A DNA stretch of 64,000 nucleotides, taken from Spirochaetota bacterium (GTDB lineage: Bacteria > Spirochaetota > UBA4802 > UBA5550). Below the pieces are notes generated by a model. The model was not told where the DNA came from and ran no database searches. It was given only the letters and a program-made list of their open reading frames with translations. The stretch lies in the NCBI GenBank assembly GCA_963664815.2, contig CAXXHB010000003.1:4096001-4160000 (forward strand), in the 5' to 3' direction. Positions 1 through 64,000 of this stretch are shown here, piece by piece (position 1 is the stretch's first letter; the number at the start of each line of letters is the position of its first letter). A program made the position numbers and the translations under genes.

Positions 1-94
1 AGGTCTCCTCTTTGAATAGCGACAAGAGCTTTTCCATTATTTTTTCTTTAGACATTTTCCCATCCCGTAATAAGCAAATTTGACATATTATTAA

Positions 95-138
95 AACAGA
101 AAATACCCATCCTTTAACTTCGATGGGTATTTTCTGTT
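95..138 (-). terminator. Intrinsic terminator downstream of flaA pair
   Basis: Perfect 17-bp inverted repeat AACAGAAAATACCCATC...GATGGGTATTTTCTGTT about 60 nt past the flaA stop; a second small hairpin CTCCGG-AAAA-CCGGAG at 145-160. Confidence 0.75.
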
Positions 139-196
139 ATTTTACTCCGGAAAACCGGAGATACTAAATTAAAAAATTTATTAGAAAGCCTGAGAG

Positions 197-1117
197 TTAC
201 TTCTGTGTCCCTGTATTAGTACTGGACCCCTCAAAAGATTTATGTAGATCCTGCCCGTCAAAATAAACTTCATAGGTATCTGTTAAAACTTTAATCTGGT
301 CAAAAAACACGTACACATCCTCAGAATTCCTTGTGCTGGTTCCTGAATACTCACCAGCAACAGCTGTTACTTCTCTAAGAACTATACGTACAAGTTTAGA
401 GACTCTTGTTACAGGATAAGTATCCGATGATTGAGGCATCTTTTCAGGAATTTCAAAAGTCATTGGCCTCCACCCTACAAAGTTAACAGACTGTTTTTCC
501 AGAATATGTACATCACCTTTATAATCTTTCACCCAGAGCTCTATTGTATATGGAAAACCTCTTGCATGTACCCACATGGATATAGCCTTCGCTCTTCCAG
601 GAAGCTGTATTCCTCTTTCCTGTACATCCTTCCGAATAGCCTGATCATATGTCTTTACAGGTGTACGATCTTTCCAGTCAAGCTCCATTGGAGGTTCCAG
701 ATGTACTGAATTATTGCCAGGATATCTGAATCTGAAATGCAAACCTAATGCTTTTTTCTTCTCTTTTCCAAGTCCGGTTGGAGAATATGCTTCCTCAACT
801 TTCATATCATTAGGCCCGCTATCAACAGCTTTAATTGCAAGAGCCATTATTGGATTTTTTTTACTTTTAGTTTCTTCATCGCCTTTTGTATACTCTTTCG
901 GATTTGATGTTACAAACCAGCCATCTTCCTCTGTTTTTGTAGAAATTTTAAGATTCTCAAAATCCTCAACAACAAGCGCCTTTGTTTCTCCTCCGCTGAC
1001 ATCAGCGGCTACATTTGTTACAATTTTTGAATCAGCATTTTTTACAGATAGATTAATTATGAAAGAAGCTGTCACGCAAAAAACAACTACAAACATTCTT
1101 TTCGTTTTAATATTCAT
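197..1117 (-). CDS. flaA: Flagellar filament outer layer (sheath) protein FlaA
   Basis: Signal peptide; VEDFE, GIQLPGRAKAISMWV, NFVGWRPMTFEIP and VFFDQIKV motifs typical of spirochaetal FlaA; GGAGG RBS. Confidence 0.88.
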   Translation of the reverse strand: MNIKTKRMFVVVFCVTASFIINLSVKNADSKIVTNVAADVSGGETKALVVEDFENLKISTKTEEDGWFVTSNPKEYTKGDEETKSKKNPIMALAIKAVDSGPNDMKVEEAYSPTGLGKEKKKALGLHFRFRYPGNNSVHLEPPMELDWKDRTPVKTYDQAIRKDVQERGIQLPGRAKAISMWVHARGFPYTIELWVKDYKGDVHILEKQSVNFVGWRPMTFEIPEKMPQSSDTYPVTRVSKLVRIVLREVTAVAGEYSGTSTRNSEDVYVFFDQIKVLTDTYEVYFDGQDLHKSFEGSSTNTGTQK

Positions 1118-1145
1118 TTATGACCTCCATTCTCCTCATCAACCA

Positions 1146-1931
1146 TTACCAGTTATCCTTAATATTTTCATCACCAGTAAATTCAGAAAGATCCGTTACA
1201 ACTCTGAACTGATCCAGATAGAAATAAAAAGGTCCCGGAGCTTCAAAATTATCGCTTTCTACAAAGAAAGAAACAAAATGGAGGTTTTTATCCATAACCG
1301 CGTAATTAGAGGATTGAGGCAACCAGCCCGGAATAATCACAGACATCTCCCTCCACCCCCAGAAGTCGAGCCTGCCAATTTTAAGCTTATGCAAATGACC
1401 CCTGTAATCACGAACTTTCACATAAAGAGTATGTCTGAACTTTCTGCCGAGAACCCATACTTTCAGTTCCTTTGCTTTACCTCTTATTATGTACTCATTT
1501 GGCGGGAAGATCTCGACCCTGTCATAACCCCTGTCGAGGAAATAACTTTTTACACCAAGAACAAATGCATTTTTATGAACGATACCAGTTTCTTCTTCTT
1601 TTGTTTCATCAGCAAATTCTTTACCAACTTCACTATTTTCATTAACCGGTTGACCATCCTTCATAGGTCTCGGTTTACCGGGATATTTTCTGATTTTTGT
1701 TTCACCCAGCGGACATGTTGAAACGGCTCTCCAATCTTCGCTATCTTCAAAATCATTAAGCCAGTCAACAACAAGACCATCCAACTTCTGTTTATTGCCC
1801 CCATCGCCTGTTGTTTCACTTTTAGTTGATGCTCCTTCCTGGGCGAGCAGGTGCGAACCCCCATTGCCGACTAAAAGAACAAATGTCCCCAGAAGAATCG
1901 ACAATGCAGCCACTTTCAACTTCCTGTTCAT
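1146..1931 (-). CDS. flaA: Flagellar filament outer layer protein FlaA (second paralog)
   Basis: Signal peptide; DFEDSEDW, VLGVK, KVWVLGR, LDFWGWREMSVIIP and FYFYLDQFRV motifs; tandem with 197-1117 as in Leptospira. Confidence 0.88.
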   Translation of the reverse strand: MNRKLKVAALSILLGTFVLLVGNGGSHLLAQEGASTKSETTGDGGNKQKLDGLVVDWLNDFEDSEDWRAVSTCPLGETKIRKYPGKPRPMKDGQPVNENSEVGKEFADETKEEETGIVHKNAFVLGVKSYFLDRGYDRVEIFPPNEYIIRGKAKELKVWVLGRKFRHTLYVKVRDYRGHLHKLKIGRLDFWGWREMSVIIPGWLPQSSNYAVMDKNLHFVSFFVESDNFEAPGPFYFYLDQFRVVTDLSEFTGDENIKDNW

Positions 1932-2002
1932 CGTAAACTCCTTTAATCAATATCGATTAATTCACGCTAATATAATTGAATAATTATACCTGACTATTTC
2001 AA

Positions 2003-2030
2003 TTGTCGGTATAAAAAAATGAAAAATTAA
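2003..2030 (-). promoter_or_regulatory. Possible sigma-28-like promoter for the flaA pair
   Basis: Minus strand TAAT-N15-ACCGACAA versus consensus TAAA-N15-GCCGATAA, about 70 nt upstream of the start; AT-rich background makes this weak. Confidence 0.3.
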
Positions 2031-2374
2031 ACAAATAATATTTAATCCTATAATAATACTCTACATTTAAATTTAAATATAACATTAATCTTTGTCAAGG
2101 AAAATAATCAGATGTAAAATTTGTATAAAAATATTCTGAAAAAAACCGTGTGATGTGACATAAAATGTTATGACTAACCTTATTCTTCTTCTCAGACTCT
2201 AAAGTTAGCAGTATCTCCTTTTTAAGTACAACTAAATAAAAAAAATATTGATAAAAAAATTAAATATTTCAGATTAAAACATAAAATATTAAAATAATCT
2301 CTATACAGGCTTAAGAAGCAGAGAGATTAAGAATAACTTTTACAAATACATTAAATACATATCCGGAGTTTTCT

Positions 2375-2890
2375 TTGAAAAAAAATAGCAATATCGATCA
2401 CCCGGTTTTTTTTAAAATAGTAATGTTGATCACAGGACTGATAGCCGGTTTTATATGCGTTAAACTTTTATTTCTGCGTATGACTGTCAGCACAGATTCA
2501 ATGAATCCTACCCTTAAAACCGGGGATAAAATAATAATCAGCAAGCTTTCAGATATAAAAAAAGGTGATATTATCGTTTTAAACAGCCCGGTCGAAGATG
2601 GAAGACTACTGATTTCAAGAGTCGTAGCTTCAGAATATGAATCTGTTGAAATACGCAATAAAGTAGTCTATGTTGATGATAAAAGCATGGAAATCATCTC
2701 TGATTCTACAAGAAATAGCGGAATTATCTATCCTATGAAATTCTGTTACAGAGATAATATGCCACCGGTAAAACTGGAAAGAAATGAATATTTTTTACTT
2801 GGTGATAATTTTGATAAAAGCTTTGACAGCAGGGCTTTCGGAAAAATTTCAAGTGCTTCAATTGTTGGCAAAGTAATCTACAAGAAATAG
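2375..2890 (+). CDS. Signal peptidase I (S26) family protein; catalytic Lys apparently replaced
   Basis: N-terminal TM helix; box B DSMNPTL, KGDIIV, box E GDNFDKSFDSR; box D reads LISRVV instead of xIKRV. Confidence 0.8.
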   Translation: MKKNSNIDHPVFFKIVMLITGLIAGFICVKLLFLRMTVSTDSMNPTLKTGDKIIISKLSDIKKGDIIVLNSPVEDGRLLISRVVASEYESVEIRNKVVYVDDKSMEIISDSTRNSGIIYPMKFCYRDNMPPVKLERNEYFLLGDNFDKSFDSRAFGKISSASIVGKVIYKK

Positions 2891-2928
2891 GTTCCTGAGA
2901 CAGGGGCCGGTTTGCCCGGGGAGGCTAA

Positions 2929-5418
2929 ATGGCAAGAGCGATTATAATGGCCGGCGGAGAGGGAACAAGACTCCGCCCTTTGACCTGTATAAGAGCAAAA
3001 CCGATGGTGCCGGTTATTAATAAACCAACCATTGAACATTCGGTAAAACTTCTTAAATCATATGGCATCACAGACATTACTCTCAGCATTTATACTCTTC
3101 CTGAAAATTTCCAGAATTACTTCGGAGATGGCTCCGAACTTGGAGTCAAAATCTCCTATTCTGTTGAAGAAAAGCCTCTTGGTACGGCAGGAGGAGTGAA
3201 AAAAGCCCTTGGAGATACTGATGAGACCTCAATAATTTTAAGTGGTGACGGCATTATTGATTTTAACATTAGAGAAATACTTCAATTTCACAGGGAAAAG
3301 CAGTCATCTATCACAATCGTCCTGAACAGAACTGATAAACCAACCGATTATGGAGTTGTTATAACAGACAGCCAGGGTAGAATAGAAAAATTCCTGGAAA
3401 AACCATCATGGAGTGAAATCTACTCCGACACAGTCAACACCGGAATGTATGTTATAGAACCATCACTCATAAAAAAATTTATTCCAGATGAAGAAAGTTC
3501 CGACTTTTCACTCGATCTCTTTCCAGTACTCAAAAAGAAAAAGATACCGATGTACGGATTCATAACAGATGGCTATTGGTGTGACATAGGAACACTTGCA
3601 ACTTATAACAATGTCCATAAAGATATACTGGACGGAAAAGTAAAAATTGATATTCCCGGGAAAAAAATTGCGCATGATATATGGGTTGGGCGGGATGTTG
3701 AGATTGATCCTGGCGCAAAAATAAAAGGGCCAATAATAATAGGTGATTTTGCACGAATAAAAAAAGGAGCTGAAATATCTGAATATTCTGTTATAGGGGA
3801 CAACTGCCTTATAGAAGAAAATTCATCTGTTAAAAAAAGCATTATTTTCCATAACACGGTCATAGGGAGAAACTGCGAACTGCGAGGCGCCATTGTAGGA
3901 AAAAGATGTGTTCTCGGAGAAAGTGTTTCAATATATGAAGACGCCGTCGTTGCAGATGACTGTTCACTCGGCTCAGGTACAGTAATCCAGTCTGGAATAC
4001 GTGTATGGCCTGATAAATCCATTGAACAGGGTACCAGGATTACAACAGACCTTATATGGGGTCAGACCGAAAAGAAAACCCTTTTCAGCTCCGATGGAAT
4101 TACAGGTACATTTAATGTCAAGATTACTCCCGAATTTGCTTCCAAAATTGGTTCCGCAGTGGGCGCGTATCTTGGAAAAAATACAAAAGTTGTCATAAGC
4201 AGAGATGTCACAAAAGCATCTTGTCTTATCAAACATGCATTGACATCAGGCCTCTTATCCATGGGAGTTGATGTTTACGATATGGACATTGAGACTGTAC
4301 CAATCAACAGGTACTGTACAAAGTTTTTAAATACCGATATGGGTATTTACATTCAGGTTACATATCTTACGGGATTACAGAATATCCAGATTCAGTTTTT
4401 CAACAGAAACGGTTTTCAGATCCCTGTATGCGAGGAAAAGAGAATCGAAAATATTTTTTTCAGAGGTGACTATCCCCGGAAAGATGTCTTTGAATCCGGA
4501 GAGGTCATCCACCCTTCACATCACATAGGTTCTTACATCAGCAATATGATAAATTACATCAACAGAGAAACAGTTAAAAAGGGGAACTGGAAAATTATTC
4601 TCGATTGTCTTAATGGCACAGCTTCCTATATCTTCCCGGAGCTGCTCGATTCAATGAACATTGAAACAACAGTGCTGCGCGGCCAGATAAAAGAAACACT
4701 CAACGAATACGACATTATGGCGGGAACCATTAAATCCATATACAATGTTGTTAACATGTCCAAGATGAACAGAGAGATCGGTGTAATCATAGGCCCTCAC
4801 GGCACTAATATTACAATCATTGACGAGATGGGAAATGTTCTCACTACCGACGATATCACTGCGATCCTAAGCCTTTTTTATTTAAAATATTCCTATTCGA
4901 AAACAATCAGCCTTCCAGTTAATTCTTCAAATGTCATAAGCCGCCTTATTGAAGATAATGGTGGAACCGTTAAATGGACATCCACAAGGCTCAGAATTCC
5001 TGAAGATTCAATAGATATATTCTTCGGCGGAAAATCAAGGCATCCGTTACTTGAGCAGAAGATTGACCCGATGATTACATTCCTGAGAGTACTTGAATAT
5101 CTCACCCTTGAACAGAAAGAACTTTATGAAGTGAGAGAATTCCTCCCCAGAACCAATCTTTTAAGCACAAGTATACAATGTACTGTTGAAGAAAAAGCTG
5201 CAATCATGGCAATGCTCTCAACAGAAACAGAAAAGAATAATGTCGAACTTATAGATGGCATAAAAATAATTCAGAACAATTCGTGGATACTTCTTCTCCC
5301 GGATTCATCACAGCCACTTATACACATCTATGCTGAGGGTGACTCGACAAAAGAGAGAGACAGACTCATAAACAGCTATTCCGAAAAGATAAAACAGTTC
5401 AGACTGGGGCATATTTAA
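2929..5418 (+). CDS. Mannose-1-phosphate guanylyltransferase / LbH / phosphomannomutase-like fusion
   Basis: AIIMAGGEGTRLRPLT, PLGTAG, FLEKP and YWCDIG nucleotidyltransferase motifs; hexapeptide repeats; C-terminal LFSSDGITG and DGIKI PGM/PMM-like fold. Confidence 0.85.
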   Translation: MARAIIMAGGEGTRLRPLTCIRAKPMVPVINKPTIEHSVKLLKSYGITDITLSIYTLPENFQNYFGDGSELGVKISYSVEEKPLGTAGGVKKALGDTDETSIILSGDGIIDFNIREILQFHREKQSSITIVLNRTDKPTDYGVVITDSQGRIEKFLEKPSWSEIYSDTVNTGMYVIEPSLIKKFIPDEESSDFSLDLFPVLKKKKIPMYGFITDGYWCDIGTLATYNNVHKDILDGKVKIDIPGKKIAHDIWVGRDVEIDPGAKIKGPIIIGDFARIKKGAEISEYSVIGDNCLIEENSSVKKSIIFHNTVIGRNCELRGAIVGKRCVLGESVSIYEDAVVADDCSLGSGTVIQSGIRVWPDKSIEQGTRITTDLIWGQTEKKTLFSSDGITGTFNVKITPEFASKIGSAVGAYLGKNTKVVISRDVTKASCLIKHALTSGLLSMGVDVYDMDIETVPINRYCTKFLNTDMGIYIQVTYLTGLQNIQIQFFNRNGFQIPVCEEKRIENIFFRGDYPRKDVFESGEVIHPSHHIGSYISNMINYINRETVKKGNWKIILDCLNGTASYIFPELLDSMNIETTVLRGQIKETLNEYDIMAGTIKSIYNVVNMSKMNREIGVIIGPHGTNITIIDEMGNVLTTDDITAILSLFYLKYSYSKTISLPVNSSNVISRLIEDNGGTVKWTSTRLRIPEDSIDIFFGGKSRHPLLEQKIDPMITFLRVLEYLTLEQKELYEVREFLPRTNLLSTSIQCTVEEKAAIMAMLSTETEKNNVELIDGIKIIQNNSWILLLPDSSQPLIHIYAEGDSTKERDRLINSYSEKIKQFRLGHI

Positions 5419-5601
5419 TGCAGGATAATAATTATTTCATTGTTCATACATAAATATCGCGAACAGTCTCCGGAGTAGGCGGCTTTCTCTTCAGTTGATG
5501 AAATGAATTTTAAAATAATTATTTACTGAAGCTATAATTCTGGCTATCATTTCTTGACTGAGCCAAAAGATAACACATGAAAATATTCCGCCAGTTTTTC
5601 A

Positions 5602-7113
5602 TTAATACAAAACCTGAATTATACTACCGCTGCTTTTTTCAACCAGATGCAATCCGATTCTGGTGGTATTATTAATAAATCTCCTGTCATGGCTGACTAT
5701 GATGACTGCCCCTTCAAATCCCGAAAGGGCATTTTCCAGACATTCAACAGAAGGCATATCCATATGGTTTGTAGGCTCATCCATCATTATCAGCGAAGGA
5801 GTTTTCATCAGTCCAAGTCCCAGAATTAGTTTCCGTATCTCTCCGGGGCTAGGAATTGGTGTCTGAAGAATTCTTTCAGGATCTGATCCCAACCTGTAAA
5901 CAACGGAAAGAAGTTCGCCAAGATCCTTTCCTGATAGAGTTTCAATTTCAGATTGAATTTCCCTCCATTCATCTGTACTTATCTCCTGGCTTATGTATAT
6001 AACCTTATTGTCAGGGATAGCTATCATTGACCTGATATACCTCATCAGCGTACTTTTACCGGTTCCGTTATTTCCGGTAATACTGATCCTGTCCGAAGGA
6101 AGTATTACAAACTCCGGAATCTTAATATACCGCTTTTCATTTATATATATTTTTCCGGCTGGAATCAGCGCAATTCTGTCTCTTCTCAACCGTTCCCCAT
6201 TATATGTAAAACCATCGGTTTTCCTGATTTTTACATATTTTGAAACTGCTTCACTATTAAGGTTCTCTGCCCGTTTCTCTACCATTTTTATTTTTCGTGA
6301 AGCTTTTTTATCCTTTCCTGTTAATCGCGCAAGGTCTATTTTTCCTTTGGCATCATGATCATGTTTTTTTATATTTTTTTTAGACAGTGATCCGGTTCTT
6401 CCATGCTCTTTCCTCTTTAGAAGTCTGAGACTCTTTTCAACCCTCTCCATTCTTTCTAAAGCTGTTTCATATCCTCTCTCCGCGCTTCTCTCCTCCAGTT
6501 CCTCCTGAGCCCTTCCTGAAGTGTATCCTCCCGGCCTTAATATAATTTTTCCGGGACGTACAAAAAGCGTTGAGGAGCAAAGTCGGTCAATCAGATCGCG
6601 GTCGTGACTTATGACCATTCCTATACCTTTGAAAGTTTCGAGTGCGCTGATTATCTGTTCCCTTGCACATGAATCGAGGTGATTGGCAGGTTCATCCATA
6701 ACAAGAATATCGGGTTCACGCTGAAGAGCTGCTCCTGCCTGAAACTTTTTCCGTTCACCATGACTGAGTGTATCCCATCTCTCAAGTCAGTCATTATCTA
6801 TACCAAGCAGAGATCTCAGTTCCCCTGCCCTGTTATCGCTGTTGCAAATAAACTCGGCAGCCCTGCATGGTGGAAACTCAGTAATCTGATCGCAAAAAGC
6901 TGATGATGAATTATTTAATCCGGTGATTTTCCCTTTTCCTGGAAGAAGAAGCCCGCAGGCAAGCATGGCAATGGTGCTTTTTCCAGCACCATTAGGTCCG
7001 ACAATACCTGTCCATCCACTTGTAAAATTAATAGACAGAGAGGAAATAATATTTTCCGATGAGGTACCATATGAAAATGAAACATCGATAAATCTCAAAT
7101 TAACTGACGACAT
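5602..7113 (-). pseudogene. ABC-F family ATPase interrupted by one in-frame TGA (6787-6789)
   Basis: ORFs 6787-7134 and 5602-6699 share one frame; the joint reads GIDND*LERWDTLSHGERKKFQAGAALQREPDILVMDEPANHLD. Two Walker A motifs (GPNGAGKST, GNNGTGKST), two DEPxNH Walker B motifs, no TM segments; ATG at 7113 follows AGGAGAG. Confidence 0.8.
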
Positions 7114-7212
7114 AGCTCTCTCCTGAATCTGCAATATGCCGGTATTATCACTTCTATTCCCGGTTGGCTCTATGAAGAAAGAGAGAAATCCATCAGGATC
7201 CAGCTCTTTCAG

Positions 7213-7230
7213 TTAATCTTCTGATTTCAT
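7213..7230 (-). promoter_or_regulatory. Putative leader peptide uORF (MKSED*) upstream of ABC-F
   Basis: ATG AAA TCA GAA GAT TAA preceded by AAAGGAAA and followed by a hairpin-forming segment. Confidence 0.45.
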
Positions 7231-7409
7231 GTATGTTTATTTCCTTTTTTAATAAGTAGTCAATTTCTCTAATTTAAATCCTGTTATTGTCAATATTTTT
7301 TCAAATAATTTCTCTGTTTCAATAACGCCACTATGTAAACACCTGCTATAATTCTTGACAAATAATACTTCGAAGCATAAATAAATCTTCATCTGAGAGG
7401 TGAAATGAC

Positions 7410-7613
7410 ATGGACTGTAAAAAAGAAAAAAATCTCACAGGATGCAACTGCACTTACACTCCCTGTTCAAGAAAAGGTTTATGCTGTGAATGTATAACAT
7501 ATCACAGGAGGGCAAGGGAACTCCCGGCATGTTTTTTCCCGGCGAAATCAGAAAGAAGCTACGACAGATCTTATGAACATTTTTTACAACTTGTGAAAAA
7601 TGGAGAAGTTTAA
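7410..7613 (+). CDS. Small Cys-rich protein (DUF6485-like)
   Basis: GAGGTG RBS; C-x-C-TY-x-PC-x-RKG-x-CCEC-x2-YH...LPACFF pattern. Confidence 0.75.
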
Positions 7614-8005
7614 TAAAAAATTTAAAACGATAAAATATACAATTTCAATATAAATAAATACAGGTTCCGGATTACCGGATAAATATTATATACAGACTAT
7701 CCCTGCTGAGACTCTGTTCCTCTCCTTAAATAATAATTTATTACAATCTTTGTAATTAACTCTGCCTTAATAAAAAATCATCTTGATTTAATCAGTCTTA
7801 TTAATTATATTTCATCAGGATTAAATATCAATTATAAAGTCCGTTTAAAAAATTTTTGACAGATTAAATTTAATATAATAAGCTTGGTATAAAAAGTCAG
7901 GTAACATTTCGACTGTAAATAAATCATAATTTCAGATTCGATTCCTGCTAAAGATTAAAAAAAGATGCTCAGCAATACAGGGTTTAAATGTAAACTGGAG
8001 GAACA

Positions 8006-8611
8006 ATGTTTCTAAGATTTTTAATATCTCTTATACTTGGCATAATCTCGGCTAAAATTTTTCATTTTTTATTTTTTTTTAAAAGTTATCTGTTATCATT
8101 CCTGATAGGAGTTCTTGTTTATTATCTCGTATATAAGATCCTGAAAGCAATTATCCCTGGTAAAGGCACCGATAAACCCTTAAGTGATCCATTTAAAGCA
8201 ATTGCCGGGGAAAAAGCCGTAAAAGAGGGATTGGAGAAACTCAGAAACCTAAGAAATAAAACCCGTATGATCACCAGCAATGAAGTAGCGACAAAAGTTC
8301 AGGATATCTGTAAAACCGGCGCCGATATCTTTGACTATCTTGGTAAAAATCCCGGTGATATATCCAAAGCACGGCAGTTCATTAATTACTACCTCGATGC
8401 AACTGAAAAGATTGTAAACCAGTATGTAGAACTCTCCGCACGTAAAGATAAAACTCCGGAAATTGAAGATTCCTTAAAAAAAGTAGAATCCATACTCGAT
8501 TCGATAAAAGATACCTATTCAAAACAACTGCAGAATCTCCTTGAAAATGATCTTCTTGACCTCAACACGGAGATCACAGTTCTTGAAAAAACAATGAAAT
8601 ATGAAGGATAA
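8006..8611 (+). CDS. XpaC-like (5-bromo-4-chloroindolyl phosphate hydrolysis family) membrane protein
   Basis: Two N-terminal TM helices; ARQFINYYLDATEKIVNQY and DLLDLNTEITVL motifs; directly upstream of telA, the usual pairing. Confidence 0.8.
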   Translation: MFLRFLISLILGIISAKIFHFLFFFKSYLLSFLIGVLVYYLVYKILKAIIPGKGTDKPLSDPFKAIAGEKAVKEGLEKLRNLRNKTRMITSNEVATKVQDICKTGADIFDYLGKNPGDISKARQFINYYLDATEKIVNQYVELSARKDKTPEIEDSLKKVESILDSIKDTYSKQLQNLLENDLLDLNTEITVLEKTMKYEG

Positions 8612-8635
8612 TAATTAATAATACCGGAGGACACA

Positions 8636-9733
8636 ATGGAAGGAGCAGTTCAGGAATTAAAAAAAGAACCCGCATTAAATGATCTTACAGGAGATCAGAA
8701 ACAGAAGGTCGAACAGATCATGGCGCAAATAGATGTTAATGACTCTCAGGGAATAATTCAATATGGCGTTGGAGCCCAGAGTAACATATCCAGTTTTGCC
8801 GATAGTATACTCGACCAGGTAAAAGCTAAAGACGCTGGAGAGGTCGGAGCAGTATTGACAGATCTTATGCTCACAGTTAAAAAAATAGACGTTGAATCTC
8901 TTTCCAGCGAAAGCCTGATGTCAAAGATCCCGCTGCTTGGTAATCTCTTTGCCGGGGCAAAAAAATTTATTGCACAATACCAGTCTATTGAACATCATAT
9001 TGAAGAGATAACAGACGAGATGACCAAGGCGAGAATGCAACTTCTGAAAGATATAACTCTCCTTGACTCACTTTATGAAAAAAACAAGGAATATCTCACC
9101 GAACTGGATATTTTTATACTCGCAGGGGAACTGAAACTTAAAGAGCTCCAGGATAAAACACTCCCTGAAGTAAAAGCAAAGGCCGAAGCATCAAAGGATA
9201 CACTAGATGCACAAAAGGTTCAGGATCTTTCGCAAATGATAAACAGGTTTGAGAAAAAAGTTCACGATCTCAAACTAAGCAGGATGATCGCGATTCAGAC
9301 ACTCCCGCAGGTGAGACTCATTCAGAATAATGACCAGCTTCTGGTGGAAAAAATCCAGAGTTCAATACTTAACACAATTCCTCTGTGGAAAAATCAGGTT
9401 GTTATTGCAATAAGTCTCTTCAGACAGAAAAAAGCTCTCGAACTTCAGAAAGAAGTCTCCGCCACAACAAATGATCTCCTTACAAAAAATTCAGAGCTTC
9501 TGAAAACCAGCAGTATTGAAGTAGCGAAAGAATCTGAAAAAGGTATTGTTGAAATTGAGACTCTTAAAAAAGTCCATGATAACCTGATATCAACTATCGA
9601 TGAAACGCTCAAAATTCAGGCGGAGGGTAAAACTAAACGTGCACAGGCGGAGGTTGAAATCCAGAAACTCGAAAACGACCTGAAAAATAAACTTTCTCAG
9701 GTGAAAGAATCAGGTTCACCGTTAAAATTATAG
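8636..9733 (+). CDS. telA: Toxic anion (tellurite) resistance protein TelA
   Basis: QYGVGAQ, RFEKKVHDLKLSR, PQVRLIQNND, NTIPLWKNQ motifs. Confidence 0.9.
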   Translation: MEGAVQELKKEPALNDLTGDQKQKVEQIMAQIDVNDSQGIIQYGVGAQSNISSFADSILDQVKAKDAGEVGAVLTDLMLTVKKIDVESLSSESLMSKIPLLGNLFAGAKKFIAQYQSIEHHIEEITDEMTKARMQLLKDITLLDSLYEKNKEYLTELDIFILAGELKLKELQDKTLPEVKAKAEASKDTLDAQKVQDLSQMINRFEKKVHDLKLSRMIAIQTLPQVRLIQNNDQLLVEKIQSSILNTIPLWKNQVVIAISLFRQKKALELQKEVSATTNDLLTKNSELLKTSSIEVAKESEKGIVEIETLKKVHDNLISTIDETLKIQAEGKTKRAQAEVEIQKLENDLKNKLSQVKESGSPLKL

Positions 9734-9757
9734 AAATACAACATTTACTATATCGAA

Positions 9758-10306
9758 ATGAAAGTTCTTATTCCCCTCGCTGAAGGATTTGAAGAGATTG
9801 AAGCTGTAACAGTAATAGATCTGCTCAGGCGTGCTGATATTCATGCAGTCACCGCCGCGCTGAAGAAAAATCCCGTATCAGGCACTCACGATATACTTGT
9901 TACAGCTGATTGTCTGCTCAGCAAGGTTATTTCAGAGATTGTGAACTTTGACGCTATTGTATTACCGGGTGGAATGCCAGGAAGTGCAAATCTAAAAAAC
10001 GACCCCCGTATTATTAATATAATAAAACAAATTAATAAGTCGGGGGGGCTTACCGCAGCCATTTGTGCAGCACCGATTGTACTTTCAGAAGCAAAAATAT
10101 TAACAGGGAAAAAATTCACATGCTACCCTGGTTACGAAGATGAAATAACAGAAGGTATATTTACAGATGAAAGTGTTGCTTCTGACGGATCTATTATCAC
10201 CTGTAAAGGAGCTGGTCTGGCTACTTTATTTGCTCTTGCTATTATAGAATTTATTAAGGATAAGGAAACTGCAAAAAGAATCAAAGAGCAGGTAATGTCC
10301 GCCTGA
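9758..10306 (+). CDS. DJ-1/PfpI (YajL/ThiJ-like) protein
   Basis: GFEEIE, LPGGMPG, AAICAAP (catalytic Cys), TCYPG. Confidence 0.9.
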   Translation: MKVLIPLAEGFEEIEAVTVIDLLRRADIHAVTAALKKNPVSGTHDILVTADCLLSKVISEIVNFDAIVLPGGMPGSANLKNDPRIINIIKQINKSGGLTAAICAAPIVLSEAKILTGKKFTCYPGYEDEITEGIFTDESVASDGSIITCKGAGLATLFALAIIEFIKDKETAKRIKEQVMSA

Positions 10307-10497
10307 TAAATTCTCCCAAAATAGTGCAAATTTGTACTTTCATTTTTAAATATAAACTTGACAGATTTTCCCCTTTATTGTATAAAAGAATAAAGTATTA
10401 TTGAAAATATGAAATTTTTTACAGTGCAAATTTGTGAATACATTTTAGCGAATAATAAATATTTTCTCAAATTAATATAACAGATAATTAAAAAAAT

Positions 10498-11517
10498 ATG
10501 GGAATAAATCCATTTAAAGATTCCAATCTTGAAGATCTTCAGCAAAATATAAGTGATTTTCTGATAGATCATTTTGTCGATAAAAAGCATCGCATAAAAG
10601 CCCTCTGGAAACGTATCAATGACAAGGGGAATGAACGCATTACGGTTATGTTCATCCCTCATTCTGAAAAGAAAATCGTAAATTTTCATATATCAATTTA
10701 TACTATCACAACAGTTGCATCGATTATTTTTATAACAGTAATAGTAACCTCTATTCTGATAATAAACCATTCATCCACAGTAAAAGAAGTTTCCATACTT
10801 AAACGGGATGGATCAGATTCCAAGGTACAGATACAAATATATAAAGAAGAGATAAACAAATTATACGATATATTCCAGAAGTTTAAACCTGAACTTACAT
10901 ATCTATATTCACTCACTCCTGACAGTAATATAGACTCACTTTGGGCAAAAGGGGGAGAGAATAATCCAAATCCCAACTCAGAACAAACTGACAATGATCC
11001 GAATGTGCCTTCAATAGAACTCCTTAATATACAGGAAGTTAAACATGAACTTGAAACCACAAAAGATGTCGTTGGAAAAATAAAAAGCTTCCTTAATTAC
11101 AGGAAAAAGATTATTGAAAATACACCCTCAATCTGGCCGGTAGAGGGATATATTGTATCCAGGTATGGCTACAGGAACTCACCCTATTCGTTTGAAACTG
11201 AATTCCATTATGGAATAGATATAGAAACATTTCCCTGTTCAGAAATTAAGTCAACCGCACCGGGAAATATCAGTGAAATAAAATGGGATCCTGCACTTGG
11301 ACTGACAGTATCAGTTCGTCATAAATATGGATTTATAACATCTTACAGTCATTGTCAGAGAGTTTCTGTCGAAGTAGGGCAGAAAGTCCTTAAGGGAGAA
11401 GTTATCGGTTATGCAGGTAAAACAGGTAAAACCACTGAATATATATGTTTCTACCAGATTAAAATCGGAACAGAATATGTTGACCCGATGCCATACCTTA
11501 ACAGAATTTCGCGTTAA
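10498..11517 (+). CDS. Membrane-anchored coiled-coil M23/LytM-domain protein with degenerate HxH motif
   Basis: TM helix, coiled coil, PSIWPV, FHYGIDI, YSHC, VEVGQKV; the expected TGPHLHYEI reads TEYICFYQI. Confidence 0.8.
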   Translation: MGINPFKDSNLEDLQQNISDFLIDHFVDKKHRIKALWKRINDKGNERITVMFIPHSEKKIVNFHISIYTITTVASIIFITVIVTSILIINHSSTVKEVSILKRDGSDSKVQIQIYKEEINKLYDIFQKFKPELTYLYSLTPDSNIDSLWAKGGENNPNPNSEQTDNDPNVPSIELLNIQEVKHELETTKDVVGKIKSFLNYRKKIIENTPSIWPVEGYIVSRYGYRNSPYSFETEFHYGIDIETFPCSEIKSTAPGNISEIKWDPALGLTVSVRHKYGFITSYSHCQRVSVEVGQKVLKGEVIGYAGKTGKTTEYICFYQIKIGTEYVDPMPYLNRISR

Positions 11518-11534
11518 ATAAAATTACTGAACCC

Positions 11535-11575
11535 ATATATAAAGAAGACCGGAACTACCGGTCTTCTTTATATAT
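11535..11575. terminator. Bidirectional intrinsic terminator between the convergent M23 gene and fliM
   Basis: 18-bp perfect stem ATATATAAAGAAGACCGG-AACTA-CCGGTCTTCTTTATATAT. Confidence 0.85.
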
Positions 11576-11594
11576 TCTATATTTCATAATTTTT

Positions 11595-12620
11595 CTAAAA
11601 GTCATCTTCACTCCTGCTTGAAGTAAGAAGCTCATCAGGGATCTCGTCTATTTTATCTCCTACTTTTACAGCAAGCCTGTTAGAAACAAGTCCGGGAGTA
11701 CATTTATATTTTTTCCTCCCTCCGATGGTAAGTGTCATGTCATCGCCAACTTTTGTATCGGGCAGCTTTAACACATCACCAGGCCTTAATCCCAGAACTT
11801 CCTGTACTGAAATCTTCGCACTACCTATCTGGGCAACTATTGGAAGAGAAACATTCTCCAGCCTGCTCTGAATAATTGTCAGATTTTCATCCGTTGCCCC
11901 TTTTCTGATACTTGAATACATATACTGAGCTGAAAGCTTCGATATAATTGGTTCAATGGAGATATAAGGAATACAGAGATTTGTCATCCCCTCTACTTCA
12001 CCTACTTTCGTTTCAAGTGTTATTAATACAACCATGTCATTCGGAGGTACTATCTGCGCAAACTGGGGATTTGTTTCTATATTTCCCAGCCTGGGACGAA
12101 GATCAATTACATTAGACCATGCTTCACGAAGGTTTCCAAGGATCCTTACAATAATACCCTCCATAACAGAGAGCTCAATATCTGTAAGTTCCCGACTGAT
12201 TTTTGTCGCCTCTCCAAGTCCTCCAAAAAGCTTATCTATAATTGTAAAAGTAATTGATGGGTCAATTTCAAGAACCGCCGATCCCTTTAGAGGATCCATG
12301 TTTATTACCGCCAATGTAGTCGGGTTAGGAATTGATCTGATAAACTCCTCATAGGTAAGCTGATCAACAGATGCAACGTGAACGCCAACAAGCGCACGGA
12401 GCTGTGCAGAGAGAGCCGTGGTTGTAAGACGGGCAAATGTCTCATGCATCATCTGAAGTGTACGAATATGATCCTTTGAGAATTTATCAGGTCTCCGGAA
12501 GTCATAAATCTTAACTTTTTTCTGTTCTTTAACCGCTGTATAATCTGTGGTATCCACCTCTCCAGTGGATATAGCAGTCAACAGGGCATCAATCTCATCC
12601 TGTGATAATATCTCTGTCAT
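11595..12620 (-). CDS. fliM: Flagellar motor switch protein FliM
   Basis: CheY-binding N-terminus EILSQDEIDALL; YDFRRPDKFSKD; ETNPQFAQIV; C-terminal SpoA domain. Confidence 0.97.
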   Translation of the reverse strand: MTEILSQDEIDALLTAISTGEVDTTDYTAVKEQKKVKIYDFRRPDKFSKDHIRTLQMMHETFARLTTTALSAQLRALVGVHVASVDQLTYEEFIRSIPNPTTLAVINMDPLKGSAVLEIDPSITFTIIDKLFGGLGEATKISRELTDIELSVMEGIIVRILGNLREAWSNVIDLRPRLGNIETNPQFAQIVPPNDMVVLITLETKVGEVEGMTNLCIPYISIEPIISKLSAQYMYSSIRKGATDENLTIIQSRLENVSLPIVAQIGSAKISVQEVLGLRPGDVLKLPDTKVGDDMTLTIGGRKKYKCTPGLVSNRLAVKVGDKIDEIPDELLTSSRSEDDF

Positions 12621-13618
12621 TTTCTTCCACCCTTTGTAATACTTGCTTCAATTCCGGATACAAGCCATAAATAATCATTTTCATTGCTTTTTTCAAGCCT
12701 GTAAACATATTTCACTCTTTCACTCTTTATCATGCCGTTTCTTGAAGCGTCAACGGTGACCTGTGATGTCAGTCCATTATTGTCAATTTCTTCATTTATA
12801 ATTCTATAATCAACAAGATAATCATTCTTCCGGTTAACAAGAAACCGTATAAACTCATTTTCAATTAATTTTTTTTCATAATCATCCGCAAGATCATACT
12901 TTCTTGAATAATCAGGATAAGAATGTATAAATTTATCAATGTCGATATATTTAAGTGATCTTTCCCATTGGTTATCTCTTTCAGCGCTGAGAAGCAGGAG
13001 TATAACTTCAGAAGGTGTAAGAGTTACCCCTCCAGGTGTTTTTGCATGATATGGCATATATACTTTGTCGTTAATCACTTTAAACGACAACTCATTACTG
13101 CTTATTATTACTTTTTTTTCATCTTCTACATCACCAATAAATGGAAAGAAATGAAGTTTCAACCTGTAATTTTTTCCGGCTTCGAAATTGTATATTCTTT
13201 TGAGATTCTGTGTATGCATAAAAGTTTCGCCGGCTCCAAGCTTTACTTCGCGTTTTTTCATCCATGATACAGTCTCCAGTTTATCTTTCCCGGTGATTAT
13301 GTATGGAACTATAAGCTCTGCATTCTTACCCTTCATATCAAATACTACCGGCTTGAATGTAGTATAATCAGCATCATCTCCCCTTGCCTTGTCAAACAGA
13401 TCTGTTCTTTGAGGAGAATCATATATATAAAAAGCAATTTCATCGTTCGTTACGTTTTTCACCTGAATACTCAGCATGATATCTTCACTGTTATGAAACT
13501 TCTGCTTTTCAAGATAAAGGTAAACGCTGAAAGCATTAGTCTCCCTTCCTTCTGAAATATTCACAAGCATAAATAAAGCGCATAATATTGTTATAAAAAT
13601 ATGATAAATTCTTTTCAT
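12617..13618 (-). CDS. Exported hypothetical protein translationally coupled to fliM
   Basis: 333-aa ORF with signal peptide; its stop overlaps the fliM start (ATGA). Confidence 0.7.
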   Translation of the reverse strand: MKRIYHIFITILCALFMLVNISEGRETNAFSVYLYLEKQKFHNSEDIMLSIQVKNVTNDEIAFYIYDSPQRTDLFDKARGDDADYTTFKPVVFDMKGKNAELIVPYIITGKDKLETVSWMKKREVKLGAGETFMHTQNLKRIYNFEAGKNYRLKLHFFPFIGDVEDEKKVIISSNELSFKVINDKVYMPYHAKTPGGVTLTPSEVILLLLSAERDNQWERSLKYIDIDKFIHSYPDYSRKYDLADDYEKKLIENEFIRFLVNRKNDYLVDYRIINEEIDNNGLTSQVTVDASRNGMIKSERVKYVYRLEKSNENDYLWLVSGIEASITKGGRK

Positions 13619-13751
13619 TAAGATTACAACCGGTTTTACAAAGATATTTCTTCTTTTAAATTATCGACATAATCAAAATTTTTTATTATAAAATTATTGG
13701 GATAGATGGATAAGTAAAGATTTCAATAGAGTATTTTCAATTTTCTTCATT

Positions 13752-14402
13752 TTATTTATTGGTCATATTTTCCGATGTTTGCGACTCAACATGTGACATT
13801 CTTCCTTTACCTGTCTCTATGAGAAATTTAGATACTGACTCAGTAATTAAATCAGACGAAAGATCAGTATCCAGCAATGATATAGAAAATATATCATTAA
13901 AACGTTCTGCATTTTCTTTGTATTCATCAATGAAAAAATTGATTTCGGGATTTTGTGTGGAAAGCAGGCTCATTACACTGTGAGGATTTCCTCCAATTCC
14001 ATATTTTTTTTCAAATTCACCACCCTTGGTAAGGAGAATAAAATTACCCTTCAGATTTCTGCAATCCGCCCCCTTACTCAGAATAACGTATGCAATCAGG
14101 AATGTCTTGAATATTTTTAACATGTCAGAATCCGGAACTGCAATCAGTCCCGAGTCTATCTGGCTATCCATAATTATTGCACGTGGAAATCCATTCTCAT
14201 TTATAAAACGCAGAAGTTCTTTTCTTATAAATGCCGTTTTACCCGATTTGGCAATCCCGGTACGCATCATCTGAATAGAAGTCAATGCCGGATAATCAGC
14301 CACTATATCCAATCCAAGGCCGTTTAAAGCTATTCTGATTGGTGAAGTTATTCTGGACTTCTCGGTTATAAGGATTATTTTATTAGAAATTTCTATGGAC
14401 AT
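13752..14402 (-). CDS. Hypothetical protein, possibly a divergent receiver-like fold
   Basis: 216-aa ORF; KIILITE...IRIAL...PRAIIMD pattern loosely resembles a REC domain. Confidence 0.6.
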   Translation of the reverse strand: MSIEISNKIILITEKSRITSPIRIALNGLGLDIVADYPALTSIQMMRTGIAKSGKTAFIRKELLRFINENGFPRAIIMDSQIDSGLIAVPDSDMLKIFKTFLIAYVILSKGADCRNLKGNFILLTKGGEFEKKYGIGGNPHSVMSLLSTQNPEINFFIDEYKENAERFNDIFSISLLDTDLSSDLITESVSKFLIETGKGRMSHVESQTSENMTNK

Positions 14403-14638
14403 TGGTGTAAATCCCCGGACAAGTTGATGTATATAATTATATTAACTTTTATAATTTTAAAGCTTGATGTCAATATAATTAAATCCCGAAATTATAATGT
14501 ATTATCCGGACGAAATAAGTCAAAAAAAAGATGTATTTACTTCAACCATCTGTGTCTAATTTCCTGACAAATAAACGACAACCCTGATATAAAAGATTTT
14601 TGAACTACCCGCAGAGCGGGTGGTTTTCGTTTCACAAG

Positions 14639-14665
14639 AAAAGGCCCACCCGAAGGTGAGCCTTT
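14639..14665 (-). terminator. Intrinsic terminator of the Fe-S oxidoreductase gene
   Basis: Minus strand AAAGGCTCACC-TTCG-GGTGGGCCTTTT, about 30 nt after the stop. Confidence 0.8.
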
Positions 14666-14696
14666 AATAATATTATACTGTTAAACGTGTTTAAAT

Positions 14697-16844
14697 TTAT
14701 TTTTCCATTGAATTAAAAACATATTCTGCAATATCAAATGTTGTAAGATTTTCTATTTCAAGCTCTGTTGCACCATCTGAAAGCATTGTAAGACAGAATG
14801 GACATGCAGTACAGATTTTTGTAGCACCGCTTGATTGGGCGTCTTTTGTCCTGAACTGATTAATCCTTGTTCCAAGATGCTCTTCAATAAACATTCTCGC
14901 TCCGCCAGCTCCACAGCAGAAGCTTCTGTCATGGTTTCTGCTCATTTCAACATATTCAGTTCCTGGTATAGCCCTGATAACATCCCTTGGCTGTGAATAT
15001 ATTTCATTGTATCTGCCGAGAAAACATGAATCATGATATGTTATTTTTTCATTAAGAGCTTCTTTAAGTTTGATCTTTCCACTCTTAATTAATTCATCTA
15101 TTACTTCTGTATGGTGGAAAACTTCAACATTATACTCAAGCGGGTTTCCATCAGAGCCCATCCCGACTTTAGCAAAAGAAGCATACTCTTTCTTAAGCAT
15201 ATTGTATCCATGAGGGCATGTTGTAATTATTTTCTTTATACCATAAGATTTAAAAGTTTCAAGATTCTGTGTTGCCAGTGAATGGAAAAGGTATTCATTT
15301 CCACCTCTCATTGCAGCATCACCACAGCATGCTTCTTCAGCTCCGAGTATACCTACTTTGAGACCGGCTTTTTTCATTACATTTAAGAGAGCTATAGCAA
15401 CTTTCTGGCTTCTCTTATCATAAGACGCCGCACATCCTACAAAATATACATAGTCAACATCAGGATCTTCTGCAAGTGTTTTTACTCCAAGATCAGCCGG
15501 GAGCCATGCGCCCCTTTCACCAAACGCAAAACCATACGGATTAAAGTTTGTTTCCATGTTCATGAAAGTTGTCTGAAGCTCTGGAGCCATATCCCCTTCC
15601 ATGAGAACTTTGTACCTTCTCATATCAATCATTTTTGGAACATGCTCAATGTTAACCGGACATGCCTGCATACATGCCGCGCAGTTTGTACATGACCAGA
15701 ATTCATCAGGCTGGACGGAACCTGAACCTTCTGTACCATCACCAATAAGAGGCAGAGTTTCAAGAGATGCCTTATCCTCAGCAACCATAAGCTGCGGAAT
15801 ACGGATATCCATATTATCTTTAACATCATTAATCATTTTTTTCGGGGATAGAGGTTTTTCTGTCAAATGAGCCGGACAATTATCCTGGCATCTTCCGCAT
15901 CTTGTACATGCATCTCCATCCATAAGCTGTTTCCAGGTATATTCTTCAACCTTGCTTACTCCAAAACTTTCAGCTACTTCAAAAACCGCAGGGTCAATTA
16001 CAGGAACAGTAAATTTTGTTTTTGGAGATTCGTTGTTAAGATTTCCATAATAAATATTAAGAAATGAGATAAGAATGTGTCCAATCTTGTCTGTGGCAAC
16101 AAGACCTATAAAACTGAAAGCTGCCAGCATATGCACCCACCAGTTAATATAGTGAGCAGTTCTGAGGCTGCTTTCACTCATAGCTGAGAAAGGCAGTGCA
16201 AAAATATAACCAAAAGGTGAAGCAAGTTTTTCAAACACCGGGAAATCTGTAATAGCAATTCTCATTGCTTCATTAACAAAACCTGAAATAATAATTAATG
16301 TTATCAGAACCAGTGCGAATGTATCGATCGCTTTTGTATCAAGTCGTGTAGGTTTAAGAACATATCTTCTGTAGATAGCCATAATAAGACCGATAAGGAC
16401 AACAATCCCGAATAAATCACCAAATAAAGACCAGATGATATAGAAATCACCATGTATAAAATGGTAATGGAAAAAGAGCCCCGTAAAGTCTTCCTGTACA
16501 ACAATAATCATTGTAACAACAAAAAGCACAATAAAACCGAAAAATATAGCAGCATGCATTATACCGGCATATTTTTCCCTTATAACTTTTGCCTGTAAAA
16601 AGGCATACTTAATAACGGCCAGAATTCTCTTTTCAGGGAAATCTGTCCTTAGTTCGCTTTTACCCTGTCTCCATATCTGCACTTTTTTAATGATTGTATA
16701 AAGCAGATAAAAAACCGCGGCAAACATAAAAATGTAAACCCCCCATCTCATAAATCCATGAGGGCCTCCGACATTAAAATAAAACTCGCGCGTAACATCG
16801 GAACTCGCCATACCAAAAGAAGCGGCAATACTCATCTGGGTCAT
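14697..16844 (-). CDS. Membrane-bound Fe-S oxidoreductase (NarI-like cytochrome b + 2x[4Fe-4S] + 2 CCG domains; FadF/HdrF/ETF:menaquinone oxidoreductase type)
   Basis: Multi-TM N-terminus with His ligands (GIMH, WWVHML); CTRCGRCQDNCP and CTNCAACMQACP; EACCG, TCPHG, YHDSC, FCCGAGG, CPFC. True start may be the ATG at 16835 (better spacing to AGGAGG). Confidence 0.88.
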   Translation of the reverse strand: MTQMSIAASFGMASSDVTREFYFNVGGPHGFMRWGVYIFMFAAVFYLLYTIIKKVQIWRQGKSELRTDFPEKRILAVIKYAFLQAKVIREKYAGIMHAAIFFGFIVLFVVTMIIVVQEDFTGLFFHYHFIHGDFYIIWSLFGDLFGIVVLIGLIMAIYRRYVLKPTRLDTKAIDTFALVLITLIIISGFVNEAMRIAITDFPVFEKLASPFGYIFALPFSAMSESSLRTAHYINWWVHMLAAFSFIGLVATDKIGHILISFLNIYYGNLNNESPKTKFTVPVIDPAVFEVAESFGVSKVEEYTWKQLMDGDACTRCGRCQDNCPAHLTEKPLSPKKMINDVKDNMDIRIPQLMVAEDKASLETLPLIGDGTEGSGSVQPDEFWSCTNCAACMQACPVNIEHVPKMIDMRRYKVLMEGDMAPELQTTFMNMETNFNPYGFAFGERGAWLPADLGVKTLAEDPDVDYVYFVGCAASYDKRSQKVAIALLNVMKKAGLKVGILGAEEACCGDAAMRGGNEYLFHSLATQNLETFKSYGIKKIITTCPHGYNMLKKEYASFAKVGMGSDGNPLEYNVEVFHHTEVIDELIKSGKIKLKEALNEKITYHDSCFLGRYNEIYSQPRDVIRAIPGTEYVEMSRNHDRSFCCGAGGARMFIEEHLGTRINQFRTKDAQSSGATKICTACPFCLTMLSDGATELEIENLTTFDIAEYVFNSMEK

Positions 16845-17038
16845 CCTCCTAAAAATATCGGTTCTATAAAATTTTTTATAGTTGGTTGCAGACAGCTCTC
16901 AGAAACCAGTACCCGGCGACTCTGATTTTCTGATCAGTATATGTTAATATGTTTAATTTCAGGTATTATACTGTAAAAAAATTGTCAACAAAATTTCAGG
17001 GGGAGGGATATTATTGGGTCTCTGCCAAAGTCAATGTC

Positions 17039-17080
17039 TATAATATTAAAAAGCGGGTTATCCCGCTTTTTAATATTATA
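17039..17080 (-). terminator. Intrinsic terminator of the beta-barrel gene
   Basis: TATAATATTAAAAAGCGGG-TTAT-CCCGCTTTTTAATATTATA perfect stem. Confidence 0.8.
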
Positions 17081-17103
17081 TTACCGTCATTGTGAAATAT
17101 TTT

Positions 17104-17640
17104 TTAAAAATTATATGCTATCCCTATATTTGCCTGCATCGCAGTATCATCTCTTGCAGCAATATCCAGGAACTTGTATCGGCCCTCAATTAATAAAGAA
17201 AGAGGTGTCCCGCCGATTTTGATATCAAGCCCGAGAAACAGGTCTACACCTGCATCTGAATCCTCATTTGCTGTATTATCATCTTCAAAGTTATAATAAT
17301 TAAGAGACGGGCCGAATCCTATAAATGGTGCTATTGCACCCTTGTCGAGAAAGTGCCAGTACCAGTCAAAATGTATTCCCCAAACATCCACGTTTTTAGT
17401 TTTATTATCAGGATTTTCGAGTGTAAACATATCAACACCCGGCCTGAAGTCCAGGCTATCAATTAAAAATTTACCCATATCAAAATAAACACCGAATACC
17501 CAGTCATTATCATAATCACTCAGGTTATCCTTAGGCATTGTATACCCACCCTTAATCCCTATTGCTTTAGCGAAAACATCATTTGTTGAATAGCCTACAA
17601 AAAGGCAAAGTGTTATTAAAAGTAATAATAGCTTCTTCAT
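17104..17640 (-). CDS. Small outer-membrane beta-barrel protein (8-stranded, OmpA/OmpW-like)
   Basis: Signal peptide, amphipathic strands, PFIGFG, EGRYKF, C-terminal GIAYNF BAM-type signal. Confidence 0.8.
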   Translation of the reverse strand: MKKLLLLLITLCLFVGYSTNDVFAKAIGIKGGYTMPKDNLSDYDNDWVFGVYFDMGKFLIDSLDFRPGVDMFTLENPDNKTKNVDVWGIHFDWYWHFLDKGAIAPFIGFGPSLNYYNFEDDNTANEDSDAGVDLFLGLDIKIGGTPLSLLIEGRYKFLDIAARDDTAMQANIGIAYNF

Positions 17641-17896
17641 TTAAGTCTCCTTTTAAAAAAGATTATTTTAAATATAGAGCTTTTAATTATGTGCTGAATC
17701 TTTTGTCAATTTCTTTTAAGTTATCTATTTTAAAAGAAAACATTTCAGCAATTAAAGTTGTTTATAAATTAATAAGCTACATTTTATCTTTTTAATATTT
17801 TTCATTAATATCTATCCGGATTAAGCATTTCTGTGAAATTTTGCTTGAGCCTGACAAAATATTTTTTATATATTGACTAACGAGCAAGAGGATATA

Positions 17897-18991
17897 ATGA
17901 ATAGTTTTATTAAACGCAAAAAAACCCGGGTGGTAAAAATAGGATCTCTAACCATAGGGGGTGAATCACCAGTAATTGTTCAATCAATGACAAATGTTCC
18001 GATAGATGATGTTGGCAGGAATATTGCCCAGATAGAGAATCTCAAAAATAATGGCGCAGAGATTGTCAGGCTCGCAATCCGCAGTGAAAAAAGCATAGAG
18101 CCTCTATCAAAAATAATTAAAGCCTCACCAATCCCTCTTGTTGCGGACATTCATTTTGATTACAAACTCGCAATTGCATCGATTGATGCCGGTATCTCTA
18201 AAATCAGAATTAATCCGGGAAATATAGGTGATGAATATAAAATTAAAGAGGTTGTAAGAGCCGCCTCTGTGAACAACATCCCGATACGAATAGGTGTAAA
18301 CGGCGGATCAATTAATAGAAAAAAATATTCCCATGTAACGCCTGAAAGCCTGGTTGATTCGGCAATGGAAAATATAAGAATTCTTGAAGAGAATAATTTT
18401 AATAACATTGTTATATCAATTAAATGCACTGACATCTTTGATACTATCGAAGCAAACAGATTGATCTCGGAACTGAGGGATTATCCTATACATATCGGAC
18501 TTACAGAGGCAGGCTATGGCCTTTCCTGTATTGTACAGAGCTCAATTGTCACAGGACACTTACTTATGTCAGGAATTGGCGACACAATAAGAGTTTCAAT
18601 GACCGGGGATCCGGTAAATGAGGCTGTTACAGGGACAAAAATTCTTGAATCACTGAATCTCAAATATTCACCTGTACGGATAATCTCATGCCCTACATGC
18701 GGTAGAACAGCTGAAGATATAGATCTGCTTGCTATTGCCCAGGAAACAGAAAAAGAACTTACACATAAATTCAGCAAAACACTTAATGAAAGGAATGAAA
18801 AACTGACCATTGCAATAATGGGATGTGAAGTAAACGGACCTGGAGAAGCATCTGAAGCAGATTTTGGTCTTGCAGGGGGACAAAACGGTAAAATGCTTCT
18901 CTTTGCAAAAGGAGAAAGAATAAAAACAGTACCTGTAAAGGATGCCGTAAAAGAACTTATCGCTGCAATGTCAGATAAATTGTCTTTGTAG
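17897..18991 (+). CDS. ispG: (E)-4-hydroxy-3-methylbut-2-enyl-diphosphate synthase
   Basis: VQSMTN, PLVADIHF, RINPGN, RIGVNGGS, HIGLTEAG, CPTCGR, MGCEVNGPGE; ATG at 17897 follows GAGGA. Confidence 0.96.
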   Translation: MNSFIKRKKTRVVKIGSLTIGGESPVIVQSMTNVPIDDVGRNIAQIENLKNNGAEIVRLAIRSEKSIEPLSKIIKASPIPLVADIHFDYKLAIASIDAGISKIRINPGNIGDEYKIKEVVRAASVNNIPIRIGVNGGSINRKKYSHVTPESLVDSAMENIRILEENNFNNIVISIKCTDIFDTIEANRLISELRDYPIHIGLTEAGYGLSCIVQSSIVTGHLLMSGIGDTIRVSMTGDPVNEAVTGTKILESLNLKYSPVRIISCPTCGRTAEDIDLLAIAQETEKELTHKFSKTLNERNEKLTIAIMGCEVNGPGEASEADFGLAGGQNGKMLLFAKGERIKTVPVKDAVKELIAAMSDKLSL

Positions 18992-19208
18992 TTTAAAATA
19001 TCAATACACTTTTACTTTATACCAGCATTGGCTGTCTTCTTCCTGCCAAGCATGGTAATGGTTTAAAAAAGAGAAAATGTTTTTCATATACTCTCTTTTG
19101 CCACACTGGTGAAATGAGAAACGAACGACATATAAAAAGGCGGAAATACTTACGAAATCATAAGATACTCTGCACTTACCAATACGATGGGGAGAATAAT
19201 ATTAATTT

Positions 19209-20129
19209 TTAGAATCCTTTTTTCAGAAATGTCTGTGGATTTATCGCCATTCCGTTTTTTCTAATCTCGAAATGAAGGTGAGGGCCTGTGGATCTGCCGG
19301 TATTCCCTGATAATGCAATAATTTCACCCGGTTTTACAATCTGACCGCTTTTTACCAGGCTCTTCCCCAGATGACCATAATAGCTTCTGTAACCAAATTC
19401 ATGTTCTATTATGACCAGTTTGCCATAACCCTCTTCATACCCGGTAAAGACTACCTCCCCTTTTCTTGCGGCATGAACTGTTGTCCCTGTATGACATCCG
19501 AGATCTATCCCTTTGTGAAATTCCATTCTTCTGCTGTTAAAAGGATTTCTTCTTGTTCCGAACCCTGATGTCTTCTGACCAAACCTTATTGGTGAAAAAA
19601 AGGCAGTGCCGAGAAAAAGCGATTTTTCTATTTTAGAGATTTTTCCACAGGGTATAAATAAAAATTTCTTATCCAGATTTTCACTTTTATTAACAGCCTT
19701 TACATATTTTATATTAATTTTCTCACCGGTTATCACTGAATAGAGTGTTTTTAAACTCTCACCAGGTATAATTACACCTCTCATATTTGGAATGTAGATA
19801 ATCGTACCCGGCTCTACCTGAAAAGGTGAAGTTAGATTATTCACCGACATCAGGGTATCCATGTCGAGTGAGCACTTTGACATCACAACCCAGAAGTTTT
19901 CATTTTCCTTCACACGATAGCTGTAAAATCTCAATTCAGGAAGATTTTTTTCCGGTCTTCCGCTTTTTACTGTATAAATAGTCTGTTTTATATCTTCTCT
20001 TATTGTTTTTAAAATCGAATTATTCTGATATATAAGATTATCCAGTTTCTCTACCTGACTGTCTGCATATCCTCTGATAGACAATAATACTCCAGACAAT
20101 AACATTAATATCATAAACTTATGTTTCAT
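19209..20129 (-). CDS. LysM + M23 family metallo-endopeptidase
   Basis: Signal peptide; LysM-like YRVKENEN...NNL; intact FHKGID, YGHL and TGPHLHFEI. Confidence 0.88.
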   Translation of the reverse strand: MKHKFMILMLLSGVLLSIRGYADSQVEKLDNLIYQNNSILKTIREDIKQTIYTVKSGRPEKNLPELRFYSYRVKENENFWVVMSKCSLDMDTLMSVNNLTSPFQVEPGTIIYIPNMRGVIIPGESLKTLYSVITGEKINIKYVKAVNKSENLDKKFLFIPCGKISKIEKSLFLGTAFFSPIRFGQKTSGFGTRRNPFNSRRMEFHKGIDLGCHTGTTVHAARKGEVVFTGYEEGYGKLVIIEHEFGYRSYYGHLGKSLVKSGQIVKPGEIIALSGNTGRSTGPHLHFEIRKNGMAINPQTFLKKGF

Positions 20130-20486
20130 TACGCAAAAACTCCTATGCTCTTAATTTCGGCTATATTTTAACTTTGCATTAACAAAAAATTATGTCTCAT
20201 TATGTTTAATAAATCTTTTTTACATTTTATTTTTTTTATTGTAAAAACAGAGGTTTAAACATAATGCTTTTTTCTTAGCGATAAATATTAGTAAAAATCC
20301 GGTTTATAGATTTTTTTAAACTGGAAAATAAAATAAAAAATACTTATAATAATTAGTGTTGATATCCTACCTGTTTTTGTTTGAAGCAATCAGGTCTCCC
20401 CGCCACATCAGGCAGGAGCAGAACAAAAATACCGGTTAAAAGGTTTATGTTTAATTTTTAAAATATTTTAATGAACAGGCGGGTCT

Positions 20487-22406
20487 ATGATTAAAAAAGA
20501 AATTCTTGGGCGCTGGACAGTTGAAAAATCCGAGGAGCTTTACGGGATAAAAAACTGGGGGGCCGGTTATTTTGATATATCATCCTCGGGAGAAGTAACA
20601 ATCAATCCATTCGGTAAAAAATCTGATATCAGCATAAGCCTTATGGAGATAATCTCCGGTGTAAGACAACGCGGTTTTGAGATGCCGGTGCTTTTAAGAT
20701 TTGAAAACCTGCTTGATGCGCAGATATCTCACCTGAATGAATCGTTTAAAAAAGCAATGAAAGAATCGAACTATCAGGGCGAATACCGTGGAGTTTATCC
20801 TATTAAAGTAAACCAGCAGCAGCAGGTTATCGAAGAAGTAGCAAAATATGGAGAGAGATACCATCATGGACTTGAAGTAGGAAGTAAAGCCGAGCTTATC
20901 GGGGCTCTTTCAATTATGCGGGATAAAGAGGCATGCCTTATCTGTAACGGATATAAAGACGAAGAATTTATTGATCTTGGTCTATACGCTGTCAAAATGG
21001 GATTCAAATGTTTCTTTGTAATTGAAATTCCCGGGGAACTTGAACTTATAATACAGCGTTCTGAAATTCTTCAGGTGAAACCTCTTATCGGGATGAGGAT
21101 TAAGCTCTCTTCTAAAGCAGGGGGTCACTGGACCGAGTCGGGTGGAGACAGGAGCATTTTCGGCCTCAATACAACCCAGCTTATTGAAGCGGTTGATCAG
21201 CTTAAGAAGAGGAATATGCTTGATTGCCTGAAGCTACTCCATTACCATCTTGGTTCACAAATTCCAAACATAAGGGACATTCGTTCAGCTGTTGTTGAAG
21301 GAGCAAGAATCTACGCCGGACTTGTTAAAGAAGGTGCACAGATGGGTTATCTCGATCTTGGCGGCGGCCTTGCCGTTGACTACGATGGATCTAATACAAA
21401 TTTTTCAAACAGCAGAAATTATTCCATAGATGAATACTGCGTAGACGTAATTGAAATTGTTCAGTCGACTATGGATGAAGAGAATACACCACATCCTACT
21501 ATTATAACAGAATCTGGAAGAACAACAGTAGCCTACTACTCTGTCCTGGTTTTTAATGTACTTGATGTCGCCAAATTTGAAATTGTTAACATCCCTGAAA
21601 CTCCTCCTGAAAACTCTCACGACCTTATAAAAAGTTTATACTACATTCTTAATACTATGAATCTTAAAAACATTCAGGAGTGCTACAACGATGCACTTTA
21701 CTACAGGGATGAAGTACGGGAGCTTTTCAAACATGGAAAAATTTCTCTCAGGGAGCGTTCATTTGCTGAAACTGTCTTCTGGAATATCATAAGCGTCATC
21801 GTTCAGGAAAAGAAAAAAATGAAGCAGTCACCTGTTGATCTCAGTGAGATCGAATCGGCAATCGCTGACATCTATTACTGTAACTTTTCTGTTTTCCAGT
21901 CGGTCCCCGATCACTGGGCTATTAACCAGTTGTTTCCCATTATGCCGGTTCACAGGCTCACTGAAATGCCTTCGAGAAATGCAGTTATTGCGGATATAAC
22001 CTGCGACTGTGACGGCAAAATTGACAGTTTTATAGATTTGCACGATGTAAAACATTTTCTGCCACTGCATGATCTGTCAGGAGAAAATGACTATTATCTT
22101 GGAATTTTTCTTGTGGGTGCCTACCAGGAGACGCTTGGTGACCTGCACAACCTTTTCGGCGATACAAATGTTGCGAGCTTAAGAATTTATCCGAGCGGCG
22201 AGTACGATTTTGTCCGTGAGATTGAAGGTGACACTGTTGCGGATGTACTTTCTTACGTTGAATTTAATACAAAACAGATGCTTCTTGATTTCCGGGAAAT
22301 GGCTGAACAGGCTATTCGCGAAGGACGCATAACAGTCAATGAAAGACGCGAAATAATGAAGGCTTATGATAACGGCCTCAGAGGTTATACATATTTTGAA
22401 AAATGA
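20487..22406 (+). CDS. speA: Biosynthetic arginine decarboxylase
   Basis: VYPIKVNQ (PLP Lys), GLEVGSKAEL, HYHLGSQI, DLGGGL, ITCDCDG, GAYQETLGDLHNLFG. Confidence 0.96.
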   Translation: MIKKEILGRWTVEKSEELYGIKNWGAGYFDISSSGEVTINPFGKKSDISISLMEIISGVRQRGFEMPVLLRFENLLDAQISHLNESFKKAMKESNYQGEYRGVYPIKVNQQQQVIEEVAKYGERYHHGLEVGSKAELIGALSIMRDKEACLICNGYKDEEFIDLGLYAVKMGFKCFFVIEIPGELELIIQRSEILQVKPLIGMRIKLSSKAGGHWTESGGDRSIFGLNTTQLIEAVDQLKKRNMLDCLKLLHYHLGSQIPNIRDIRSAVVEGARIYAGLVKEGAQMGYLDLGGGLAVDYDGSNTNFSNSRNYSIDEYCVDVIEIVQSTMDEENTPHPTIITESGRTTVAYYSVLVFNVLDVAKFEIVNIPETPPENSHDLIKSLYYILNTMNLKNIQECYNDALYYRDEVRELFKHGKISLRERSFAETVFWNIISVIVQEKKKMKQSPVDLSEIESAIADIYYCNFSVFQSVPDHWAINQLFPIMPVHRLTEMPSRNAVIADITCDCDGKIDSFIDLHDVKHFLPLHDLSGENDYYLGIFLVGAYQETLGDLHNLFGDTNVASLRIYPSGEYDFVREIEGDTVADVLSYVEFNTKQMLLDFREMAEQAIREGRITVNERREIMKAYDNGLRGYTYFEK

Positions 22407-22418
22407 GGAGGTCTCAGC

Positions 22419-23597
22419 ATGGGTAAAGTTCTGATTATAGGTGCAGGTGGAGTCGGGCAGGTTGTGGCTCATAAATGCTCACAAATAGCTGCTGTTTTCA
22501 ACGAAATATGCCTTGCAAGCAGAACCCTCTCTAAATGCGAACATATTGCTTCACAGATAAAACGACCTATACGTACAGAACGTGTTGATGCTGACAATGT
22601 CAGGGAAATGGTGAACCTCATCAGAGATTTTAAACCTGATGTAGTAATAAATGTCGCTCTCCCTTATCAGGACCTGACAATTATGGAGGCATGTCTTCAA
22701 ACAAAAGTTCACTATGTTGATACTGCAAACTATGAGCCGCGCGATGAGGCCAGGTTCTGTTATAGATGGCAGTGGGAATACCAGGAACGATTTAAAGATG
22801 CCGGAATTATGGCACTTCTAGGTTCCGGTTTTGATCCGGGCGTTACAAATGTATTTACAGCGTATGCACTTAAACATCATTTCGACGAAATACATGAACT
22901 TGATATTATTGACGTTAACGGCGGAAATCACGGGCTTAAATTTGCCACTAACTTTAATCCTGAAATCAACATCCGTGAGATTACAGCTTTATGCAGACAC
23001 TGGGAAGACGGAAAATTTGTTGAAACACCGCCAATGTCCGTAAATAAAACATTCGATTGTCCTGAAAATGTGGGAACATATAACATCTATCGTCTCTATC
23101 ACGAAGAACTTGAATCGCTAGTTAAGCATATTCCGACAATTAAAAAAGCCCAGTTCTGGATGAGTTTTTCTGAAAATTATTTAAAACACCTTGAAGTTCT
23201 TCAAAATGTGGGAATGACCTCTATTGAACCGGTAAATTTTAATGGTATGAATATTATCCCTCTTGAGTTTTTGAAGGTACTTCTTCCGGATCCTGCATCC
23301 CTCGGTCCTCTGACGAAAGGAAAAACCTGTATCGGATGTGTATGCAGAGGATTAAAGGATGGGAAACCAAAAGAATATTACGTTTATAATATATGTGATC
23401 ACGAGGAGTGTTACCGCGAGGTTAAATCTCAGGCAATTTCATATACTACAGGAGTGCCTGCAATGATTGGAGCGATGATGATTCTTAATGGTTTGTGGAA
23501 GGGGGAAGGTGTCTTCAACATGGAGCAGATGAATCCTGACCCGTTTATGGATGCGCTCAATGTCCATGGACTTCCATGGAAGGAGATTTTCCTGTAA
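22419..23597 (+). CDS. Carboxy(nor)spermidine dehydrogenase (saccharopine dehydrogenase family)
   Basis: GAGGVG, NVALPYQD, DTANYE, GFDPG, ATNFNPEINIRE, HEELESL; lies directly upstream of nspC. Confidence 0.92.
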   Translation: MGKVLIIGAGGVGQVVAHKCSQIAAVFNEICLASRTLSKCEHIASQIKRPIRTERVDADNVREMVNLIRDFKPDVVINVALPYQDLTIMEACLQTKVHYVDTANYEPRDEARFCYRWQWEYQERFKDAGIMALLGSGFDPGVTNVFTAYALKHHFDEIHELDIIDVNGGNHGLKFATNFNPEINIREITALCRHWEDGKFVETPPMSVNKTFDCPENVGTYNIYRLYHEELESLVKHIPTIKKAQFWMSFSENYLKHLEVLQNVGMTSIEPVNFNGMNIIPLEFLKVLLPDPASLGPLTKGKTCIGCVCRGLKDGKPKEYYVYNICDHEECYREVKSQAISYTTGVPAMIGAMMILNGLWKGEGVFNMEQMNPDPFMDALNVHGLPWKEIFL

Positions 23598-23656
23598 AAG
23601 AATATTCCAGGTTTCAGATAAATGCAATTACTCCTATACTATAAAGGGCATATTCC

Positions 23657-24793
23657 ATGACAGACTTCTCTGTTTTTCAAACTCCATGTTTTGCAGTAGA
23701 TGAGGTTCTTCTGAAAAAGAACCTCGAAATACTGTCACGCATACAAAAACTGACCGGTGCGAAAATACTGCTTGCGCTGAAGGGTTTTGCCATGTTTTCT
23801 GCCGCTCCCCTTGTCAGTCAGCATCTCGCAGGAACATGCGCGAGTTCCCCCCATGAAGCAAAACTCGGCCGTGAAGAGTTTGGCGGCGAGGTTCACTCGT
23901 TCGCAGCCGCTTATAGTGACAGCGACTTTGATGAGCTTCTGGAATTCTCCGACCATATTGTACTCAACTCCATAAGCCAGTATGATCATTTTAAAAATAA
24001 AATTGAACGTACCCATAAACAGATAAAGTTCGGTCTGCGTATCAACCCCGAACACAGTGAGACTGAGATCGAGTTATACGATCCATGCTCACCTTTCTCG
24101 CGGCTTGGCATAACAAGGAAAAATTTTCCTGACATACTGCCGCAATATATAAGCGGACTTCATTTTCATAATTTATGTGAAAAAAATTCTGATTCTCTTG
24201 AACGAACTATCATTGCAGCAGAATCTAAATTCGGAGAATTTTTTCATCAGTGCCACTGGATCAACTTCGGAGGAGGACACCACATTACGAGAGAAGATTA
24301 TGATACGGGACTTCTCTCTGACCTTATCATATATTTTAAGGATAAATACCATGTCAATATTTATCTTGAACCCGGGGAGGCTGTCGCACTTAACACAGGG
24401 TTTCTAGTCTCAACCGTTCTTGATGTAATTACAAATGTAAAAAATATAGCTATTCTCGATACATCTGCGGCTGCACATATGCCGGACGTTATCGAAATGC
24501 CGTACAGGCCTTCCATCATCGGCTCGGCTGAACCCGGAGTTCTTCCATACACATACAGACTCGGCGGTCTTTCATGCCTCGCCGGAGACATTATCGGCGA
24601 TTTCTCATTCAGCAAACCTCTTGTCCCGGGGGACAGACTTGTGTTCACAGACATGGCCCACTACTCCATGGTAAAAACAAATACATTCAACGGATTAAAA
24701 CTTCCGGATATCTATTATTTCAATTCTGACACCGGCATAATTCTTCACAGGAAAAGTTTCGGTTACAGTGATTTTAAAGGGAGACTTTCATGA
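23657..24793 (+). CDS. nspC: Carboxynorspermidine decarboxylase
   Basis: LLALKGF, LYDPC, SRLG, GLHFHNLCE, NFGGGHH, HMPDVIEMPY, CLAGD, HYSMVKTNTFNG. Confidence 0.94.
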   Translation: MTDFSVFQTPCFAVDEVLLKKNLEILSRIQKLTGAKILLALKGFAMFSAAPLVSQHLAGTCASSPHEAKLGREEFGGEVHSFAAAYSDSDFDELLEFSDHIVLNSISQYDHFKNKIERTHKQIKFGLRINPEHSETEIELYDPCSPFSRLGITRKNFPDILPQYISGLHFHNLCEKNSDSLERTIIAAESKFGEFFHQCHWINFGGGHHITREDYDTGLLSDLIIYFKDKYHVNIYLEPGEAVALNTGFLVSTVLDVITNVKNIAILDTSAAAHMPDVIEMPYRPSIIGSAEPGVLPYTYRLGGLSCLAGDIIGDFSFSKPLVPGDRLVFTDMAHYSMVKTNTFNGLKLPDIYYFNSDTGIILHRKSFGYSDFKGRLS

Positions 24794-25656
24794 CAGGAAA
24801 TATTTTTTTTCTCGAAAGCGAAGGGGGGCGCCCCGATAAGGATAAATCATTTTTTCATGTATTACCCGTTCCGTATGAGAAAACCGTATCGTACGGGAAA
24901 GGCACAGCCGGCGGACCTGCCGCAATAATTGCAGCTTCGCAGCAACTTGAAGCCTTTGATGGAATCTCTCTCCCTTCAGAAAATGGAATTTATACACACA
25001 AAGCGATTGACTGCAGCGGTGCCGATATTCATGTCTTACATGACATAGAAAAGAAGACCACATCTATACTGTCCATGGGAAAGATTCCAGTTATCCTTGG
25101 GGGTGAACATACTGTAAGTTATGGCCCCATTATTGCCGCGAAGAAACACTTTAACACAATCGGAGTAATACACTTCGACGCGCACGCTGACCTCAGAAAC
25201 AAATTCGAAGAATCTGACTTTTCTCACGCCTGTGTTATGCGCAGAGTTCATGAAAAAGGAATTCCAATTGTGCAGATAGGGGTAAGAAGCTTTTCCCTGG
25301 AGGAGCAGAAATACAGAGATGAAAACAGCGACATTATCTGTTATAACGCTTCCTGCATATACAGAAAAAACAGTTTCACTATCGATTTCCCTGCGAATTT
25401 CCCTGACGACATCTACATTTCGGTTGATGTTGATGGACTGGATCCATCTGTTATTCCACATACCGGGACACCTGTCCCGGGAGGATTATACTGGTATGAT
25501 TTTTTCAGATTTATAGAATCAATACCGGCTTCAAAAAGAATAATCGGCTTTGATGTTGTAGAACTTGCTCCTGCTGAAGGTTCAGTTGTTTCTGATTTTG
25601 CAGCGGCACAGCTTACTTATAATATTATGGGAATAATAAGCAGACGGATAAAATAG
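24790..25656 (+). CDS. speB: Agmatinase
   Basis: GGEH, DAHADL, SHACVM, DVDGLD, GTPVPGG, FDVVE ureohydrolase motifs; ATGA overlap with nspC. Confidence 0.92.
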   Translation: MTGNIFFLESEGGRPDKDKSFFHVLPVPYEKTVSYGKGTAGGPAAIIAASQQLEAFDGISLPSENGIYTHKAIDCSGADIHVLHDIEKKTTSILSMGKIPVILGGEHTVSYGPIIAAKKHFNTIGVIHFDAHADLRNKFEESDFSHACVMRRVHEKGIPIVQIGVRSFSLEEQKYRDENSDIICYNASCIYRKNSFTIDFPANFPDDIYISVDVDGLDPSVIPHTGTPVPGGLYWYDFFRFIESIPASKRIIGFDVVELAPAEGSVVSDFAAAQLTYNIMGIISRRIK

Positions 25657-26109
25657 TTATTTTTCAGGGATTTTTTTCTTTATATATAATATTTTTTTCA
25701 CTGTTGCTATAACATTTCCATTATCATCTACCACATCAATCACAAACTGAGGATTAATTGATTCCCCGCTTTCGGCCAGTTTTCTTATTTCATCATAACG
25801 TTCTTCTGTAATATGATACCGGGCATGAACTCTGCTCTTTCCCGGTTTTTTAAATATAATAGATGCCTCTTTATCCCAGACTATATACTCCCTGCCGAGA
25901 TTTTCCATCAGCAGGAAGAAAAAAAACGGATCACACATTGCATAAAGAGATCCTCCGAAATGTGTTTTTACATAGTTTCTGTTCCAGAAAGTAAGCTTCA
26001 TGCTTACATCCACAGTTTTAACATCTTTTGAAATTTTAACTTTTATACCTGCTCCGAGAAATGGAGGATAAAAGCTGAACATCTTAAAAAATATTTTTTT
26101 GAAAATCAT
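25657..26109 (-). CDS. Hot-dog fold thioesterase-like protein (DUF4442/YiiD-C type)
   Basis: YPPFLGAGI, NRNYVKTHFGGSLYAMCDP, VWDKEA motifs. Confidence 0.82.
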   Translation of the reverse strand: MIFKKIFFKMFSFYPPFLGAGIKVKISKDVKTVDVSMKLTFWNRNYVKTHFGGSLYAMCDPFFFFLLMENLGREYIVWDKEASIIFKKPGKSRVHARYHITEERYDEIRKLAESGESINPQFVIDVVDDNGNVIATVKKILYIKKKIPEK

Positions 26110-26240
26110 CTACCACCTCTTTGTAATGAAAAATATTTTATAATTTCATTAAAAAACCATAAATTCATGACGTTTTAACTGAATTTAAAATTTTCAACCA
26201 ATATTTTAAAGATGAAATACTTTAAATTAATCCTGAAATA

Positions 26241-26274
26241 AAAAGAGCCGCATTATTTTTCTGCAGCTCTTTTT
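26241..26274 (-). terminator. Probable terminator after the acyl-CoA ligase pair
   Basis: AAAAGAGCCGCA...TGCAGCTCTTTT inverted repeat about 40 nt past the stop. Confidence 0.6.
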
Positions 26275-26315
26275 ATCCATTCTTTCAGTACTTGTTGAAT
26301 TCGATGCTTGACTTT

Positions 26316-28019
26316 TTATTTCTGCTTTTTCTTAGCTGTTTTTTCCGCTTCTTCAGCTTTAAGTATTTTGCGCATGATCTTGCCGGTAGCACTTTTAGGA
26401 AGAACATCGCAGAATTCAACAACCTCCGGATGCTTATATGTTGAGAGTTCTTTTTTAGACCAGTCAATAATCTCCGCTTCAGTTACTTTCCCTTTGAAGT
26501 CAGGTTTAAGAACAATAAACGCCTTTACCTTTTCACCCTTGTAGTCATCGGGAATTCCTATTACGCAGCATTCAGAAATTGATGGGTGGTGATAGAGATA
26601 CTCCTCCACCTCTGCCGGATATACGCTGAATCCGGACACTTTAATCATCTCCTTTGTCCTTCCACAAAGCCAGAGGAAACCGTCTTCATCCATCTTAACT
26701 ATATCACCTGTCTTAAGCCACATAAAGTCGCTGTCAGGTTCTTTGAAGAAAGTCTTAGCCGTCTCTTCCGGGCTGTTCCAGTAACCTACAGCAACAGACG
26801 GGCCTCTCTGCCATAACTCGCCATCTTCTCCTATTGCCGCCTCTTTTGTTTCGTCAGTGAGATTTGTTATCCTGATATCAACAAGCGGACATGGGACTCC
26901 GATCGATCCAACCCTTGAATAACCGCTGGAGTTACAGATATTGTAAGCCATCGTTTCACTCATGCCGAAACCGTCCTGCAGTTCTGCGCCAAACAGTTCT
27001 TTGTACCTGTTAAACAGCGCCTGCGGCAAAGGCATTCCCCCTGTACCGAAAAACTTCATGGAAGAGAGATCATAATCGCTGAATTTCGGATGTTGGATAA
27101 ATGCTATATTCATGGTAGTAATACCTGTCCATACAGTACATCGGTATTTTTCAATCGCTTTATAGAGCACCTCAAGTTCAAACCGGACCAGCAGCACTAT
27201 AGTTGCACCACATAAAATCGGCGCATTCATTGAGTTGTTGGAACCATTGACATGAAAAAACGGAAGAACAGAAAGATGCACATCATCAGGCTTTGTAGGC
27301 CTCCCATATGCCGAATTTGTGGCATTGGCAAGTATATTGAAATGCGTAAGCATCGCGGCTTTCGGGTTACCAGTCGTCCCTGAGGTATACTGCAGCAGTG
27401 AGATATCTTTTTTCAAATCGAGTTTAGCAGGATCGGTCAGCGGTGTAGAACCTGCGATATCATTCCATGATATCGTATCAGGGAAAGTCATCCCTTTCAG
27501 ATCCATTATAAAAGTGACTGGAAGCTCAGGCTCAGCAGGAAGATACTCTCCAAGTGAAGTTACAATAACTTTTTCAACAGATGGAACCTGGCTCCTTATA
27601 TTCTGGAAAACAGGAAAGAGGTCATCCTCAACAATAACTACCTTTGGTTTACAATCATTCAGAACAAAACTAAGCTCACCACCTTTGTACAAAGGACTGC
27701 CTGTAATAACTATCGCACCCAGCAATATTCCGGCATAATATGCAGCTACAAACTGCGGACAGTTCTGAAGTGAAAGATAAAGCCGGTCACCTTTTTTAAG
27801 TCCATGTCTCTGCAATCCACCCGCAACACGCCACACCATATCATTCAATTCGCGGTAAGTAATAATTTTCCCGTAGAATATTATTGCAGGTTTATCCGGA
27901 ATCCGCCATGAATGATGATAAAGGTGCCATGCCAGTGAATCATCCCCATAATAAAATCTGTCAGGCCACCAGTGCGGAATATTTTTTTCCCATATTTTTT
28001 TATCCATCGGTTTGATCAT
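26316..28019 (-). CDS. Long-chain fatty acid/acyl-CoA ligase (AMP-binding)
   Basis: YTSGTTGNPK, GFGMSE, TGD, GRTKEMIK, LPKSATGK. Confidence 0.9.
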   Translation of the reverse strand: MIKPMDKKIWEKNIPHWWPDRFYYGDDSLAWHLYHHSWRIPDKPAIIFYGKIITYRELNDMVWRVAGGLQRHGLKKGDRLYLSLQNCPQFVAAYYAGILLGAIVITGSPLYKGGELSFVLNDCKPKVVIVEDDLFPVFQNIRSQVPSVEKVIVTSLGEYLPAEPELPVTFIMDLKGMTFPDTISWNDIAGSTPLTDPAKLDLKKDISLLQYTSGTTGNPKAAMLTHFNILANATNSAYGRPTKPDDVHLSVLPFFHVNGSNNSMNAPILCGATIVLLVRFELEVLYKAIEKYRCTVWTGITTMNIAFIQHPKFSDYDLSSMKFFGTGGMPLPQALFNRYKELFGAELQDGFGMSETMAYNICNSSGYSRVGSIGVPCPLVDIRITNLTDETKEAAIGEDGELWQRGPSVAVGYWNSPEETAKTFFKEPDSDFMWLKTGDIVKMDEDGFLWLCGRTKEMIKVSGFSVYPAEVEEYLYHHPSISECCVIGIPDDYKGEKVKAFIVLKPDFKGKVTEAEIIDWSKKELSTYKHPEVVEFCDVLPKSATGKIMRKILKAEEAEKTAKKKQK

Positions 28020-28042
28020 TTAATAAACCTCCTTCTCTATTT

Positions 28043-29716
28043 TTATTTTTGTCTTTTCTCCTGCTCCTCCTCTTTCAGGAACCTCCTGGCAACTTTGCCA
28101 GTTGGCCCCTTTGGCAGGCTTGTACGAAATTCAATAGTCCTCGGGTATTTATATGGAGCCATCTGGCCTTTAGCCCATTCAACCAACTCTTCCTCCTTTA
28201 CCTTCTCCGCCCAGTCAGGTTTAAGAACCACAAAGGCTTTCACCTCTTCCCCTTTAACATCATGAGGTACCCCTATTATACAGCATTCCATGATAGCCGG
28301 ATGTGCATACATGTACTCCTCCACCTCGGCAGGAAATACGCTGTATGCGGAGGACTTTATCAGTTCTTTTAACCGACCGCATATATAGATGTAACCGTCT
28401 TCATCCATTTTCACTATATCGCCGGTGCGTACCCATCCATCTCCCAGGAATGTGTCCTTTGACTCCTCCGGATTGTTCCAGTAACCGATACCTGAACTGG
28501 GAGTCTTCACCCATAACTCACCCTCTTCGCCAATTTTAACGTCTTTGCTTAAATCATTTATATCCGCAATACGGAGATCAACCTGCGGCACAGGCAGACC
28601 GATACTCCCAAGCCTTACTGCATCACTGGGGTTGAACACGGTAGTCGCAGTAGTTTCGCTCATACCATAACCCTCAAAAAGAATAATCCCCATGTCCTTG
28701 AACTTGTTAAATACTGCCTGCGGCAGCGGGGCTCCTCCCACTCCGAAATTAACAAGGCTGGAAATATTATACTGACTGAACTTAGGATGATTTGCTATAA
28801 CAACTACAATAGGTGTGGCAACTATGCTTAATGTTCCTTTATATCTTTCGACAGCCTGCAGCCAACCCTCGGGATCAAAACGTGTAAGTATCAGCAGAGT
28901 GTTCCCTCCGAAAGCCCAGGCAAGCATATGATCGTTCATACTGGTTACATGAAACAGTGGAAGTACTGCAACAAGAACCGAATCGACCGTATTATACGGC
29001 TGTACATTGTTTATGAAACCCCCATTCAGGAGATTTTTATGAGTAAGCATCGCCCCTTTGGGTTTGCCGGTTGTCCCGGATGTGTACTGCAGCAGTGCCA
29101 CATCATTTATATCAACATCAGCCATCTTTTTAACAGGGGCGCCGGATATGAAATCCTTCCATTCAATAAGCCCTGGAAATTTTACTCCTTTTGACTTCAA
29201 ATCAGCCGGAAACGCAGGATACGGCTCTGAAGGAAGATATTCATCAAGCGATGTAACTATAACATTTTTTACTGCCGGAATTTTATCTTTAATCTCACCA
29301 TATAGAGAAGCGACAGATTCTTCAATAATCATGGTTCCGGACCCGCTGTCATTCAGAGCATACGTTACTTCTCCGGCTTTGTAAGCAGGACTGATTGCCA
29401 TGACAATAGCTCCAACCATGTGTGCAGCAAAGTATGAGATTACAAACTGCGGACAGTTCTGCATAATGAGACAAACCCTGTCACCTTTCTTAACCCCAAG
29501 TCTTTCAAGACCGCCAGCAGTTCTCATAATCTGGCCACGAAGTTCATCCCATGTAATAATTTTCCCATAATAAATGATAGCAGTGCGGCTTCTGTTTCGC
29601 AAAGAGTTATTATACAGTATATGGAAAAGAGGATCTTTCCCGTGTATATAGCCCTCTTTTATCCATGCGTCGGTCCAGCTCTTTTCCCATATTCTTTCCC
29701 ATGCTTTTACTTCCAT
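28043..29716 (-). CDS. Long-chain fatty acid/acyl-CoA ligase (AMP-binding), tandem paralog
   Basis: YTSGTTGKPKG, GYGMSE, RTGD, GRLKELIK, LPKGPTGK; AAGGAG RBS. Confidence 0.9.
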   Translation of the reverse strand: MEVKAWERIWEKSWTDAWIKEGYIHGKDPLFHILYNNSLRNRSRTAIIYYGKIITWDELRGQIMRTAGGLERLGVKKGDRVCLIMQNCPQFVISYFAAHMVGAIVMAISPAYKAGEVTYALNDSGSGTMIIEESVASLYGEIKDKIPAVKNVIVTSLDEYLPSEPYPAFPADLKSKGVKFPGLIEWKDFISGAPVKKMADVDINDVALLQYTSGTTGKPKGAMLTHKNLLNGGFINNVQPYNTVDSVLVAVLPLFHVTSMNDHMLAWAFGGNTLLILTRFDPEGWLQAVERYKGTLSIVATPIVVVIANHPKFSQYNISSLVNFGVGGAPLPQAVFNKFKDMGIILFEGYGMSETTATTVFNPSDAVRLGSIGLPVPQVDLRIADINDLSKDVKIGEEGELWVKTPSSGIGYWNNPEESKDTFLGDGWVRTGDIVKMDEDGYIYICGRLKELIKSSAYSVFPAEVEEYMYAHPAIMECCIIGVPHDVKGEEVKAFVVLKPDWAEKVKEEELVEWAKGQMAPYKYPRTIEFRTSLPKGPTGKVARRFLKEEEQEKRQK

Positions 29717-30995
29717 TTTGTTATCTCCTTAATGAATTTATAAATGCTTATAAACTGTTACTGATAATGACATCCACAGTGCAAAGGCACAGCGGAGATT
29801 AATTTTAACTGTCAATTTATGAGTAGATAAATGGATAAATACTTCTGCTGATGAAAATGCCGCTTACATTATATTGTCTTTAACCATCACCTCCGGGTTT
29901 ATAAAAATTACTGAATGCTTTCTTCGTCTGAGTTAATATGAGATAAAGCGGAAAATGAATACACTTCCATCTCCGGATTCTATTAATACTATTGCAGGAA
30001 AACAAAAAGAGACATTAAATATATCTCTGCACGTTTCAAAGGTCATTTGTAAATTCCGGAAATATACTGTTCTATTCCGGAGATTTTTATCAAATTACAT
30101 AAACAAATTACTGGAATGTGGAATATTCAAATTAATAAATAATTATAACCTCTTAAACGATAAAAAATTTAACAAGTCAAACTATTTTTTTCTAATTAAA
30201 TTCGAAATGTTAATATTTTTTCTGGTGTTATTATGACTTGTCTACATGATATACAATTAATATTTAAAGTTATCATTTATTTTTTATATCATTTTTAAAT
30301 GAAATACTATAGTTTTTTATATATGCCGCTCATTCTGCCACACTATCATGTTATTGTGCTACAACATTTATCAGCCACTGAATGTTGTAAATTTGCTTAC
30401 TTTTAAATATTGATTTTCGTGCATTCGATGTCCGCATATAAGTTCTTGCTGATCCGGCAAAAACGTTCCTTACAGGGATTGAATTCTGCGACGTTCTTCT
30501 AAAAAATTCAACAGTAAAAATCATACATAAAGAATAACTGAAAATATTTTATGGCTATACATTCCGGAATCAGCGAAGAGGAAAAAAGACCATGCAACCG
30601 TATTCAACAGGTTAGACGGCCTTTAAAAAATTCTTGTCTTACAATAATGTATCTCGCCACAGTTGCCCGAATTCCTTAGGAACAAAAATGTATCTATCCC
30701 GGCAGTATCCCGGGCATAAACTGATGACCGGAATTTATCCATCCGGAACTGTTAAGATTGAATTGTTACAATTACATAAATATTTAACATCATCGTAACA
30801 ACAGTATAACATCTGTTGTATTATTATTTCATCAACGTTCCGGAACCCCATCCTGTTGAGCCCGATTGTTACCGGAATATCAATATTTAACATTAATGAA
30901 ATATCAAAGCCAGCATAACGGCTGAAATGAACTTGCCGATAAAGATTACTGATAATTAAATCACTCAAAGTATTTAATACAAAAAGGAATAACAA

Positions 30996-32306
30996 ATGAA
31001 AAAATTTATTTTTTCCGGAATGATATTTGTTGCATACTCAAATCTTTTTGCAGCAGATGCAGCACCTGCACCGGCAATAAACACAGGAGACACGGCATGG
31101 GTGCTCATGGCAACTGCTCTTGTAATGTTTATGACAGCTCCTGCTCTTGCCCTTTTCTACGGAGGACTTGTAAAACGCAAAAATGTACTGAATATTCTCA
31201 TGCAGTGTTTTATCACTCTTGCCCTGGTAAGTCTTATATGGGTCATCTATGGTTACAGCCTTGCTTTCAGCACCGGTGAGTTGATCCCCGGAATTATCGG
31301 CAACTTTCGCTGGGCATTTCTGAATGGAGTTGGCTTTACTCCACATCCATCATACGGAACGACAATACCACATCTTACATTTATGCTCTTTCAGGGAATG
31401 TTTGCAGTTATTACTCCCGCATTGATAATTGGAGCCTTCGCTGAAAGAATGAAATTTTCGACATATCTTCTGTTTACAGTATTATGGATTACCTTTGTTT
31501 ATTGCCCTGTCGCACACTGGATGTGGTCCACAGGAGGATGGTTGAATAAACTGGGGGCTGTTGATTTTGCCGGGGGAATAGTGGTACATATAATTGCCGG
31601 CATTTCCGCGCTTGTAACCTCTATTGTTATAGGCAAACGCAAATATTTAAAGCCATCACCACCTCATAATCTTACATTCACCATGATCGGCGCAGCAATG
31701 TTGTGGTTCGGATGGTTTGGTTTTAACGCCGGAAGCGCTCTTGCAGCCAATGGTCTTGCAGCCAACGCGTTCGTAACAACTAATACTGCCGCTGCCGCTG
31801 CAACAATCGTGTGGCTTCTGCTTGACTGGATTCTGGTAAAGAAACCAACAATGCTCGGAAGCGCAACCGGTGCAATAGCCGGGCTTGCAGCCGTGACCCC
31901 CGCATCAGGATTTGTAGATATGAAAGGAGCCTTGATCATAGGTATAGTTTCAAGTATTATATGCTATTTTATGGTCGTTGTTGTTAAAAACAGACTCGGT
32001 TATGATGATGCCCTTGACGCATTTGGCGTTCATGGAATAGGTGGAATATGGGGTTCAATGGCTGTCGGTCTTTTTGCTACCCCCGCAGTTCAGGCAGGAT
32101 ATAAAGGTTTAATTTTTGGGGAAACCCATCTTCTAAGAGTACAATTCACCGCCGTAGCAGTTACTGCATTATATTCCATGCTGGCTACATATATTCTTTA
32201 CAGATTACTGGACTTACTGATGGGCCTCCGGGTTGATGAGTGTGAAGAAGCTGTAGGGCTTGATATAACCGAGCACAATGAACGTGCTTATACAGTAATA
32301 GATTAG
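30996..32306 (+). CDS. amtB: Ammonium transporter
   Basis: GDTAW, FYGGLV, FQGMFA, AERMK, DFAGGIVVH, WFGWFGFNAGS, DDALDAFGVHG. Confidence 0.96.
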   Translation: MKKFIFSGMIFVAYSNLFAADAAPAPAINTGDTAWVLMATALVMFMTAPALALFYGGLVKRKNVLNILMQCFITLALVSLIWVIYGYSLAFSTGELIPGIIGNFRWAFLNGVGFTPHPSYGTTIPHLTFMLFQGMFAVITPALIIGAFAERMKFSTYLLFTVLWITFVYCPVAHWMWSTGGWLNKLGAVDFAGGIVVHIIAGISALVTSIVIGKRKYLKPSPPHNLTFTMIGAAMLWFGWFGFNAGSALAANGLAANAFVTTNTAAAAATIVWLLLDWILVKKPTMLGSATGAIAGLAAVTPASGFVDMKGALIIGIVSSIICYFMVVVVKNRLGYDDALDAFGVHGIGGIWGSMAVGLFATPAVQAGYKGLIFGETHLLRVQFTAVAVTALYSMLATYILYRLLDLLMGLRVDECEEAVGLDITEHNERAYTVID

Positions 32307-32316
32307 GAGTATATAA

Positions 32317-32658
32317 ATGAAAATGATCATTGCCATAATTCAGCCACACCGTCTTGAGGAGGTAAAGGCTGAGCTTTACAGAGCAAAAGTAAATCTTATG
32401 ACCGTAAGCGAGGTGCTGGGACATGGGCGCCAGATGGGAGTGGAAGAGGTATACCGGGGTACAAAGGAAAGCGGTAATCTGATCCGGAAAATCCGTCTTG
32501 AAATAGCTGTAAACGAAGATTTCGTTGAACCTACAATTAAAGCAATAGTAACCGGAGGTAAAACAGGTAAAGTTGGAGATGGAAAAATATTTGTATACGA
32601 TCTTGACGAGTGTGTACGTATCCGAACAGAAGAGCGCGGGCAAAAGGCAATCGGCTGA
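32317..32658 (+). CDS. glnK: P-II nitrogen regulatory protein
   Basis: T-loop EVYRG, TGKVGDGKIF, RIRT; directly downstream of amtB. Confidence 0.92.
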   Translation: MKMIIAIIQPHRLEEVKAELYRAKVNLMTVSEVLGHGRQMGVEEVYRGTKESGNLIRKIRLEIAVNEDFVEPTIKAIVTGGKTGKVGDGKIFVYDLDECVRIRTEERGQKAIG

Positions 32659-32804
32659 TATATGAATTAAAGTGTAGCCATCCTCAATCAGAAAATCCCG
32701 ATCTTCTGATTCCAATATTATAATAAGCGGGCTGGATTAAACACCATCCCGCATTTTTTACTCTATATCACAAAAACAGATCAATTGATAATCTTACCGG
32801 ATTA

Positions 32805-33812
32805 TCACCCTTTTTTTATACCCAGAATCTCTTCCGCTCTCTGACGTACATATACACTGCTGTCGGTTAAAGCGGTTTCAATGCACTTCTTAGCCTTTAC
32901 ACCCCCTATTTTCTCAAGCGTATTCAATGTCTCAATCCGGACGTCATAAAACCTGTCTGATAAGAGTTTCTCCACAACATCAACCGAGGATGGATTCTTA
33001 AAAAGCGCTATCGACTTCAACGCCTGAATCCTTACACCCTTATACTTATCCCTGCATGCCCTGTGCAGCAGCGGTAGTCCTTCCCTGATTCTATCAACAC
33101 CAATTGTGTGTGCTGTCTTTTCACGTACCGGTTCTTTCCCGTTCATATTCTTGACAAGCTGCATGAACGATGCTTCATGAAGTGCCTTTTTAACATAATC
33201 ATCTTCAACCTTTTCAAGATACATTCTTGCTGCAGCATAAACCTCAGGGTGAATATCTGCAAGAAGGCCTACCATGTAATCAATACTTTCTGCTCCGCCT
33301 ATATCGAATAGCGCCTCTGCTGCAAGAAGTCTCTCCTTATGGTGTTTCGCATGCAGCAGCTCGCCAAGATTCGGGACAAGATGACTGCTTTTTATTAATC
33401 CCGCCGATTTTATTGCCTGAAAACGCACCATCTCTTTTTTATCCATCAATCCGATCATTATAACCTGAATTACAGTATCGTTCTCAGAAGCACCCTTCCC
33501 GGCTATAACCCGGAGAAGATCAATTCGCTCCTGGGTCGATCCATTCCTGATAATTTCAAGAATTCCGTCAGATACTGACTTATCCCCCATTCCCGCGAAC
33601 TTCAGCGTAGCTATGGTTTTTACCCACGGATCATGGTCATGAGACATTCCACGCAGTTTATTCAGCTTCTCAACAGGAAGATTCTGCTTTCCGGACAACG
33701 CTACAAAAGCGCCGTAACGGACGGACGATTTTTTACTATCAAGGCATTTCGACAGTTCATCTATATTGTTCTCTTTCTCCAACCTTTTTATATCCGGACC
33801 GAAAATTGTCAT
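32805..33812 (-). CDS. HEAT (PBS lyase-like) repeat protein
   Basis: Repeated L..LL.D....VR..A...L units; start at 33812 follows AAGGAG. Confidence 0.82.
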   Translation of the reverse strand: MTIFGPDIKRLEKENNIDELSKCLDSKKSSVRYGAFVALSGKQNLPVEKLNKLRGMSHDHDPWVKTIATLKFAGMGDKSVSDGILEIIRNGSTQERIDLLRVIAGKGASENDTVIQVIMIGLMDKKEMVRFQAIKSAGLIKSSHLVPNLGELLHAKHHKERLLAAEALFDIGGAESIDYMVGLLADIHPEVYAAARMYLEKVEDDYVKKALHEASFMQLVKNMNGKEPVREKTAHTIGVDRIREGLPLLHRACRDKYKGVRIQALKSIALFKNPSSVDVVEKLLSDRFYDVRIETLNTLEKIGGVKAKKCIETALTDSSVYVRQRAEEILGIKKG

Positions 33813-34102
33813 AAAAATCTCCTTAATGCTGAATTTACAGCCTTTAAAAATCCCGGCTATATAATACAAGATAATATAATTTGTATTATAATGGAGAAAA
33901 ATATTTATTTAATGAATAAAAATTAGAATATAATAACAGTAATCATTTTTTAAAAATCTTTTGCATAAAATAAATCTCCGCCTCAGATATAGTAATAAAA
34001 CGATTTTTACAGATATTAAATTAATCATTTAAAACTTGTTTTTTATTGAATATTACAATAAAATACTGTTAAATTATACATAAAACAGCTGGAGGTCATA
34101 CC

Positions 34103-34435
34103 ATGAAAAACGTTAGACGCGGTCCTGATTTCATGATGAAAATGATAAATCGCATTTCTGTTATTTCCTGGATTGTACTGGCAATTGTAATCAGTATTCT
34201 TATCTTTAATAATCCTGCTTTACGCGGAATGACTCTTGTTAAAATGCCCTCAAGGGAAATATCAACAGGATGGCTTGCTCTTATATATGCAATGTTTATA
34301 TTTTTAATTATTATCAATATTGCCGGAATATTTTTTAATACCCAAAGGCTGAAAAGAAAAACCGACACAATACGGCTGACATTTTTCTTTTCAATCATCT
34401 TTGCGGTGTTAGGCCTGATAATTGGCATAAGATAA
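34103..34435 (+). CDS. Small membrane protein, 3 TM, hypothetical
   Basis: GGAGG RBS; three hydrophobic segments. Confidence 0.7.
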   Translation: MKNVRRGPDFMMKMINRISVISWIVLAIVISILIFNNPALRGMTLVKMPSREISTGWLALIYAMFIFLIIINIAGIFFNTQRLKRKTDTIRLTFFFSIIFAVLGLIIGIR

Positions 34436-34634
34436 CAAATGTTATATTTATTTTCTGATAGCAGGATTTAAACCGGGATCATCTCCATAAATTTTTTTAT
34501 TCTGTACAAATACTGCTCACATGATAAATTTGCCCTGTTGTATAATAAAATATAAAGAGAATGAAATCATATAGCAGCCAAAGACAAAGTACAACCCGGA
34601 TTCGATCAAACTTAAAATTAAGGAATTAAATCAC

Positions 34635-35339
34635 ATGAAAAAGACAATTGTTCCGGTACTCTGCCTGGCTATGCTTCTTTCTTTAACAATCACAGTAGCA
34701 GCAGAAACAAAAGGCTTTAAAAAATACCAGCTTATGCCGAAGGATGACGCTTCTTCAGATAAAGAATTCTCCCTTTTTATTAAAAATTTTAAAAAAGATG
34801 TAAAAAATAAAAATATTGAATCACTTAGAAAATCAATAACTAAAGATATTGTGTATACCTTTGATAATGGTGATGGCATTAAAGGTTTTATAAAATACTG
34901 GAAGCTTGACAGAAATCCTGAAAAGTCAGTATTCTGGGAAGAGATGGAAAAAGTTCTTTCGCTTGGATCATCATTTTATGACGAAAAAAAAACATCTCAT
35001 GCATACCCCTATCTTTTTGTAACATTCCCTGAAGAATACGACTCCTTTGAATTTTCTGCTGTAACAGGTAAAAAAGTTAATGTAAGAAAAGACCCCTCTT
35101 CAGAATCACCAGTTGTGGAAACACTCGATTACGAAATTGTAAAACCGTTATATACAGACCAGGAACCCAGGAAAGAAAAAATTGACGGAATCAATGGGAA
35201 ATGGATTCAGGTGATGACAAGCAGCGGCAAAGAGGGATATATCTTCAGTCAGTACCTCCATTCACCAATAGGCCACAGGGCAATATTTATTAAAGAGGAT
35301 AAAAGCTGGAAACTAAGTGTATTTGTTTCAGGTGACTGA
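34635..35339 (+). CDS. Exported bacterial SH3-domain protein
   Basis: Signal peptide; VNVRKDPS...W.QV....GKEGYI SH3b signature. Confidence 0.8.
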   Translation: MKKTIVPVLCLAMLLSLTITVAAETKGFKKYQLMPKDDASSDKEFSLFIKNFKKDVKNKNIESLRKSITKDIVYTFDNGDGIKGFIKYWKLDRNPEKSVFWEEMEKVLSLGSSFYDEKKTSHAYPYLFVTFPEEYDSFEFSAVTGKKVNVRKDPSSESPVVETLDYEIVKPLYTDQEPRKEKIDGINGKWIQVMTSSGKEGYIFSQYLHSPIGHRAIFIKEDKSWKLSVFVSGD

Positions 35340-35512
35340 CAATATAAAATTTTATTGCAATCAAAATATAATCCAGGACAGATTACCCGGCTTTGCCGGA
35401 AGTCGTATTAAACTTTTCCATGATCCCAACTAAAAAAACCTGAATTAAAGAACACAGTTTACAATCTCCGGATAAACAACTCCTGTCTGACAAGCAATAC
35501 AACAGACTCATT

Positions 35513-35836
35513 TTAAAGATCTGAAGATTCACCAAAAAAATAAGGTTCAGCAAAATACACAGCAAGGTACCAGTTCCCATCCTCCAGGCTCAAACGCAAT
35601 ATCTGCCCGAACAATTTCTGTATTGCTAAATTCGGAACTGAGATGTCGAATGATACTTCACCACCTATTTCCAGTAATGGAGGAAGATGCGGGTTACTCA
35701 CTTTTAAATATGCACCATAACTGGACAGATTTTCTATCTGACAGTTAACTGCCTCATTCCGCATATTTAATAATGCATTACCGAATATTTCAAATCGCTC
35801 TTCTCTTCTCTTTTCACTTTTCTTTTCAGCGTCCAT
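35513..35836 (-). CDS. PilZ-domain (c-di-GMP receptor) protein
   Basis: EKRREERF (RxxxR) and NLSSYG (D/NxSxxG); start at 35836 follows GGGAGG. Confidence 0.82.
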   Translation of the reverse strand: MDAEKKSEKRREERFEIFGNALLNMRNEAVNCQIENLSSYGAYLKVSNPHLPPLLEIGGEVSFDISVPNLAIQKLFGQILRLSLEDGNWYLAVYFAEPYFFGESSDL

Positions 35837-36064
35837 AACCCTCCCGCTTTCAAACAGTTTATTTTCATGATCGGCTTTTAAAATTTGCATAAAAAAACTG
35901 ACATCAGATACAGTATAGCTGAGTTAATGTAACAACCCTGAAATGTTTAAATTATTTTAATAATATTGAATGATCAGAAAAAATCAAAAAAAGATGATCT
36001 GTTTTGAGCAGAATAACATAACTACAGACTCTTTTCTGTAACTGTCAGACTATACTCCCCTGTT

Positions 36065-36559
36065 TTATCTCCCCTTCCAAGGTTTAAATACAGAAATAAA
36101 CAGAGTAAAAATAAGCGTAATGTTCATACATAAACCGATTATAAACTGACTTCTATTAATCATTATATAATGGGAGTTATGTAAAACTGCTATTCCATCT
36201 CTCTTTGCCATATTTGCCATTTCTTCTATCCACGGCCCTGTAAAGATAGTTCCAGTAATAATTATTGCAACTGTCACTACCCATTTGAACAGAAGCCATC
36301 GATGTTTGAAGAAACCCCATTTCGTATAAACAGAATAGAGTAATCCAGTCAGCAAAGTGAAAATTGCTGCAGGGACGAGTATCTTCATATCAATAAAATC
36401 TGTAAGATAATTAAGCATATAAAGCTGATCCCCGCTATTAATTTCTGAAGCAATATGCGAAAAAGAGAGCATAACAATTCCACATGTGAGCCATATCGAA
36501 ACAGAGAGAAGATGAAAGCCTTTTAACCACCTCTGTTGTTTTACAGTAAACTGTTTCAT
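36065..36559 (-). CDS. 4-TM membrane protein (DUF2269-like)
   Basis: KGFHLL, LLTGL, WGFFKHRWLLFKW and C-terminal SVFKPW motifs. Confidence 0.72.
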   Translation of the reverse strand: MKQFTVKQQRWLKGFHLLSVSIWLTCGIVMLSFSHIASEINSGDQLYMLNYLTDFIDMKILVPAAIFTLLTGLLYSVYTKWGFFKHRWLLFKWVVTVAIIITGTIFTGPWIEEMANMAKRDGIAVLHNSHYIMINRSQFIIGLCMNITLIFTLFISVFKPWKGR

Positions 36560-36713
36560 TTTTAAATATCCTTAATAAAACGAAATAAAAAATACACCGT
36601 CATATTCTGCCCGAATAATATCTATTCATAATATCAGATTTTCAAACAAAAAATATAAAAATTTAAAACTACATCAATATGTTTCAGTGATAATTCCTTA
36701 AATATATTAGTAT

Positions 36714-36768
36714 AAAATGCTCTATCTCTCTCCGCCGCCCAAGGCGGCGGAGAGAGATAGAGCATTTT
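36714..36768. repeat. Perfect 26-bp inverted repeat with a 3-nt loop
   Basis: AAAATGCTCTATCTCTCTCCGCCGCC-CAA-GGCGGCGGAGAGAGATAGAGCATTTT. Confidence 0.95.
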
Positions 36769-36874
36769 CTGTTATAAAAAAATTTTTAAGGAATTATTAT
36801 AAAAAATGTTTTTTATGCAGAATTATATTACATTGGTAAATATGGCAGATGACATAATCCAAAAGGGGGAATGT

Positions 36875-37249
36875 ATGAAAACGTACACAAATCATTTGCA
36901 CAGCGCTTCTTCCATCCTCATTATTTTAATGTCCGGATTGATTATTCCAATGGTGTTTATGACAGGTTGCTATATGGATAAAAAAACTTCCCCATCCGCT
37001 GTTGACATGGTTGTAGTCTTTAAAATTGATGTCCCGATTGAAAAAGCTAGCAGCATTTTGTTTGAACAGGAGTATATTTATCACGAGGGCATGGACAACA
37101 GCAGGGATAAAAAGTATTCCGGAGAAACAGGACCAAAATATATAGTAAAAGTTCCGAAAGAGAAAATTACACTTTTTAATCTTGAGATGAAAAAATTTCC
37201 ACAGATTTACGAAGTCTATCAGGCCGACTGGACAAAACGGAAAGACTGA
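36875..37249 (+). CDS. Putative lipoprotein, hypothetical
   Basis: GGGGGA RBS before the ATG at 36875; hydrophobic stretch ending MTGC lipobox. Confidence 0.6.
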   Translation: MKTYTNHLHSASSILIILMSGLIIPMVFMTGCYMDKKTSPSAVDMVVVFKIDVPIEKASSILFEQEYIYHEGMDNSRDKKYSGETGPKYIVKVPKEKITLFNLEMKKFPQIYEVYQADWTKRKD

Positions 37250-37585
37250 TTCTATTCCGAACAGCATCTCTTGCAAAGCTAAGGTAACAGTAAAAAATTA
37301 CTTGTAATTCACATATAACCCATTATATATTACTACTGTATTTCATAGATTATCCATTTAGAAACCCTCTCCACGATGATTCTGGAGGTAACCATAAAAA
37401 ACATCTTGCTCAATTAATATAATAAAAAATCTATAACTGTTTTTTCACGAATTTATTAAATACTCATTATTTACCAAAAAACCAAAGAGAAAATTAAAAT
37501 GTTAAACCTGAATATTTATACAGATTTTTTCAGAAATAATACAATTCATAAATCTGCTATTCTATTTAAAAGAATTTTATCTTAT

Positions 37586-38203
37586 ATGAAAAAAATGAGA
37601 ACGTCAGCCATTTTTTTCAGTCTAACTGACAGAGGTGGAGAGAGAAAAAATTCCGCTAAAGAAGATGCCGATTTGATAAATGGGTTTTTAAAAGGCAATG
37701 AGAGGGATTTTGATACTCTTGTAGTAAGGTACAGAGATATGGTTTTTAATCTATGTTTGAATATTATGGGTGACTATGACGAAGCTGTTGACTGCAGTCA
37801 GGAGGCTTTCATTAAAATGTATAAAAACCTTCACAGGTTTGAGTTCAGATCCTCCCTGTCGACATGGCTCTATACCATATCCGTTAATACATGCAGGAAC
37901 GCCATTTCATCCTCATACAGGAAAAAGAGAATGTCTCTTGAAGGCTTTGAAAATACTCAAAGTACCGGAAATGAAAGTGCGCCTGAATTTATTTTTGAAA
38001 GAAGTGAGGGTGAAATTGAAGTCAGGAAGGCAATCACAAGGCTTCCCGAAGAGGAACGTATACTTATTGTAATGAGAGACCTCGAGGAGATGAGTTACGA
38101 AGAGATTACTGAAATAACCGGCGTTAAAGCCGGAACAGTGAAATCAAGAATTTCGCGCGGAAGGCACAGGCTCAGGGGCTTCCTGCAGGAGGTTATGTCA
38201 TGA
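37586..38203 (+). CDS. ECF sigma-70 factor (start uncertain)
   Basis: Region 2 DCSQEAF...STWLYTI.VN; region 4 MSYEEI...GTVKSRISRGR. Confidence 0.92.
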   Translation: MKKMRTSAIFFSLTDRGGERKNSAKEDADLINGFLKGNERDFDTLVVRYRDMVFNLCLNIMGDYDEAVDCSQEAFIKMYKNLHRFEFRSSLSTWLYTISVNTCRNAISSSYRKKRMSLEGFENTQSTGNESAPEFIFERSEGEIEVRKAITRLPEEERILIVMRDLEEMSYEEITEITGVKAGTVKSRISRGRHRLRGFLQEVMS

Positions 38204-39192
38204 AATGCCGCGACGCCAAAGAAATGCTGCATTCATACTTCGACAATAAAACCGAACCTATGAATGATAAACTCCTCGCAGAACATATTAATTCATGTTC
38301 ACAATGCAGAGAGGAATACCATTTCCTGATCAAATACCGGGATTTGCTTAAAACAGTGAAACCGGTTTCTCCGCCGGGAAATTTCCTGTCTGAACTTCAC
38401 CGCAGGATTGAACTCGAAAAGAATAATAATCCTTTAAAAAAATTTATTACACATATAAAATCTTTTACTGACACATTTCATTTCCCTGTTGAAGCAGCAG
38501 GTGTACTTGCCATAGCCGCAGTTGTCTTTTTCCTCTACAAACCGTTTTTCACCGGGAAAACAGATGAGAGGGCTGCGGAATACAGAATTGAAACCCGCTC
38601 CGGAGAACTCGTATCAAAGAAAAATAAGAAGAACATCCCCGTAGAACCGCTAAGTTCTGTTAGCTTAAAAAAGATTCCGTCAGAAAAACAAGAATCCATA
38701 CTACTTAACGAAAACATAAAAAAAAGCAAAAAAGATAAAGGCCCCCTCTATGATTCAGATGATAATCTTTCAGTCGCAAGAGAAAAATCATATGACACGA
38801 CAAAGATTAATGAGATAAAAAAATCCCGGGAGCCGGAAAGTGAAAAAGAATTTATGAAAAGCAATGAGGAATCATTACCCTCAAAGAGCGTTGACAGCAA
38901 GAGTTTCGCCGGTAAAAGTTCTGCAGCTGCCAAAAAAGATTCAACACCGGTACAGGAGTCTGGTATCGACAGAATATTCAGGGAACACGAAGTTTTTGTT
39001 ATGAAAAAAGATTTATCCCGCGCAGACAGATTCTACTACCATATCAGAGTATATTCTGATAAACATTCACCCCTTATTAAAAACCTTAAAGAGAGTTTTA
39101 CAGTGGAGGAAAAAGTTTTAAAACAGGATAAGCTTTATTATGAAACTGAGCTGATTCTTAAAGAAAAAATAAAAAATGAGAACTTAAAATAA
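38200..39192 (+). CDS. Zinc-binding transmembrane anti-sigma factor (zf-HC2)
   Basis: C...H-x3-C-x2-C (HINSCSQC), one TM helix, low-complexity periplasmic tail; ATGA overlap with the sigma gene. Confidence 0.85.
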   Translation: MKCRDAKEMLHSYFDNKTEPMNDKLLAEHINSCSQCREEYHFLIKYRDLLKTVKPVSPPGNFLSELHRRIELEKNNNPLKKFITHIKSFTDTFHFPVEAAGVLAIAAVVFFLYKPFFTGKTDERAAEYRIETRSGELVSKKNKKNIPVEPLSSVSLKKIPSEKQESILLNENIKKSKKDKGPLYDSDDNLSVAREKSYDTTKINEIKKSREPESEKEFMKSNEESLPSKSVDSKSFAGKSSAAAKKDSTPVQESGIDRIFREHEVFVMKKDLSRADRFYYHIRVYSDKHSPLIKNLKESFTVEEKVLKQDKLYYETELILKEKIKNENLK

Positions 39193-39232
39193 GGCGGCAG
39201 TGTCAAAGAAATAAAATTACAGGAGGATCTCT

Positions 39233-40354
39233 ATGAAGCGTATATTATTAACATTCTGTATACTAATACCTTTAATATCAGCAATTCCTTCATATGCGGC
39301 TTGGGAAAAGGATGGCAAGGCTAAAATTCAGATAGCGCTGCTTCTTGACACAAGCAGCAGCATGGACGGATTGATTGACCAGGCAAGATCGCAGCTGTGG
39401 AAGGTAATTAATGAACTCGCCGTAGCACAGAAAGACGGGAAAGTTCCCTCGCTTGAAGTTTCTCTTTTTGAATACGGCAAAAGCAGCATCCCTTCGGGCG
39501 AAGGGTACCTGAGGATGGTGACATCGTTTACTCATGACCTTGACAGAATTTCATCAGAGCTCTACGCTCTTACTACCAATGGAGGTGATGAATACTGCGG
39601 CATGGTCATAGACTCGGCAACACGGAATCTTCAGTGGGACAGCAATGACAACAATCTTAAACTGATTTTTATCGCCGGCAATGAACCTTTTGACCAGGGA
39701 GAAATTAATTACAGGGAATCAATTCAAAGAGCAAAGAAAAAAGGAATTATTGTTAATACAATATTCTGCGGTGACAGAGAAACCGGTATAAGTTCGTGGT
39801 GGAAGGCAGGAGCAGATATTTCAGGAGGAAATTACATAAGCATCGACCAGAATATTCAGGTGAGGACCATTAACGCTCCCCAGGATGCAGAGCTGACCAG
39901 ACTTGGTGCTGAACTTAACAATACTTATATTTCCTTCGGCAAGGCAGGAGGCGACAAGAAAAAAGAGCAGGAGAAGCAGGATTATAACGCCATGTCAAAA
40001 TCTGCATCTATCGCTGCAGAAAGATCTATATCAAAAGCATCTGTTCATTACGATAATTCAGAATGGGATATAGTAGATGCAGCGTCAAAAGGAACAGTTG
40101 ATCTTAAAAATATGAAAAAGGATCAGCTCCCCTCCGAAATGAAAAGCATGGATTCAAAGGAACGAGAGGTTTACGTTAAAAATATGGAAAGGAAACGTGA
40201 AACAATAAAAGCCAGAATAAATAAACTGAATGCAGAAAGAAAGGCTTATATAGAAAAAATGGAAAGGGAAAATAAAGAGGAAAGTACTTTAGACTCGGCA
40301 ATTATAAAAACTGTACGGAAACAGGCAGAGGAAAAAAGTTTTAATTTTAAATAA
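39233..40354 (+). CDS. Exported von Willebrand factor A domain protein
   Basis: Signal peptide; MIDAS LLDTSSSM; GGDEYCG; IFIAGNEPF. Confidence 0.85.
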   Translation: MKRILLTFCILIPLISAIPSYAAWEKDGKAKIQIALLLDTSSSMDGLIDQARSQLWKVINELAVAQKDGKVPSLEVSLFEYGKSSIPSGEGYLRMVTSFTHDLDRISSELYALTTNGGDEYCGMVIDSATRNLQWDSNDNNLKLIFIAGNEPFDQGEINYRESIQRAKKKGIIVNTIFCGDRETGISSWWKAGADISGGNYISIDQNIQVRTINAPQDAELTRLGAELNNTYISFGKAGGDKKKEQEKQDYNAMSKSASIAAERSISKASVHYDNSEWDIVDAASKGTVDLKNMKKDQLPSEMKSMDSKEREVYVKNMERKRETIKARINKLNAERKAYIEKMERENKEESTLDSAIIKTVRKQAEEKSFNFK

Positions 40355-40528
40355 AACTCCCAATCCGGTTCTTCCACGCCAACTTTCATTCGAACGCGGG
40401 ATCCATACCCGCATTCGGTTATTAAAACACGATTATCCCTTATGATTAAATGGAGCAGAGTTTAATGTTTTAAATTCTTTAAGTGAATTTTTATTGCATA
40501 ATTACACCAGATGTAATATTTTCCATTC

Positions 40529-41014
40529 ATGAAAAAATACATTACATTTCCTTTATTCATGCTGATCCTTATCCTGTCCTGCACGGGAAAAGATAGAGCT
40601 AACGACCAGAAAGCCCGTCTGAGATATATAAATAAAAAGTACATGTTCACCCTCCAGTTTCCAGAAAGATGGGGCTATTATATGGATTTCGAAAAAAAAG
40701 AGATAATTGACCCGCAGATTGTTATCCCGATTGTTTTTTTTGCACTCCCCACAAAATCACGGGAGTGGCAACCGTTAAATGTGCCGGCAGGATATAGTGA
40801 ACTTTTTTACGTAAGAATATTCACACACGATCAATGGAAATTATTTCAAGAAAAATATAAATCCGGTGAAGATTTTCCGCAAAACGACAGGCTTTTCACA
40901 ACTGGTAAAAACTTTGTGTATATGATCAGATATCCTGTTTCAATACCGGTTGACCTCTACCACTACATGAAAGAGTCCGAATCTGTTACTGCAACTTTTA
41001 AGATTATTAAATAA
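40529..41014 (+). CDS. Putative lipoprotein, hypothetical
   Basis: MKK + hydrophobic stretch + ILSC spirochaetal lipobox. Confidence 0.68.
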   Translation: MKKYITFPLFMLILILSCTGKDRANDQKARLRYINKKYMFTLQFPERWGYYMDFEKKEIIDPQIVIPIVFFALPTKSREWQPLNVPAGYSELFYVRIFTHDQWKLFQEKYKSGEDFPQNDRLFTTGKNFVYMIRYPVSIPVDLYHYMKESESVTATFKIIK

Positions 41015-41379
41015 CTGAACTGTTAACTTATCCGCCATTTACTATAACTTCAGGCTATTATAAAATATTTTTTAAAAAAGAGTTGAATGGACATAATCAT
41101 CTGTCATTATTGCCAGTGTTCTGATTAGACAGTTTGCAGTCAATACTATGGCAATTAATGAGATTGAGTTAATCTTATATTTTGATTTCGCATTACTTTG
41201 ACATTACTCATCACAGACCGCTCAACAAGCGTTAAAAAAGTTTCCCTGCCTGTATAGCGCCTGTAGAAATCAGCGAAGCCGATTGATACAAGATTTTAAT
41301 TCAGTCATGTAATGCTTTCAATAGTAATTGCTTAATTAATTTTTAAAAATAATTCATTTATAATTCAGGAGACATTATT

Positions 41380-42099
41380 ATGATAAAAAAGATATTCTTT
41401 ACGGGCATATTTTTGATTTTTACGATATCTCTTTACTCTCAGGCCCCGGGGACAAATAAAACCACCGTAACCGAAGATAAAAAAGCCACAACAGATGAAA
41501 AGAAGACTGTTACTGAAGAAAAGAAAAATACTCCTGCGGAAGTCAAAGCTTCATCTAATTCAGCAGCGCATGAATTTATCGGTAAACTTGGAACCGGTTA
41601 TGCTTCAGATCCGGGGAAATTCGGACTTGATTTGAGCCTTAACTACATTTTCAACCTTGATCCTGTTTTTGTTTTCGGATTTGAGGGTGATCTTTTCTGG
41701 ATAAAATGGAACAATGCACTCAGTGATGTTAATGCCGGGGGTTCAGCAAACGGTTCACTCAAGGCGGAAACAAACCTTTACACAATTCCGGTTTTTGCAA
41801 ACGCCCAGATAAGATTTCCTTTTCTCAGGGATAAGATATATGTAATGCCTGCAATAACCGTCGGACTCGGCTACTGTTTTATGGTTCTCGATTATGACTC
41901 TGATACTAACAAAGGAACCGATTTATACAGTGGTTTTGCATGGCAGGTACTCGCTTCTTTTTCCAATAAAATATATAAGGATTCAGCCGTTGAATTCGTA
42001 TTTGATCTGGGGTACAGAGGACTAAGTCCTGACAGAAATAATGTTGAAATAGACATGTCAGGATTCATTACAAGACTCGGCGTAAAAATGAATATGTAA
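41380..42099 (+). CDS. Outer-membrane beta-barrel protein with a K/E/T-rich N-terminal linker
   Basis: CAGGAG RBS; signal peptide; amphipathic strands (GKLGTGY, FGFEGD, VGLGY, FDLGYR, TRLGVKMNM). Confidence 0.7.
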   Translation: MIKKIFFTGIFLIFTISLYSQAPGTNKTTVTEDKKATTDEKKTVTEEKKNTPAEVKASSNSAAHEFIGKLGTGYASDPGKFGLDLSLNYIFNLDPVFVFGFEGDLFWIKWNNALSDVNAGGSANGSLKAETNLYTIPVFANAQIRFPFLRDKIYVMPAITVGLGYCFMVLDYDSDTNKGTDLYSGFAWQVLASFSNKIYKDSAVEFVFDLGYRGLSPDRNNVEIDMSGFITRLGVKMNM

Positions 42100-42109
42100 G
42101 GGAATAGCG

Positions 42110-43045
42110 ATGAAAAGAAAAGTTTTCCTTTTAATCTTAATTGTCTTTCTGTTATCCATCTTCTCATGTAAAGAAGAGAACAGAAAGATCAGGATAGGAA
42201 TTCTTCCGGTCATCGATACCCTTCCTCTTGTTGTTGCCGATTCAGAGGGTCTCTTTAAGAAAGAGGGACTTGATGTTGAACTTATTATATTCAACAGTGC
42301 CCTTGAAAGAGACGCGGCTTTTACTGCAGGAAATCTTGACGGGGCATTTGGAGATCTTATAAATTTCCTTCTCATGATAAAAAATGGTATCGATACACAG
42401 CTCGTCTGCGAATCATACCATACCTCAGATAAGGGAATAATGTTCGGATTGATGGCATCTCCGGGATCACCAATAAAAAACATCAACGAAATTAATAAAG
42501 AACAGATTGCAATATCGCGCGGTTCAATAATTGATTTTTTTCTTGATCAGATTGCTCTTTCTAAAAATGTTTCTCCTGAAAGTCTTAACAAACTTGAAGT
42601 AAAAACCATCCCTGTAAGATATCAGATGCTGATTTCCGGCTCGATTAAACTCGCGCTGCTGCCTGAACCTCTTGTCAGTAAAGGGATAAAAGACGGCGCA
42701 AAGCTTGTTGCTGACGACAGGGGTCTTAATACTACGGCTACAGTAATAATGTTCAGAAATGATTTTCTGGAAAACAACCGCATGCTCATGAAAAAATTTA
42801 TAAAGGCTTACAACGGCAGCGTCAGAAAAATAAACAGCTCCCCGGAAAAATTTAAAAATATTATGACAACCAAACTCCGGTTGCCGGCGGACATTAAAGA
42901 TACTTTTAAAACCCCTGTTTTCCATGAAGCTGTTATTCCCGCAGAAAAAGACGTAATGCTGGTATACAGCTGGATGAAAAAAAACGGTATGATTTCAATA
43001 CCCGTTGAGTATAAAAAACTTATCCGGCCGATTGACGAAAAGTGA
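42110..43045 (+). CDS. ABC transporter substrate-binding lipoprotein (SsuA/NMT1/THI5-like)
   Basis: IFSC lipobox; IRIGILP..DTLPLVVA...GLFKKEGLDVEL; LPEP. Confidence 0.88.
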   Translation: MKRKVFLLILIVFLLSIFSCKEENRKIRIGILPVIDTLPLVVADSEGLFKKEGLDVELIIFNSALERDAAFTAGNLDGAFGDLINFLLMIKNGIDTQLVCESYHTSDKGIMFGLMASPGSPIKNINEINKEQIAISRGSIIDFFLDQIALSKNVSPESLNKLEVKTIPVRYQMLISGSIKLALLPEPLVSKGIKDGAKLVADDRGLNTTATVIMFRNDFLENNRMLMKKFIKAYNGSVRKINSSPEKFKNIMTTKLRLPADIKDTFKTPVFHEAVIPAEKDVMLVYSWMKKNGMISIPVEYKKLIRPIDEK

Positions 43046-43773
43046 TCAGGCTAGAATCAGTCAACAAGAGATATTCCGGGACCACTATATTACAGGATAT
43101 CTCATTCAATATTGAGAACGGAAAGTCTCTGTCAATAATAGGGCCTTCCGGCTGCGGCAAAACTACTCTTCTCTACATGATTGCGGGACTGATCCGGCCT
43201 TCAGGCGGAACTATTCTGTTAAATAACAGGGAGATAAAAGCTCCTGATTCAAAAACAGCATTTATACTGCAGGATTACGGTCTCCTGCCATGGAAGAGTG
43301 TAATCCAGAACGTGTCGTTGGGAATGAAAATAAAGAAATATCCGAAAGAGATAATTGCTGCTGTAACAGAAAAAATTCTTCACGATCTCGGAATATACGC
43401 TCACCGGGACAAGTACCCCGCAACTTTAAGCGGCGGAGAGAAGCAGAGAGTTGCCATTGCACGCGCGCTATCAACCGAGCCTGAAATTCTTCTTATGGAT
43501 GAACCTTTCTCATCACTTGATACTCTTACGAGAGAAAAACTCCAGCAGGCAGTTTATGATATACACAGAAAGGGGAATCTTACACTGCTGACTGTAACCC
43601 ATAGTATTGAAGAAGCAGTTTTCCTTGGAGATACTATACTTGTTATGGCCGGTGGACCGGGGAGAATAATTTCCACTATCAGTAATTCTTCACGCAGAAG
43701 AAAAGATTTCAGAAACTCAGTGGAATTTTACTCAACCTGCGGTTCAATAAGAGGTATAATCGGAGATTTATGA
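43042..43773 (+). CDS. ABC transporter ATP-binding protein (TauB/SsuB-like)
   Basis: GPSGCGKT, LQDYGLLPW, LSGGEKQRVAIAR, LMDEPFS, VTHSIEEAV. Confidence 0.93.
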   Translation: MIRLESVNKRYSGTTILQDISFNIENGKSLSIIGPSGCGKTTLLYMIAGLIRPSGGTILLNNREIKAPDSKTAFILQDYGLLPWKSVIQNVSLGMKIKKYPKEIIAAVTEKILHDLGIYAHRDKYPATLSGGEKQRVAIARALSTEPEILLMDEPFSSLDTLTREKLQQAVYDIHRKGNLTLLTVTHSIEEAVFLGDTILVMAGGPGRIISTISNSSRRRKDFRNSVEFYSTCGSIRGIIGDL

Positions 43774-45407
43774 TACAGAGGATCCCCTTTATTAATCTTT
43801 TTATGACTGTTTCAGCTATCTTTATTATATGGAAGATTGCTTCACTGGCAGCTTCTTCCCCCGTTCTGCCGTCTCCGGAAAATGTTTTTATAGCCTTTAT
43901 CAATGAAGCGCGGATGCCGCTGTTCTGGAGTCATTTTGGAATAAGTGCATGGAGGGTATGTGCAAGTATTGCTATTTCATGGATTATTGCATTCCCATTG
44001 GGGGCGGTTCTAGGGTACAGCTCCGCTATGGATAAAATTTTTTCACCGGTTGTTTATCTTGCTTATCCTGTGCCGAAAATGGTTCTGCTGCCGATTGTTG
44101 TTTTGTTTTTTGGTTTAGGGGACATATCAAAGGTTATTCTTATTACGCTTATCCTCTTTTTTCAGATTCTTGTAGCTGTACGTGACGGAGTGCGCTCGGT
44201 CAACTCCAGATATTACGATTCGGTAGAATCAATGGGTGGGAGTATTTACGATATTTTCATGCACGTTGTGATTCCTGCCGCTCTCCCTTATAGTTTCACG
44301 GCAATAAGAATATCTGCGGGGACGGCGATCTCTGTATTATTCTTTGCTGAATCTTTCGCCACATCAAGCGGCCTGGGATATCTTATTATGGACGCATGGG
44401 CGCGGGCAGATTATATTATGATTTTTGTAGGCATAACAGGAATGAGCATCATGGGACTTATCCTGTTTATTATATTCTCTCTGCTTGAGAAAAAATTTTG
44501 TGCATGGAACTTTACAATGGAAAATGATAAATCACCGGCTGAGGGCATCCTCTCCAAAACTGTAACCTATTCAAAAATGATAAAACTATCGCATACACTT
44601 TTTGCTCTCCCCTTTGCCCTGTCGGGCCTGGTGCTTGCACTGCGGGAGCATAATGTTACACTCCCCATGGTATTCTGGATAATTATAGCAATGGTGGGGG
44701 CGCGTTCAGCAGCCATGGGATTTAACCGTATTGCTGATGCCGATATTGATGCAGAAAATCCGCGAACTGCAATACGTGAGATCCCGTCGGGAAATATTTC
44801 AAGAAAAGAAGCCCTCATCTTTACAATATTTTCTTCAGCCCTGCTGGTTTTTTCTGCGGCAATGCTTTCCGAAATCTGTCTGTGGCTTTCATTCCCGCTT
44901 CTCCTCTTTCTTTTTTTCTATTCTTACACAAAGCGCTTTACATGGCTTGCCCATATCTACCTCGGTTTCGCTATAGGGCTTGCGCCAGTGGCTGTATGGA
45001 TTGCTATTGCCGGCATCCCTGAGTTACCGGTTATACTCCTTGCCCTTGTCCTGATGACACACATTGCCGGATTTGACATACTCTATTCATGCCAGGATAT
45101 TGAGTTTGACAGGAAAAAAAATCTTTTTTCCATACCGGCGCGATTCGGCATAAAAAAGGCTTTTTTATTCTCCGCAGCACTTCATATACTGACAACTGCT
45201 CTGCTTTCTCTTCTCTACTTTACTGCAGGATTTGGAATTTACTACTTTATTTTTATAATTGTAATTGCCATACTATATATAATAGAACATAAAATCGTTA
45301 ACCCCGATGATATTTCAAATATCAATATTGCATTTTTTCATATTAACAGTATTATATCTGTAGCTGTATTTGCTGCTGTACTAACAGGATATCTTACAGG
45401 CAGATGA
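43770..45407 (+). CDS. Fusion of an ABC permease (SsuC/TauC-like) and an MqnP-type UbiA-family polyprenyltransferase
   Basis: Residues 1-~248 are a permease (LPSP, YPVPK, EAA-like loop, VVIPAALP, GLGYLI). Residues ~250-545 are MqnP-like (IKLSHTLFALPFA, ARSAAMGFNRIADADIDAENPRT, YSYTKRFT, GFDILYSCQDIEFD). No stop at the junction. Confidence 0.88.
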   Translation: MIQRIPFINLFMTVSAIFIIWKIASLAASSPVLPSPENVFIAFINEARMPLFWSHFGISAWRVCASIAISWIIAFPLGAVLGYSSAMDKIFSPVVYLAYPVPKMVLLPIVVLFFGLGDISKVILITLILFFQILVAVRDGVRSVNSRYYDSVESMGGSIYDIFMHVVIPAALPYSFTAIRISAGTAISVLFFAESFATSSGLGYLIMDAWARADYIMIFVGITGMSIMGLILFIIFSLLEKKFCAWNFTMENDKSPAEGILSKTVTYSKMIKLSHTLFALPFALSGLVLALREHNVTLPMVFWIIIAMVGARSAAMGFNRIADADIDAENPRTAIREIPSGNISRKEALIFTIFSSALLVFSAAMLSEICLWLSFPLLLFLFFYSYTKRFTWLAHIYLGFAIGLAPVAVWIAIAGIPELPVILLALVLMTHIAGFDILYSCQDIEFDRKKNLFSIPARFGIKKAFLFSAALHILTTALLSLLYFTAGFGIYYFIFIIVIAILYIIEHKIVNPDDISNINIAFFHINSIISVAVFAAVLTGYLTGR

Positions 45408-45417
45408 AAGAAGGTTT

Positions 45418-46002
45418 ATGAAAAAAACAATAATTACAGGTATAACAGGGGCTTCAGGAAGCATATATGCCCTCAACTTTCTCAGACATGCTTCAGCGCA
45501 TGGAATCGATTTACGTATTATTGTATCATCTAACGGAGAAGCTGTGTTTAAACATGAAACCGGGATGAGTGTATCGGAAGCCATCATGGGACTTGACGTT
45601 TTCCCGAAGGAGACCGGTTCAATAAGACTTTACGATAACAATGACATGTTTGCGGATATAGCAAGCGGCACACATAAGACAGACGGCATGGTTATTGTAC
45701 CATGTTCCATGAAAACACTTTCAGGTATTGCAAACGGCTATTCCTCATCCCTGCTGGAACGCGCAGCAGATGTAATGCTTAAAGAAAGGAGAGACCTTAT
45801 CCTCACTTTAAGAGAGACTCCTCTCAGTCTTGTTCATTTGAGGAACATGGTTCACGCAGCAGAGGCCGGGGCCATAATACTCCCTGCAGCACCCGGGTTA
45901 TATCACAAACCTGAAACAATTGATGACCTTGCAGATTTTATTACCGGGAAAATATTCGATCAGCTTGGAATAGAACACTCTCTGAATACTGTCTGGAGAT
46001 AG
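45418..46002 (+). CDS. ubiX: Flavin prenyltransferase UbiX
   Basis: GITGASG, IASG, PCSMKTL, RAADVMLKERR, RETPL. Confidence 0.94.
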   Translation: MKKTIITGITGASGSIYALNFLRHASAHGIDLRIIVSSNGEAVFKHETGMSVSEAIMGLDVFPKETGSIRLYDNNDMFADIASGTHKTDGMVIVPCSMKTLSGIANGYSSSLLERAADVMLKERRDLILTLRETPLSLVHLRNMVHAAEAGAIILPAAPGLYHKPETIDDLADFITGKIFDQLGIEHSLNTVWR

Positions 46003-46057
46003 CCTTTTATTTATAGTTTATATAAATAATAAGAAAATTAAAAACTGGAAATCAAAC

Positions 46058-47896
46058 ATGAAAAAAAACCACAGAAATCTCACCGGCTTTATAAATGAGC
46101 TTGAAAAAGAAAATGAATTAATCCGGTTTAACAAGCCGGTATCAAATATTCTTGAAATCACAGAAATCACAGACCGCATGTCAAAACTCCCCGGAGGAGG
46201 CAAGGCCTTACTATTTGAAAACGTTACCGGGTATGATTATCCCGTTCTTATAAACCAGTTCGGCAGCATCAAACGGATTAACATGGCTTTTGGAAGCGAG
46301 AGCCTCGACCTGCTGGCAGGAAGGCTTCAGAATATAATAAATACAAAGCCGCCAAAAACTTTTATTGAAAAAGTCAGGCTCATCCCTGAACTTATAAAAT
46401 ATTCACAGTTTCTTCCGCGCACAATTAAAGGGAAAGCCCCGTGCCAGGAGATTATACATACCGGGAATGATGTAGATCTCGGCAAGATGCCGGTTCTTTT
46501 CTGCTGGCCCGGTGACGGAGGCCCCTTCATCACACTCCCGGTTGTTTTCACAAAGGGATTTAGCGACGGTAAACACAACGCCGGAATGTACAGGATGCAG
46601 GTTTATGACAGAAACACAACAGGTATGCACTGGCATATACACAAGGACGGGGCACACCATTACCACGAATATCTCAGGGAGGGGAAAAGGATGGAGGTTG
46701 CTGTCGCTATAGGTACTGACCCGGCGGTAACATATTCTGCCACTGCTCCTCTGCCTCGCGGAGTTGATGAAATGCTTCTGGCAGGGTTTATAAGACAAAA
46801 ACCGGTTGAAATGGTAAAATGCATCACTGTTGATATCGAAGTACCTGCTGAATCCGAGTTCATTATTGAGGGATATGTTGATCCCGGTGAATCCAGGATA
46901 GAAGGACCCTTCGGCGATCATACCGGGTATTATTCACTCAAAGGGGATTACCCCGTTTTCCATGTTACAGCCGTTACAAGCAGAAAAAACCCGGTGTACA
47001 GCGCAACAATTGTCGGCAAACCACCGATGGAGGACTGCTACTTGGCTCTCGCCACGGAAAGAATATTTCTACCCATGATAAAAACTGTTCTTCCGGAAAT
47101 TATCGATTATATGCTGCCCTGGGAAGGTGTATTTCACAATATTGCGGTTGTTGCAATTGAAAAGGAATTTCCAGGCCACGCGGTGAAAGTTATGAACGGG
47201 CTGTGGGGTTCCGGTCAGATGAGTTTCGCTAAAATTCTGGTTATGATAGATGAGCCCTCTCTCCTCTCTGACAGAACCGGGCTTATGATGCATATACTAA
47301 ACACTGTGGATTTGTCATCAGACATAATTCTTACAAAAGGGATACTCGATGTGCTTGACCACTCTGCAGACAAACCTCTTTACGGTTCAAAACTCGGGAT
47401 AGATGTGACAAAGCGTATAAAAGGGGAGGATAAAAGATCCGACAACTATATACATGGAAAATCAGATTATAAAAAAATTGAAAGCCTCGCGTTGGCTCTC
47501 GACAGAAAAATTACAGCTTCAAGAACGTTATTTGATGAATGCAGAAACAGGATTGTTATGCTCTCAGTAAAAAAAGATAAAAAAGCAAACTCCCATTATT
47601 TTTTAAAAAAAATCCTCAACTCCTCTCTTGCTCATGAAGGATTAATTATAATATTCAATCATGATATAGATCTGAACAATGATTCTTTTACTCTCTGGAA
47701 AGTATTTAATAATGTCGATCCTGTCCGGGATATTACTCAGGAAAAGGGATGCATGATAATTGACGCTACTAAAAAAGGAATCAGTGACGGGCATACCAGG
47801 GAATGGCCGGATGATATTGAAATGACAAAAGAAGTAATTGAAAAAGTGGATTATATATTAAAAGATGAACCGGAATTTGAACATATTCCTTCGTAA
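46058..47896 (+). CDS. mqnL: UbiD-family prFMN decarboxylase, long futalosine-pathway type (MqnL-like)
   Basis: GKALLFEN, CWPGDGGPFITLP, NAGMYRMQ, MHWHIHKDG, EGPFGDHTGYY, VGKPPMED, DVLDH, duplicated C-terminal IDAT module; 612 aa. Confidence 0.85.
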   Translation: MKKNHRNLTGFINELEKENELIRFNKPVSNILEITEITDRMSKLPGGGKALLFENVTGYDYPVLINQFGSIKRINMAFGSESLDLLAGRLQNIINTKPPKTFIEKVRLIPELIKYSQFLPRTIKGKAPCQEIIHTGNDVDLGKMPVLFCWPGDGGPFITLPVVFTKGFSDGKHNAGMYRMQVYDRNTTGMHWHIHKDGAHHYHEYLREGKRMEVAVAIGTDPAVTYSATAPLPRGVDEMLLAGFIRQKPVEMVKCITVDIEVPAESEFIIEGYVDPGESRIEGPFGDHTGYYSLKGDYPVFHVTAVTSRKNPVYSATIVGKPPMEDCYLALATERIFLPMIKTVLPEIIDYMLPWEGVFHNIAVVAIEKEFPGHAVKVMNGLWGSGQMSFAKILVMIDEPSLLSDRTGLMMHILNTVDLSSDIILTKGILDVLDHSADKPLYGSKLGIDVTKRIKGEDKRSDNYIHGKSDYKKIESLALALDRKITASRTLFDECRNRIVMLSVKKDKKANSHYFLKKILNSSLAHEGLIIIFNHDIDLNNDSFTLWKVFNNVDPVRDITQEKGCMIIDATKKGISDGHTREWPDDIEMTKEVIEKVDYILKDEPEFEHIPS

Positions 47897-48288
47897 TTGT
47901 TTTTTATAACAGTTACATCTGGAAACCCTATTTGGCTGAATTCTCTTTGATCGAGTTTGCATATACGCAGGTAAAAATAATACTGTTATACTGACCGATC
48001 AATGAGCACTTAATATGCAATTTTCTGTTAAGCATACGCAATTTTTTGCATATGGCTACCGTTGTCTCCCTGTTAAATGTGGCACGAATTATACCTGAAT
48101 TATATAAATCGATATCCTCATTATAAAAAAATTATTGACATGAAAGTCAGCAATGGGCATGAAAATAAGTAATTCCACTATGTAATTTCAGATGAAGTTG
48201 TGCAATCTCGATATTTGAGATTTTATAAACTTAATTTTTAGCAGAAATTCATAGAATGAAAAAAATTTCAGATAAAGAGGTATATAAA

Positions 48289-49107
48289 ATGAGCTCATAC
48301 AATTTCAAGGGAAAAATCGCCGTAGTAACCGGCGCTGCTTCAGGTATAGGCCGCGAGCTGGCTCTTCAGCTTTCAAAAGAGGGCTGTATAGTAGCAGCAG
48401 CTGATTATAATAAAAAAGATCTCGAAGAAACAGTAAAAATGGTAAAAGATGCCGGCGGGCAGGCCAGCGCACATGAAGTTGATATTTCCAATGCTGCAGT
48501 TGTAACTAAATTCGCAGCTGATGTTAAGAAAAAATATGGCAGTATTGATATCCTCATTAACAACGCAGGTGTAACACTTTTTGGAAAATTTGACGAACTT
48601 GCTCAAAAAGATATGGAATGGATTATGGATATCAATTACTGGGGTGCAATTTATATGACAAGGGCTTTTATGCCGGAAATTAAGAACAAACCGGAATCAT
48701 ACCTTGTAAACGTCGCAAGTATTTTCAGTGTGGTTGGTACAGGAAACCAGTCTGCCTACAGTGCGACAAAATTTGCCCTCAGAGGATTTACAGAAGCTCT
48801 TACTGATGAACTACAGAAATTTCCCATCACTGTTATGAGTGTTATCCCAGGCGGAATCAAAACCAATCTCGGTAAAAATGCACGTTTTGTTAAAAACGGT
48901 GTAGTATTGAAAGATACAGAAAAACTCGCAAAAAGAATGGAAAAAATCGGAAGAACAACTGGCGCAGAAGCTGCTGCCGCAATAATCAAAGGAATGAAGA
49001 AAAGAAAAGAGCGCATACTTATCGGTTCTGATGCATGGATAATCCAGACAATCCAGAGATTTGCTCCATCCAAATACAACAGGGTTCTTGGAAAAATATT
49101 CGGCTAA
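48289..49107 (+). CDS. Short-chain dehydrogenase/reductase
   Basis: TGAASGIG, NNAG, YSATK (YxxxK), PGGIKT; GAGG RBS before 48289. Confidence 0.92.
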   Translation: MSSYNFKGKIAVVTGAASGIGRELALQLSKEGCIVAAADYNKKDLEETVKMVKDAGGQASAHEVDISNAAVVTKFAADVKKKYGSIDILINNAGVTLFGKFDELAQKDMEWIMDINYWGAIYMTRAFMPEIKNKPESYLVNVASIFSVVGTGNQSAYSATKFALRGFTEALTDELQKFPITVMSVIPGGIKTNLGKNARFVKNGVVLKDTEKLAKRMEKIGRTTGAEAAAAIIKGMKKRKERILIGSDAWIIQTIQRFAPSKYNRVLGKIFG

Positions 49108-49137
49108 TTTTTAGTATAAAATTTTTTAATCAGATAT

Positions 49138-49171
49138 AATAAGCCCCGGTTGAATTCAACCGGGGCTTATT
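49138..49171. terminator. Perfect 34-bp palindrome, probable bidirectional terminator
   Basis: AATAAGCCCCGGTTGAATTCAACCGGGGCTTATT between the convergent SDR and ankyrin genes. Confidence 0.75.
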
Positions 49172-49339
49172 TGAGTCCTAACCCCCGGCAAACATTTCGT
49201 CTTATTATTTCATCCATGAATTATCTGTTTCAGTCTTATTTGTCAAAGTCAGGATCATAGCATTCATGAATCAGATGCAGTGATTGAAATATGTTCAAAA
49301 CATCACACTGCTCTGAACATATAAGCTTCCCGTAGGTGT

Positions 49340-50785
49340 TTATTGCGCTCCGGATTGTTTCAGTATCTTAACTATTTCATCCTTGCCTTTGGTAGTTGCA
49401 TATATAAGTGCGGTTTTACCCTTTTTGTCTTTCATATTAACATCAGCTCCTTTTTCAAGCAATGCTTTCACGAGATCAGTTCTTCCGAAATAGCAAGCAA
49501 TCATCAGAGAGGTTTGACCTTCTCTGTCTTTCGCGTTAATATCTGCACCTTTTTCAATCAGATATTTCAGTGCTTCAGGTTTTCCGCTAATGATTAGATT
49601 GATCAGGGCGGTTTTACCCTTTTTGTCTTTCACGTTGACATCAGCACCTTTATCCATCAACATCTGCAAAACCTCTGTTTGCATCTTTACTATATCCTGG
49701 TCTACTCCGGGATAGATAATGTAATTTTCGAGTACGAATGCATGTATCAATGCAGTTTGACCGGCAAGGTCTTTCAGCTTGACATCTGCTCCCCTTTCCA
49801 GTAAAATTCTGACAACTGCGGTTTGCATCTTTCTGATTTCTGCATCAATTCCGCCCGGATTCACACTTATCATCAATGCAGTCTGGCCCTTTTTATCTTT
49901 TGTATTTATACCTGCACCTTTATCAAGTAATAGTTTTACAGTTTCGGTCATACCGGCGGCAGCCGCGTAAAACAGAGCGGTTTTCCCTTCATTGTCAATT
50001 GCGTTAATATCGATGCCTCTATCCAGCAGCAGATTTACTGCTTCAGACTGCCCTCTGGAAATTGCAGCCATAAGTGCGTTCTGCCCATCTTTGTCTTTTG
50101 CACTAATATCAGCCCCTTTATCAAGCAACATTTTCACTAAATTATAAGAAATACCTTCCCGATTATTCCGTTGCGCAGCATATAGCAATGGGGTTTTACC
50201 ATATTTGTCTCTTACATTAACATCAACACCTCTATCAAGAAATACTTTAATTGCCTCAGGTTCTCCTCGTCTGGCACATATCACTGTCAATGGAGTTTGA
50301 TCCAATGTATTTTGCACGTTAATATCGGCACCCTTTTCAAGCAGCATGTTGAGAATTTTAGCACCCGCCAGCCTGTCAGCAAGATAATTCCCCCCTGAAA
50401 CACGCAATATTGCAGTCAGGCCATTATTATCTTTTGCGTTAACATCAGCACCTTTATCAAGTAGCCTCTTTACAGCATTAATATTGGTAAAACCGACCGC
50501 AATCATCAATGCAGTATTGCCAGCTTTGTCTTTTGCATTGACATCGGCGCCTTTATCAATTAATATTTTTATAAGTTCATCATCTCCGTAATTACTCATT
50601 GTAATCAATGCTGTCAGCCCATTTCCGTCTCTTGCATTTACATCTGCACCGTTATTCAGTGCTTTAATAATTCCTCCCCTGTTTTCGTTTTCGAACGCTT
50701 TTACTAAATCTTCAGTAGAGCCTGCGTATACAGGCATGAAAGGAATAAGACCAAACAGCAAAAGGCAATTAACTATTCTTTTCAC
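49340..50785 (-). CDS. Exported ankyrin-repeat protein (~12 repeats)
   Basis: Many G.TAL..A...G....VK.LL.KGADVNAKD units; likely GTG start at 50785 after GAAGGAGA gives a signal peptide. Confidence 0.9.
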   Translation of the reverse strand: MKRIVNCLLLFGLIPFMPVYAGSTEDLVKAFENENRGGIIKALNNGADVNARDGNGLTALITMSNYGDDELIKILIDKGADVNAKDKAGNTALMIAVGFTNINAVKRLLDKGADVNAKDNNGLTAILRVSGGNYLADRLAGAKILNMLLEKGADINVQNTLDQTPLTVICARRGEPEAIKVFLDRGVDVNVRDKYGKTPLLYAAQRNNREGISYNLVKMLLDKGADISAKDKDGQNALMAAISRGQSEAVNLLLDRGIDINAIDNEGKTALFYAAAAGMTETVKLLLDKGAGINTKDKKGQTALMISVNPGGIDAEIRKMQTAVVRILLERGADVKLKDLAGQTALIHAFVLENYIIYPGVDQDIVKMQTEVLQMLMDKGADVNVKDKKGKTALINLIISGKPEALKYLIEKGADINAKDREGQTSLMIACYFGRTDLVKALLEKGADVNMKDKKGKTALIYATTKGKDEIVKILKQSGAQ

Positions 50786-51403
50786 AATATTCTCTCCTTC
50801 TAATATCCAGTTATCCCGAGAAATGTATAACTTAAAGTCGCTTTGCAAAACCTGGTATCGTCTTTAAACACGACTTCAGTTTTTTTCAGGCATAAATTAT
50901 TTTCTCTTTAAAATAAAAAAAACAATGTTAAAAAAGTGCCTTACCAGAAACAATAGTTATAACAATATAGTTATTGTATATAAACTGCAAATTCAATAAA
51001 AAATATATTCCTGAGCATTGACTCTTTGAACTTTTACTATTTTAATAATCGTCGGCATAACCACATCTTAATTGATTTTCAATATAAAACAAATTACTTT
51101 TAAAATCAGATTAATATTACATCTATCCGGATTTGTTCATAATTTAAAATGATCGGCAGGAAACTGTAGACGGTTTACTGACCCTTTACTGACAGTATAT
51201 TAACAGTAGTTTACTTATGTCTGAAAGGGTGAGCATACTGTTTGAATACTGTCAATAGACTCTCTGTCAAATAATAAGCGTTAAATAACAAACGGTACAT
51301 GTAAAAACATGCACTGATTAAAAACTTGAAAAAAAATAAACATCAATGTTTATATAGAAAACATTTATCATTTCCAGTAAATAATGCAGCAGGAGTTTTC
51401 ATA

Positions 51404-51973
51404 ATGAAAAAACCGTTATTCACAACAGCTATTGTCATATTTTTTACATTTATAGTATTTAACAACTCCGGCGTCAAAGCAGCAGATAAAAATAACATCA
51501 TCTGGATTGTAGAACCGCAATTTGAAAATGTAAATTCGTTTTCAGAAGATCTTATTGCCGTTAAAAAAAATGGCAAATGGGGTTTCATAAACAAAGAAGC
51601 TAAATTCGTAATTGATCCTCAGTTTGATAATTTTTCTAATTTTCAAGAAGGCGTAGCTGCTGTTCAAAAAAATGGCATGTATGGATTAATAAAAAACCCT
51701 ATGGCCGTAAAAAAACAGGAGCAGTCTTTTATAAGTGCTGGTCTTTATATAGGTGATGTAAAATCAGTTTCATCAACAGAGATCATAGTAGGTGGCAAAG
51801 ACATAGCTGAACATGTATATATGGGAGACAAACTCTGTCTTTACTCCGGTGATAAAATAATAATACTCCGTTCTACCTTTCCCATGCAGACAGTAACTAA
51901 ATGTGAAGTGATTTCCGGTCATAGAAAAGATGTTAAGCCCGGCATAAAAGTTTATAAATACTCAGGTAAATAA
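51404..51973 (+). CDS. Exported WG-repeat protein
   Basis: AGGAG RBS; signal peptide; FSEDLIAVKKNGKWGFI and FQEGVAAVQKNGMYGLI repeats. Confidence 0.8.
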   Translation: MKKPLFTTAIVIFFTFIVFNNSGVKAADKNNIIWIVEPQFENVNSFSEDLIAVKKNGKWGFINKEAKFVIDPQFDNFSNFQEGVAAVQKNGMYGLIKNPMAVKKQEQSFISAGLYIGDVKSVSSTEIIVGGKDIAEHVYMGDKLCLYSGDKIIILRSTFPMQTVTKCEVISGHRKDVKPGIKVYKYSGK

Positions 51974-52220
51974 CAATGCCTGAACATTAACATAAAAGTA
52001 TTTCATAAGTGACAATAGAAAATCCATTGGTTAATTTTTTTAATTAAGGTTCGTAGCGAGCATTTGAAAGCTTTTGATTTAATTGGAAAAAACATATCGA
52101 CTGCCGGAATTGTATAAACCATTTTCAATGTTGGCAACAGAACTATGTTTTGGTACTATTATAAGTAATAACAGATCCTGAAATGAATTTATACTTGCTG
52201 AAGGCAGGGAAAAGATAAGA

Positions 52221-52243
52221 AAGCCCCGATAAAATCGGGGCTT
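52221..52243 (-). terminator. Terminator after tRNA-Arg
   Basis: AAGCCCCGAT-TTT-ATCGGGGCTT followed by a T-rich tract on the minus strand. Confidence 0.8.
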
Positions 52244-52247
52244 AATG

Positions 52248-52321
52248 CGCGTCTGGAGGGATTCGAACCCCCGACAAACGGATTCGTAGTCCGCTACTCT
52301 ATCCAGCTGAGCTACAGACGC
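52248..52321 (-). tRNA. tRNA-Arg(ACG)
   Basis: Acceptor GCGTCTG/CAGACGC; D-arm AGCTCAGCTGGATAGAG; anticodon arm GCGGA-CTACGAA-TCCGT; GGTTCGAATCC; no encoded CCA. Confidence 0.96.
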
Positions 52322-52324
52322 ATT

Positions 52325-52744
52325 TTATATATTCAGTTTAGAAGTATATTCAGAGATATATTTGCCGATATGAGGAAACTCGTTCTTTTCGTGACTGATG
52401 ATCATCTTTGTCCCCAGATAAGCAATAGCAGCATAAATAATATATAGGATGTAAATAAATATAACAATCATAAATTTTAAAACATCAGCATGTACCGAAA
52501 CAAAAAAAAGTAAAAAATAAAGAAAAGTGCACACTCCTGTAAAGAATACCGCCAGTACAAATCCCTGCTTTGCATGGTACATATAAAATTCGTCATCCTT
52601 TTTTTTAATCATAGGGATAAACCATCCGATAAACGGAAAATATGACAGCAACAGGGGATCAAAGGTTTTTATATGATCGTTGTATATTTTCAGGGAGATA
52701 TCTTTAATTTTATTTATGATTTCTTTAATTTTTATGGAGTTCAT
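52325..52744 (-). CDS. Membrane protein (DUF4870-like)
   Basis: LLSY.PFIGW...FYMYHAKQG motif; 3 TM segments; C-terminal FPHIG. Confidence 0.72.
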   Translation of the reverse strand: MNSIKIKEIINKIKDISLKIYNDHIKTFDPLLLSYFPFIGWFIPMIKKKDDEFYMYHAKQGFVLAVFFTGVCTFLYFLLFFVSVHADVLKFMIVIFIYILYIIYAAIAYLGTKMIISHEKNEFPHIGKYISEYTSKLNI

Positions 52745-52762
52745 ATTCTTTTTTTACTTATC

Positions 52763-52848
52763 CGGAGAAGGGGGGATTCGAACCCCCGGTACCTAAACGA
52801 TACAATTGCTTAGCAGGCAACCCCCTTCGGCCACTCGGGCACCTCTCC
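52763..52848 (-). tRNA. tRNA-Ser(GCT)
   Basis: GGAGAGG/CTTCTCC acceptor; anticodon arm GTTGC-CTGCTAA-GCAAT; long variable arm; GGTTCGAATCC. Confidence 0.95.
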
Positions 52849-52887
52849 TGGTTCAGTATCTTTTTCTGGTTTTAAGGGAAAAAAATT

Positions 52888-52971
52888 CGGAGAGTGAGGG
52901 ATTCGAACCCCCGGGGCTATTAACCCAACGGTTTTCAAGACCGCCTCCATAGACCACTCGAACAACTCTCC
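52888..52971 (-). tRNA. tRNA-Ser(TGA)
   Basis: GGAGAGT/ACTCTCC acceptor; anticodon arm GCGGT-CTTGAAA-ACCGT; long variable arm; GGTTCGAATCC. Confidence 0.95.
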
Positions 52972-53234
52972 GGGAGCAAATCTATTTAAATTCAGTTTTG
53001 TGTCAAATAAAAAATTTAGTTTACGTTTTTTTATAAAGGTGGCACAAAACTCCACCATTATAACTAATCAAACTCAATTCTGCGCAGATTAGTTATAAAT
53101 GTCAGAATAATAGTCCTTTAACCGCACGATTGTATCTATCAGAAAAGCTGATGAAAATTTGATATTAAAAAAAAGAAGCACGACAATAGCCGTGAGAGAG
53201 TCTATGAGTAATCACATAATCAGAATTAATCCAA

Positions 53235-54152
<918 letters not shown>

Positions 54153-54521
54153 TTACAGCACAAGTCATTTTTAATCTGTATTTATGTATAAGGTATTCTG
54201 ACTTAATCTTATGAATCATTAAATCCTGTTCAAAATTATCTTTACATTTTATTAATCAAAATTTTATATTTTATTACTAATTACCACTTTTAATAAGTTT
54301 AATGATAAAGAATTATTTCAATATCATACATTATAATTGTTTCCGAACTGGCGTTTGTGACTCTCAAGAAATCTTGAGGAGGGCTTTTTTAGGGGCTCTG
54401 CCCCTTATACCTGGTAAAAAATCGGAAAAGGAAACCAGTTTATTATAAAAAAGTTAAAGAATAAATGATGAAATTTTATTATCTTAATATATAACCTGCA
54501 CACAGGCAATCCGGAGGTATC

Positions 54522-55898
54522 ATGGTAAAGTTTGACGGATACGATGACGTTATTGAACGTGTATACAGATTTAATCAGGATCATGTATTTCAGTATTGGG
54601 ATAAGCTTCTCGACTCCGAGAAAACTGAACTGCTTGAAGACCTTTCAGTAATTAACTTCCAGCTGCTTAAACAGATATACTCCCACACTGAGGACGAAGA
54701 AAAAACTGAATTTTTACCTGCACCATTTATTCCTCTACCTGTAAATGAAACCGATAAAAAAATATTCAGAGAAGCGGAGGGGAGAGGAATCGCCCACATA
54801 AAAGATGGAAAAGTTGCCGCATTTCTTGTTGCCGGCGGACAGGGCTCCAGGCTTGGTTTTGACGGACCTAAAGGGAAATTTCCCATAGGACCCGTCTCAG
54901 GAAAAACACTTTTTCACTTTCACGCGGAGAAAATCAAAGCGTCCGAAAAAAAATATGGCACATCAATCCCGTTTCTTGTAATGACTTCACGGGATAATCA
55001 CACTGATACAGAAATCTTTTTTAAAAAACAGAATTTCTTCGGACTTGACCCGGCAAACGTGCATCTTTTCCCGCAGAATATGATACCATCGCTTGACCTC
55101 GATGGAAAACTGATACTCTCTGAGACAAACAGAATATTCATGAATCCCGACGGCCATGGAGGAAGCCTCACTGCCCTCAGAACATCCGGCGCGTTGAGAA
55201 AGCTTCAGGAACTGAAAATCGAAACTCTATCATATTTCCAGGTTGACAACCCACTTGTCAAAATTGTTGACCCGGTGTTCATAGGCTTCCATGTATTGAA
55301 CCAGGCCGATATTTCAAGCAAGGCACTGAAAAAACTTTATCCTGAGGAGAAAACCGGAATCTTTGTCCAGTTTTCAAACTCCACTCTGGGGATAGTCGAG
55401 TATTCTGACATGCCGGAGGAGAAATTAAATGCCAGAGATTCAAGAGGAGACATTCTATATTCAGCGGCAAATCCTGCCATACATCTATTCAGCATATCAT
55501 TTATTTCAGAGCTTACCGACTCAGGGAGCATCTCGCTTCCATTCCATATCGCGAAGAAAAAGATTACAGCCATGGTAGACGGAAAACACAGCGACATATT
55601 CGGTTATAAATTTGAAAAATTTGTGTTTGACGCACTCCCTCTATCAGCAAAAAATGTAATTCTTGAAGTATTAAGAGAAGAAGAGTTTGCTCCAGTTAAA
55701 AATGCTTCCGGGCAGGATTCTGCGGAATCGGCGAAGGAACTGATGACAGCCCTCATCAGGAAGTGGCTGGCGACAAAAGGAATTACCATTCCAGACAGAG
55801 TTAAAGAGATAGAAATATCACCCCTGACTGCCCTTTCACCTGATGATCTCCCGGATAATATTGAAATACCAGACAGGGAAAAAGTTTTGATTACATAA
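54522..55898 (+). CDS. UDPGP-family (eukaryote-type) UDP-N-acetylhexosamine/UDP-glucose pyrophosphorylase
   Basis: LVAGGQGSRLGFDGPKG, PDGHGG, QVDNPL, VEYSD, KFEKFVFD, EFAPVKN. Confidence 0.88.
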   Translation: MVKFDGYDDVIERVYRFNQDHVFQYWDKLLDSEKTELLEDLSVINFQLLKQIYSHTEDEEKTEFLPAPFIPLPVNETDKKIFREAEGRGIAHIKDGKVAAFLVAGGQGSRLGFDGPKGKFPIGPVSGKTLFHFHAEKIKASEKKYGTSIPFLVMTSRDNHTDTEIFFKKQNFFGLDPANVHLFPQNMIPSLDLDGKLILSETNRIFMNPDGHGGSLTALRTSGALRKLQELKIETLSYFQVDNPLVKIVDPVFIGFHVLNQADISSKALKKLYPEEKTGIFVQFSNSTLGIVEYSDMPEEKLNARDSRGDILYSAANPAIHLFSISFISELTDSGSISLPFHIAKKKITAMVDGKHSDIFGYKFEKFVFDALPLSAKNVILEVLREEEFAPVKNASGQDSAESAKELMTALIRKWLATKGITIPDRVKEIEISPLTALSPDDLPDNIEIPDREKVLIT

Positions 55899-56084
55899 CA
55901 TGAGTTTACTATTGAAAACATTTCTGTTTATTAAATGCACTTACTCACATTCAAAGCAGGTACGAATAAACCGGATGACCAATTCTGATTTATTAAAAAA
56001 TACAATGCCTTCCCTGCATCTATAGAAGACTTTTCAGTTTATAAAAATAAGCTGGATATAGAAGATCAGGAAGCAAGAGGTTAT

Positions 56085-56654
56085 ATGTCATACGTTACAA
56101 TTCTCGGTATTTCGGCAGGGCTGGCTATGGACGCTTTCGCTGTTTCAATATCCTATGGCTGTACACCTAAAAATGTTCCGCTGAAACATATACTTTTAAT
56201 TTCACTGTCTTTCGGGGCTTTCCAGGCTTTTATGCCCGTTATAGGCTGGCAGGCGGGGAGATTTTTCACCGACATGATTAAAGACTATGACCACTGGCTT
56301 GCCTTCGCCCTGCTTGCGTATATTGGGACAAGAATGATACTTGAGGGAATAAAAAGCAGTGAAAGCAACGACTCCTGCACCGATATCAACGAGCAAAGCC
56401 TCGACATCAAAAAGCTCTTTATACTTTCAGTTGCGACCAGTATTGACGCCCTTGCTGTAGGGTTAAGTTTTTCGCTGCTTGGTTATGAAATTATAACACC
56501 CGCTGCAATAATCGGCATTACAACATTTGTTTTCAGCTACATCGGGGTGAAGATGGGATGCAGACTACAGAAAATTCTCGGGAAGAGGGTTGAGGTATTC
56601 GGCGGAGTTATTCTTATCCTTATCGGAGTAAAAATTATTCTGGAGCATATGTAG
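56085..56654 (+). CDS. mntP: Manganese efflux pump MntP
   Basis: GLAMDAFAVS, FGAFQAFMP, DHWLAF, ATSIDALAVG. Confidence 0.92.
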   Translation: MSYVTILGISAGLAMDAFAVSISYGCTPKNVPLKHILLISLSFGAFQAFMPVIGWQAGRFFTDMIKDYDHWLAFALLAYIGTRMILEGIKSSESNDSCTDINEQSLDIKKLFILSVATSIDALAVGLSFSLLGYEIITPAAIIGITTFVFSYIGVKMGCRLQKILGKRVEVFGGVILILIGVKIILEHM

Positions 56655-56776
56655 CGATCTATCTCTTTCTACATCTCATTCATATCTCCTTTTTGTATCT
56701 CCTTTTTTCTTACTTGCGTGTTCACAATTTGAACAAATCGTGACCGAAATTTTATAAAGGTTATTTTAATAATTCA

Positions 56777-57592
56777 TTATCGATTTGATGGATAGCGGAA
56801 TAATGGAAGTGTTCCGGTTAGACGATCTCTGAATGACATTTTACCTTTAAACGGAATCCTTTCCCCCAGCGGAATTTCATCCTTTCTTATGCTCAGATGG
56901 GCCGGGTAAAGAAATCTGAAGTTCATCTCCATCAGCCTGTGCGCCGATTCAACCTGTAACTTTCTGTCGTAAAACACCGGCATTACACCAACTGTGTTGT
57001 ATCCGAACATTGAAAGACCGCATCCTGAAAATAGCGACATATTCCTTCTGTATAAAAATGAAGTATGACCGGGAGTATGACCGGGAGTATGTATAAATTC
57101 AATTTCCCAGTCATTCAGCGGACTCTCCTTCATTATTCCGGATAGTTTTACAATTTCGAAATTATCTCCGGATGGAAACATTCCCGGCTTGTGATAAACA
57201 GGGAAACCCAGAGCCGGATGTGATTTTAAAAACTGTCCCCTCTGCTTCATAAAAATCACTGCATCAGCTTCATGCATAAAAATTTTTACAGGACCTCCTC
57301 CGCTCTTCAGGACAAGTGAAATGAGCTCAGCCACACTTCCCGTATGATCCCCATGCCAGTGAGTCAGGGCTATCCCCTTTATATCAGCAGGATTCAATCC
57401 CTGTTTTTTAATAGAATCAAAAATAATCCTGCCACTACCCGGGCCGCAGGTATCAATAACAAGAATACCATGAATGTCATCGTGCTTTAAAATAAATGAA
57501 CGGGTCGGCACTGCCGATACATGCTTAAGCCATGTACCCCGAACAGAATATATCCCTTCATCAAGTTTTATCGTTTTATATATATCCTTCAT
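56777..57592 (-). CDS. Metallo-beta-lactamase-fold hydrolase
   Basis: VIDT, THWHGDH, HTPGHTPGH, FSGC, YPAH; GGAGGAG RBS before the ATG at 57592. Confidence 0.85.
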   Translation of the reverse strand: MKDIYKTIKLDEGIYSVRGTWLKHVSAVPTRSFILKHDDIHGILVIDTCGPGSGRIIFDSIKKQGLNPADIKGIALTHWHGDHTGSVAELISLVLKSGGGPVKIFMHEADAVIFMKQRGQFLKSHPALGFPVYHKPGMFPSGDNFEIVKLSGIMKESPLNDWEIEFIHTPGHTPGHTSFLYRRNMSLFSGCGLSMFGYNTVGVMPVFYDRKLQVESAHRLMEMNFRFLYPAHLSIRKDEIPLGERIPFKGKMSFRDRLTGTLPLFRYPSNR

Positions 57593-57751
57593 GGCATTCT
57601 CCTCCGGATACATTCATCGGACTGCAAATCAGCAGTCAAGAACGTTTTAAAAAATGGAAGTTCCATAAATTTACTCCATTTTTATATTAATAAAATTGTG
57701 GAAATATAATATCCGGTTATTAATGTCTGGTTAAAAATCGTGAGAGTTGCC

Positions 57752-58141
57752 ATGAAAAGACAGAAAATTAAGATTCTCCCCGGAGATTATACTATGCTTA
57801 AACTTCCCTCAGGATCACATGTTCCGGAGTGGGTCGATAAAGACAGATTTTACAGCATAACAGATACAGGGGAGGAGATGTCAGTAATATGCGCAGGAGA
57901 GGGAACACCGGAGAAATACCCACATGAATGCAGTCTGAAAATATTTAAAATTGATTCCGAGCTTGCATTCAGCTTAACCGGCATAATCCATTCCGTCGTT
58001 GCTCCTCTTGCTGAAAAAAATATACCACTATTTACTGTTTCAACTTTCAGTACCGATTATTTCTTTATTAAAATGGAACATGCAAACAAAGCTGTTGAGG
58101 CTCTTGAGCCTTTTCATGACATTGATTATTACGGATGGTAA
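57752..58141 (+). CDS. Tandem ACT-domain (CASTOR/ACT_7-like) amino-acid-binding protein
   Basis: SITDTGEEMSVIC, FSLTGII, PLAE.NI, STFSTDY. Confidence 0.82.
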   Translation: MKRQKIKILPGDYTMLKLPSGSHVPEWVDKDRFYSITDTGEEMSVICAGEGTPEKYPHECSLKIFKIDSELAFSLTGIIHSVVAPLAEKNIPLFTVSTFSTDYFFIKMEHANKAVEALEPFHDIDYYGW

Positions 58142-58161
58142 CTCTTTCGATGCCCGCGTCT

Positions 58162-58503
58162 TCAAACAGGTTCAGAAGAATTTATTCCCGAATAGATGCA
58201 TGGCTTGAGCGGGTATTTGGCGTAATACTGATATTTTTTGCCGTACGCGTCGATAAAGCAGCTCTTGAATAACATTTCTAAATTTTGTAACCAGTATACC
58301 TCCGTAAATATTTTTACATTCTGGCTGTTTGTTATCACATCACCACTTATTGAACAGAGTTTTATATTAAAATACGCTTTTATTCTTCCAAAAATCTCAA
58401 CCGTACCAAAAAGGTCAAGTGTTTCGAAACAGTCAAACAAAACAGATTGGTTTCCTGCTTGATTTAACCTGATAAAATAAACAGATTGTATAAATAATGA
58501 CAT
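58162..58503 (-). CDS. Hypothetical protein, doubtful
   Basis: 113-aa ORF with no clear RBS; DLFG...GRI faintly recalls WGR domains. Confidence 0.3.
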   Translation of the reverse strand: MSLFIQSVYFIRLNQAGNQSVLFDCFETLDLFGTVEIFGRIKAYFNIKLCSISGDVITNSQNVKIFTEVYWLQNLEMLFKSCFIDAYGKKYQYYAKYPLKPCIYSGINSSEPV

Positions 58504-58719
58504 TTAAATTGTGTATATGTACCTTCCAGAATTAGTTAATGACTATCACAATAACAAAGTAATTATTTTTAATAATACAGATGGAACCTCCACGGTCTTT
58601 TAAAGGTCTAAAGATTCAGATTGTTTTAATCAGTTTTACTTTCTTAAGAACTGATCACTGATAATGCTTAAAATCAGGTAGCTGCATCTGAATAATATCC
58701 TTTAAACTGAGGAGATTTT

Positions 58720-60411
58720 ATGAAAAAAAACATTAAACTTTTTATATTTTTAGCGACTTTTCTCCTTTTGTCTGCATGCAGCGGTTCATCTGGAGAATCA
58801 GATACTGCAGCTTCCTCTTCATCTTCATCTTCATCTTCATCTTCATCGTCCTCTATAGATTCTTCATCCTATGCAGTATCCGTAGCAAACACAGCCAATA
58901 CATACAATACTGCTGATATTGTCAGCAATACAACCTTCAATTATACCATATATATCGATTTCACTGCTAACACAGTAAAACTTTCCACAGATTCCTCACA
59001 GACTTTATCTGCTACAGCCGTAACTGTTTTAACTGTAGACAGCACAACTGTTACTGTCAGCAAATCCACTACCGGAATTGTAACAATCGCTTCAACAGTT
59101 GCCTCTCCGGTTAAATATGTTCTATCAGGAACACTTACAGGAACGCTTAAGGTATCAAGCAGCAGCGATTCATATCAGTTATATCTTAACGGCCTGACAA
59201 TAAATGGATCGACTATCGGGCCTGCTGTTGATTTAGAAACAACTCAGAAAGTATTTATTGTCACGGCAGATGGAACTTCCAACATTTTAAGCGACACATC
59301 CACCCGCAATACAATAACAAAAAAAGCTGCATTGTATGGAACAGGTACAATGATCTTCAGCGGTACAGGGAATCTTTCTGTTTCCGGTAATTATAAACAT
59401 GGAATTTTCAGCAATGATTATATCCGCATCTGTGAAGGTACTATAAGTGTTTCTGTTACTGCAAAAGATGCAATACGTTCTGTAAATGGATTCATTTTTG
59501 ATTATGGGACACTTACAATAACAGCAACAGGAACCACAGTTGATGACGAGAGTAAAGGAATTAAAGTTGAGGGTATAGACAGTGCCGCTGGTCAGGATAA
59601 AGGATATATTGTTATAAATGGAGGAAATATTACCATCACCTCAGTGAGCAAGGGAATAACAGCTTCATGGGATATAGATGAAGACACAACAACCTATGCC
59701 GATGGAAATCCCGACCCTTTTGTTATAATAAACAATGGTATTATAACAATTACTACGACCGGAACTGTTTATGAATATACATCTGGTAATACCACATACA
59801 GCTGCAGTCCTGAAGGCATTGAAGGGAAGTCAAACCTTACTATTAATAGCGGATATTTAACAATAAAAACCTCTGACGACTGTATTAACGCAGGAGATTC
59901 TGTTGCCATCAATGGAGGGTACATATACGCTGCCAGTTCTGATAATGATGCCATTGATTCCAACGGAACGTTAACCATATCCGGCGGCGTTATTGTAGCT
60001 ATCGGCTCCGAAGTGCCTGAAGAGGCTTTTGACTGTGATACAAACACTTTCACTATTACCGGCGGTACCTTTGTGGGAATCGCCGGCGCGACCAGTACGC
60101 CTACTTCAAGTGTATGTACTCAGAACGCAGTAATCCTCGGAAACGGGACAAAAAATGTTACAATGGCGCTTGCAGCAACCGATGGGACAGTGGCTTTTGC
60201 ATTCACAATACCGCAGAATTATTCAACGATGCTGCTTTCTTCTGCTGATATAAAAACCGGATCAAAATACACAATATATAAAGGGGGAACAGCATCCGGA
60301 ACATCTGTTTTCAATGGGCTCTATCTCGGTACCAAGAGCTATTCCGGCGGAACGGCGGGGAGCAGTTTTACAGTATCATCAACATTGACAAAAATTACAA
60401 CAAGTATATAA
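58720..60411 (+). CDS. Surface lipoprotein with a Cthe_2159/DUF4353-type beta-helix carbohydrate-binding domain
   Basis: LSAC lipobox; poly-Ser linker; LYLNGLTI, GNYKHGIFSNDYI, INGGNITI, EGIEGK, DDCINA, NDAIDSNG. Confidence 0.85.
   Translation: MKKNIKLFIFLATFLLLSACSGSSGESDTAASSSSSSSSSSSSSSIDSSSYAVSVANTANTYNTADIVSNTTFNYTIYIDFTANTVKLSTDSSQTLSATAVTVLTVDSTTVTVSKSTTGIVTIASTVASPVKYVLSGTLTGTLKVSSSSDSYQLYLNGLTINGSTIGPAVDLETTQKVFIVTADGTSNILSDTSTRNTITKKAALYGTGTMIFSGTGNLSVSGNYKHGIFSNDYIRICEGTISVSVTAKDAIRSVNGFIFDYGTLTITATGTTVDDESKGIKVEGIDSAAGQDKGYIVINGGNITITSVSKGITASWDIDEDTTTYADGNPDPFVIINNGIITITTTGTVYEYTSGNTTYSCSPEGIEGKSNLTINSGYLTIKTSDDCINAGDSVAINGGYIYAASSDNDAIDSNGTLTISGGVIVAIGSEVPEEAFDCDTNTFTITGGTFVGIAGATSTPTSSVCTQNAVILGNGTKNVTMALAATDGTVAFAFTIPQNYSTMLLSSADIKTGSKYTIYKGGTASGTSVFNGLYLGTKSYSGGTAGSSFTVSSTLTKITTSI
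58816..58845 (+). repeat. (TCTTCA)5 in-frame tandem repeat encoding poly-Ser
   Basis: Five exact hexamer copies read directly from the sequence. Confidence 0.9.
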
Positions 60412-60560
60412 ATCATAGTTTTAGGAAATAAAGCTTTAACGGCTTAAAATCAAATTTTCTATTCGATCCGGCCGGCAACTGGAAATGGCTGCCGTGCCGG
60501 AAAGAAAAAACTGATAAACCCGGCAAGATAATTATCCTCAATTTTTTACTCAGGTTCTAT

Positions 60561-61595
60561 TTAATTCCACCATGCGTAGTCCTTATATACCATAAATGGA
60601 ACCGGCGTGTCGGCCATGTCACCCATTCTCCAGCGAGGCCCAAGCTGTTCATTCTTATACATGTCATATATGTTTTTTGATAATTTTGCCTTTTCTATTA
60701 TTGAGAGTTTCAGAAAATTTGCAATATTAATGACTTCACGCCTGTTTATCTCGTCATAAATTTTAATACTCTTAATTGTTTTCCCCATTTCAAATTCATA
60801 CTTTTTCATTCCTGACCAGGGGACATCCTCTTTACCATATTCTATTGTGATGGTTTTTGAAGGTGTAACAGAGAGTTTTTGCAGATCGATATCACATTTC
60901 TGATATACTGTTTTCTGCATATTCTCTGTTGTCCCTTCATATGTATAAGTAGTTGCCTCAACTGCCGGAGGTACAGAGCCGATCTCTTTTTTTACTGCAA
61001 CAGGTCTTTTTTTATCATCCCATGTGACTTTTGTTATGTTACCAACACCCATGTTTAGAAGTAGCGAATCAACATTCATATTGGTTTCTTTTATCTCCGT
61101 AAGTTTCCCCTCCTGATCATATGTATAGCTGAAATCTGTCTTTATATTAAACACCCCAAGTACCGGATACGATGTATATCCACGGGCTAAAACTAATACA
61201 GGATTTTCTTTATCATTGTATTGAACAATACGAACGTTTTTCAATACATACCCATCTTTCTCAATATCAAGCTGAACGTTTGCCTGATCAATTGTATTTT
61301 TTCCAGCCAGCAACTGTTCATATTTCTTCGCCATGGCTGTACCGGCAAAAATGTTAGTCTCTGCTTTTTTCTTTTCTTTCTTATCAACAGCCTCCCAGTA
61401 CTCACCGCGGATTTTCAGTTTTCCTGAGTAGGTGTAAATAACTTTATAAGCCGGTTTACCATCTTTTACTGCTTCAATCATTTCGATATCCCCGGTACGG
61501 GTTGTTTTCAAAGCAGGTTTTGAACCAAACGGCATTGCACCAGTAAAAATAAAGGACAAAACAAAAATTAAAGTTAATAATTTAACCCTTCTCAT
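60561..61595 (-). CDS. Exported hypothetical protein with YD-like beta-hairpin repeats
   Basis: AAGGAG RBS; signal peptide; YTYSGK, YTYDQEGKL, WDDKKRP, YTYEG units. Confidence 0.7.
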   Translation of the reverse strand: MRRVKLLTLIFVLSFIFTGAMPFGSKPALKTTRTGDIEMIEAVKDGKPAYKVIYTYSGKLKIRGEYWEAVDKKEKKKAETNIFAGTAMAKKYEQLLAGKNTIDQANVQLDIEKDGYVLKNVRIVQYNDKENPVLVLARGYTSYPVLGVFNIKTDFSYTYDQEGKLTEIKETNMNVDSLLLNMGVGNITKVTWDDKKRPVAVKKEIGSVPPAVEATTYTYEGTTENMQKTVYQKCDIDLQKLSVTPSKTITIEYGKEDVPWSGMKKYEFEMGKTIKSIKIYDEINRREVINIANFLKLSIIEKAKLSKNIYDMYKNEQLGPRWRMGDMADTPVPFMVYKDYAWWN

Positions 61596-61859
61596 ATTAA
61601 AAACTCCTTATGTTTGAACATGATACCATAAATAATTAAAACGTGACAATAATCTGTCAATAAAGTTAATCCTGTTATATTAAACTGATGATCTTTTCTG
61701 AAATTAATCTTTGCTGATAGTATAAATTTTAATCCCTTCATAAGACTTGTTTACATTATATATTCTTAATCTGCTTTACAGGACACCGGCTGATCCATCA
61801 TCTGATTCAATAAGAAATTTTTTATATTAAGTAAATCTTTCACGGTTACTGATAACGAA

Positions 61860-63737
61860 TTATATCTTTCCATGTTCTGATAACAAACTGTAATACCTGT
61901 CTATTACTGACGTCAGCTGCTTTACACTCACAGGTTTTTGCAGATATTCATCAGCTCCGGAACTGAAAAAAGAAGATTTCTCTTCATTTGACGTATATGC
62001 TGAAATTATTGCTATCAGGCATTGTGTGCCTTTTTTTCTCTCCTCACTACGGATTCTTTTCAGCGTCTCAAGCCCATTCATGAAAGGCATCTGTGCGTCA
62101 AGGAATATAACATCATAAGCATTCATCTCCCATAATCTGAAAGCTTCAATTCCGTTATTAACATGCGTTACTTCATTTGATATTTTTTCAAGTATTGTTT
62201 TAATATAAATGGCACTTACCCGGTCATCCTCAGCAAAAAGAATTTTCAGCGGGCTTCTCCCCCTTCCTTCATGATGCGGGGCTTCAATTGAAATCAATTT
62301 TTCTCTATCTATGCAGCCTGGTTCATCACTGCTCTTTTCATAAAAAAGTGTGACCTTGAAAGATGAGCCTTTCCCCTCTTTTGAATCAACCGTAATTACA
62401 CCGCCGGAAAGCTGCACCAGATCTTTGACAATTGCAAGGCCAAGCCCGGTACCTTTTGTATTTCGTAATCCGGAAGAATTTACCTGGTAAAAGTAATCAA
62501 AGATACGGTTAAGACTTTCTTCAGGAATGCCGGCACCTGTATCAGCTATTTCAATTGTCAGGGAGATATTGTCCTCGGACATATTTTCCAGTTTTGTCCA
62601 CAGTCTTATGTTCCCTTTTTCTGTATATTTAACTGCATTTCCCAGGAGATTTGTCACAATATGTCTTAAGACCTTTGGATCACCCGTTACAATGCAGTCA
62701 CTATTTGCCTGATCTTTGCTGTAAACAAAATCCAAACCCTTTTCCCCTGCACTGATTTTAAAAATTCTGACAAGCATATCAAGCACATCTATGGGACTGA
62801 AGGCCTCACTCTCTATTGAATATTTTCCTGCCTCAATCCTTGATATATCGAGAAGCTGATCTATTGTTTCAAGAAGGTACTCCGATGATGATTTTATCAG
62901 TCCGATATATTCCTTTTGTAAATCGCTGCTGCCTGATTTCCCCATGAGATGGGTTATTCCTATTATACCGGTTATCGGTGTCCGGATTTCATGAGTTATG
63001 TTAGCAAGAAATCTGCTTTTTGTTTTATTTGCATCTTCCGCCGCCTCGATAGCTTCATGAAGTTTTTGATTGTTTTTTATTTCATTTTTTTTATCACGAT
63101 ATATTATAACAAAAATGATAATAAGAAGTATTGTGATAACCGAAGAATTCATGATATTCCTGGCAAGATACTCCCGCATTCCATTATGTTCAAGTATTTC
63201 CGGTTCAGGTGTTGATAAACCAATTGTCCATGTATCATCTCCCACCTTTATAGATGACCAGGCAACCCATTCTCTCCCCTTTTCAGGAAGCCACAAATAC
63301 CAGCCTGACCCATCCGTAGCATTGATAACCCCATCAACAAGTTCATCATAATGACTTGCGCCTGATTTTTTCTGAATCTTAAAAATCTCCTTTATTGATT
63401 TATTACGATAAATATCGGGAAAATCTCCGCTCTTATCATATATCACATATCTTCTATTATATATCCACGCATCGCCGCTCCTGAAAAGAAGTACAGGATC
63501 AACAAAATATTTAAAAACTTCATCCTCTACTTCACTTTTATCTCTTCCAAGTTTAAGCAGATTATAACTGAACCATTTATTTGCAGAACGGGCTATTCCA
63601 CTTACAATATATTTTTCCAGTTCAACATGTGTGTTTATTACAAGATTTTTCCTGTCAATAAAACTGTTATACTGAAAAAAAATATTCAGAATAATAAGAA
63701 TTAATATAATAAAACCCGCCCAGAAAACCTGTTTCAT
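61860..63737 (-). CDS. Hybrid sensor histidine kinase/response regulator
   Basis: Two TM helices around a Cache-like periplasmic region; H-box THEIRTP; NLLGNAVKY, DTGAGI, GTGLGL; receiver AEDD...FLDAQMP...KP. Confidence 0.93.
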   Translation of the reverse strand: MKQVFWAGFIILILIILNIFFQYNSFIDRKNLVINTHVELEKYIVSGIARSANKWFSYNLLKLGRDKSEVEDEVFKYFVDPVLLFRSGDAWIYNRRYVIYDKSGDFPDIYRNKSIKEIFKIQKKSGASHYDELVDGVINATDGSGWYLWLPEKGREWVAWSSIKVGDDTWTIGLSTPEPEILEHNGMREYLARNIMNSSVITILLIIIFVIIYRDKKNEIKNNQKLHEAIEAAEDANKTKSRFLANITHEIRTPITGIIGITHLMGKSGSSDLQKEYIGLIKSSSEYLLETIDQLLDISRIEAGKYSIESEAFSPIDVLDMLVRIFKISAGEKGLDFVYSKDQANSDCIVTGDPKVLRHIVTNLLGNAVKYTEKGNIRLWTKLENMSEDNISLTIEIADTGAGIPEESLNRIFDYFYQVNSSGLRNTKGTGLGLAIVKDLVQLSGGVITVDSKEGKGSSFKVTLFYEKSSDEPGCIDREKLISIEAPHHEGRGRSPLKILFAEDDRVSAIYIKTILEKISNEVTHVNNGIEAFRLWEMNAYDVIFLDAQMPFMNGLETLKRIRSEERKKGTQCLIAIISAYTSNEEKSSFFSSGADEYLQKPVSVKQLTSVIDRYYSLLSEHGKI

Positions 63738-64000
63738 AAATAACTGTCTCCATATGTATAATATATTTTAACACATAAAATATGTAAATCTTTTACAGGT
63801 TAATTCGCTTTTAATTTTCATTTTAATGGTTACATTCTTAGAACATTACTTGATAATTAACTCTCCACAAATAATATTGTACCCCCTGATAATCATATAA
63901 AACAGTTAAACATGATTACGATCTTAAGCTGCATCTTCCTGTTGTAACAGCAATTGTTTTAATTATTTTATTGACTTTATCTTTAGCCGGACAGAATTAA

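Follow-up and report, generated by a model that had tools for sequence, protein, structure and literature searches.

Our analysis concerns a compact operon in the genome of a Spirochaetota bacterium. The window, that is, the whole stretch of 64,000 nucleotides that was analysed, carries six plus-strand open reading frames (ORF1 to ORF6) that are spaced by 10, -4, -4, 10 and 55 nt in its ORF listing, with the start of the ATPase gene overlapping the stop of the binding-protein gene by 4 nt. These coordinates and gaps reproduce exactly the six co-oriented, tightly packed genes of the original prediction, and profile matches back its calls of a substrate-binding protein (SBP) lipoprotein, an ATPase, a permease-prenyltransferase fusion, UbiX and a long UbiD. 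Around the operon, the window holds an ECF sigma/anti-sigma/VWA set and an SDR. The features of the locus are as follows.

40529..41014, plus strand: conserved lipoprotein of 161 aa, function unassigned, with a signal peptide ending in ILSC and upstream homologues in related loci
41380..42099, plus strand: candidate 8-stranded outer-membrane (OM) beta-barrel of 239 aa (ORF1), from an AlphaFold2 (AF2) model and weak Foldseek matches
42110..43045, plus strand: NMT1/SsuA-fold substrate-binding lipoprotein of 311 aa (ORF2), from NMT1_2, NMT1 and an AF2 model
43042..43773, plus strand: ABC transporter ATPase of 243 aa with a GTG start (ORF3), from ABC_tran
43770..45407, plus strand: ABC permease::MqnP-type UbiA fusion of 545 aa (ORF4), from BPD_transp_1 and UbiA
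45418..46002, plus strand: UbiX/MqnM flavin prenyltransferase of 194 aa (ORF5), from NF004685 and TIGR00421
46058..47896, plus strand: MqnL-type UbiD decarboxylase of 612 aa (ORF6), from TIGR03701

ORF4 joins two proteins in a single frame. Pfam places BPD_transp_1 at residues 75-239 and UbiA (PF01040, 184.6 bits) at residues 279-528, such that a permease half spans residues 1 to ~255 and an MqnP-type UbiA half residues ~260-545. The long start at 43770 is supported by the conservation of residues upstream of M49. The protein passes TIGR01475 (ubiA_other) with 285.8 bits against a cut-off of 180.8, and N319, D323, D327, D443 and D447 are invariant among 14 fused proteins; from our reading of the sequence, the regions around N319/D323/D327 and D443/D447 would represent the Asp-rich motifs of UbiA enzymes. 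In a tree, the fused UbiA domains interleave at 50-60% identity with unfused MqnP proteins of futalosine-pathway genomes, and their identity to unfused relatives encoded beside UbiX and MqnL is 53-75%.

ORF5 scores above both UbiX models (NF004685, 208.1 bits against 188; TIGR00421, 199.6 against 108.9) and is predicted to make prenylated FMN (prFMN) for the decarboxylase of the operon. ORF6, which carries UbiD_N, UbiD and UbiD_C, passes the menaquinone biosynthesis decarboxylase equivalog TIGR03701 (632.9 bits against 495.9) and extends ~165 aa past the C-terminal end of that model, an extension common to its relatives, as tblastn alignments run to query residues 587-608 in related loci. The same equivalog is passed by the UbiDs of five out of five fusion-bearing genomes that are MqnA/D-negative (603-638 bits), which suggests that the chemistry in these genomes is apparently that of the futalosine route.

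These scores bear on an alternative that we consider unlikely, in which the same machine handles another aromatic cargo, such as 4-hydroxybenzoate, 1,4-dihydroxy-2-naphthoate (DHNA), an oxidised naphthoquinone carboxylate or phenazine carboxylate, which UbiA, UbiD and UbiX would then prenylate and decarboxylate, so that the product need not be menaquinone in genomes without early Mqn genes. In its favour, the routes to ubiquinone and plastoquinone use UbiA, UbiD and UbiX on 4-hydroxybenzoate, a role that parts of PMC4746308 also discuss. The fused protein also falls under the cut-offs of the MqnP models NF041586 (267.1 against 430), NF041584 (229 against 420) and NF041585 (222 against 375), although this is weak evidence since they are 'exception' models, each specific to a lineage; the archaeal fused proteins have long branches in the tree, an orphan MenA-type gene elsewhere in the genome indicates that naphthoate handling is not simple, and the identity of the ligand is something we infer. 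Against this stand the MqnL equivalog matches in the window and in the five genomes lacking the early pathway, the scores of UbiD against the 4-hydroxy-3-polyprenylbenzoate model (only 371-408 bits against 788) and of UbiA against the proteobacterial model (just 109.6 bits against 275.45), and the interleaving of the fused domains with MqnP proteins from genomes that hold the whole futalosine pathway. On a single-contig archaeal chromosome of 2.55 Mb (locus L020), moreover, the operon encodes SBP, ATPase, permease::MqnP, a MenG/UbiE methyltransferase (TIGR01934, 222.5 bits against 158.35) and MqnL.

The remaining parts of a Type I ABC importer of the NitT/TauT group are encoded with the fusion, and the set of SBP, BPD_transp_1 permease and ABC ATPase is complete. 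From the architecture of this family, the system would transport inward. ORF3 matches ABC_tran with 115.5 bits, and its top NCBIfam rows, each under its equivalog cut-off, are importer ATPases of the taurine, tungstate and nitrate types. ORF2 has a signal peptide ending in SIFSC and matches NMT1_2 (55 bits) and NMT1 (48.9 bits); its orthologues all start with a signal peptide, lipobox or membrane anchor, which makes them extracytoplasmic and importer-like. Its AF2 model (pLDDT 92.7) matches Thi5, TauA, SsuA, PqqT, ThiY and a thiamin-binding protein in Foldseek, such that its fold neighbours include binders of cofactors and their precursors (ThiY, the thiamin-binding protein and PqqT), and the sole match among PDB sequences has an E value of 6.6e-4 over 59 residues. 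In an alignment of 22 orthologues 33 residues are invariant, and these are often acidic (D36, E66, D82, E186, D202 and D203); an anionic ligand is thus not the first expectation, which counts against a naphthoate cargo, and nothing in the SBP sequence points to naphthoate.

SsuABC and TauABC provide the top NCBIfam rows for the SBP, the ATPase and the permease, and SsuA is a structural match to the SBP at a TM of ~0.79, but no score reaches its equivalog or subfamily cut-off (SBP 92.6 bits against 163.5 for the SsuA_fam model TIGR01728; permease 111 against 347). No ssuD/E, tauD or nitrate genes were found among the neighbouring genes checked, no desulfonating enzymes lie nearby, and the context here is quinone biosynthesis. 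We rejected the identification of ORF2 as an SsuA sulfonate binder on the basis of the missed cut-off, the quinone-gene neighbours and the lack of linkage to ssuD/ssuE.

The arrangement is conserved well beyond this genome. Among the best 120 database relatives of the fusion, 118 keep both domains, and these best relatives come from Spirochaetota, Thermodesulfobacteriota, Syntrophorhabdaceae, Chloroflexota and Methanomassiliicoccales. We compared 24 fused loci from other genomes, all species representatives. The SBP and ATPase genes lie directly 5' of the fusion in 23 of them, the remaining locus (L022) ending at a contig edge, while MqnL is encoded downstream in 20 and UbiX adjoins in 14. The linkage of this SBP clade to mqnP/mqnL, which had been put forward as a check of the original prediction, recurs in 24 other genomes that span several phyla as well as both domains. 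The clade is narrow and almost confined to fusion-bearing genomes: its profile matches at 244 bits or more in only 4 of 50 genomes with unfused MqnP, one of these being a broken fusion and another lying beside a different UbiA gene, and the next best match has 85 bits.

This distribution argues against a reading that we regard as improbable, namely that an ordinary NitT/TauT-type importer of a sulfonate, nitrate, pyrimidine or other nutrient was joined to MqnP by a chance read-through fusion that then spread with the operon, the two halves being uncoupled. Public annotation does place the SBP only in the NitT/TauT or MetQ/NlpA family, the SBP-ATPase-permease set stands alone in two genomes (G066 and G061), where its neighbours are signalling genes and mqnP is distant, and the fusion requires several gains or losses on the tree. 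Yet at least four phyla from two domains have kept the fusion together with the adjoining SBP and ATPase genes, at an SBP identity of 37-80%, no SBP match exceeds 85 bits in 46 of the 50 unfused genomes, the SsuA cut-off is missed with no sulfonate, taurine or nitrate genes adjoining, and loss of the ring-building pathway is concentrated in fusion-bearing genomes.

At the 5' end of the operon, ORF1 has a signal peptide, a K/T/E-rich linker and a predicted barrel, and no family match was returned by Pfam, NCBIfam or PDB sequence searches. In its AF2 model (7 sequences, pLDDT 55.4) a signal helix and a disordered linker precede eight long strands, and the top Foldseek rows are all small OM barrels, though weak (best E 4.6e-3, TM 0.26-0.35). 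The earlier assignment as an OM barrel is thus plausible but tentative. By tblastn, all six fused Spirochaetota loci have a homologue, whereas the 18 remaining fused loci have none. The lipoprotein gene at 40529..41014, for which a Pfam search returned no family, has homologues that precede the module in the same six loci and, in one further locus (L034), lie immediately 5' of an unfused mqnP; it may be locus-associated, and could at most be a possible part of the system.

The presence in spirochaetes of a barrel and a lipoprotein alongside the transporter would also fit an outward or trafficking role, in which menaquinone, finished or in its demethyl form, or else a soluble naphthoquinone shuttle, is moved from the membrane to the periplasm or outer membrane with the barrel as its exit. 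Quinone-based extracellular electron transfer is known in anaerobes of other taxa, the carriers are anaerobes, and this organism makes its own head group. To our knowledge, however, BPD_transp_1 permeases with an extracytoplasmic NMT1-type SBP are importers, the archaeal and Chloroflexota cassettes have no barrel and belong to what we take to be single-membrane cells, and export leaves the missing ring pathway of many carriers unexplained. We consider this role very improbable.

MqnA/B/C/D/E are indeed missing from the window, as the original prediction held, but its premise that the organism retains late enzymes only did not survive a genome-wide search. This search found mqnE, mqnA/D, mqnC and mqnD/A clustered at C3:997360-1001868, ~3.1 Mb from the operon, together with a weak MqnB-like match within the cluster and menG elsewhere, and obligate cross-feeding is therefore unsupported for this organism. 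The full early pathway is also present in six of six fused Spirochaetota relatives, and the importer is thus dispensable for menaquinone in this organism. The six genes are the single housekeeping late-step menaquinone operon of the genome, containing its only MqnP-type UbiA and its only UbiD-family gene, and any import is facultative in this spirochaete. Transporter and mqn genes being transcribed separately despite a complete de novo route had been named as an outcome that would refute the proposal. Only half of this applies: the route proves to be complete, but the permease and mqnP, encoded in a single frame, cannot be transcribed apart.

A different picture emerges from the wider set of carriers. 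MqnA/D (PF02621) occurs in 11 of the 24 fused genomes and MqnC/E is limited to the same 11, so that 13 are without both, whereas 48 of the 50 genomes with unfused MqnP encode MqnA/D, and one of the two exceptions (L038) is a fused gene truncated at a contig end. MenB and MenD were over cut-off in none of the 26 genomes tested. Within the Methanomassiliicoccales order (that of genome G009) the full fusion is present in 15 of 121 sampled genomes; PF02621 was over cut-off in none of these 15, and UbiX is present in all five that were tested. A Fisher test gives p of about 1e-6 to 1e-7 with genomes treated as independent, while a tree-based test, which has 3 independent pairs only, is not significant. 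Most of the genomes counted are MAGs of unstated completeness in which the four early genes, when present, usually lie on one contig, so a single missing contig could erase all four. The ring pathway is missing in about half of the 24 carriers and in all 15 archaeal ones tested, and neither MenB nor MenD was over cut-off in any genome tested, which is the pattern predicted for head-group salvage. The idea of salvage through cross-feeding thus stands in part, as transporter and late enzymes form one unit with a fitting distribution, though the premise on which it was built fails for this organism.

No published description of an importer-MqnP module was found in the literature searched, though its parts resemble known systems. 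The predicted MqnP/MqnL/MqnM system (SCO4491/4490/4492 type; Ravcheev & Thiele 2016) has the same UbiA, UbiD and UbiX in one operon and, as in this genome, co-occurs with mqnA/C/D/E. Here, in contrast, MqnP forms the C-terminal half of a fusion with an ABC permease instead of a free-standing enzyme, the operon adds an SBP and an ATPase, plus the barrel in spirochaetes, and many carriers are without the early pathway. ThiXYZ/ThiY (formylaminopyrimidine), the thiamin-binding SBP and PqqT (PQQ) share the SBP fold (Foldseek E 1e-15 to 1e-16), the three-part importer and the principle of recovering a cofactor building block that is expensive to make, but the present SBP is very distant in sequence, its cargo is deduced from context, and in none of these systems is the importer fused to the cargo-consuming enzyme. 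A related idea is the cross-feeding of DHNA to gut bacteria with only menA and menG, which likewise finish the soluble naphthoate of their neighbours into menaquinone; that case belongs to the classical pathway, whereas ours belongs to the futalosine route and offers a specific importer candidate that is physically joined to the enzyme first consuming the solute. Fenn et al. 2017 and Ravcheev & Thiele 2016 both state that no transporter for DHNA had been described.

Taken together, we favor, at a probability of roughly 0.6, a single late-step futalosine operon with a built-in importer, the solute of which is most likely the head group of that route, 1,4-dihydroxy-6-naphthoate, or a very close derivative. 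The cassette is a strong candidate for an uptake route for a menaquinone precursor, and we read it best as a module that would take up a soluble naphthoate head group and prenylate it, optional here and probably the only route elsewhere. In this mechanism, the small OM barrel, to which the weak structural matches lend some support, may admit the soluble solute to the periplasm, where the NMT1-fold lipoprotein would bind it, and a permease dimer powered by the ATPase would carry it inward. The covalent fusion of permease and MqnP means that the solute would be released beside the prenyltransferase active site, potentially allowing channelling between the two domains, and prenylation would commit it to the membrane. 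The prenylated product would then be decarboxylated by MqnL, using prFMN from UbiX, and methylated by MenG encoded elsewhere. In this genome the importer would serve as a salvage or recapture route feeding the same MqnP as the de novo pathway, while in carriers without the ring pathway import would be the sole source of head group.

More tentatively, and at somewhat less than even odds, we read the wider pattern jointly as a horizontally spread importer::MqnP machine, repeated pathway loss and a menaquinone route in methanogens. If true, this would mean that the cassette enabled repeated loss of the futalosine pathway in anaerobic Thermodesulfobacteriota and Chloroflexota, and that a clade of Methanomassiliicoccales gained a route of import, prenylation, decarboxylation and methylation to a menaquinone it could not otherwise make. 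The cassette would then represent the first identified transporter of a quinone head group, and would point to an unrecognised public pool of 1,4-dihydroxy-6-naphthoate in anoxic habitats.

The operon joins a binding-protein-dependent ABC transporter to late enzymes of the futalosine menaquinone pathway, its central gene carrying an ABC permease and an MqnP-type UbiA prenyltransferase in a single open reading frame. ORF calling recovered the six tightly packed genes of the original prediction at the same coordinates and with the same gaps of 10, -4, -4, 10 and 55 nt.

The six genes, all in the same orientation (scores in bits against the family cut-off):
41380-42099, ORF1, candidate outer-membrane barrel; no family match in Pfam or NCBIfam
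42110-43045, ORF2, NMT1/NMT1_2-type binding protein (SBP); SsuA_fam 92.6, below the cut-off of 163.5
43042-43773, ORF3, ABC ATPase (Pfam/NCBIfam)
43770-45407, ORF4, 545-residue fusion; BPD_transp_1 at residues 75-239 and UbiA at residues 279-528
45418-46002, ORF5, UbiX-family protein; 208.1 against 188
46058-47896, ORF6, UbiD; TIGR03701 menaquinone biosynthesis decarboxylase equivalog, 632.9 against 495.9

Over window positions 43770-43914 our reading of the fused protein differs from its database copy, which has 497 residues and a start placed later; since W21, L33, P36 and E37, all upstream of that later start, are invariant in relatives of the protein, the 545-residue reading from 43770 is the better one. 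The operon is flanked by unrelated genes, with an ECF sigma factor, anti-sigma factor and VWA set upstream and an SDR gene and an ankyrin-repeat gene downstream; the 502-residue protein at window 49340-50848 (- strand) is built of ankyrin repeats over nearly its whole length (Ank_2, 308.7 bits). A search for known RNAs and riboswitches within or ahead of the operon returned two sub-threshold Rfam matches at chance level. In the promoter and terminator scan the count of promoter-like sites did not exceed that of shuffled sequence and no intergenic terminator was seen, a result with no bearing on the limits of the operon.

ORF1 likewise found no match in a PDB sequence search. Its low-confidence AlphaFold2 model (pLDDT 55.4, from 7 sequences) has eight long strands, preceded by a signal helix and a disordered linker rich in K, T and E, and its best Foldseek matches are small outer-membrane barrels throughout, with weak scores. 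We consider the outer-membrane barrel originally proposed no more than plausible. By tblastn the gene occurs in six loci only, all from Spirochaetota, among 24 loci that carry the fusion. In the window's copy the signal peptide is followed by a low-complexity insert of approximately 21 residues, rich in K, T and E, that is missing from the six relatives. A conserved 161-residue lipoprotein without a family (window 40529-41014, + strand) precedes the module in each of the six fused Spirochaetota loci, and in another locus, L034, its homologue lies directly upstream of an unfused mqnP, which suggests that a block of barrel, SBP, ATPase and permease may have been inserted between the lipoprotein gene and mqnP.

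Both Pfam domains of the fused protein are present in 118 of its best 120 database relatives, the other two being short pieces on short contigs, and the named sources include Spirochaetota, Thermodesulfobacteriota, Syntrophorhabdaceae and Methanomassiliicoccales. Judged by these relatives, the fusion is no local accident. A scan of species-representative genomes provided 80 loci, which we examined by tblastn with the window proteins. The fusion is found in 24 of them, and in 23 the SBP and ATPase genes lie immediately upstream, bearing out the proposal of an importer tied to late futalosine enzymes; the contig of the 24th (L022) starts 106 bp before the fusion. MqnL follows downstream in 20 of the 24 (three of the other four stop at a contig edge) and UbiX adjoins in 14. 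The remaining 56 loci hold a free-standing MqnP beside UbiX and/or MqnL with no adjoining transporter genes, the exception being L038, in which the match opens a contig and begins only at residue 206; because SBP, ATPase and the start of the permease sit at the end of another contig of the same genome, this is a broken fusion.

The SBP begins with a signal peptide ending SIFSC, and each of its orthologues has a signal peptide, a lipobox or a membrane anchor at the N-terminus. Across 22 orthologues, 34-78% identical to the window SBP, 33 positions are invariant, and a profile built from these 22 was run on 50 genomes with unfused MqnP. Strong matches (244-425 bits) appeared in only four, the next best scoring 85 bits. 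One of the four matches belongs to the broken fusion, and in another genome, G050, the SBP, ATPase and permease genes are followed by a different UbiA-family gene. This more distant set (L101, G050:C162, 1996-5808; SBP 31% identical) and its separate prenyltransferase (PF01040, 102.6 bits) form a second, unfused pairing of the transporter type with a prenyltransferase. Stand-alone SBP-ATPase-permease sets with SBPs approximately 40% identical occur at L099 (G066:C1, 7166-9626) and L100 (G061:C33, 6188-8638). Their neighbors encode response regulators, histidine kinases, a GGDEF protein and an Fe-only hydrogenase; mqnP lies far away, and the futalosine pathway of these genomes is complete. The transporter can thus occur unfused and unlinked, which tempers the importer argument without reversing it. 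An unrelated nutrient importer fused to MqnP by chance is a rival reading to which such sets, and the purely generic public names of these proteins (NitT/TauT or MetQ/NlpA family), lend some room; against it stands the conservation of the fusion and of its neighbors.

AlphaFold2 models the SBP with confidence (pLDDT 92.7), and the fold neighbors of the model are Thi5, TauA, SsuA, PqqT, ThiY and a thiamin-binding protein; a PDB sequence search gave one marginal match. Several of these neighbors serve the uptake of cofactors or cofactor precursors. The ligand is not readable from the fold, which leaves room for the rival of another aromatic cargo; the genomic context points instead to 1,4-dihydroxy-6-naphthoate or a close derivative as the probable cargo.

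The window corresponds to C3:4096001-4160000 of its own assembly, which is 5.2 Mb and 96% complete and also encodes the early, ring-building part of the pathway, in a cluster at C3:997360-1001868 on the window's contig.

Early cluster and methyltransferase of the own genome:
C3:997360-1001868, MqnE-like radical-SAM gene; TIGR03700, 363 bits
C3:997360-1001868, first PF02621 (MqnA/MqnD) gene; 210.7 bits
C3:997360-1001868, MqnC-like gene; TIGR03699, 402 bits
C3:997360-1001868, nucleosidase-like match at the expected place of MqnB; weak, 27.5 bits, far below cut-off
C3:997360-1001868, second PF02621 gene; 230.3 bits
C3:595585, MenG/UbiE methyltransferase; 227.9 bits against 158.35

The scores of the MqnE-like and MqnC-like genes fall slightly below the equivalog cut-offs. 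The operon UbiD is the sole UbiD-family gene of this genome and the fused gene its sole MqnP-like UbiA, the remaining UbiA matches being two MenA-like genes and an IspH-fused prenyltransferase. The operon is therefore a housekeeping late-step operon, belonging to an organism whose futalosine pathway is complete, rather than a salvage set standing alone. This removes the late-enzymes-only premise of the original prediction and, because the early genes and menG are encoded, leads us to reject obligate salvage in this organism; of the proposed cross-feeding module, the importer tied to late enzymes survives and the dependence of this genome does not. The MenA-like genes are a MenA-type 1,4-dihydroxy-2-naphthoate (DHNA) prenyltransferase gene at C3:464243-464953 (L010:1432-2331; TIGR00751, 249 bits against 102) and a second, weaker one at C3:812246-812974 (L009:1441-2361); as the genome has no MenB or MenD over cut-off, both are orphan classical-pathway prenyltransferases beside the futalosine pathway. 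A 583-residue ORF at C3:1910480-1911151 (L011:1384-3135, - strand) combines IspH (TIGR00216, 257 bits) with a C-terminal UbiA-family domain and is another enzyme-prenyltransferase fusion in this genome.

Among the 24 fused genomes, 11 carry PF02621, two genes each time, and exactly the same 11, including all six Spirochaetota, have two MqnC/E-type genes (E <= 1e-40). PF02621 is present in 48 of 50 genomes with unfused MqnP (50 of the 56 were covered, L086-L091 being left out), and L038, the broken fusion, accounts for one of the two negatives. The contrast gives a Fisher p of 1.7e-6, or 1.2e-7 with L038 reclassified, counting genomes as independent and thus overstating the evidence, as relatives share traits. 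In a UbiA-domain tree of 79 sequences, from which L033 and L037 were omitted for their short length, fused forms are interspersed with unfused ones and both track taxonomy; the tree requires at least six changes of fusion state, three of these forced by well-supported branches, and six changes for MqnA/D absence. A tree-based test of fusion against MqnA/D loss had three independent fused/unfused pairs on supported branches, none in the opposite direction, and no power (median p = 1). Most genomes are MAGs and the early genes often share one contig, so one lost contig could mimic pathway loss; that 48 of 50 control genomes of the same assembly kind keep PF02621 suggests this artefact is uncommon. 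MenB and MenD exceeded cut-off in none of 26 genomes (the own, the 24 fused and that of L038; a MenB-like match in G006 reached 294.5 bits against 342.7), and the classical Men pathway was rejected on this ground as head-group source. UbiD exceeds the MqnL cut-off of 495.9 bits in four further early-pathway-negative bacterial genomes (603-638 bits), an argument for futalosine-route chemistry and, with it, the futalosine-route head group.

Among the archaeal carriers, L020 is part of a chromosome assembled as one contig of 2.55 Mb; a relative, L021, bears the label Methanomassiliicoccus. The L020 operon runs SBP, ATPase, permease-MqnP fusion, MenG/UbiE methyltransferase (PF01209, 183.8 bits; TIGR01934, 222.5 against 158.35) and MqnL (TIGR03701, 623.9 against 495.9). 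The full fusion occurs in 15 of 121 sampled genomes of the order Methanomassiliicoccales, 14 at full length and one cut, the remaining matches being confined to the permease portion (26-33% identity). PF02621 exceeds its cut-off in none of these 15 (two sub-threshold matches, 22 and 19 bits), and UbiX is encoded elsewhere in all five tested. On this gene content, fusion-bearing archaeal genomes encode candidate uptake and every predicted late step, with no ring-making genes found.

What these genomes show directly is the architecture and how it is conserved, which families the proteins belong to, and the phyletic pattern. We propose that the cassette would act as a binding-protein-dependent importer, bringing in a soluble naphthoate head group and fused to the very enzyme responsible for prenylating it. 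Family membership points to inward transport, the rival being an outward trafficking role, and the context suggests that the fusion may serve hand-over from permease to prenyltransferase. In the window's organism this would be an optional route of salvage or recapture, supplying the one MqnP that also takes the endogenous intermediate.

Microbes have been proposed to exchange soluble menaquinone precursors, and feeding experiments show this for a classical-pathway intermediate; Fenn et al. 2017 (PMC5738691) find that DHNA feeds gut isolates and note that such compounds lacked any described transporter. Ravcheev & Thiele 2016 (PMC4746308) predict MqnP, MqnL and MqnM; they likewise note the lack of a described transporter and leave the prediction and validation of menaquinone-precursor transporters to later work. 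A literature search, with subscription papers and supplements outside its reach, found no description of an ABC-MqnP fusion or a 1,4-dihydroxy-6-naphthoate importer, and the accessible portion of a 2026 survey, 'Global distribution of isoprenoid quinones across Bacteria' (PMC13386864), does not mention salvage, MqnP, fused or uptake.

An NMT1-type ABC importer salvaging a cofactor precursor would be of a known kind, with a putative cargo; what is unusual among ABC importers is a transporter domain joined to the enzyme consuming its cargo. The cassette is a concrete, testable candidate: its soluble binding protein is amenable to purification and screening, and its fusion would link uptake to the first membrane-committing enzyme. 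If true, this would account for menaquinone in genomes holding only MqnP, MqnL, UbiX and MenG, and would draw attention to quinone auxotrophy among sulfate reducers, syntrophs and Chloroflexota available only as MAGs, thereby helping their cultivation. The archaeal cassette further raises the question of whether some Methanomassiliicoccales use menaquinone in energy metabolism.

Follow-up and report, generated by a model that had tools for sequence, protein, structure and literature searches.

A permease subunit of an ABC importer and an MqnP-type prenyltransferase are encoded as a single polypeptide in the window analysed here (the whole stretch of 64,000 nucleotides of spirochaetal DNA), and we confirmed this arrangement to be a genuine in-frame Rosetta-stone fusion. 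Together with a substrate-binding lipoprotein, an ATPase, UbiX and UbiD (Table 1), the fusion would constitute a cassette for salvage of the head group of menaquinone (vitamin K2).

Table 1. Features of the fusion gene and its cassette (positions in the window).
Feature	Position	Strand	Characteristics
Substrate-binding lipoprotein (SBP) of ABC importer	42110..43045	+	311 aa; signal peptide with Cys20; Pfam NMT1_2/NMT1
ABC ATPase	43042..43773	+	243 aa; GTG start; Pfam ABC_tran 115.5 bits
Fused ORF	43770..45407	+	545 aa, one open frame
Permease half, aa 1-249	43770..44516	+	Pfam BPD_transp_1; 6 predicted TM helices (AF2)
In-frame ATG (Met250)	44517..44519	+	Start codon of stand-alone MqnP in two same-genus species
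MqnP-type UbiA prenyltransferase half, aa 250-545	44517..45407	+	Pfam UbiA; TIGR01475
UbiX-family flavin prenyltransferase (MqnM-like; prFMN for UbiD)	45418..46002	+	NF004685 208.1 > 188; TIGR00421 199.6 > 108.9
UbiD-family decarboxylase, menaquinone (futalosine) type, MqnL-like	46058..47896	+	TIGR03701 mena_SCO4490 equivalog 632.9 > 495.9

Integrity of the fused reading frame

Both Pfam domains were found above cut-off in the fused product, with BPD_transp_1 scoring 70.2 bits (cut-off 26.4) over aa 75-239 and UbiA scoring 184.6 bits (cut-off 34.2; positions 1-250 of the 250-position profile) over aa 279-528, which upholds the preliminary description of an ABC permease running in frame into a complete UbiA/MqnP domain. 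The motif LEKKFCAW occupies aa 239-246 and the linker NFTMENDKSPAEGILSKTVTY aa 247-267; a GGAA at 44506-44509 lies 5' of the internal ATG. A search for the same domain architecture, as had been suggested, recovered both domains in 118 of the 120 top-ranking relatives in the database, at identities down to 50%, and in all 30 locus rows that contain the two halves (some rows duplicating one genome) these share the same frame with no stop in between, for which reason a chance join was set aside. Across the junction (44490-44580), for which an assembly error had been considered, bridging contigs from four runs and two studies (X1 record 1, X3 record 4, X4 record 8, X5 record 14) displayed neither differences nor indels, in a comparison made with assembled contigs, not raw reads, and in which one contig (X1 record 1) may be the source itself. 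The fused relatives, the stop-free loci and the agreeing contigs rule out an assembly error, so that a missed stop or frameshift concealing two genes, a reading that could appeal to the use of contigs in the junction check and to the internal ATG at 44517, retains next to no probability.

The two halves are each also encoded separately elsewhere, as stand-alone MqnP and as free permeases of the CxW subfamily, and in a wide structure search no solved chain spanned both halves of the fusion model. The permease helices are predicted to end, and the UbiA helices to begin, in the cytoplasm, making the transmembrane topologies of the two domains compatible in the model. A promoter scan returned 22 sites compared with 20.5 expected, too near the expectation to point to an internal promoter, and no RNA family reached its gathering score between 40300 and 48400.

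The two halves and their partners

The permease half combines the features of a type I ABC importer permease, namely the profile match, an EAA-type loop at aa 150-173 (DSVESMGGS...VVIPAALP; kept in 69 sequences, and presumably conforming to the consensus of such loops), and an adjoining ATPase and extracytoplasmic binding protein. It resembles the permeases of nitrate and sulfonate/taurine importers (NrtB/CmpB/SsuC/TauC; PDB 8w9m, 9u9z) in fold and in having SBP and ATPase partners, with profile E-values of 2.4e-19 and 2.6e-20 and a structural match to NrtB (8w9m_B) of Z 19.7 and rmsd 2.9 over 231 aligned residues. Unlike these, the fusion subfamily has a C-terminal CxW motif of its own (C244, W246), which also terminates unfused relatives, and carries an enzyme at its C-terminus. 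The SsuC and TauC equivalog cut-offs were missed (111.1 vs 347 and 104.1 vs 342), and the nearest free permeases (45-47% identity) adjoin sensor kinases, not quinone genes.

The second half scored 285.8 with TIGR01475 (cut-off 180.8), and the full-length profile match, both Asp-rich motifs and a nine-helix fold place it in the UbiA superfamily (PF01040), whose motif definition we take to be NxxxDxxxD plus DxxxD. The Asp-rich motifs, already seen in the preliminary description, were located at N319xxxD323xxxD327 and at D436 with D443xxxD447; all six residues are invariant among 69 fused proteins, and the loops that bear them follow helices 2 and 6 of this half and are both predicted to be cytoplasmic. 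The AF2 model comprises a low-confidence segment (aa 253-258), an N-terminal helix (aa 260-270) and nine transmembrane helices (aa 273-543), the same nine-helix fold as in Aeropyrum pernix ApUbiA (PDB 4od4/4od5; 4od4_A: Z 30.8, rmsd 2.1, 267 aligned residues, 33% identity; profile E-value 2.7e-45), which, unlike the fusion, is a single-domain protein. The NCBIfam cut-offs for MqnP were missed (NF041586, 267.1 vs 430; NF041584, 229 vs 420; NF041585, 222 vs 375), and the best NCBIfam matches include models for 4-hydroxybenzoate polyprenyltransferase, all below cut-off. Since four of four stand-alone homologues from futalosine-complete genomes fell short of the MqnP cut-offs as well, these narrow models evidently miss the clade; identity to stand-alone MqnP of futalosine-complete genomes is 52-84%. 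MqnP (SCO4491-type), the UbiD-like MqnL and the UbiX-like MqnM have been predicted as late enzymes of the futalosine pathway (Ravcheev and Thiele 2016, PMC4746308). The UbiA half shares with SCO4491-type MqnP the family signature and the gene partners UbiX and TIGR03701-type UbiD, which lie directly downstream of it; it differs in forming the C-terminal portion of an ABC permease and in occurring without MqnA-E in 22 of 34 carriers. Fusions of UbiA-family enzymes with a protein from a connected pathway have a precedent in the IspH-UbiA 'Rosetta stone' proteins, although there the partner is reported to be a soluble enzyme of the isoprenoid pathway (PMC4746011) and here it is a transporter subunit.

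The order of the cassette is SBP, ATPase, fusion and then usually UbiX and UbiD, with the ATPase gene overlapping each neighbour by 4 bases. In 22 of 23 fused loci the SBP and ATPase genes immediately precede the fusion, and the remaining locus has a flank of only 106 bases. UbiD lies downstream in 19 of these loci; of the four without it, three are on contigs that stop at or just past the fusion. One carrier (G016), in which the UbiA half forms a long branch, yielded neither UbiD nor MenG. The SBP scored 92.6 with TIGR01728 (SsuA_fam), under the cut-off of 163.5, and its AF2 model (pLDDT 92.8) is nearest in fold to SsuA, NrtA, TauA and PqqT (Z 27-25). The nearest solved folds have sulfonates, nitrate, taurine, pyrimidine or PQQ as ligands and differ by no more than some 2 Z units, so the fold does not allow a ligand to be assigned. 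A relationship of the SBP to MqnA or MqnD was rejected, the profile comparison giving probabilities of 1.4% and 0.3%; the fold similarity to MqnD (Z 21.2) and MqnA (Z 19.2/17.5) reflects the general binding-protein fold only and lies below that to transporter SBPs. PqqT, the binding protein for PQQ uptake (PDB 9b1u; 9b1u_A: Z 25.0, rmsd 3.1, 275 residues, 16% identity), shows by analogy that this fold family is able to carry aromatic quinone carboxylates, but its tie with SsuA, NrtA and TauA means that no ligand follows from the likeness.

Spread of the fusion and of de novo head-group genes

The fusion is common to Spirochaetota, Thermodesulfobacteriota, Chloroflexota and Methanomassiliicoccales at 50-88% identity, and the permease and UbiA halves yield the same major clades, thus having evolved as one gene. 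Judged by these comparisons, the fusion is of old origin and has a wide distribution among anaerobes, including some methanogens. G003 and G007, two species from the genus to which the window's organism belongs, lack the whole ABC module and have kept a stand-alone MqnP starting MEN(N/D)K, indicating that the enzyme does not depend on the permease. At the DNA level, fused and stand-alone genes become homologous exactly at the internal ATG (44517), a codon whose Met250 is not kept in distant fused forms. The preliminary description had considered that this ATG could be the ancestral start and the fusion a recent stop loss. That possibility does not hold up: the 118 fused relatives and the 30 stop-free loci rule it out, the fusion extends over the groups just named, and the same-genus stand-alone forms sit nested within fused clades, hence are secondary losses.

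Of 34 distinct genomes with the fusion, 12 contain MqnA/MqnD (PF02621), as opposed to 34 of 35 with stand-alone MqnP, the single exception among the latter being 78% complete; the carriers are nearly all metagenome bins, and completeness figures were not given for genomes reached through loci. Among 22 carriers, MqnC/MqnE-type genes occurred in precisely the ten that have PF02621, while the remaining 12 had neither. No MenB exceeded its cut-off in these 22 carriers, and MenG did so in 17. The contrast in MqnA/D between fused and solo forms gave p = 1.5e-5 in a Fisher test that ignores kinship; with phylogenetic correction the median p was 1, although here only four independent pairs on supported branches were available, leaving the test without power. 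Both routes, the cassette and the de novo genes, coexist in the 12 carriers with PF02621. The genome of the window belongs to this group: mqnA/C/D/E-type genes are present, so that import is not required there, as is MenA, without a MenB over cut-off, and the fusion is its only copy of MqnP.

Among 81 sampled Methanomassiliicoccales genomes, 11 carry the fusion, and PF02621 did not exceed its cut-off in any of these 11. A single-chromosome, McrA-bearing genome of this order encodes SBP, ATPase, fusion, MenG and UbiD (TIGR03701 623.9, cut-off 495.9) in the cassette, with UbiX located elsewhere. As predicted from its genes, the content of this archaeal cassette is exactly the set of steps that follow naphthoate.

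Head-group uptake and competing readings

The reading we favour, at slightly better than even chances, is that the cassette takes up a preformed naphthoate as head group, with prenylation, decarboxylation and methylation to menaquinone to follow. A soluble naphthoate from other microbes, most likely 1,4-dihydroxy-6-naphthoate, would be captured extracellularly and carried inward by an importer whose membrane subunit has its putatively cytoplasmic C-terminus linked to the MqnP N-terminus. The attached MqnP half would prenylate the imported naphthoate, UbiD and UbiX would decarboxylate the product, and MenG would methylate it to menaquinone. In the genome of the window, it would add to de novo synthesis and provide the sole MqnP. 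We infer which molecule is imported, which way transport runs and any kinetic or physical coupling of import to prenylation. Uptake of an aromatic acid followed by its prenylation had been proposed in the preliminary description, and this much fits the conserved cassette and the 22 of 34 carriers without de novo head-group genes. The favoured reading further draws on the gene set of the archaeal cassette, the menaquinone-type decarboxylase, the signal or anchor of every SBP examined, the fold likeness to PqqT and NrtB, the predicted cytoplasmic position of the junction and both Asp-rich loops, the shared clades of the two halves, the related ABC sets that occur with MenA and MenG (G055 and G011, below), and the published prediction of precursor importers. 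Weighing against it are the 12 carriers with both routes, the stand-alone MqnP of G003 and G007, the tied SBP folds, the sensor-kinase neighbours of the nearest free permeases, and G016. The proposal had gone further, placing prenylation at the exit of the translocation pore. Such 'vectorial prenylation', in which the importer would pass the naphthoate directly to the attached prenyltransferase and the molecule would be trapped in the membrane on arrival, with a whole clade of Methanomassiliicoccales making menaquinone from a bacterial ring, would amount to a group-translocation-like mode that is not known for ABC importers, and appears doubtful to us.

The same cassette might handle another cargo, be it 1,4-dihydroxy-2-naphthoate, 4-hydroxybenzoate or a range of compounds, and lead to another prenylated quinone or phenol, or to menaquinone via a different precursor. 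MenA is the prenyltransferase for 1,4-dihydroxy-2-naphthoate, and ABC sets related to the one studied here do occur with it: in one genome (G055) a paralogous SBP-ATPase-permease set adjoins MenG and MenA (NF004751 339.2 > 264), and another (G011, 98% complete) has retained orthologous ABC genes, MenA and MenG, with no match to MqnP, UbiD or PF02621. A different cargo would also be in line with the 4-hydroxybenzoate polyprenyltransferase models among the best, though sub-threshold, NCBIfam matches, and with the MenA of the window's genome that lacks a MenB over cut-off. We nevertheless regard it as unlikely: the decarboxylase encoded beside the fusion exceeds the cut-off of TIGR03701, an equivalog specific for menaquinone, MenA requires no UbiD, and the only further modifying enzyme of the archaeal cassette is MenG, which is enough for menaquinone but not for ubiquinone, as the latter additionally requires hydroxylases and an O-methyltransferase. 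A position of MenA beside ABC genes was considered as a general rule and dropped, being true only for G055 among the eight MenA contexts examined. Genomes with menA and menG only have been hypothesised to depend on 1,4-dihydroxy-2-naphthoate from their surroundings, a proposal that involved no transporter (PMC4746308). The carriers of the fusion would be comparable to such genomes in retaining late enzymes and obtaining the head group from the community, and G011 and the second cassette of G055 resemble the menA/menG-only version with a related ABC system added; in the fusion, the candidate transporter is covalently joined to the prenyltransferase of the futalosine branch.

We consider it quite improbable that the fusion came about without functional coupling, the ABC system taking up a sulfonate-, taurine- or nitrate-like solute and the join being a neutral or co-regulatory accident. 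By sequence and fold the transporter does belong to the SsuABC/TauABC/NrtABC group, G003 and G007 manage without the ABC module, and free permease relatives have neighbours unrelated to quinones. However, an accident would hardly keep SBP, ATPase, fusion and UbiD together over four phyla and two domains of life down to 50% identity, and it leaves unexplained why MqnA-E are lost in carriers alone and why a paralogue stands beside MenG and MenA. Very improbable, in our estimation, is an ABC half that exports or flips the prenylated product or serves as the scaffold of a membrane metabolon of MqnP, UbiD and UbiX. A fusion could aid the assembly of a membrane complex, but 20 of 20 SBP orthologues examined have an N-terminal signal or anchor and are thus predicted to be exported or anchored, a BPD_transp_1 system that works with an extracytoplasmic binding protein is an importer, and an exporter would not explain the loss of de novo genes.

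It has been proposed that microbes exchange soluble precursors of menaquinone, and importers for these have been predicted that, according to Ravcheev and Thiele (2016, PMC4746308), still 'remain to be annotated'. Literature searches, largely confined to openly accessible papers, turned up neither a permease-MqnP fusion nor a naphthoate importer, and no report of menaquinone in Methanomassiliicoccales, methanogens currently modelled without any membrane quinone (PMC6019823). Public annotation gives the name of one half only, 'UbiA-like polyprenyltransferase' or 'SsuC', and pathway reconstructions therefore overlook the transporter. Being one polypeptide, the strongest form of genomic link, the fusion connects one particular family of ABC importers with the naphthoate prenyltransferase and thereby names a testable candidate importer. 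Apparent auxotrophs for the menaquinone head group would include Desulfobacterales-type bacteria, some spirochaetes, a Chloroflexota bin and the fusion-bearing Methanomassiliicoccales (11 of 81), and such apparent auxotrophy bears on cultivation and syntrophy and on the energy metabolism of the methanogens that carry the fusion.

The fused gene and its cassette

The preliminary description, an ABC-importer permease running in one frame into an MqnP-type UbiA prenyltransferase with both Asp-rich motifs, proved right in all details checked. Pfam places BPD_transp_1 at aa 75-239 (70.2 bits, cut-off 26.4) and a full-length UbiA domain at aa 279-528 (184.6 bits versus 34.2), with Met250, an in-frame ATG at 44517, between them; the motif residues (N319xxxD323xxxD327; D436 plus D443xxxD447) are invariant across 69 fused relatives. 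In a 5.8-billion-protein collection, 118 of the best 120 matches carry both domains in one polypeptide, typically of about 534-568 aa and down to 50% identity; outside this pattern lie P0001 (497 aa, both domains), the window's own protein, and two shorter single-domain pieces. All 30 locus rows having both halves, several of which duplicate one genome, keep them in the same frame with zero stops between. The junction (44490-44580) is bridged without difference by sequences from four runs of two studies, these being contigs, not raw reads, and one possibly the source assembly. The fused relatives and in-frame loci rule out, for practical purposes, a strain-specific stop loss and, taken with the contigs, an assembly error, both raised earlier as caveats. 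The permease-MqnP fusion is real, ancient and horizontally spread; public annotation labels it after one half only, and no published description was found in the literature searched.

Coordinates of the cassette, related loci and other genes discussed (window positions unless a genome handle, G, is given)
Feature	Location	Strand	Remark
239-aa protein	41380-42099	+	signal peptide, no Pfam family
Substrate-binding lipoprotein (SBP)	42110-43045	+	first gene of cassette order
ABC ATPase	43042-43773	+	between SBP and fusion
Fusion	43770..45407	+	single open frame, 545 aa
UbiX	45418-46002	+	directly 3' of fusion in cassette order
UbiD	after UbiX	+	TIGR03701 menaquinone-specific equivalog, 632.9 vs 495.9
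CCG-domain protein	14697-16844	-	714 aa
Four-gene decarboxylase run	20487-25656	+	
Ankyrin-repeat protein	49340-50848	-	502 aa
MenA-type gene, window's genome	G000:C3:464213-465055 (L107/L117)		outside window; TIGR00751 248.7 bits, cut-off 102
G011 permease	L010, G011:C21, 1471-2283	-	same family as window's spirochaete
G016 fused gene	L005 (G016:C13)		
G055 second cassette	L103 (G055:C101:2000-9454), genes 3035-7224		SBP (NMT1-like), ATPase, permease, MenG, MenA
Free transporter relatives	L104 (G091:C1:496000-507000), L105 (G089:C33:75000-86000)		

The SBP, ATPase and fusion genes overlap by four bases at each join, and the window's cassette order recurs in fused loci of one-genome-per-species collections. 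SBP and ATPase precede the fusion in 22 of 23 such loci, the remaining one having 106 bases of flank, and UbiD follows it in 19 of 23, with the contig ending in three of the four cases where it is missing. By name, carriers belong to Spirochaetota, Syntrophobacterales, Desulfobacterales, Desulfatiglandales, Thermodesulfobacteriota, one Chloroflexota bin and Methanomassiliicoccus. The SBP model (pLDDT 92.8) falls into the SsuA/NrtA/TauA/ThiY/PqqT fold group with scores so nearly tied that no ligand is pinpointed. The 239-aa protein, which resembles an outer-membrane barrel, is encoded just upstream of the cassette in spirochaete loci, fused and the two ABC-less forms alike.

The AlphaFold model of the fusion (69-row alignment, pLDDT 84.3, pTM 0.69) consists of six long permease helices followed by nine UbiA helices, with aa 253-258 below pLDDT 50 and a short helix at 260-270 at the junction. 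Six permease helices would leave the permease C-terminus in the cytoplasm, and nine UbiA helices beginning there would put both Asp-rich loops on the cytoplasmic side, where they lie in solved UbiA proteins. Among solved structures, ApUbiA (4od4_A; Z 30.8, rmsd 2.1, 267 residues) matches the UbiA half and NrtB (8w9m_B; Z 19.7, rmsd 2.9, 231 residues) the permease half, and none of the matched chains covers both. Since unfused relatives naturally end at the same CxW motif that closes the permease half, and solo MqnP in the window's genus begins at the Met250 equivalent, the two proteins are joined nearly end to end.

Elsewhere in the window, genes for an arginine decarboxylase, a saccharopine-dehydrogenase-like protein, an Orn/DAP/Arg-type PLP decarboxylase and an arginase-family protein form what looks like a polyamine synthesis cluster. 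The 714-aa protein is of the HdrD/GlpC kind, combining a 4Fe-4S dicluster region with a pair of CCG cysteine-rich domains, and is possibly a quinone-linked oxidoreductase. Ankyrin repeats (Ank_2, 308.7 bits) fill nearly all of the 502-aa protein, an unusual make-up in a free-living bacterium.

Descent, transfer and loss

The UbiA-half tree (84 rows) and the permease-half tree (37 rows), both excluding single-genome duplicates and short matches, agree on two large groups, one uniting Spirochaetota, a Syntrophobacterales-type pair and Methanomassiliicoccales, the other of Desulfobacterales type. The fusion evolved as one gene and has passed between domains as well as between phyla. The UbiA tree interleaves the fused and solo states, with seven changes, at least four forced by supported branches. 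In G003 and G007, genomes of the window's genus, the same upstream outer-membrane-like gene is followed directly by a 296-aa MqnP, UbiX and UbiD, with no trace of ABC genes at the locus, and DNA likeness to the fused form starts precisely at the Met250 ATG; as both nest inside a fused clade (98 support), they have lost the ABC module. Conversely, G011 retains SBP, ATPase and a permease that ends 13 residues past CxW and nests among fused spirochaete permeases; it has lost the UbiA half together with UbiX and UbiD.

The G016 fusion has a long UbiA branch (1.12 changes per site), lacks a neighbouring UbiX or UbiD, and lies in a 91% complete genome where UbiD, MenG and MqnA/D were not found; the gene may be in decay or taking on another function. 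The nearest free transporter relatives share 39-40% (SBP), 44-45% (ATPase) and 46-47% (permease) identity with the window's proteins and neighbour a hybrid sensor kinase of about 1300 aa and a response regulator whose output domain is GGDEF or of HD-GYP type. Other MqnP-like fusions in a 50%-identity representative library (P0129, P0151, P0175) join UbiA to Na_H_Exchanger (722 aa), a UbiE-like methyltransferase (721 aa) or Amidohydro_1 (713 aa).

Naphthoate synthesis in carriers and the case for salvage

Of 34 distinct genomes with the fusion, 12 encode MqnA/MqnD (PF02621), namely G000 (the window's own), G001, G005 and nine of a set of 21; the family was undetected in G016 and above cut-off in none of nine further archaea. 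Among genomes with stand-alone MqnP the count is 34 of 35 (33 of 33 in the main set, plus G003), where the sole miss is the 78% complete G007. The naive 2x2 contrast (p = 1.5e-5) is lost after correction for relatedness, independent pairs being too few. MqnC/MqnE-type radical-SAM genes track PF02621 precisely across 22 carriers, the 10 with PF02621 having them and the other 12 lacking them; MenB exceeds its cut-off in none of the 22 and MenG in 17. Many carriers thus hold all post-naphthoate steps and none of the earlier ones. Joint absence of four scattered genes from 12 of 21 bins is hard to ascribe to incompleteness, given their retention in 33 of 33 comparable bins, and one carrier without early genes is a single 2.55-Mb chromosome.

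We lean, by a little, towards the fusion cassette being a head-group salvage module for menaquinone. Several observations weigh against this: in G003 and G007 MqnP functions without the permease, the closest free permeases adjoin sensor kinases, G016 carries the fusion without detectable UbiD or MenG, and the window's own genome holds de novo head-group genes and MenA. There the cassette, which supplies the sole MqnP-type gene, can only supplement own synthesis; MenB is not above cut-off in that genome, and no ABC genes lie beside its MenA. That the same salvage logic serves a different aromatic cargo seems unlikely to us.

Two single cases point the same way as menaquinone head-group salvage. 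G055 has, besides a fused cassette, a paralogous unfused ABC set (30-41% identical to the window's) followed by MenG (TIGR01934, 201.4 > 158) and by a MenA that clears two equivalog cut-offs (NF004751, 339.2 > 264, among them), in a genome with no MenB above cut-off; this second set resembles a classical-pathway version of the fused cassette. G011 (98% complete) retains orthologous ABC genes, MenA and MenG, with no match for MqnP, UbiD or PF02621. Its gene set is of the menAG-only type, and for genomes of that type Ravcheev and Thiele proposed 1,4-dihydroxy-2-naphthoate uptake (PMC4746308). In seven other MenA contexts no ABC genes adjoin MenA.

Implications for methanogens and for possible quinone-precursor uptake

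The fusion is present in 11 of 81 sampled Methanomassiliicoccales genomes (66-100% mutual identity), none of the 11 having PF02621 above cut-off; the archaeon with the single 2.55-Mb chromosome and its relative encode McrA. Their cassette has the order SBP, ATPase, fusion, MenG, UbiD, with UbiX elsewhere in the genome, and so covers every step of the futalosine route that follows the naphthoate, in addition to a transporter. We found no paper on menaquinone in Methanomassiliicoccales in the literature searched, and the published Methanomassiliicoccus luminyensis model, in the portion accessible, includes no quinone (PMC6019823); salvage predicts menaquinone in some methanogens. The fusion combines known kinds of protein, an ABC importer and MqnP, and its main value lies in offering a specific candidate for the importer of quinone precursors that has long been missing.
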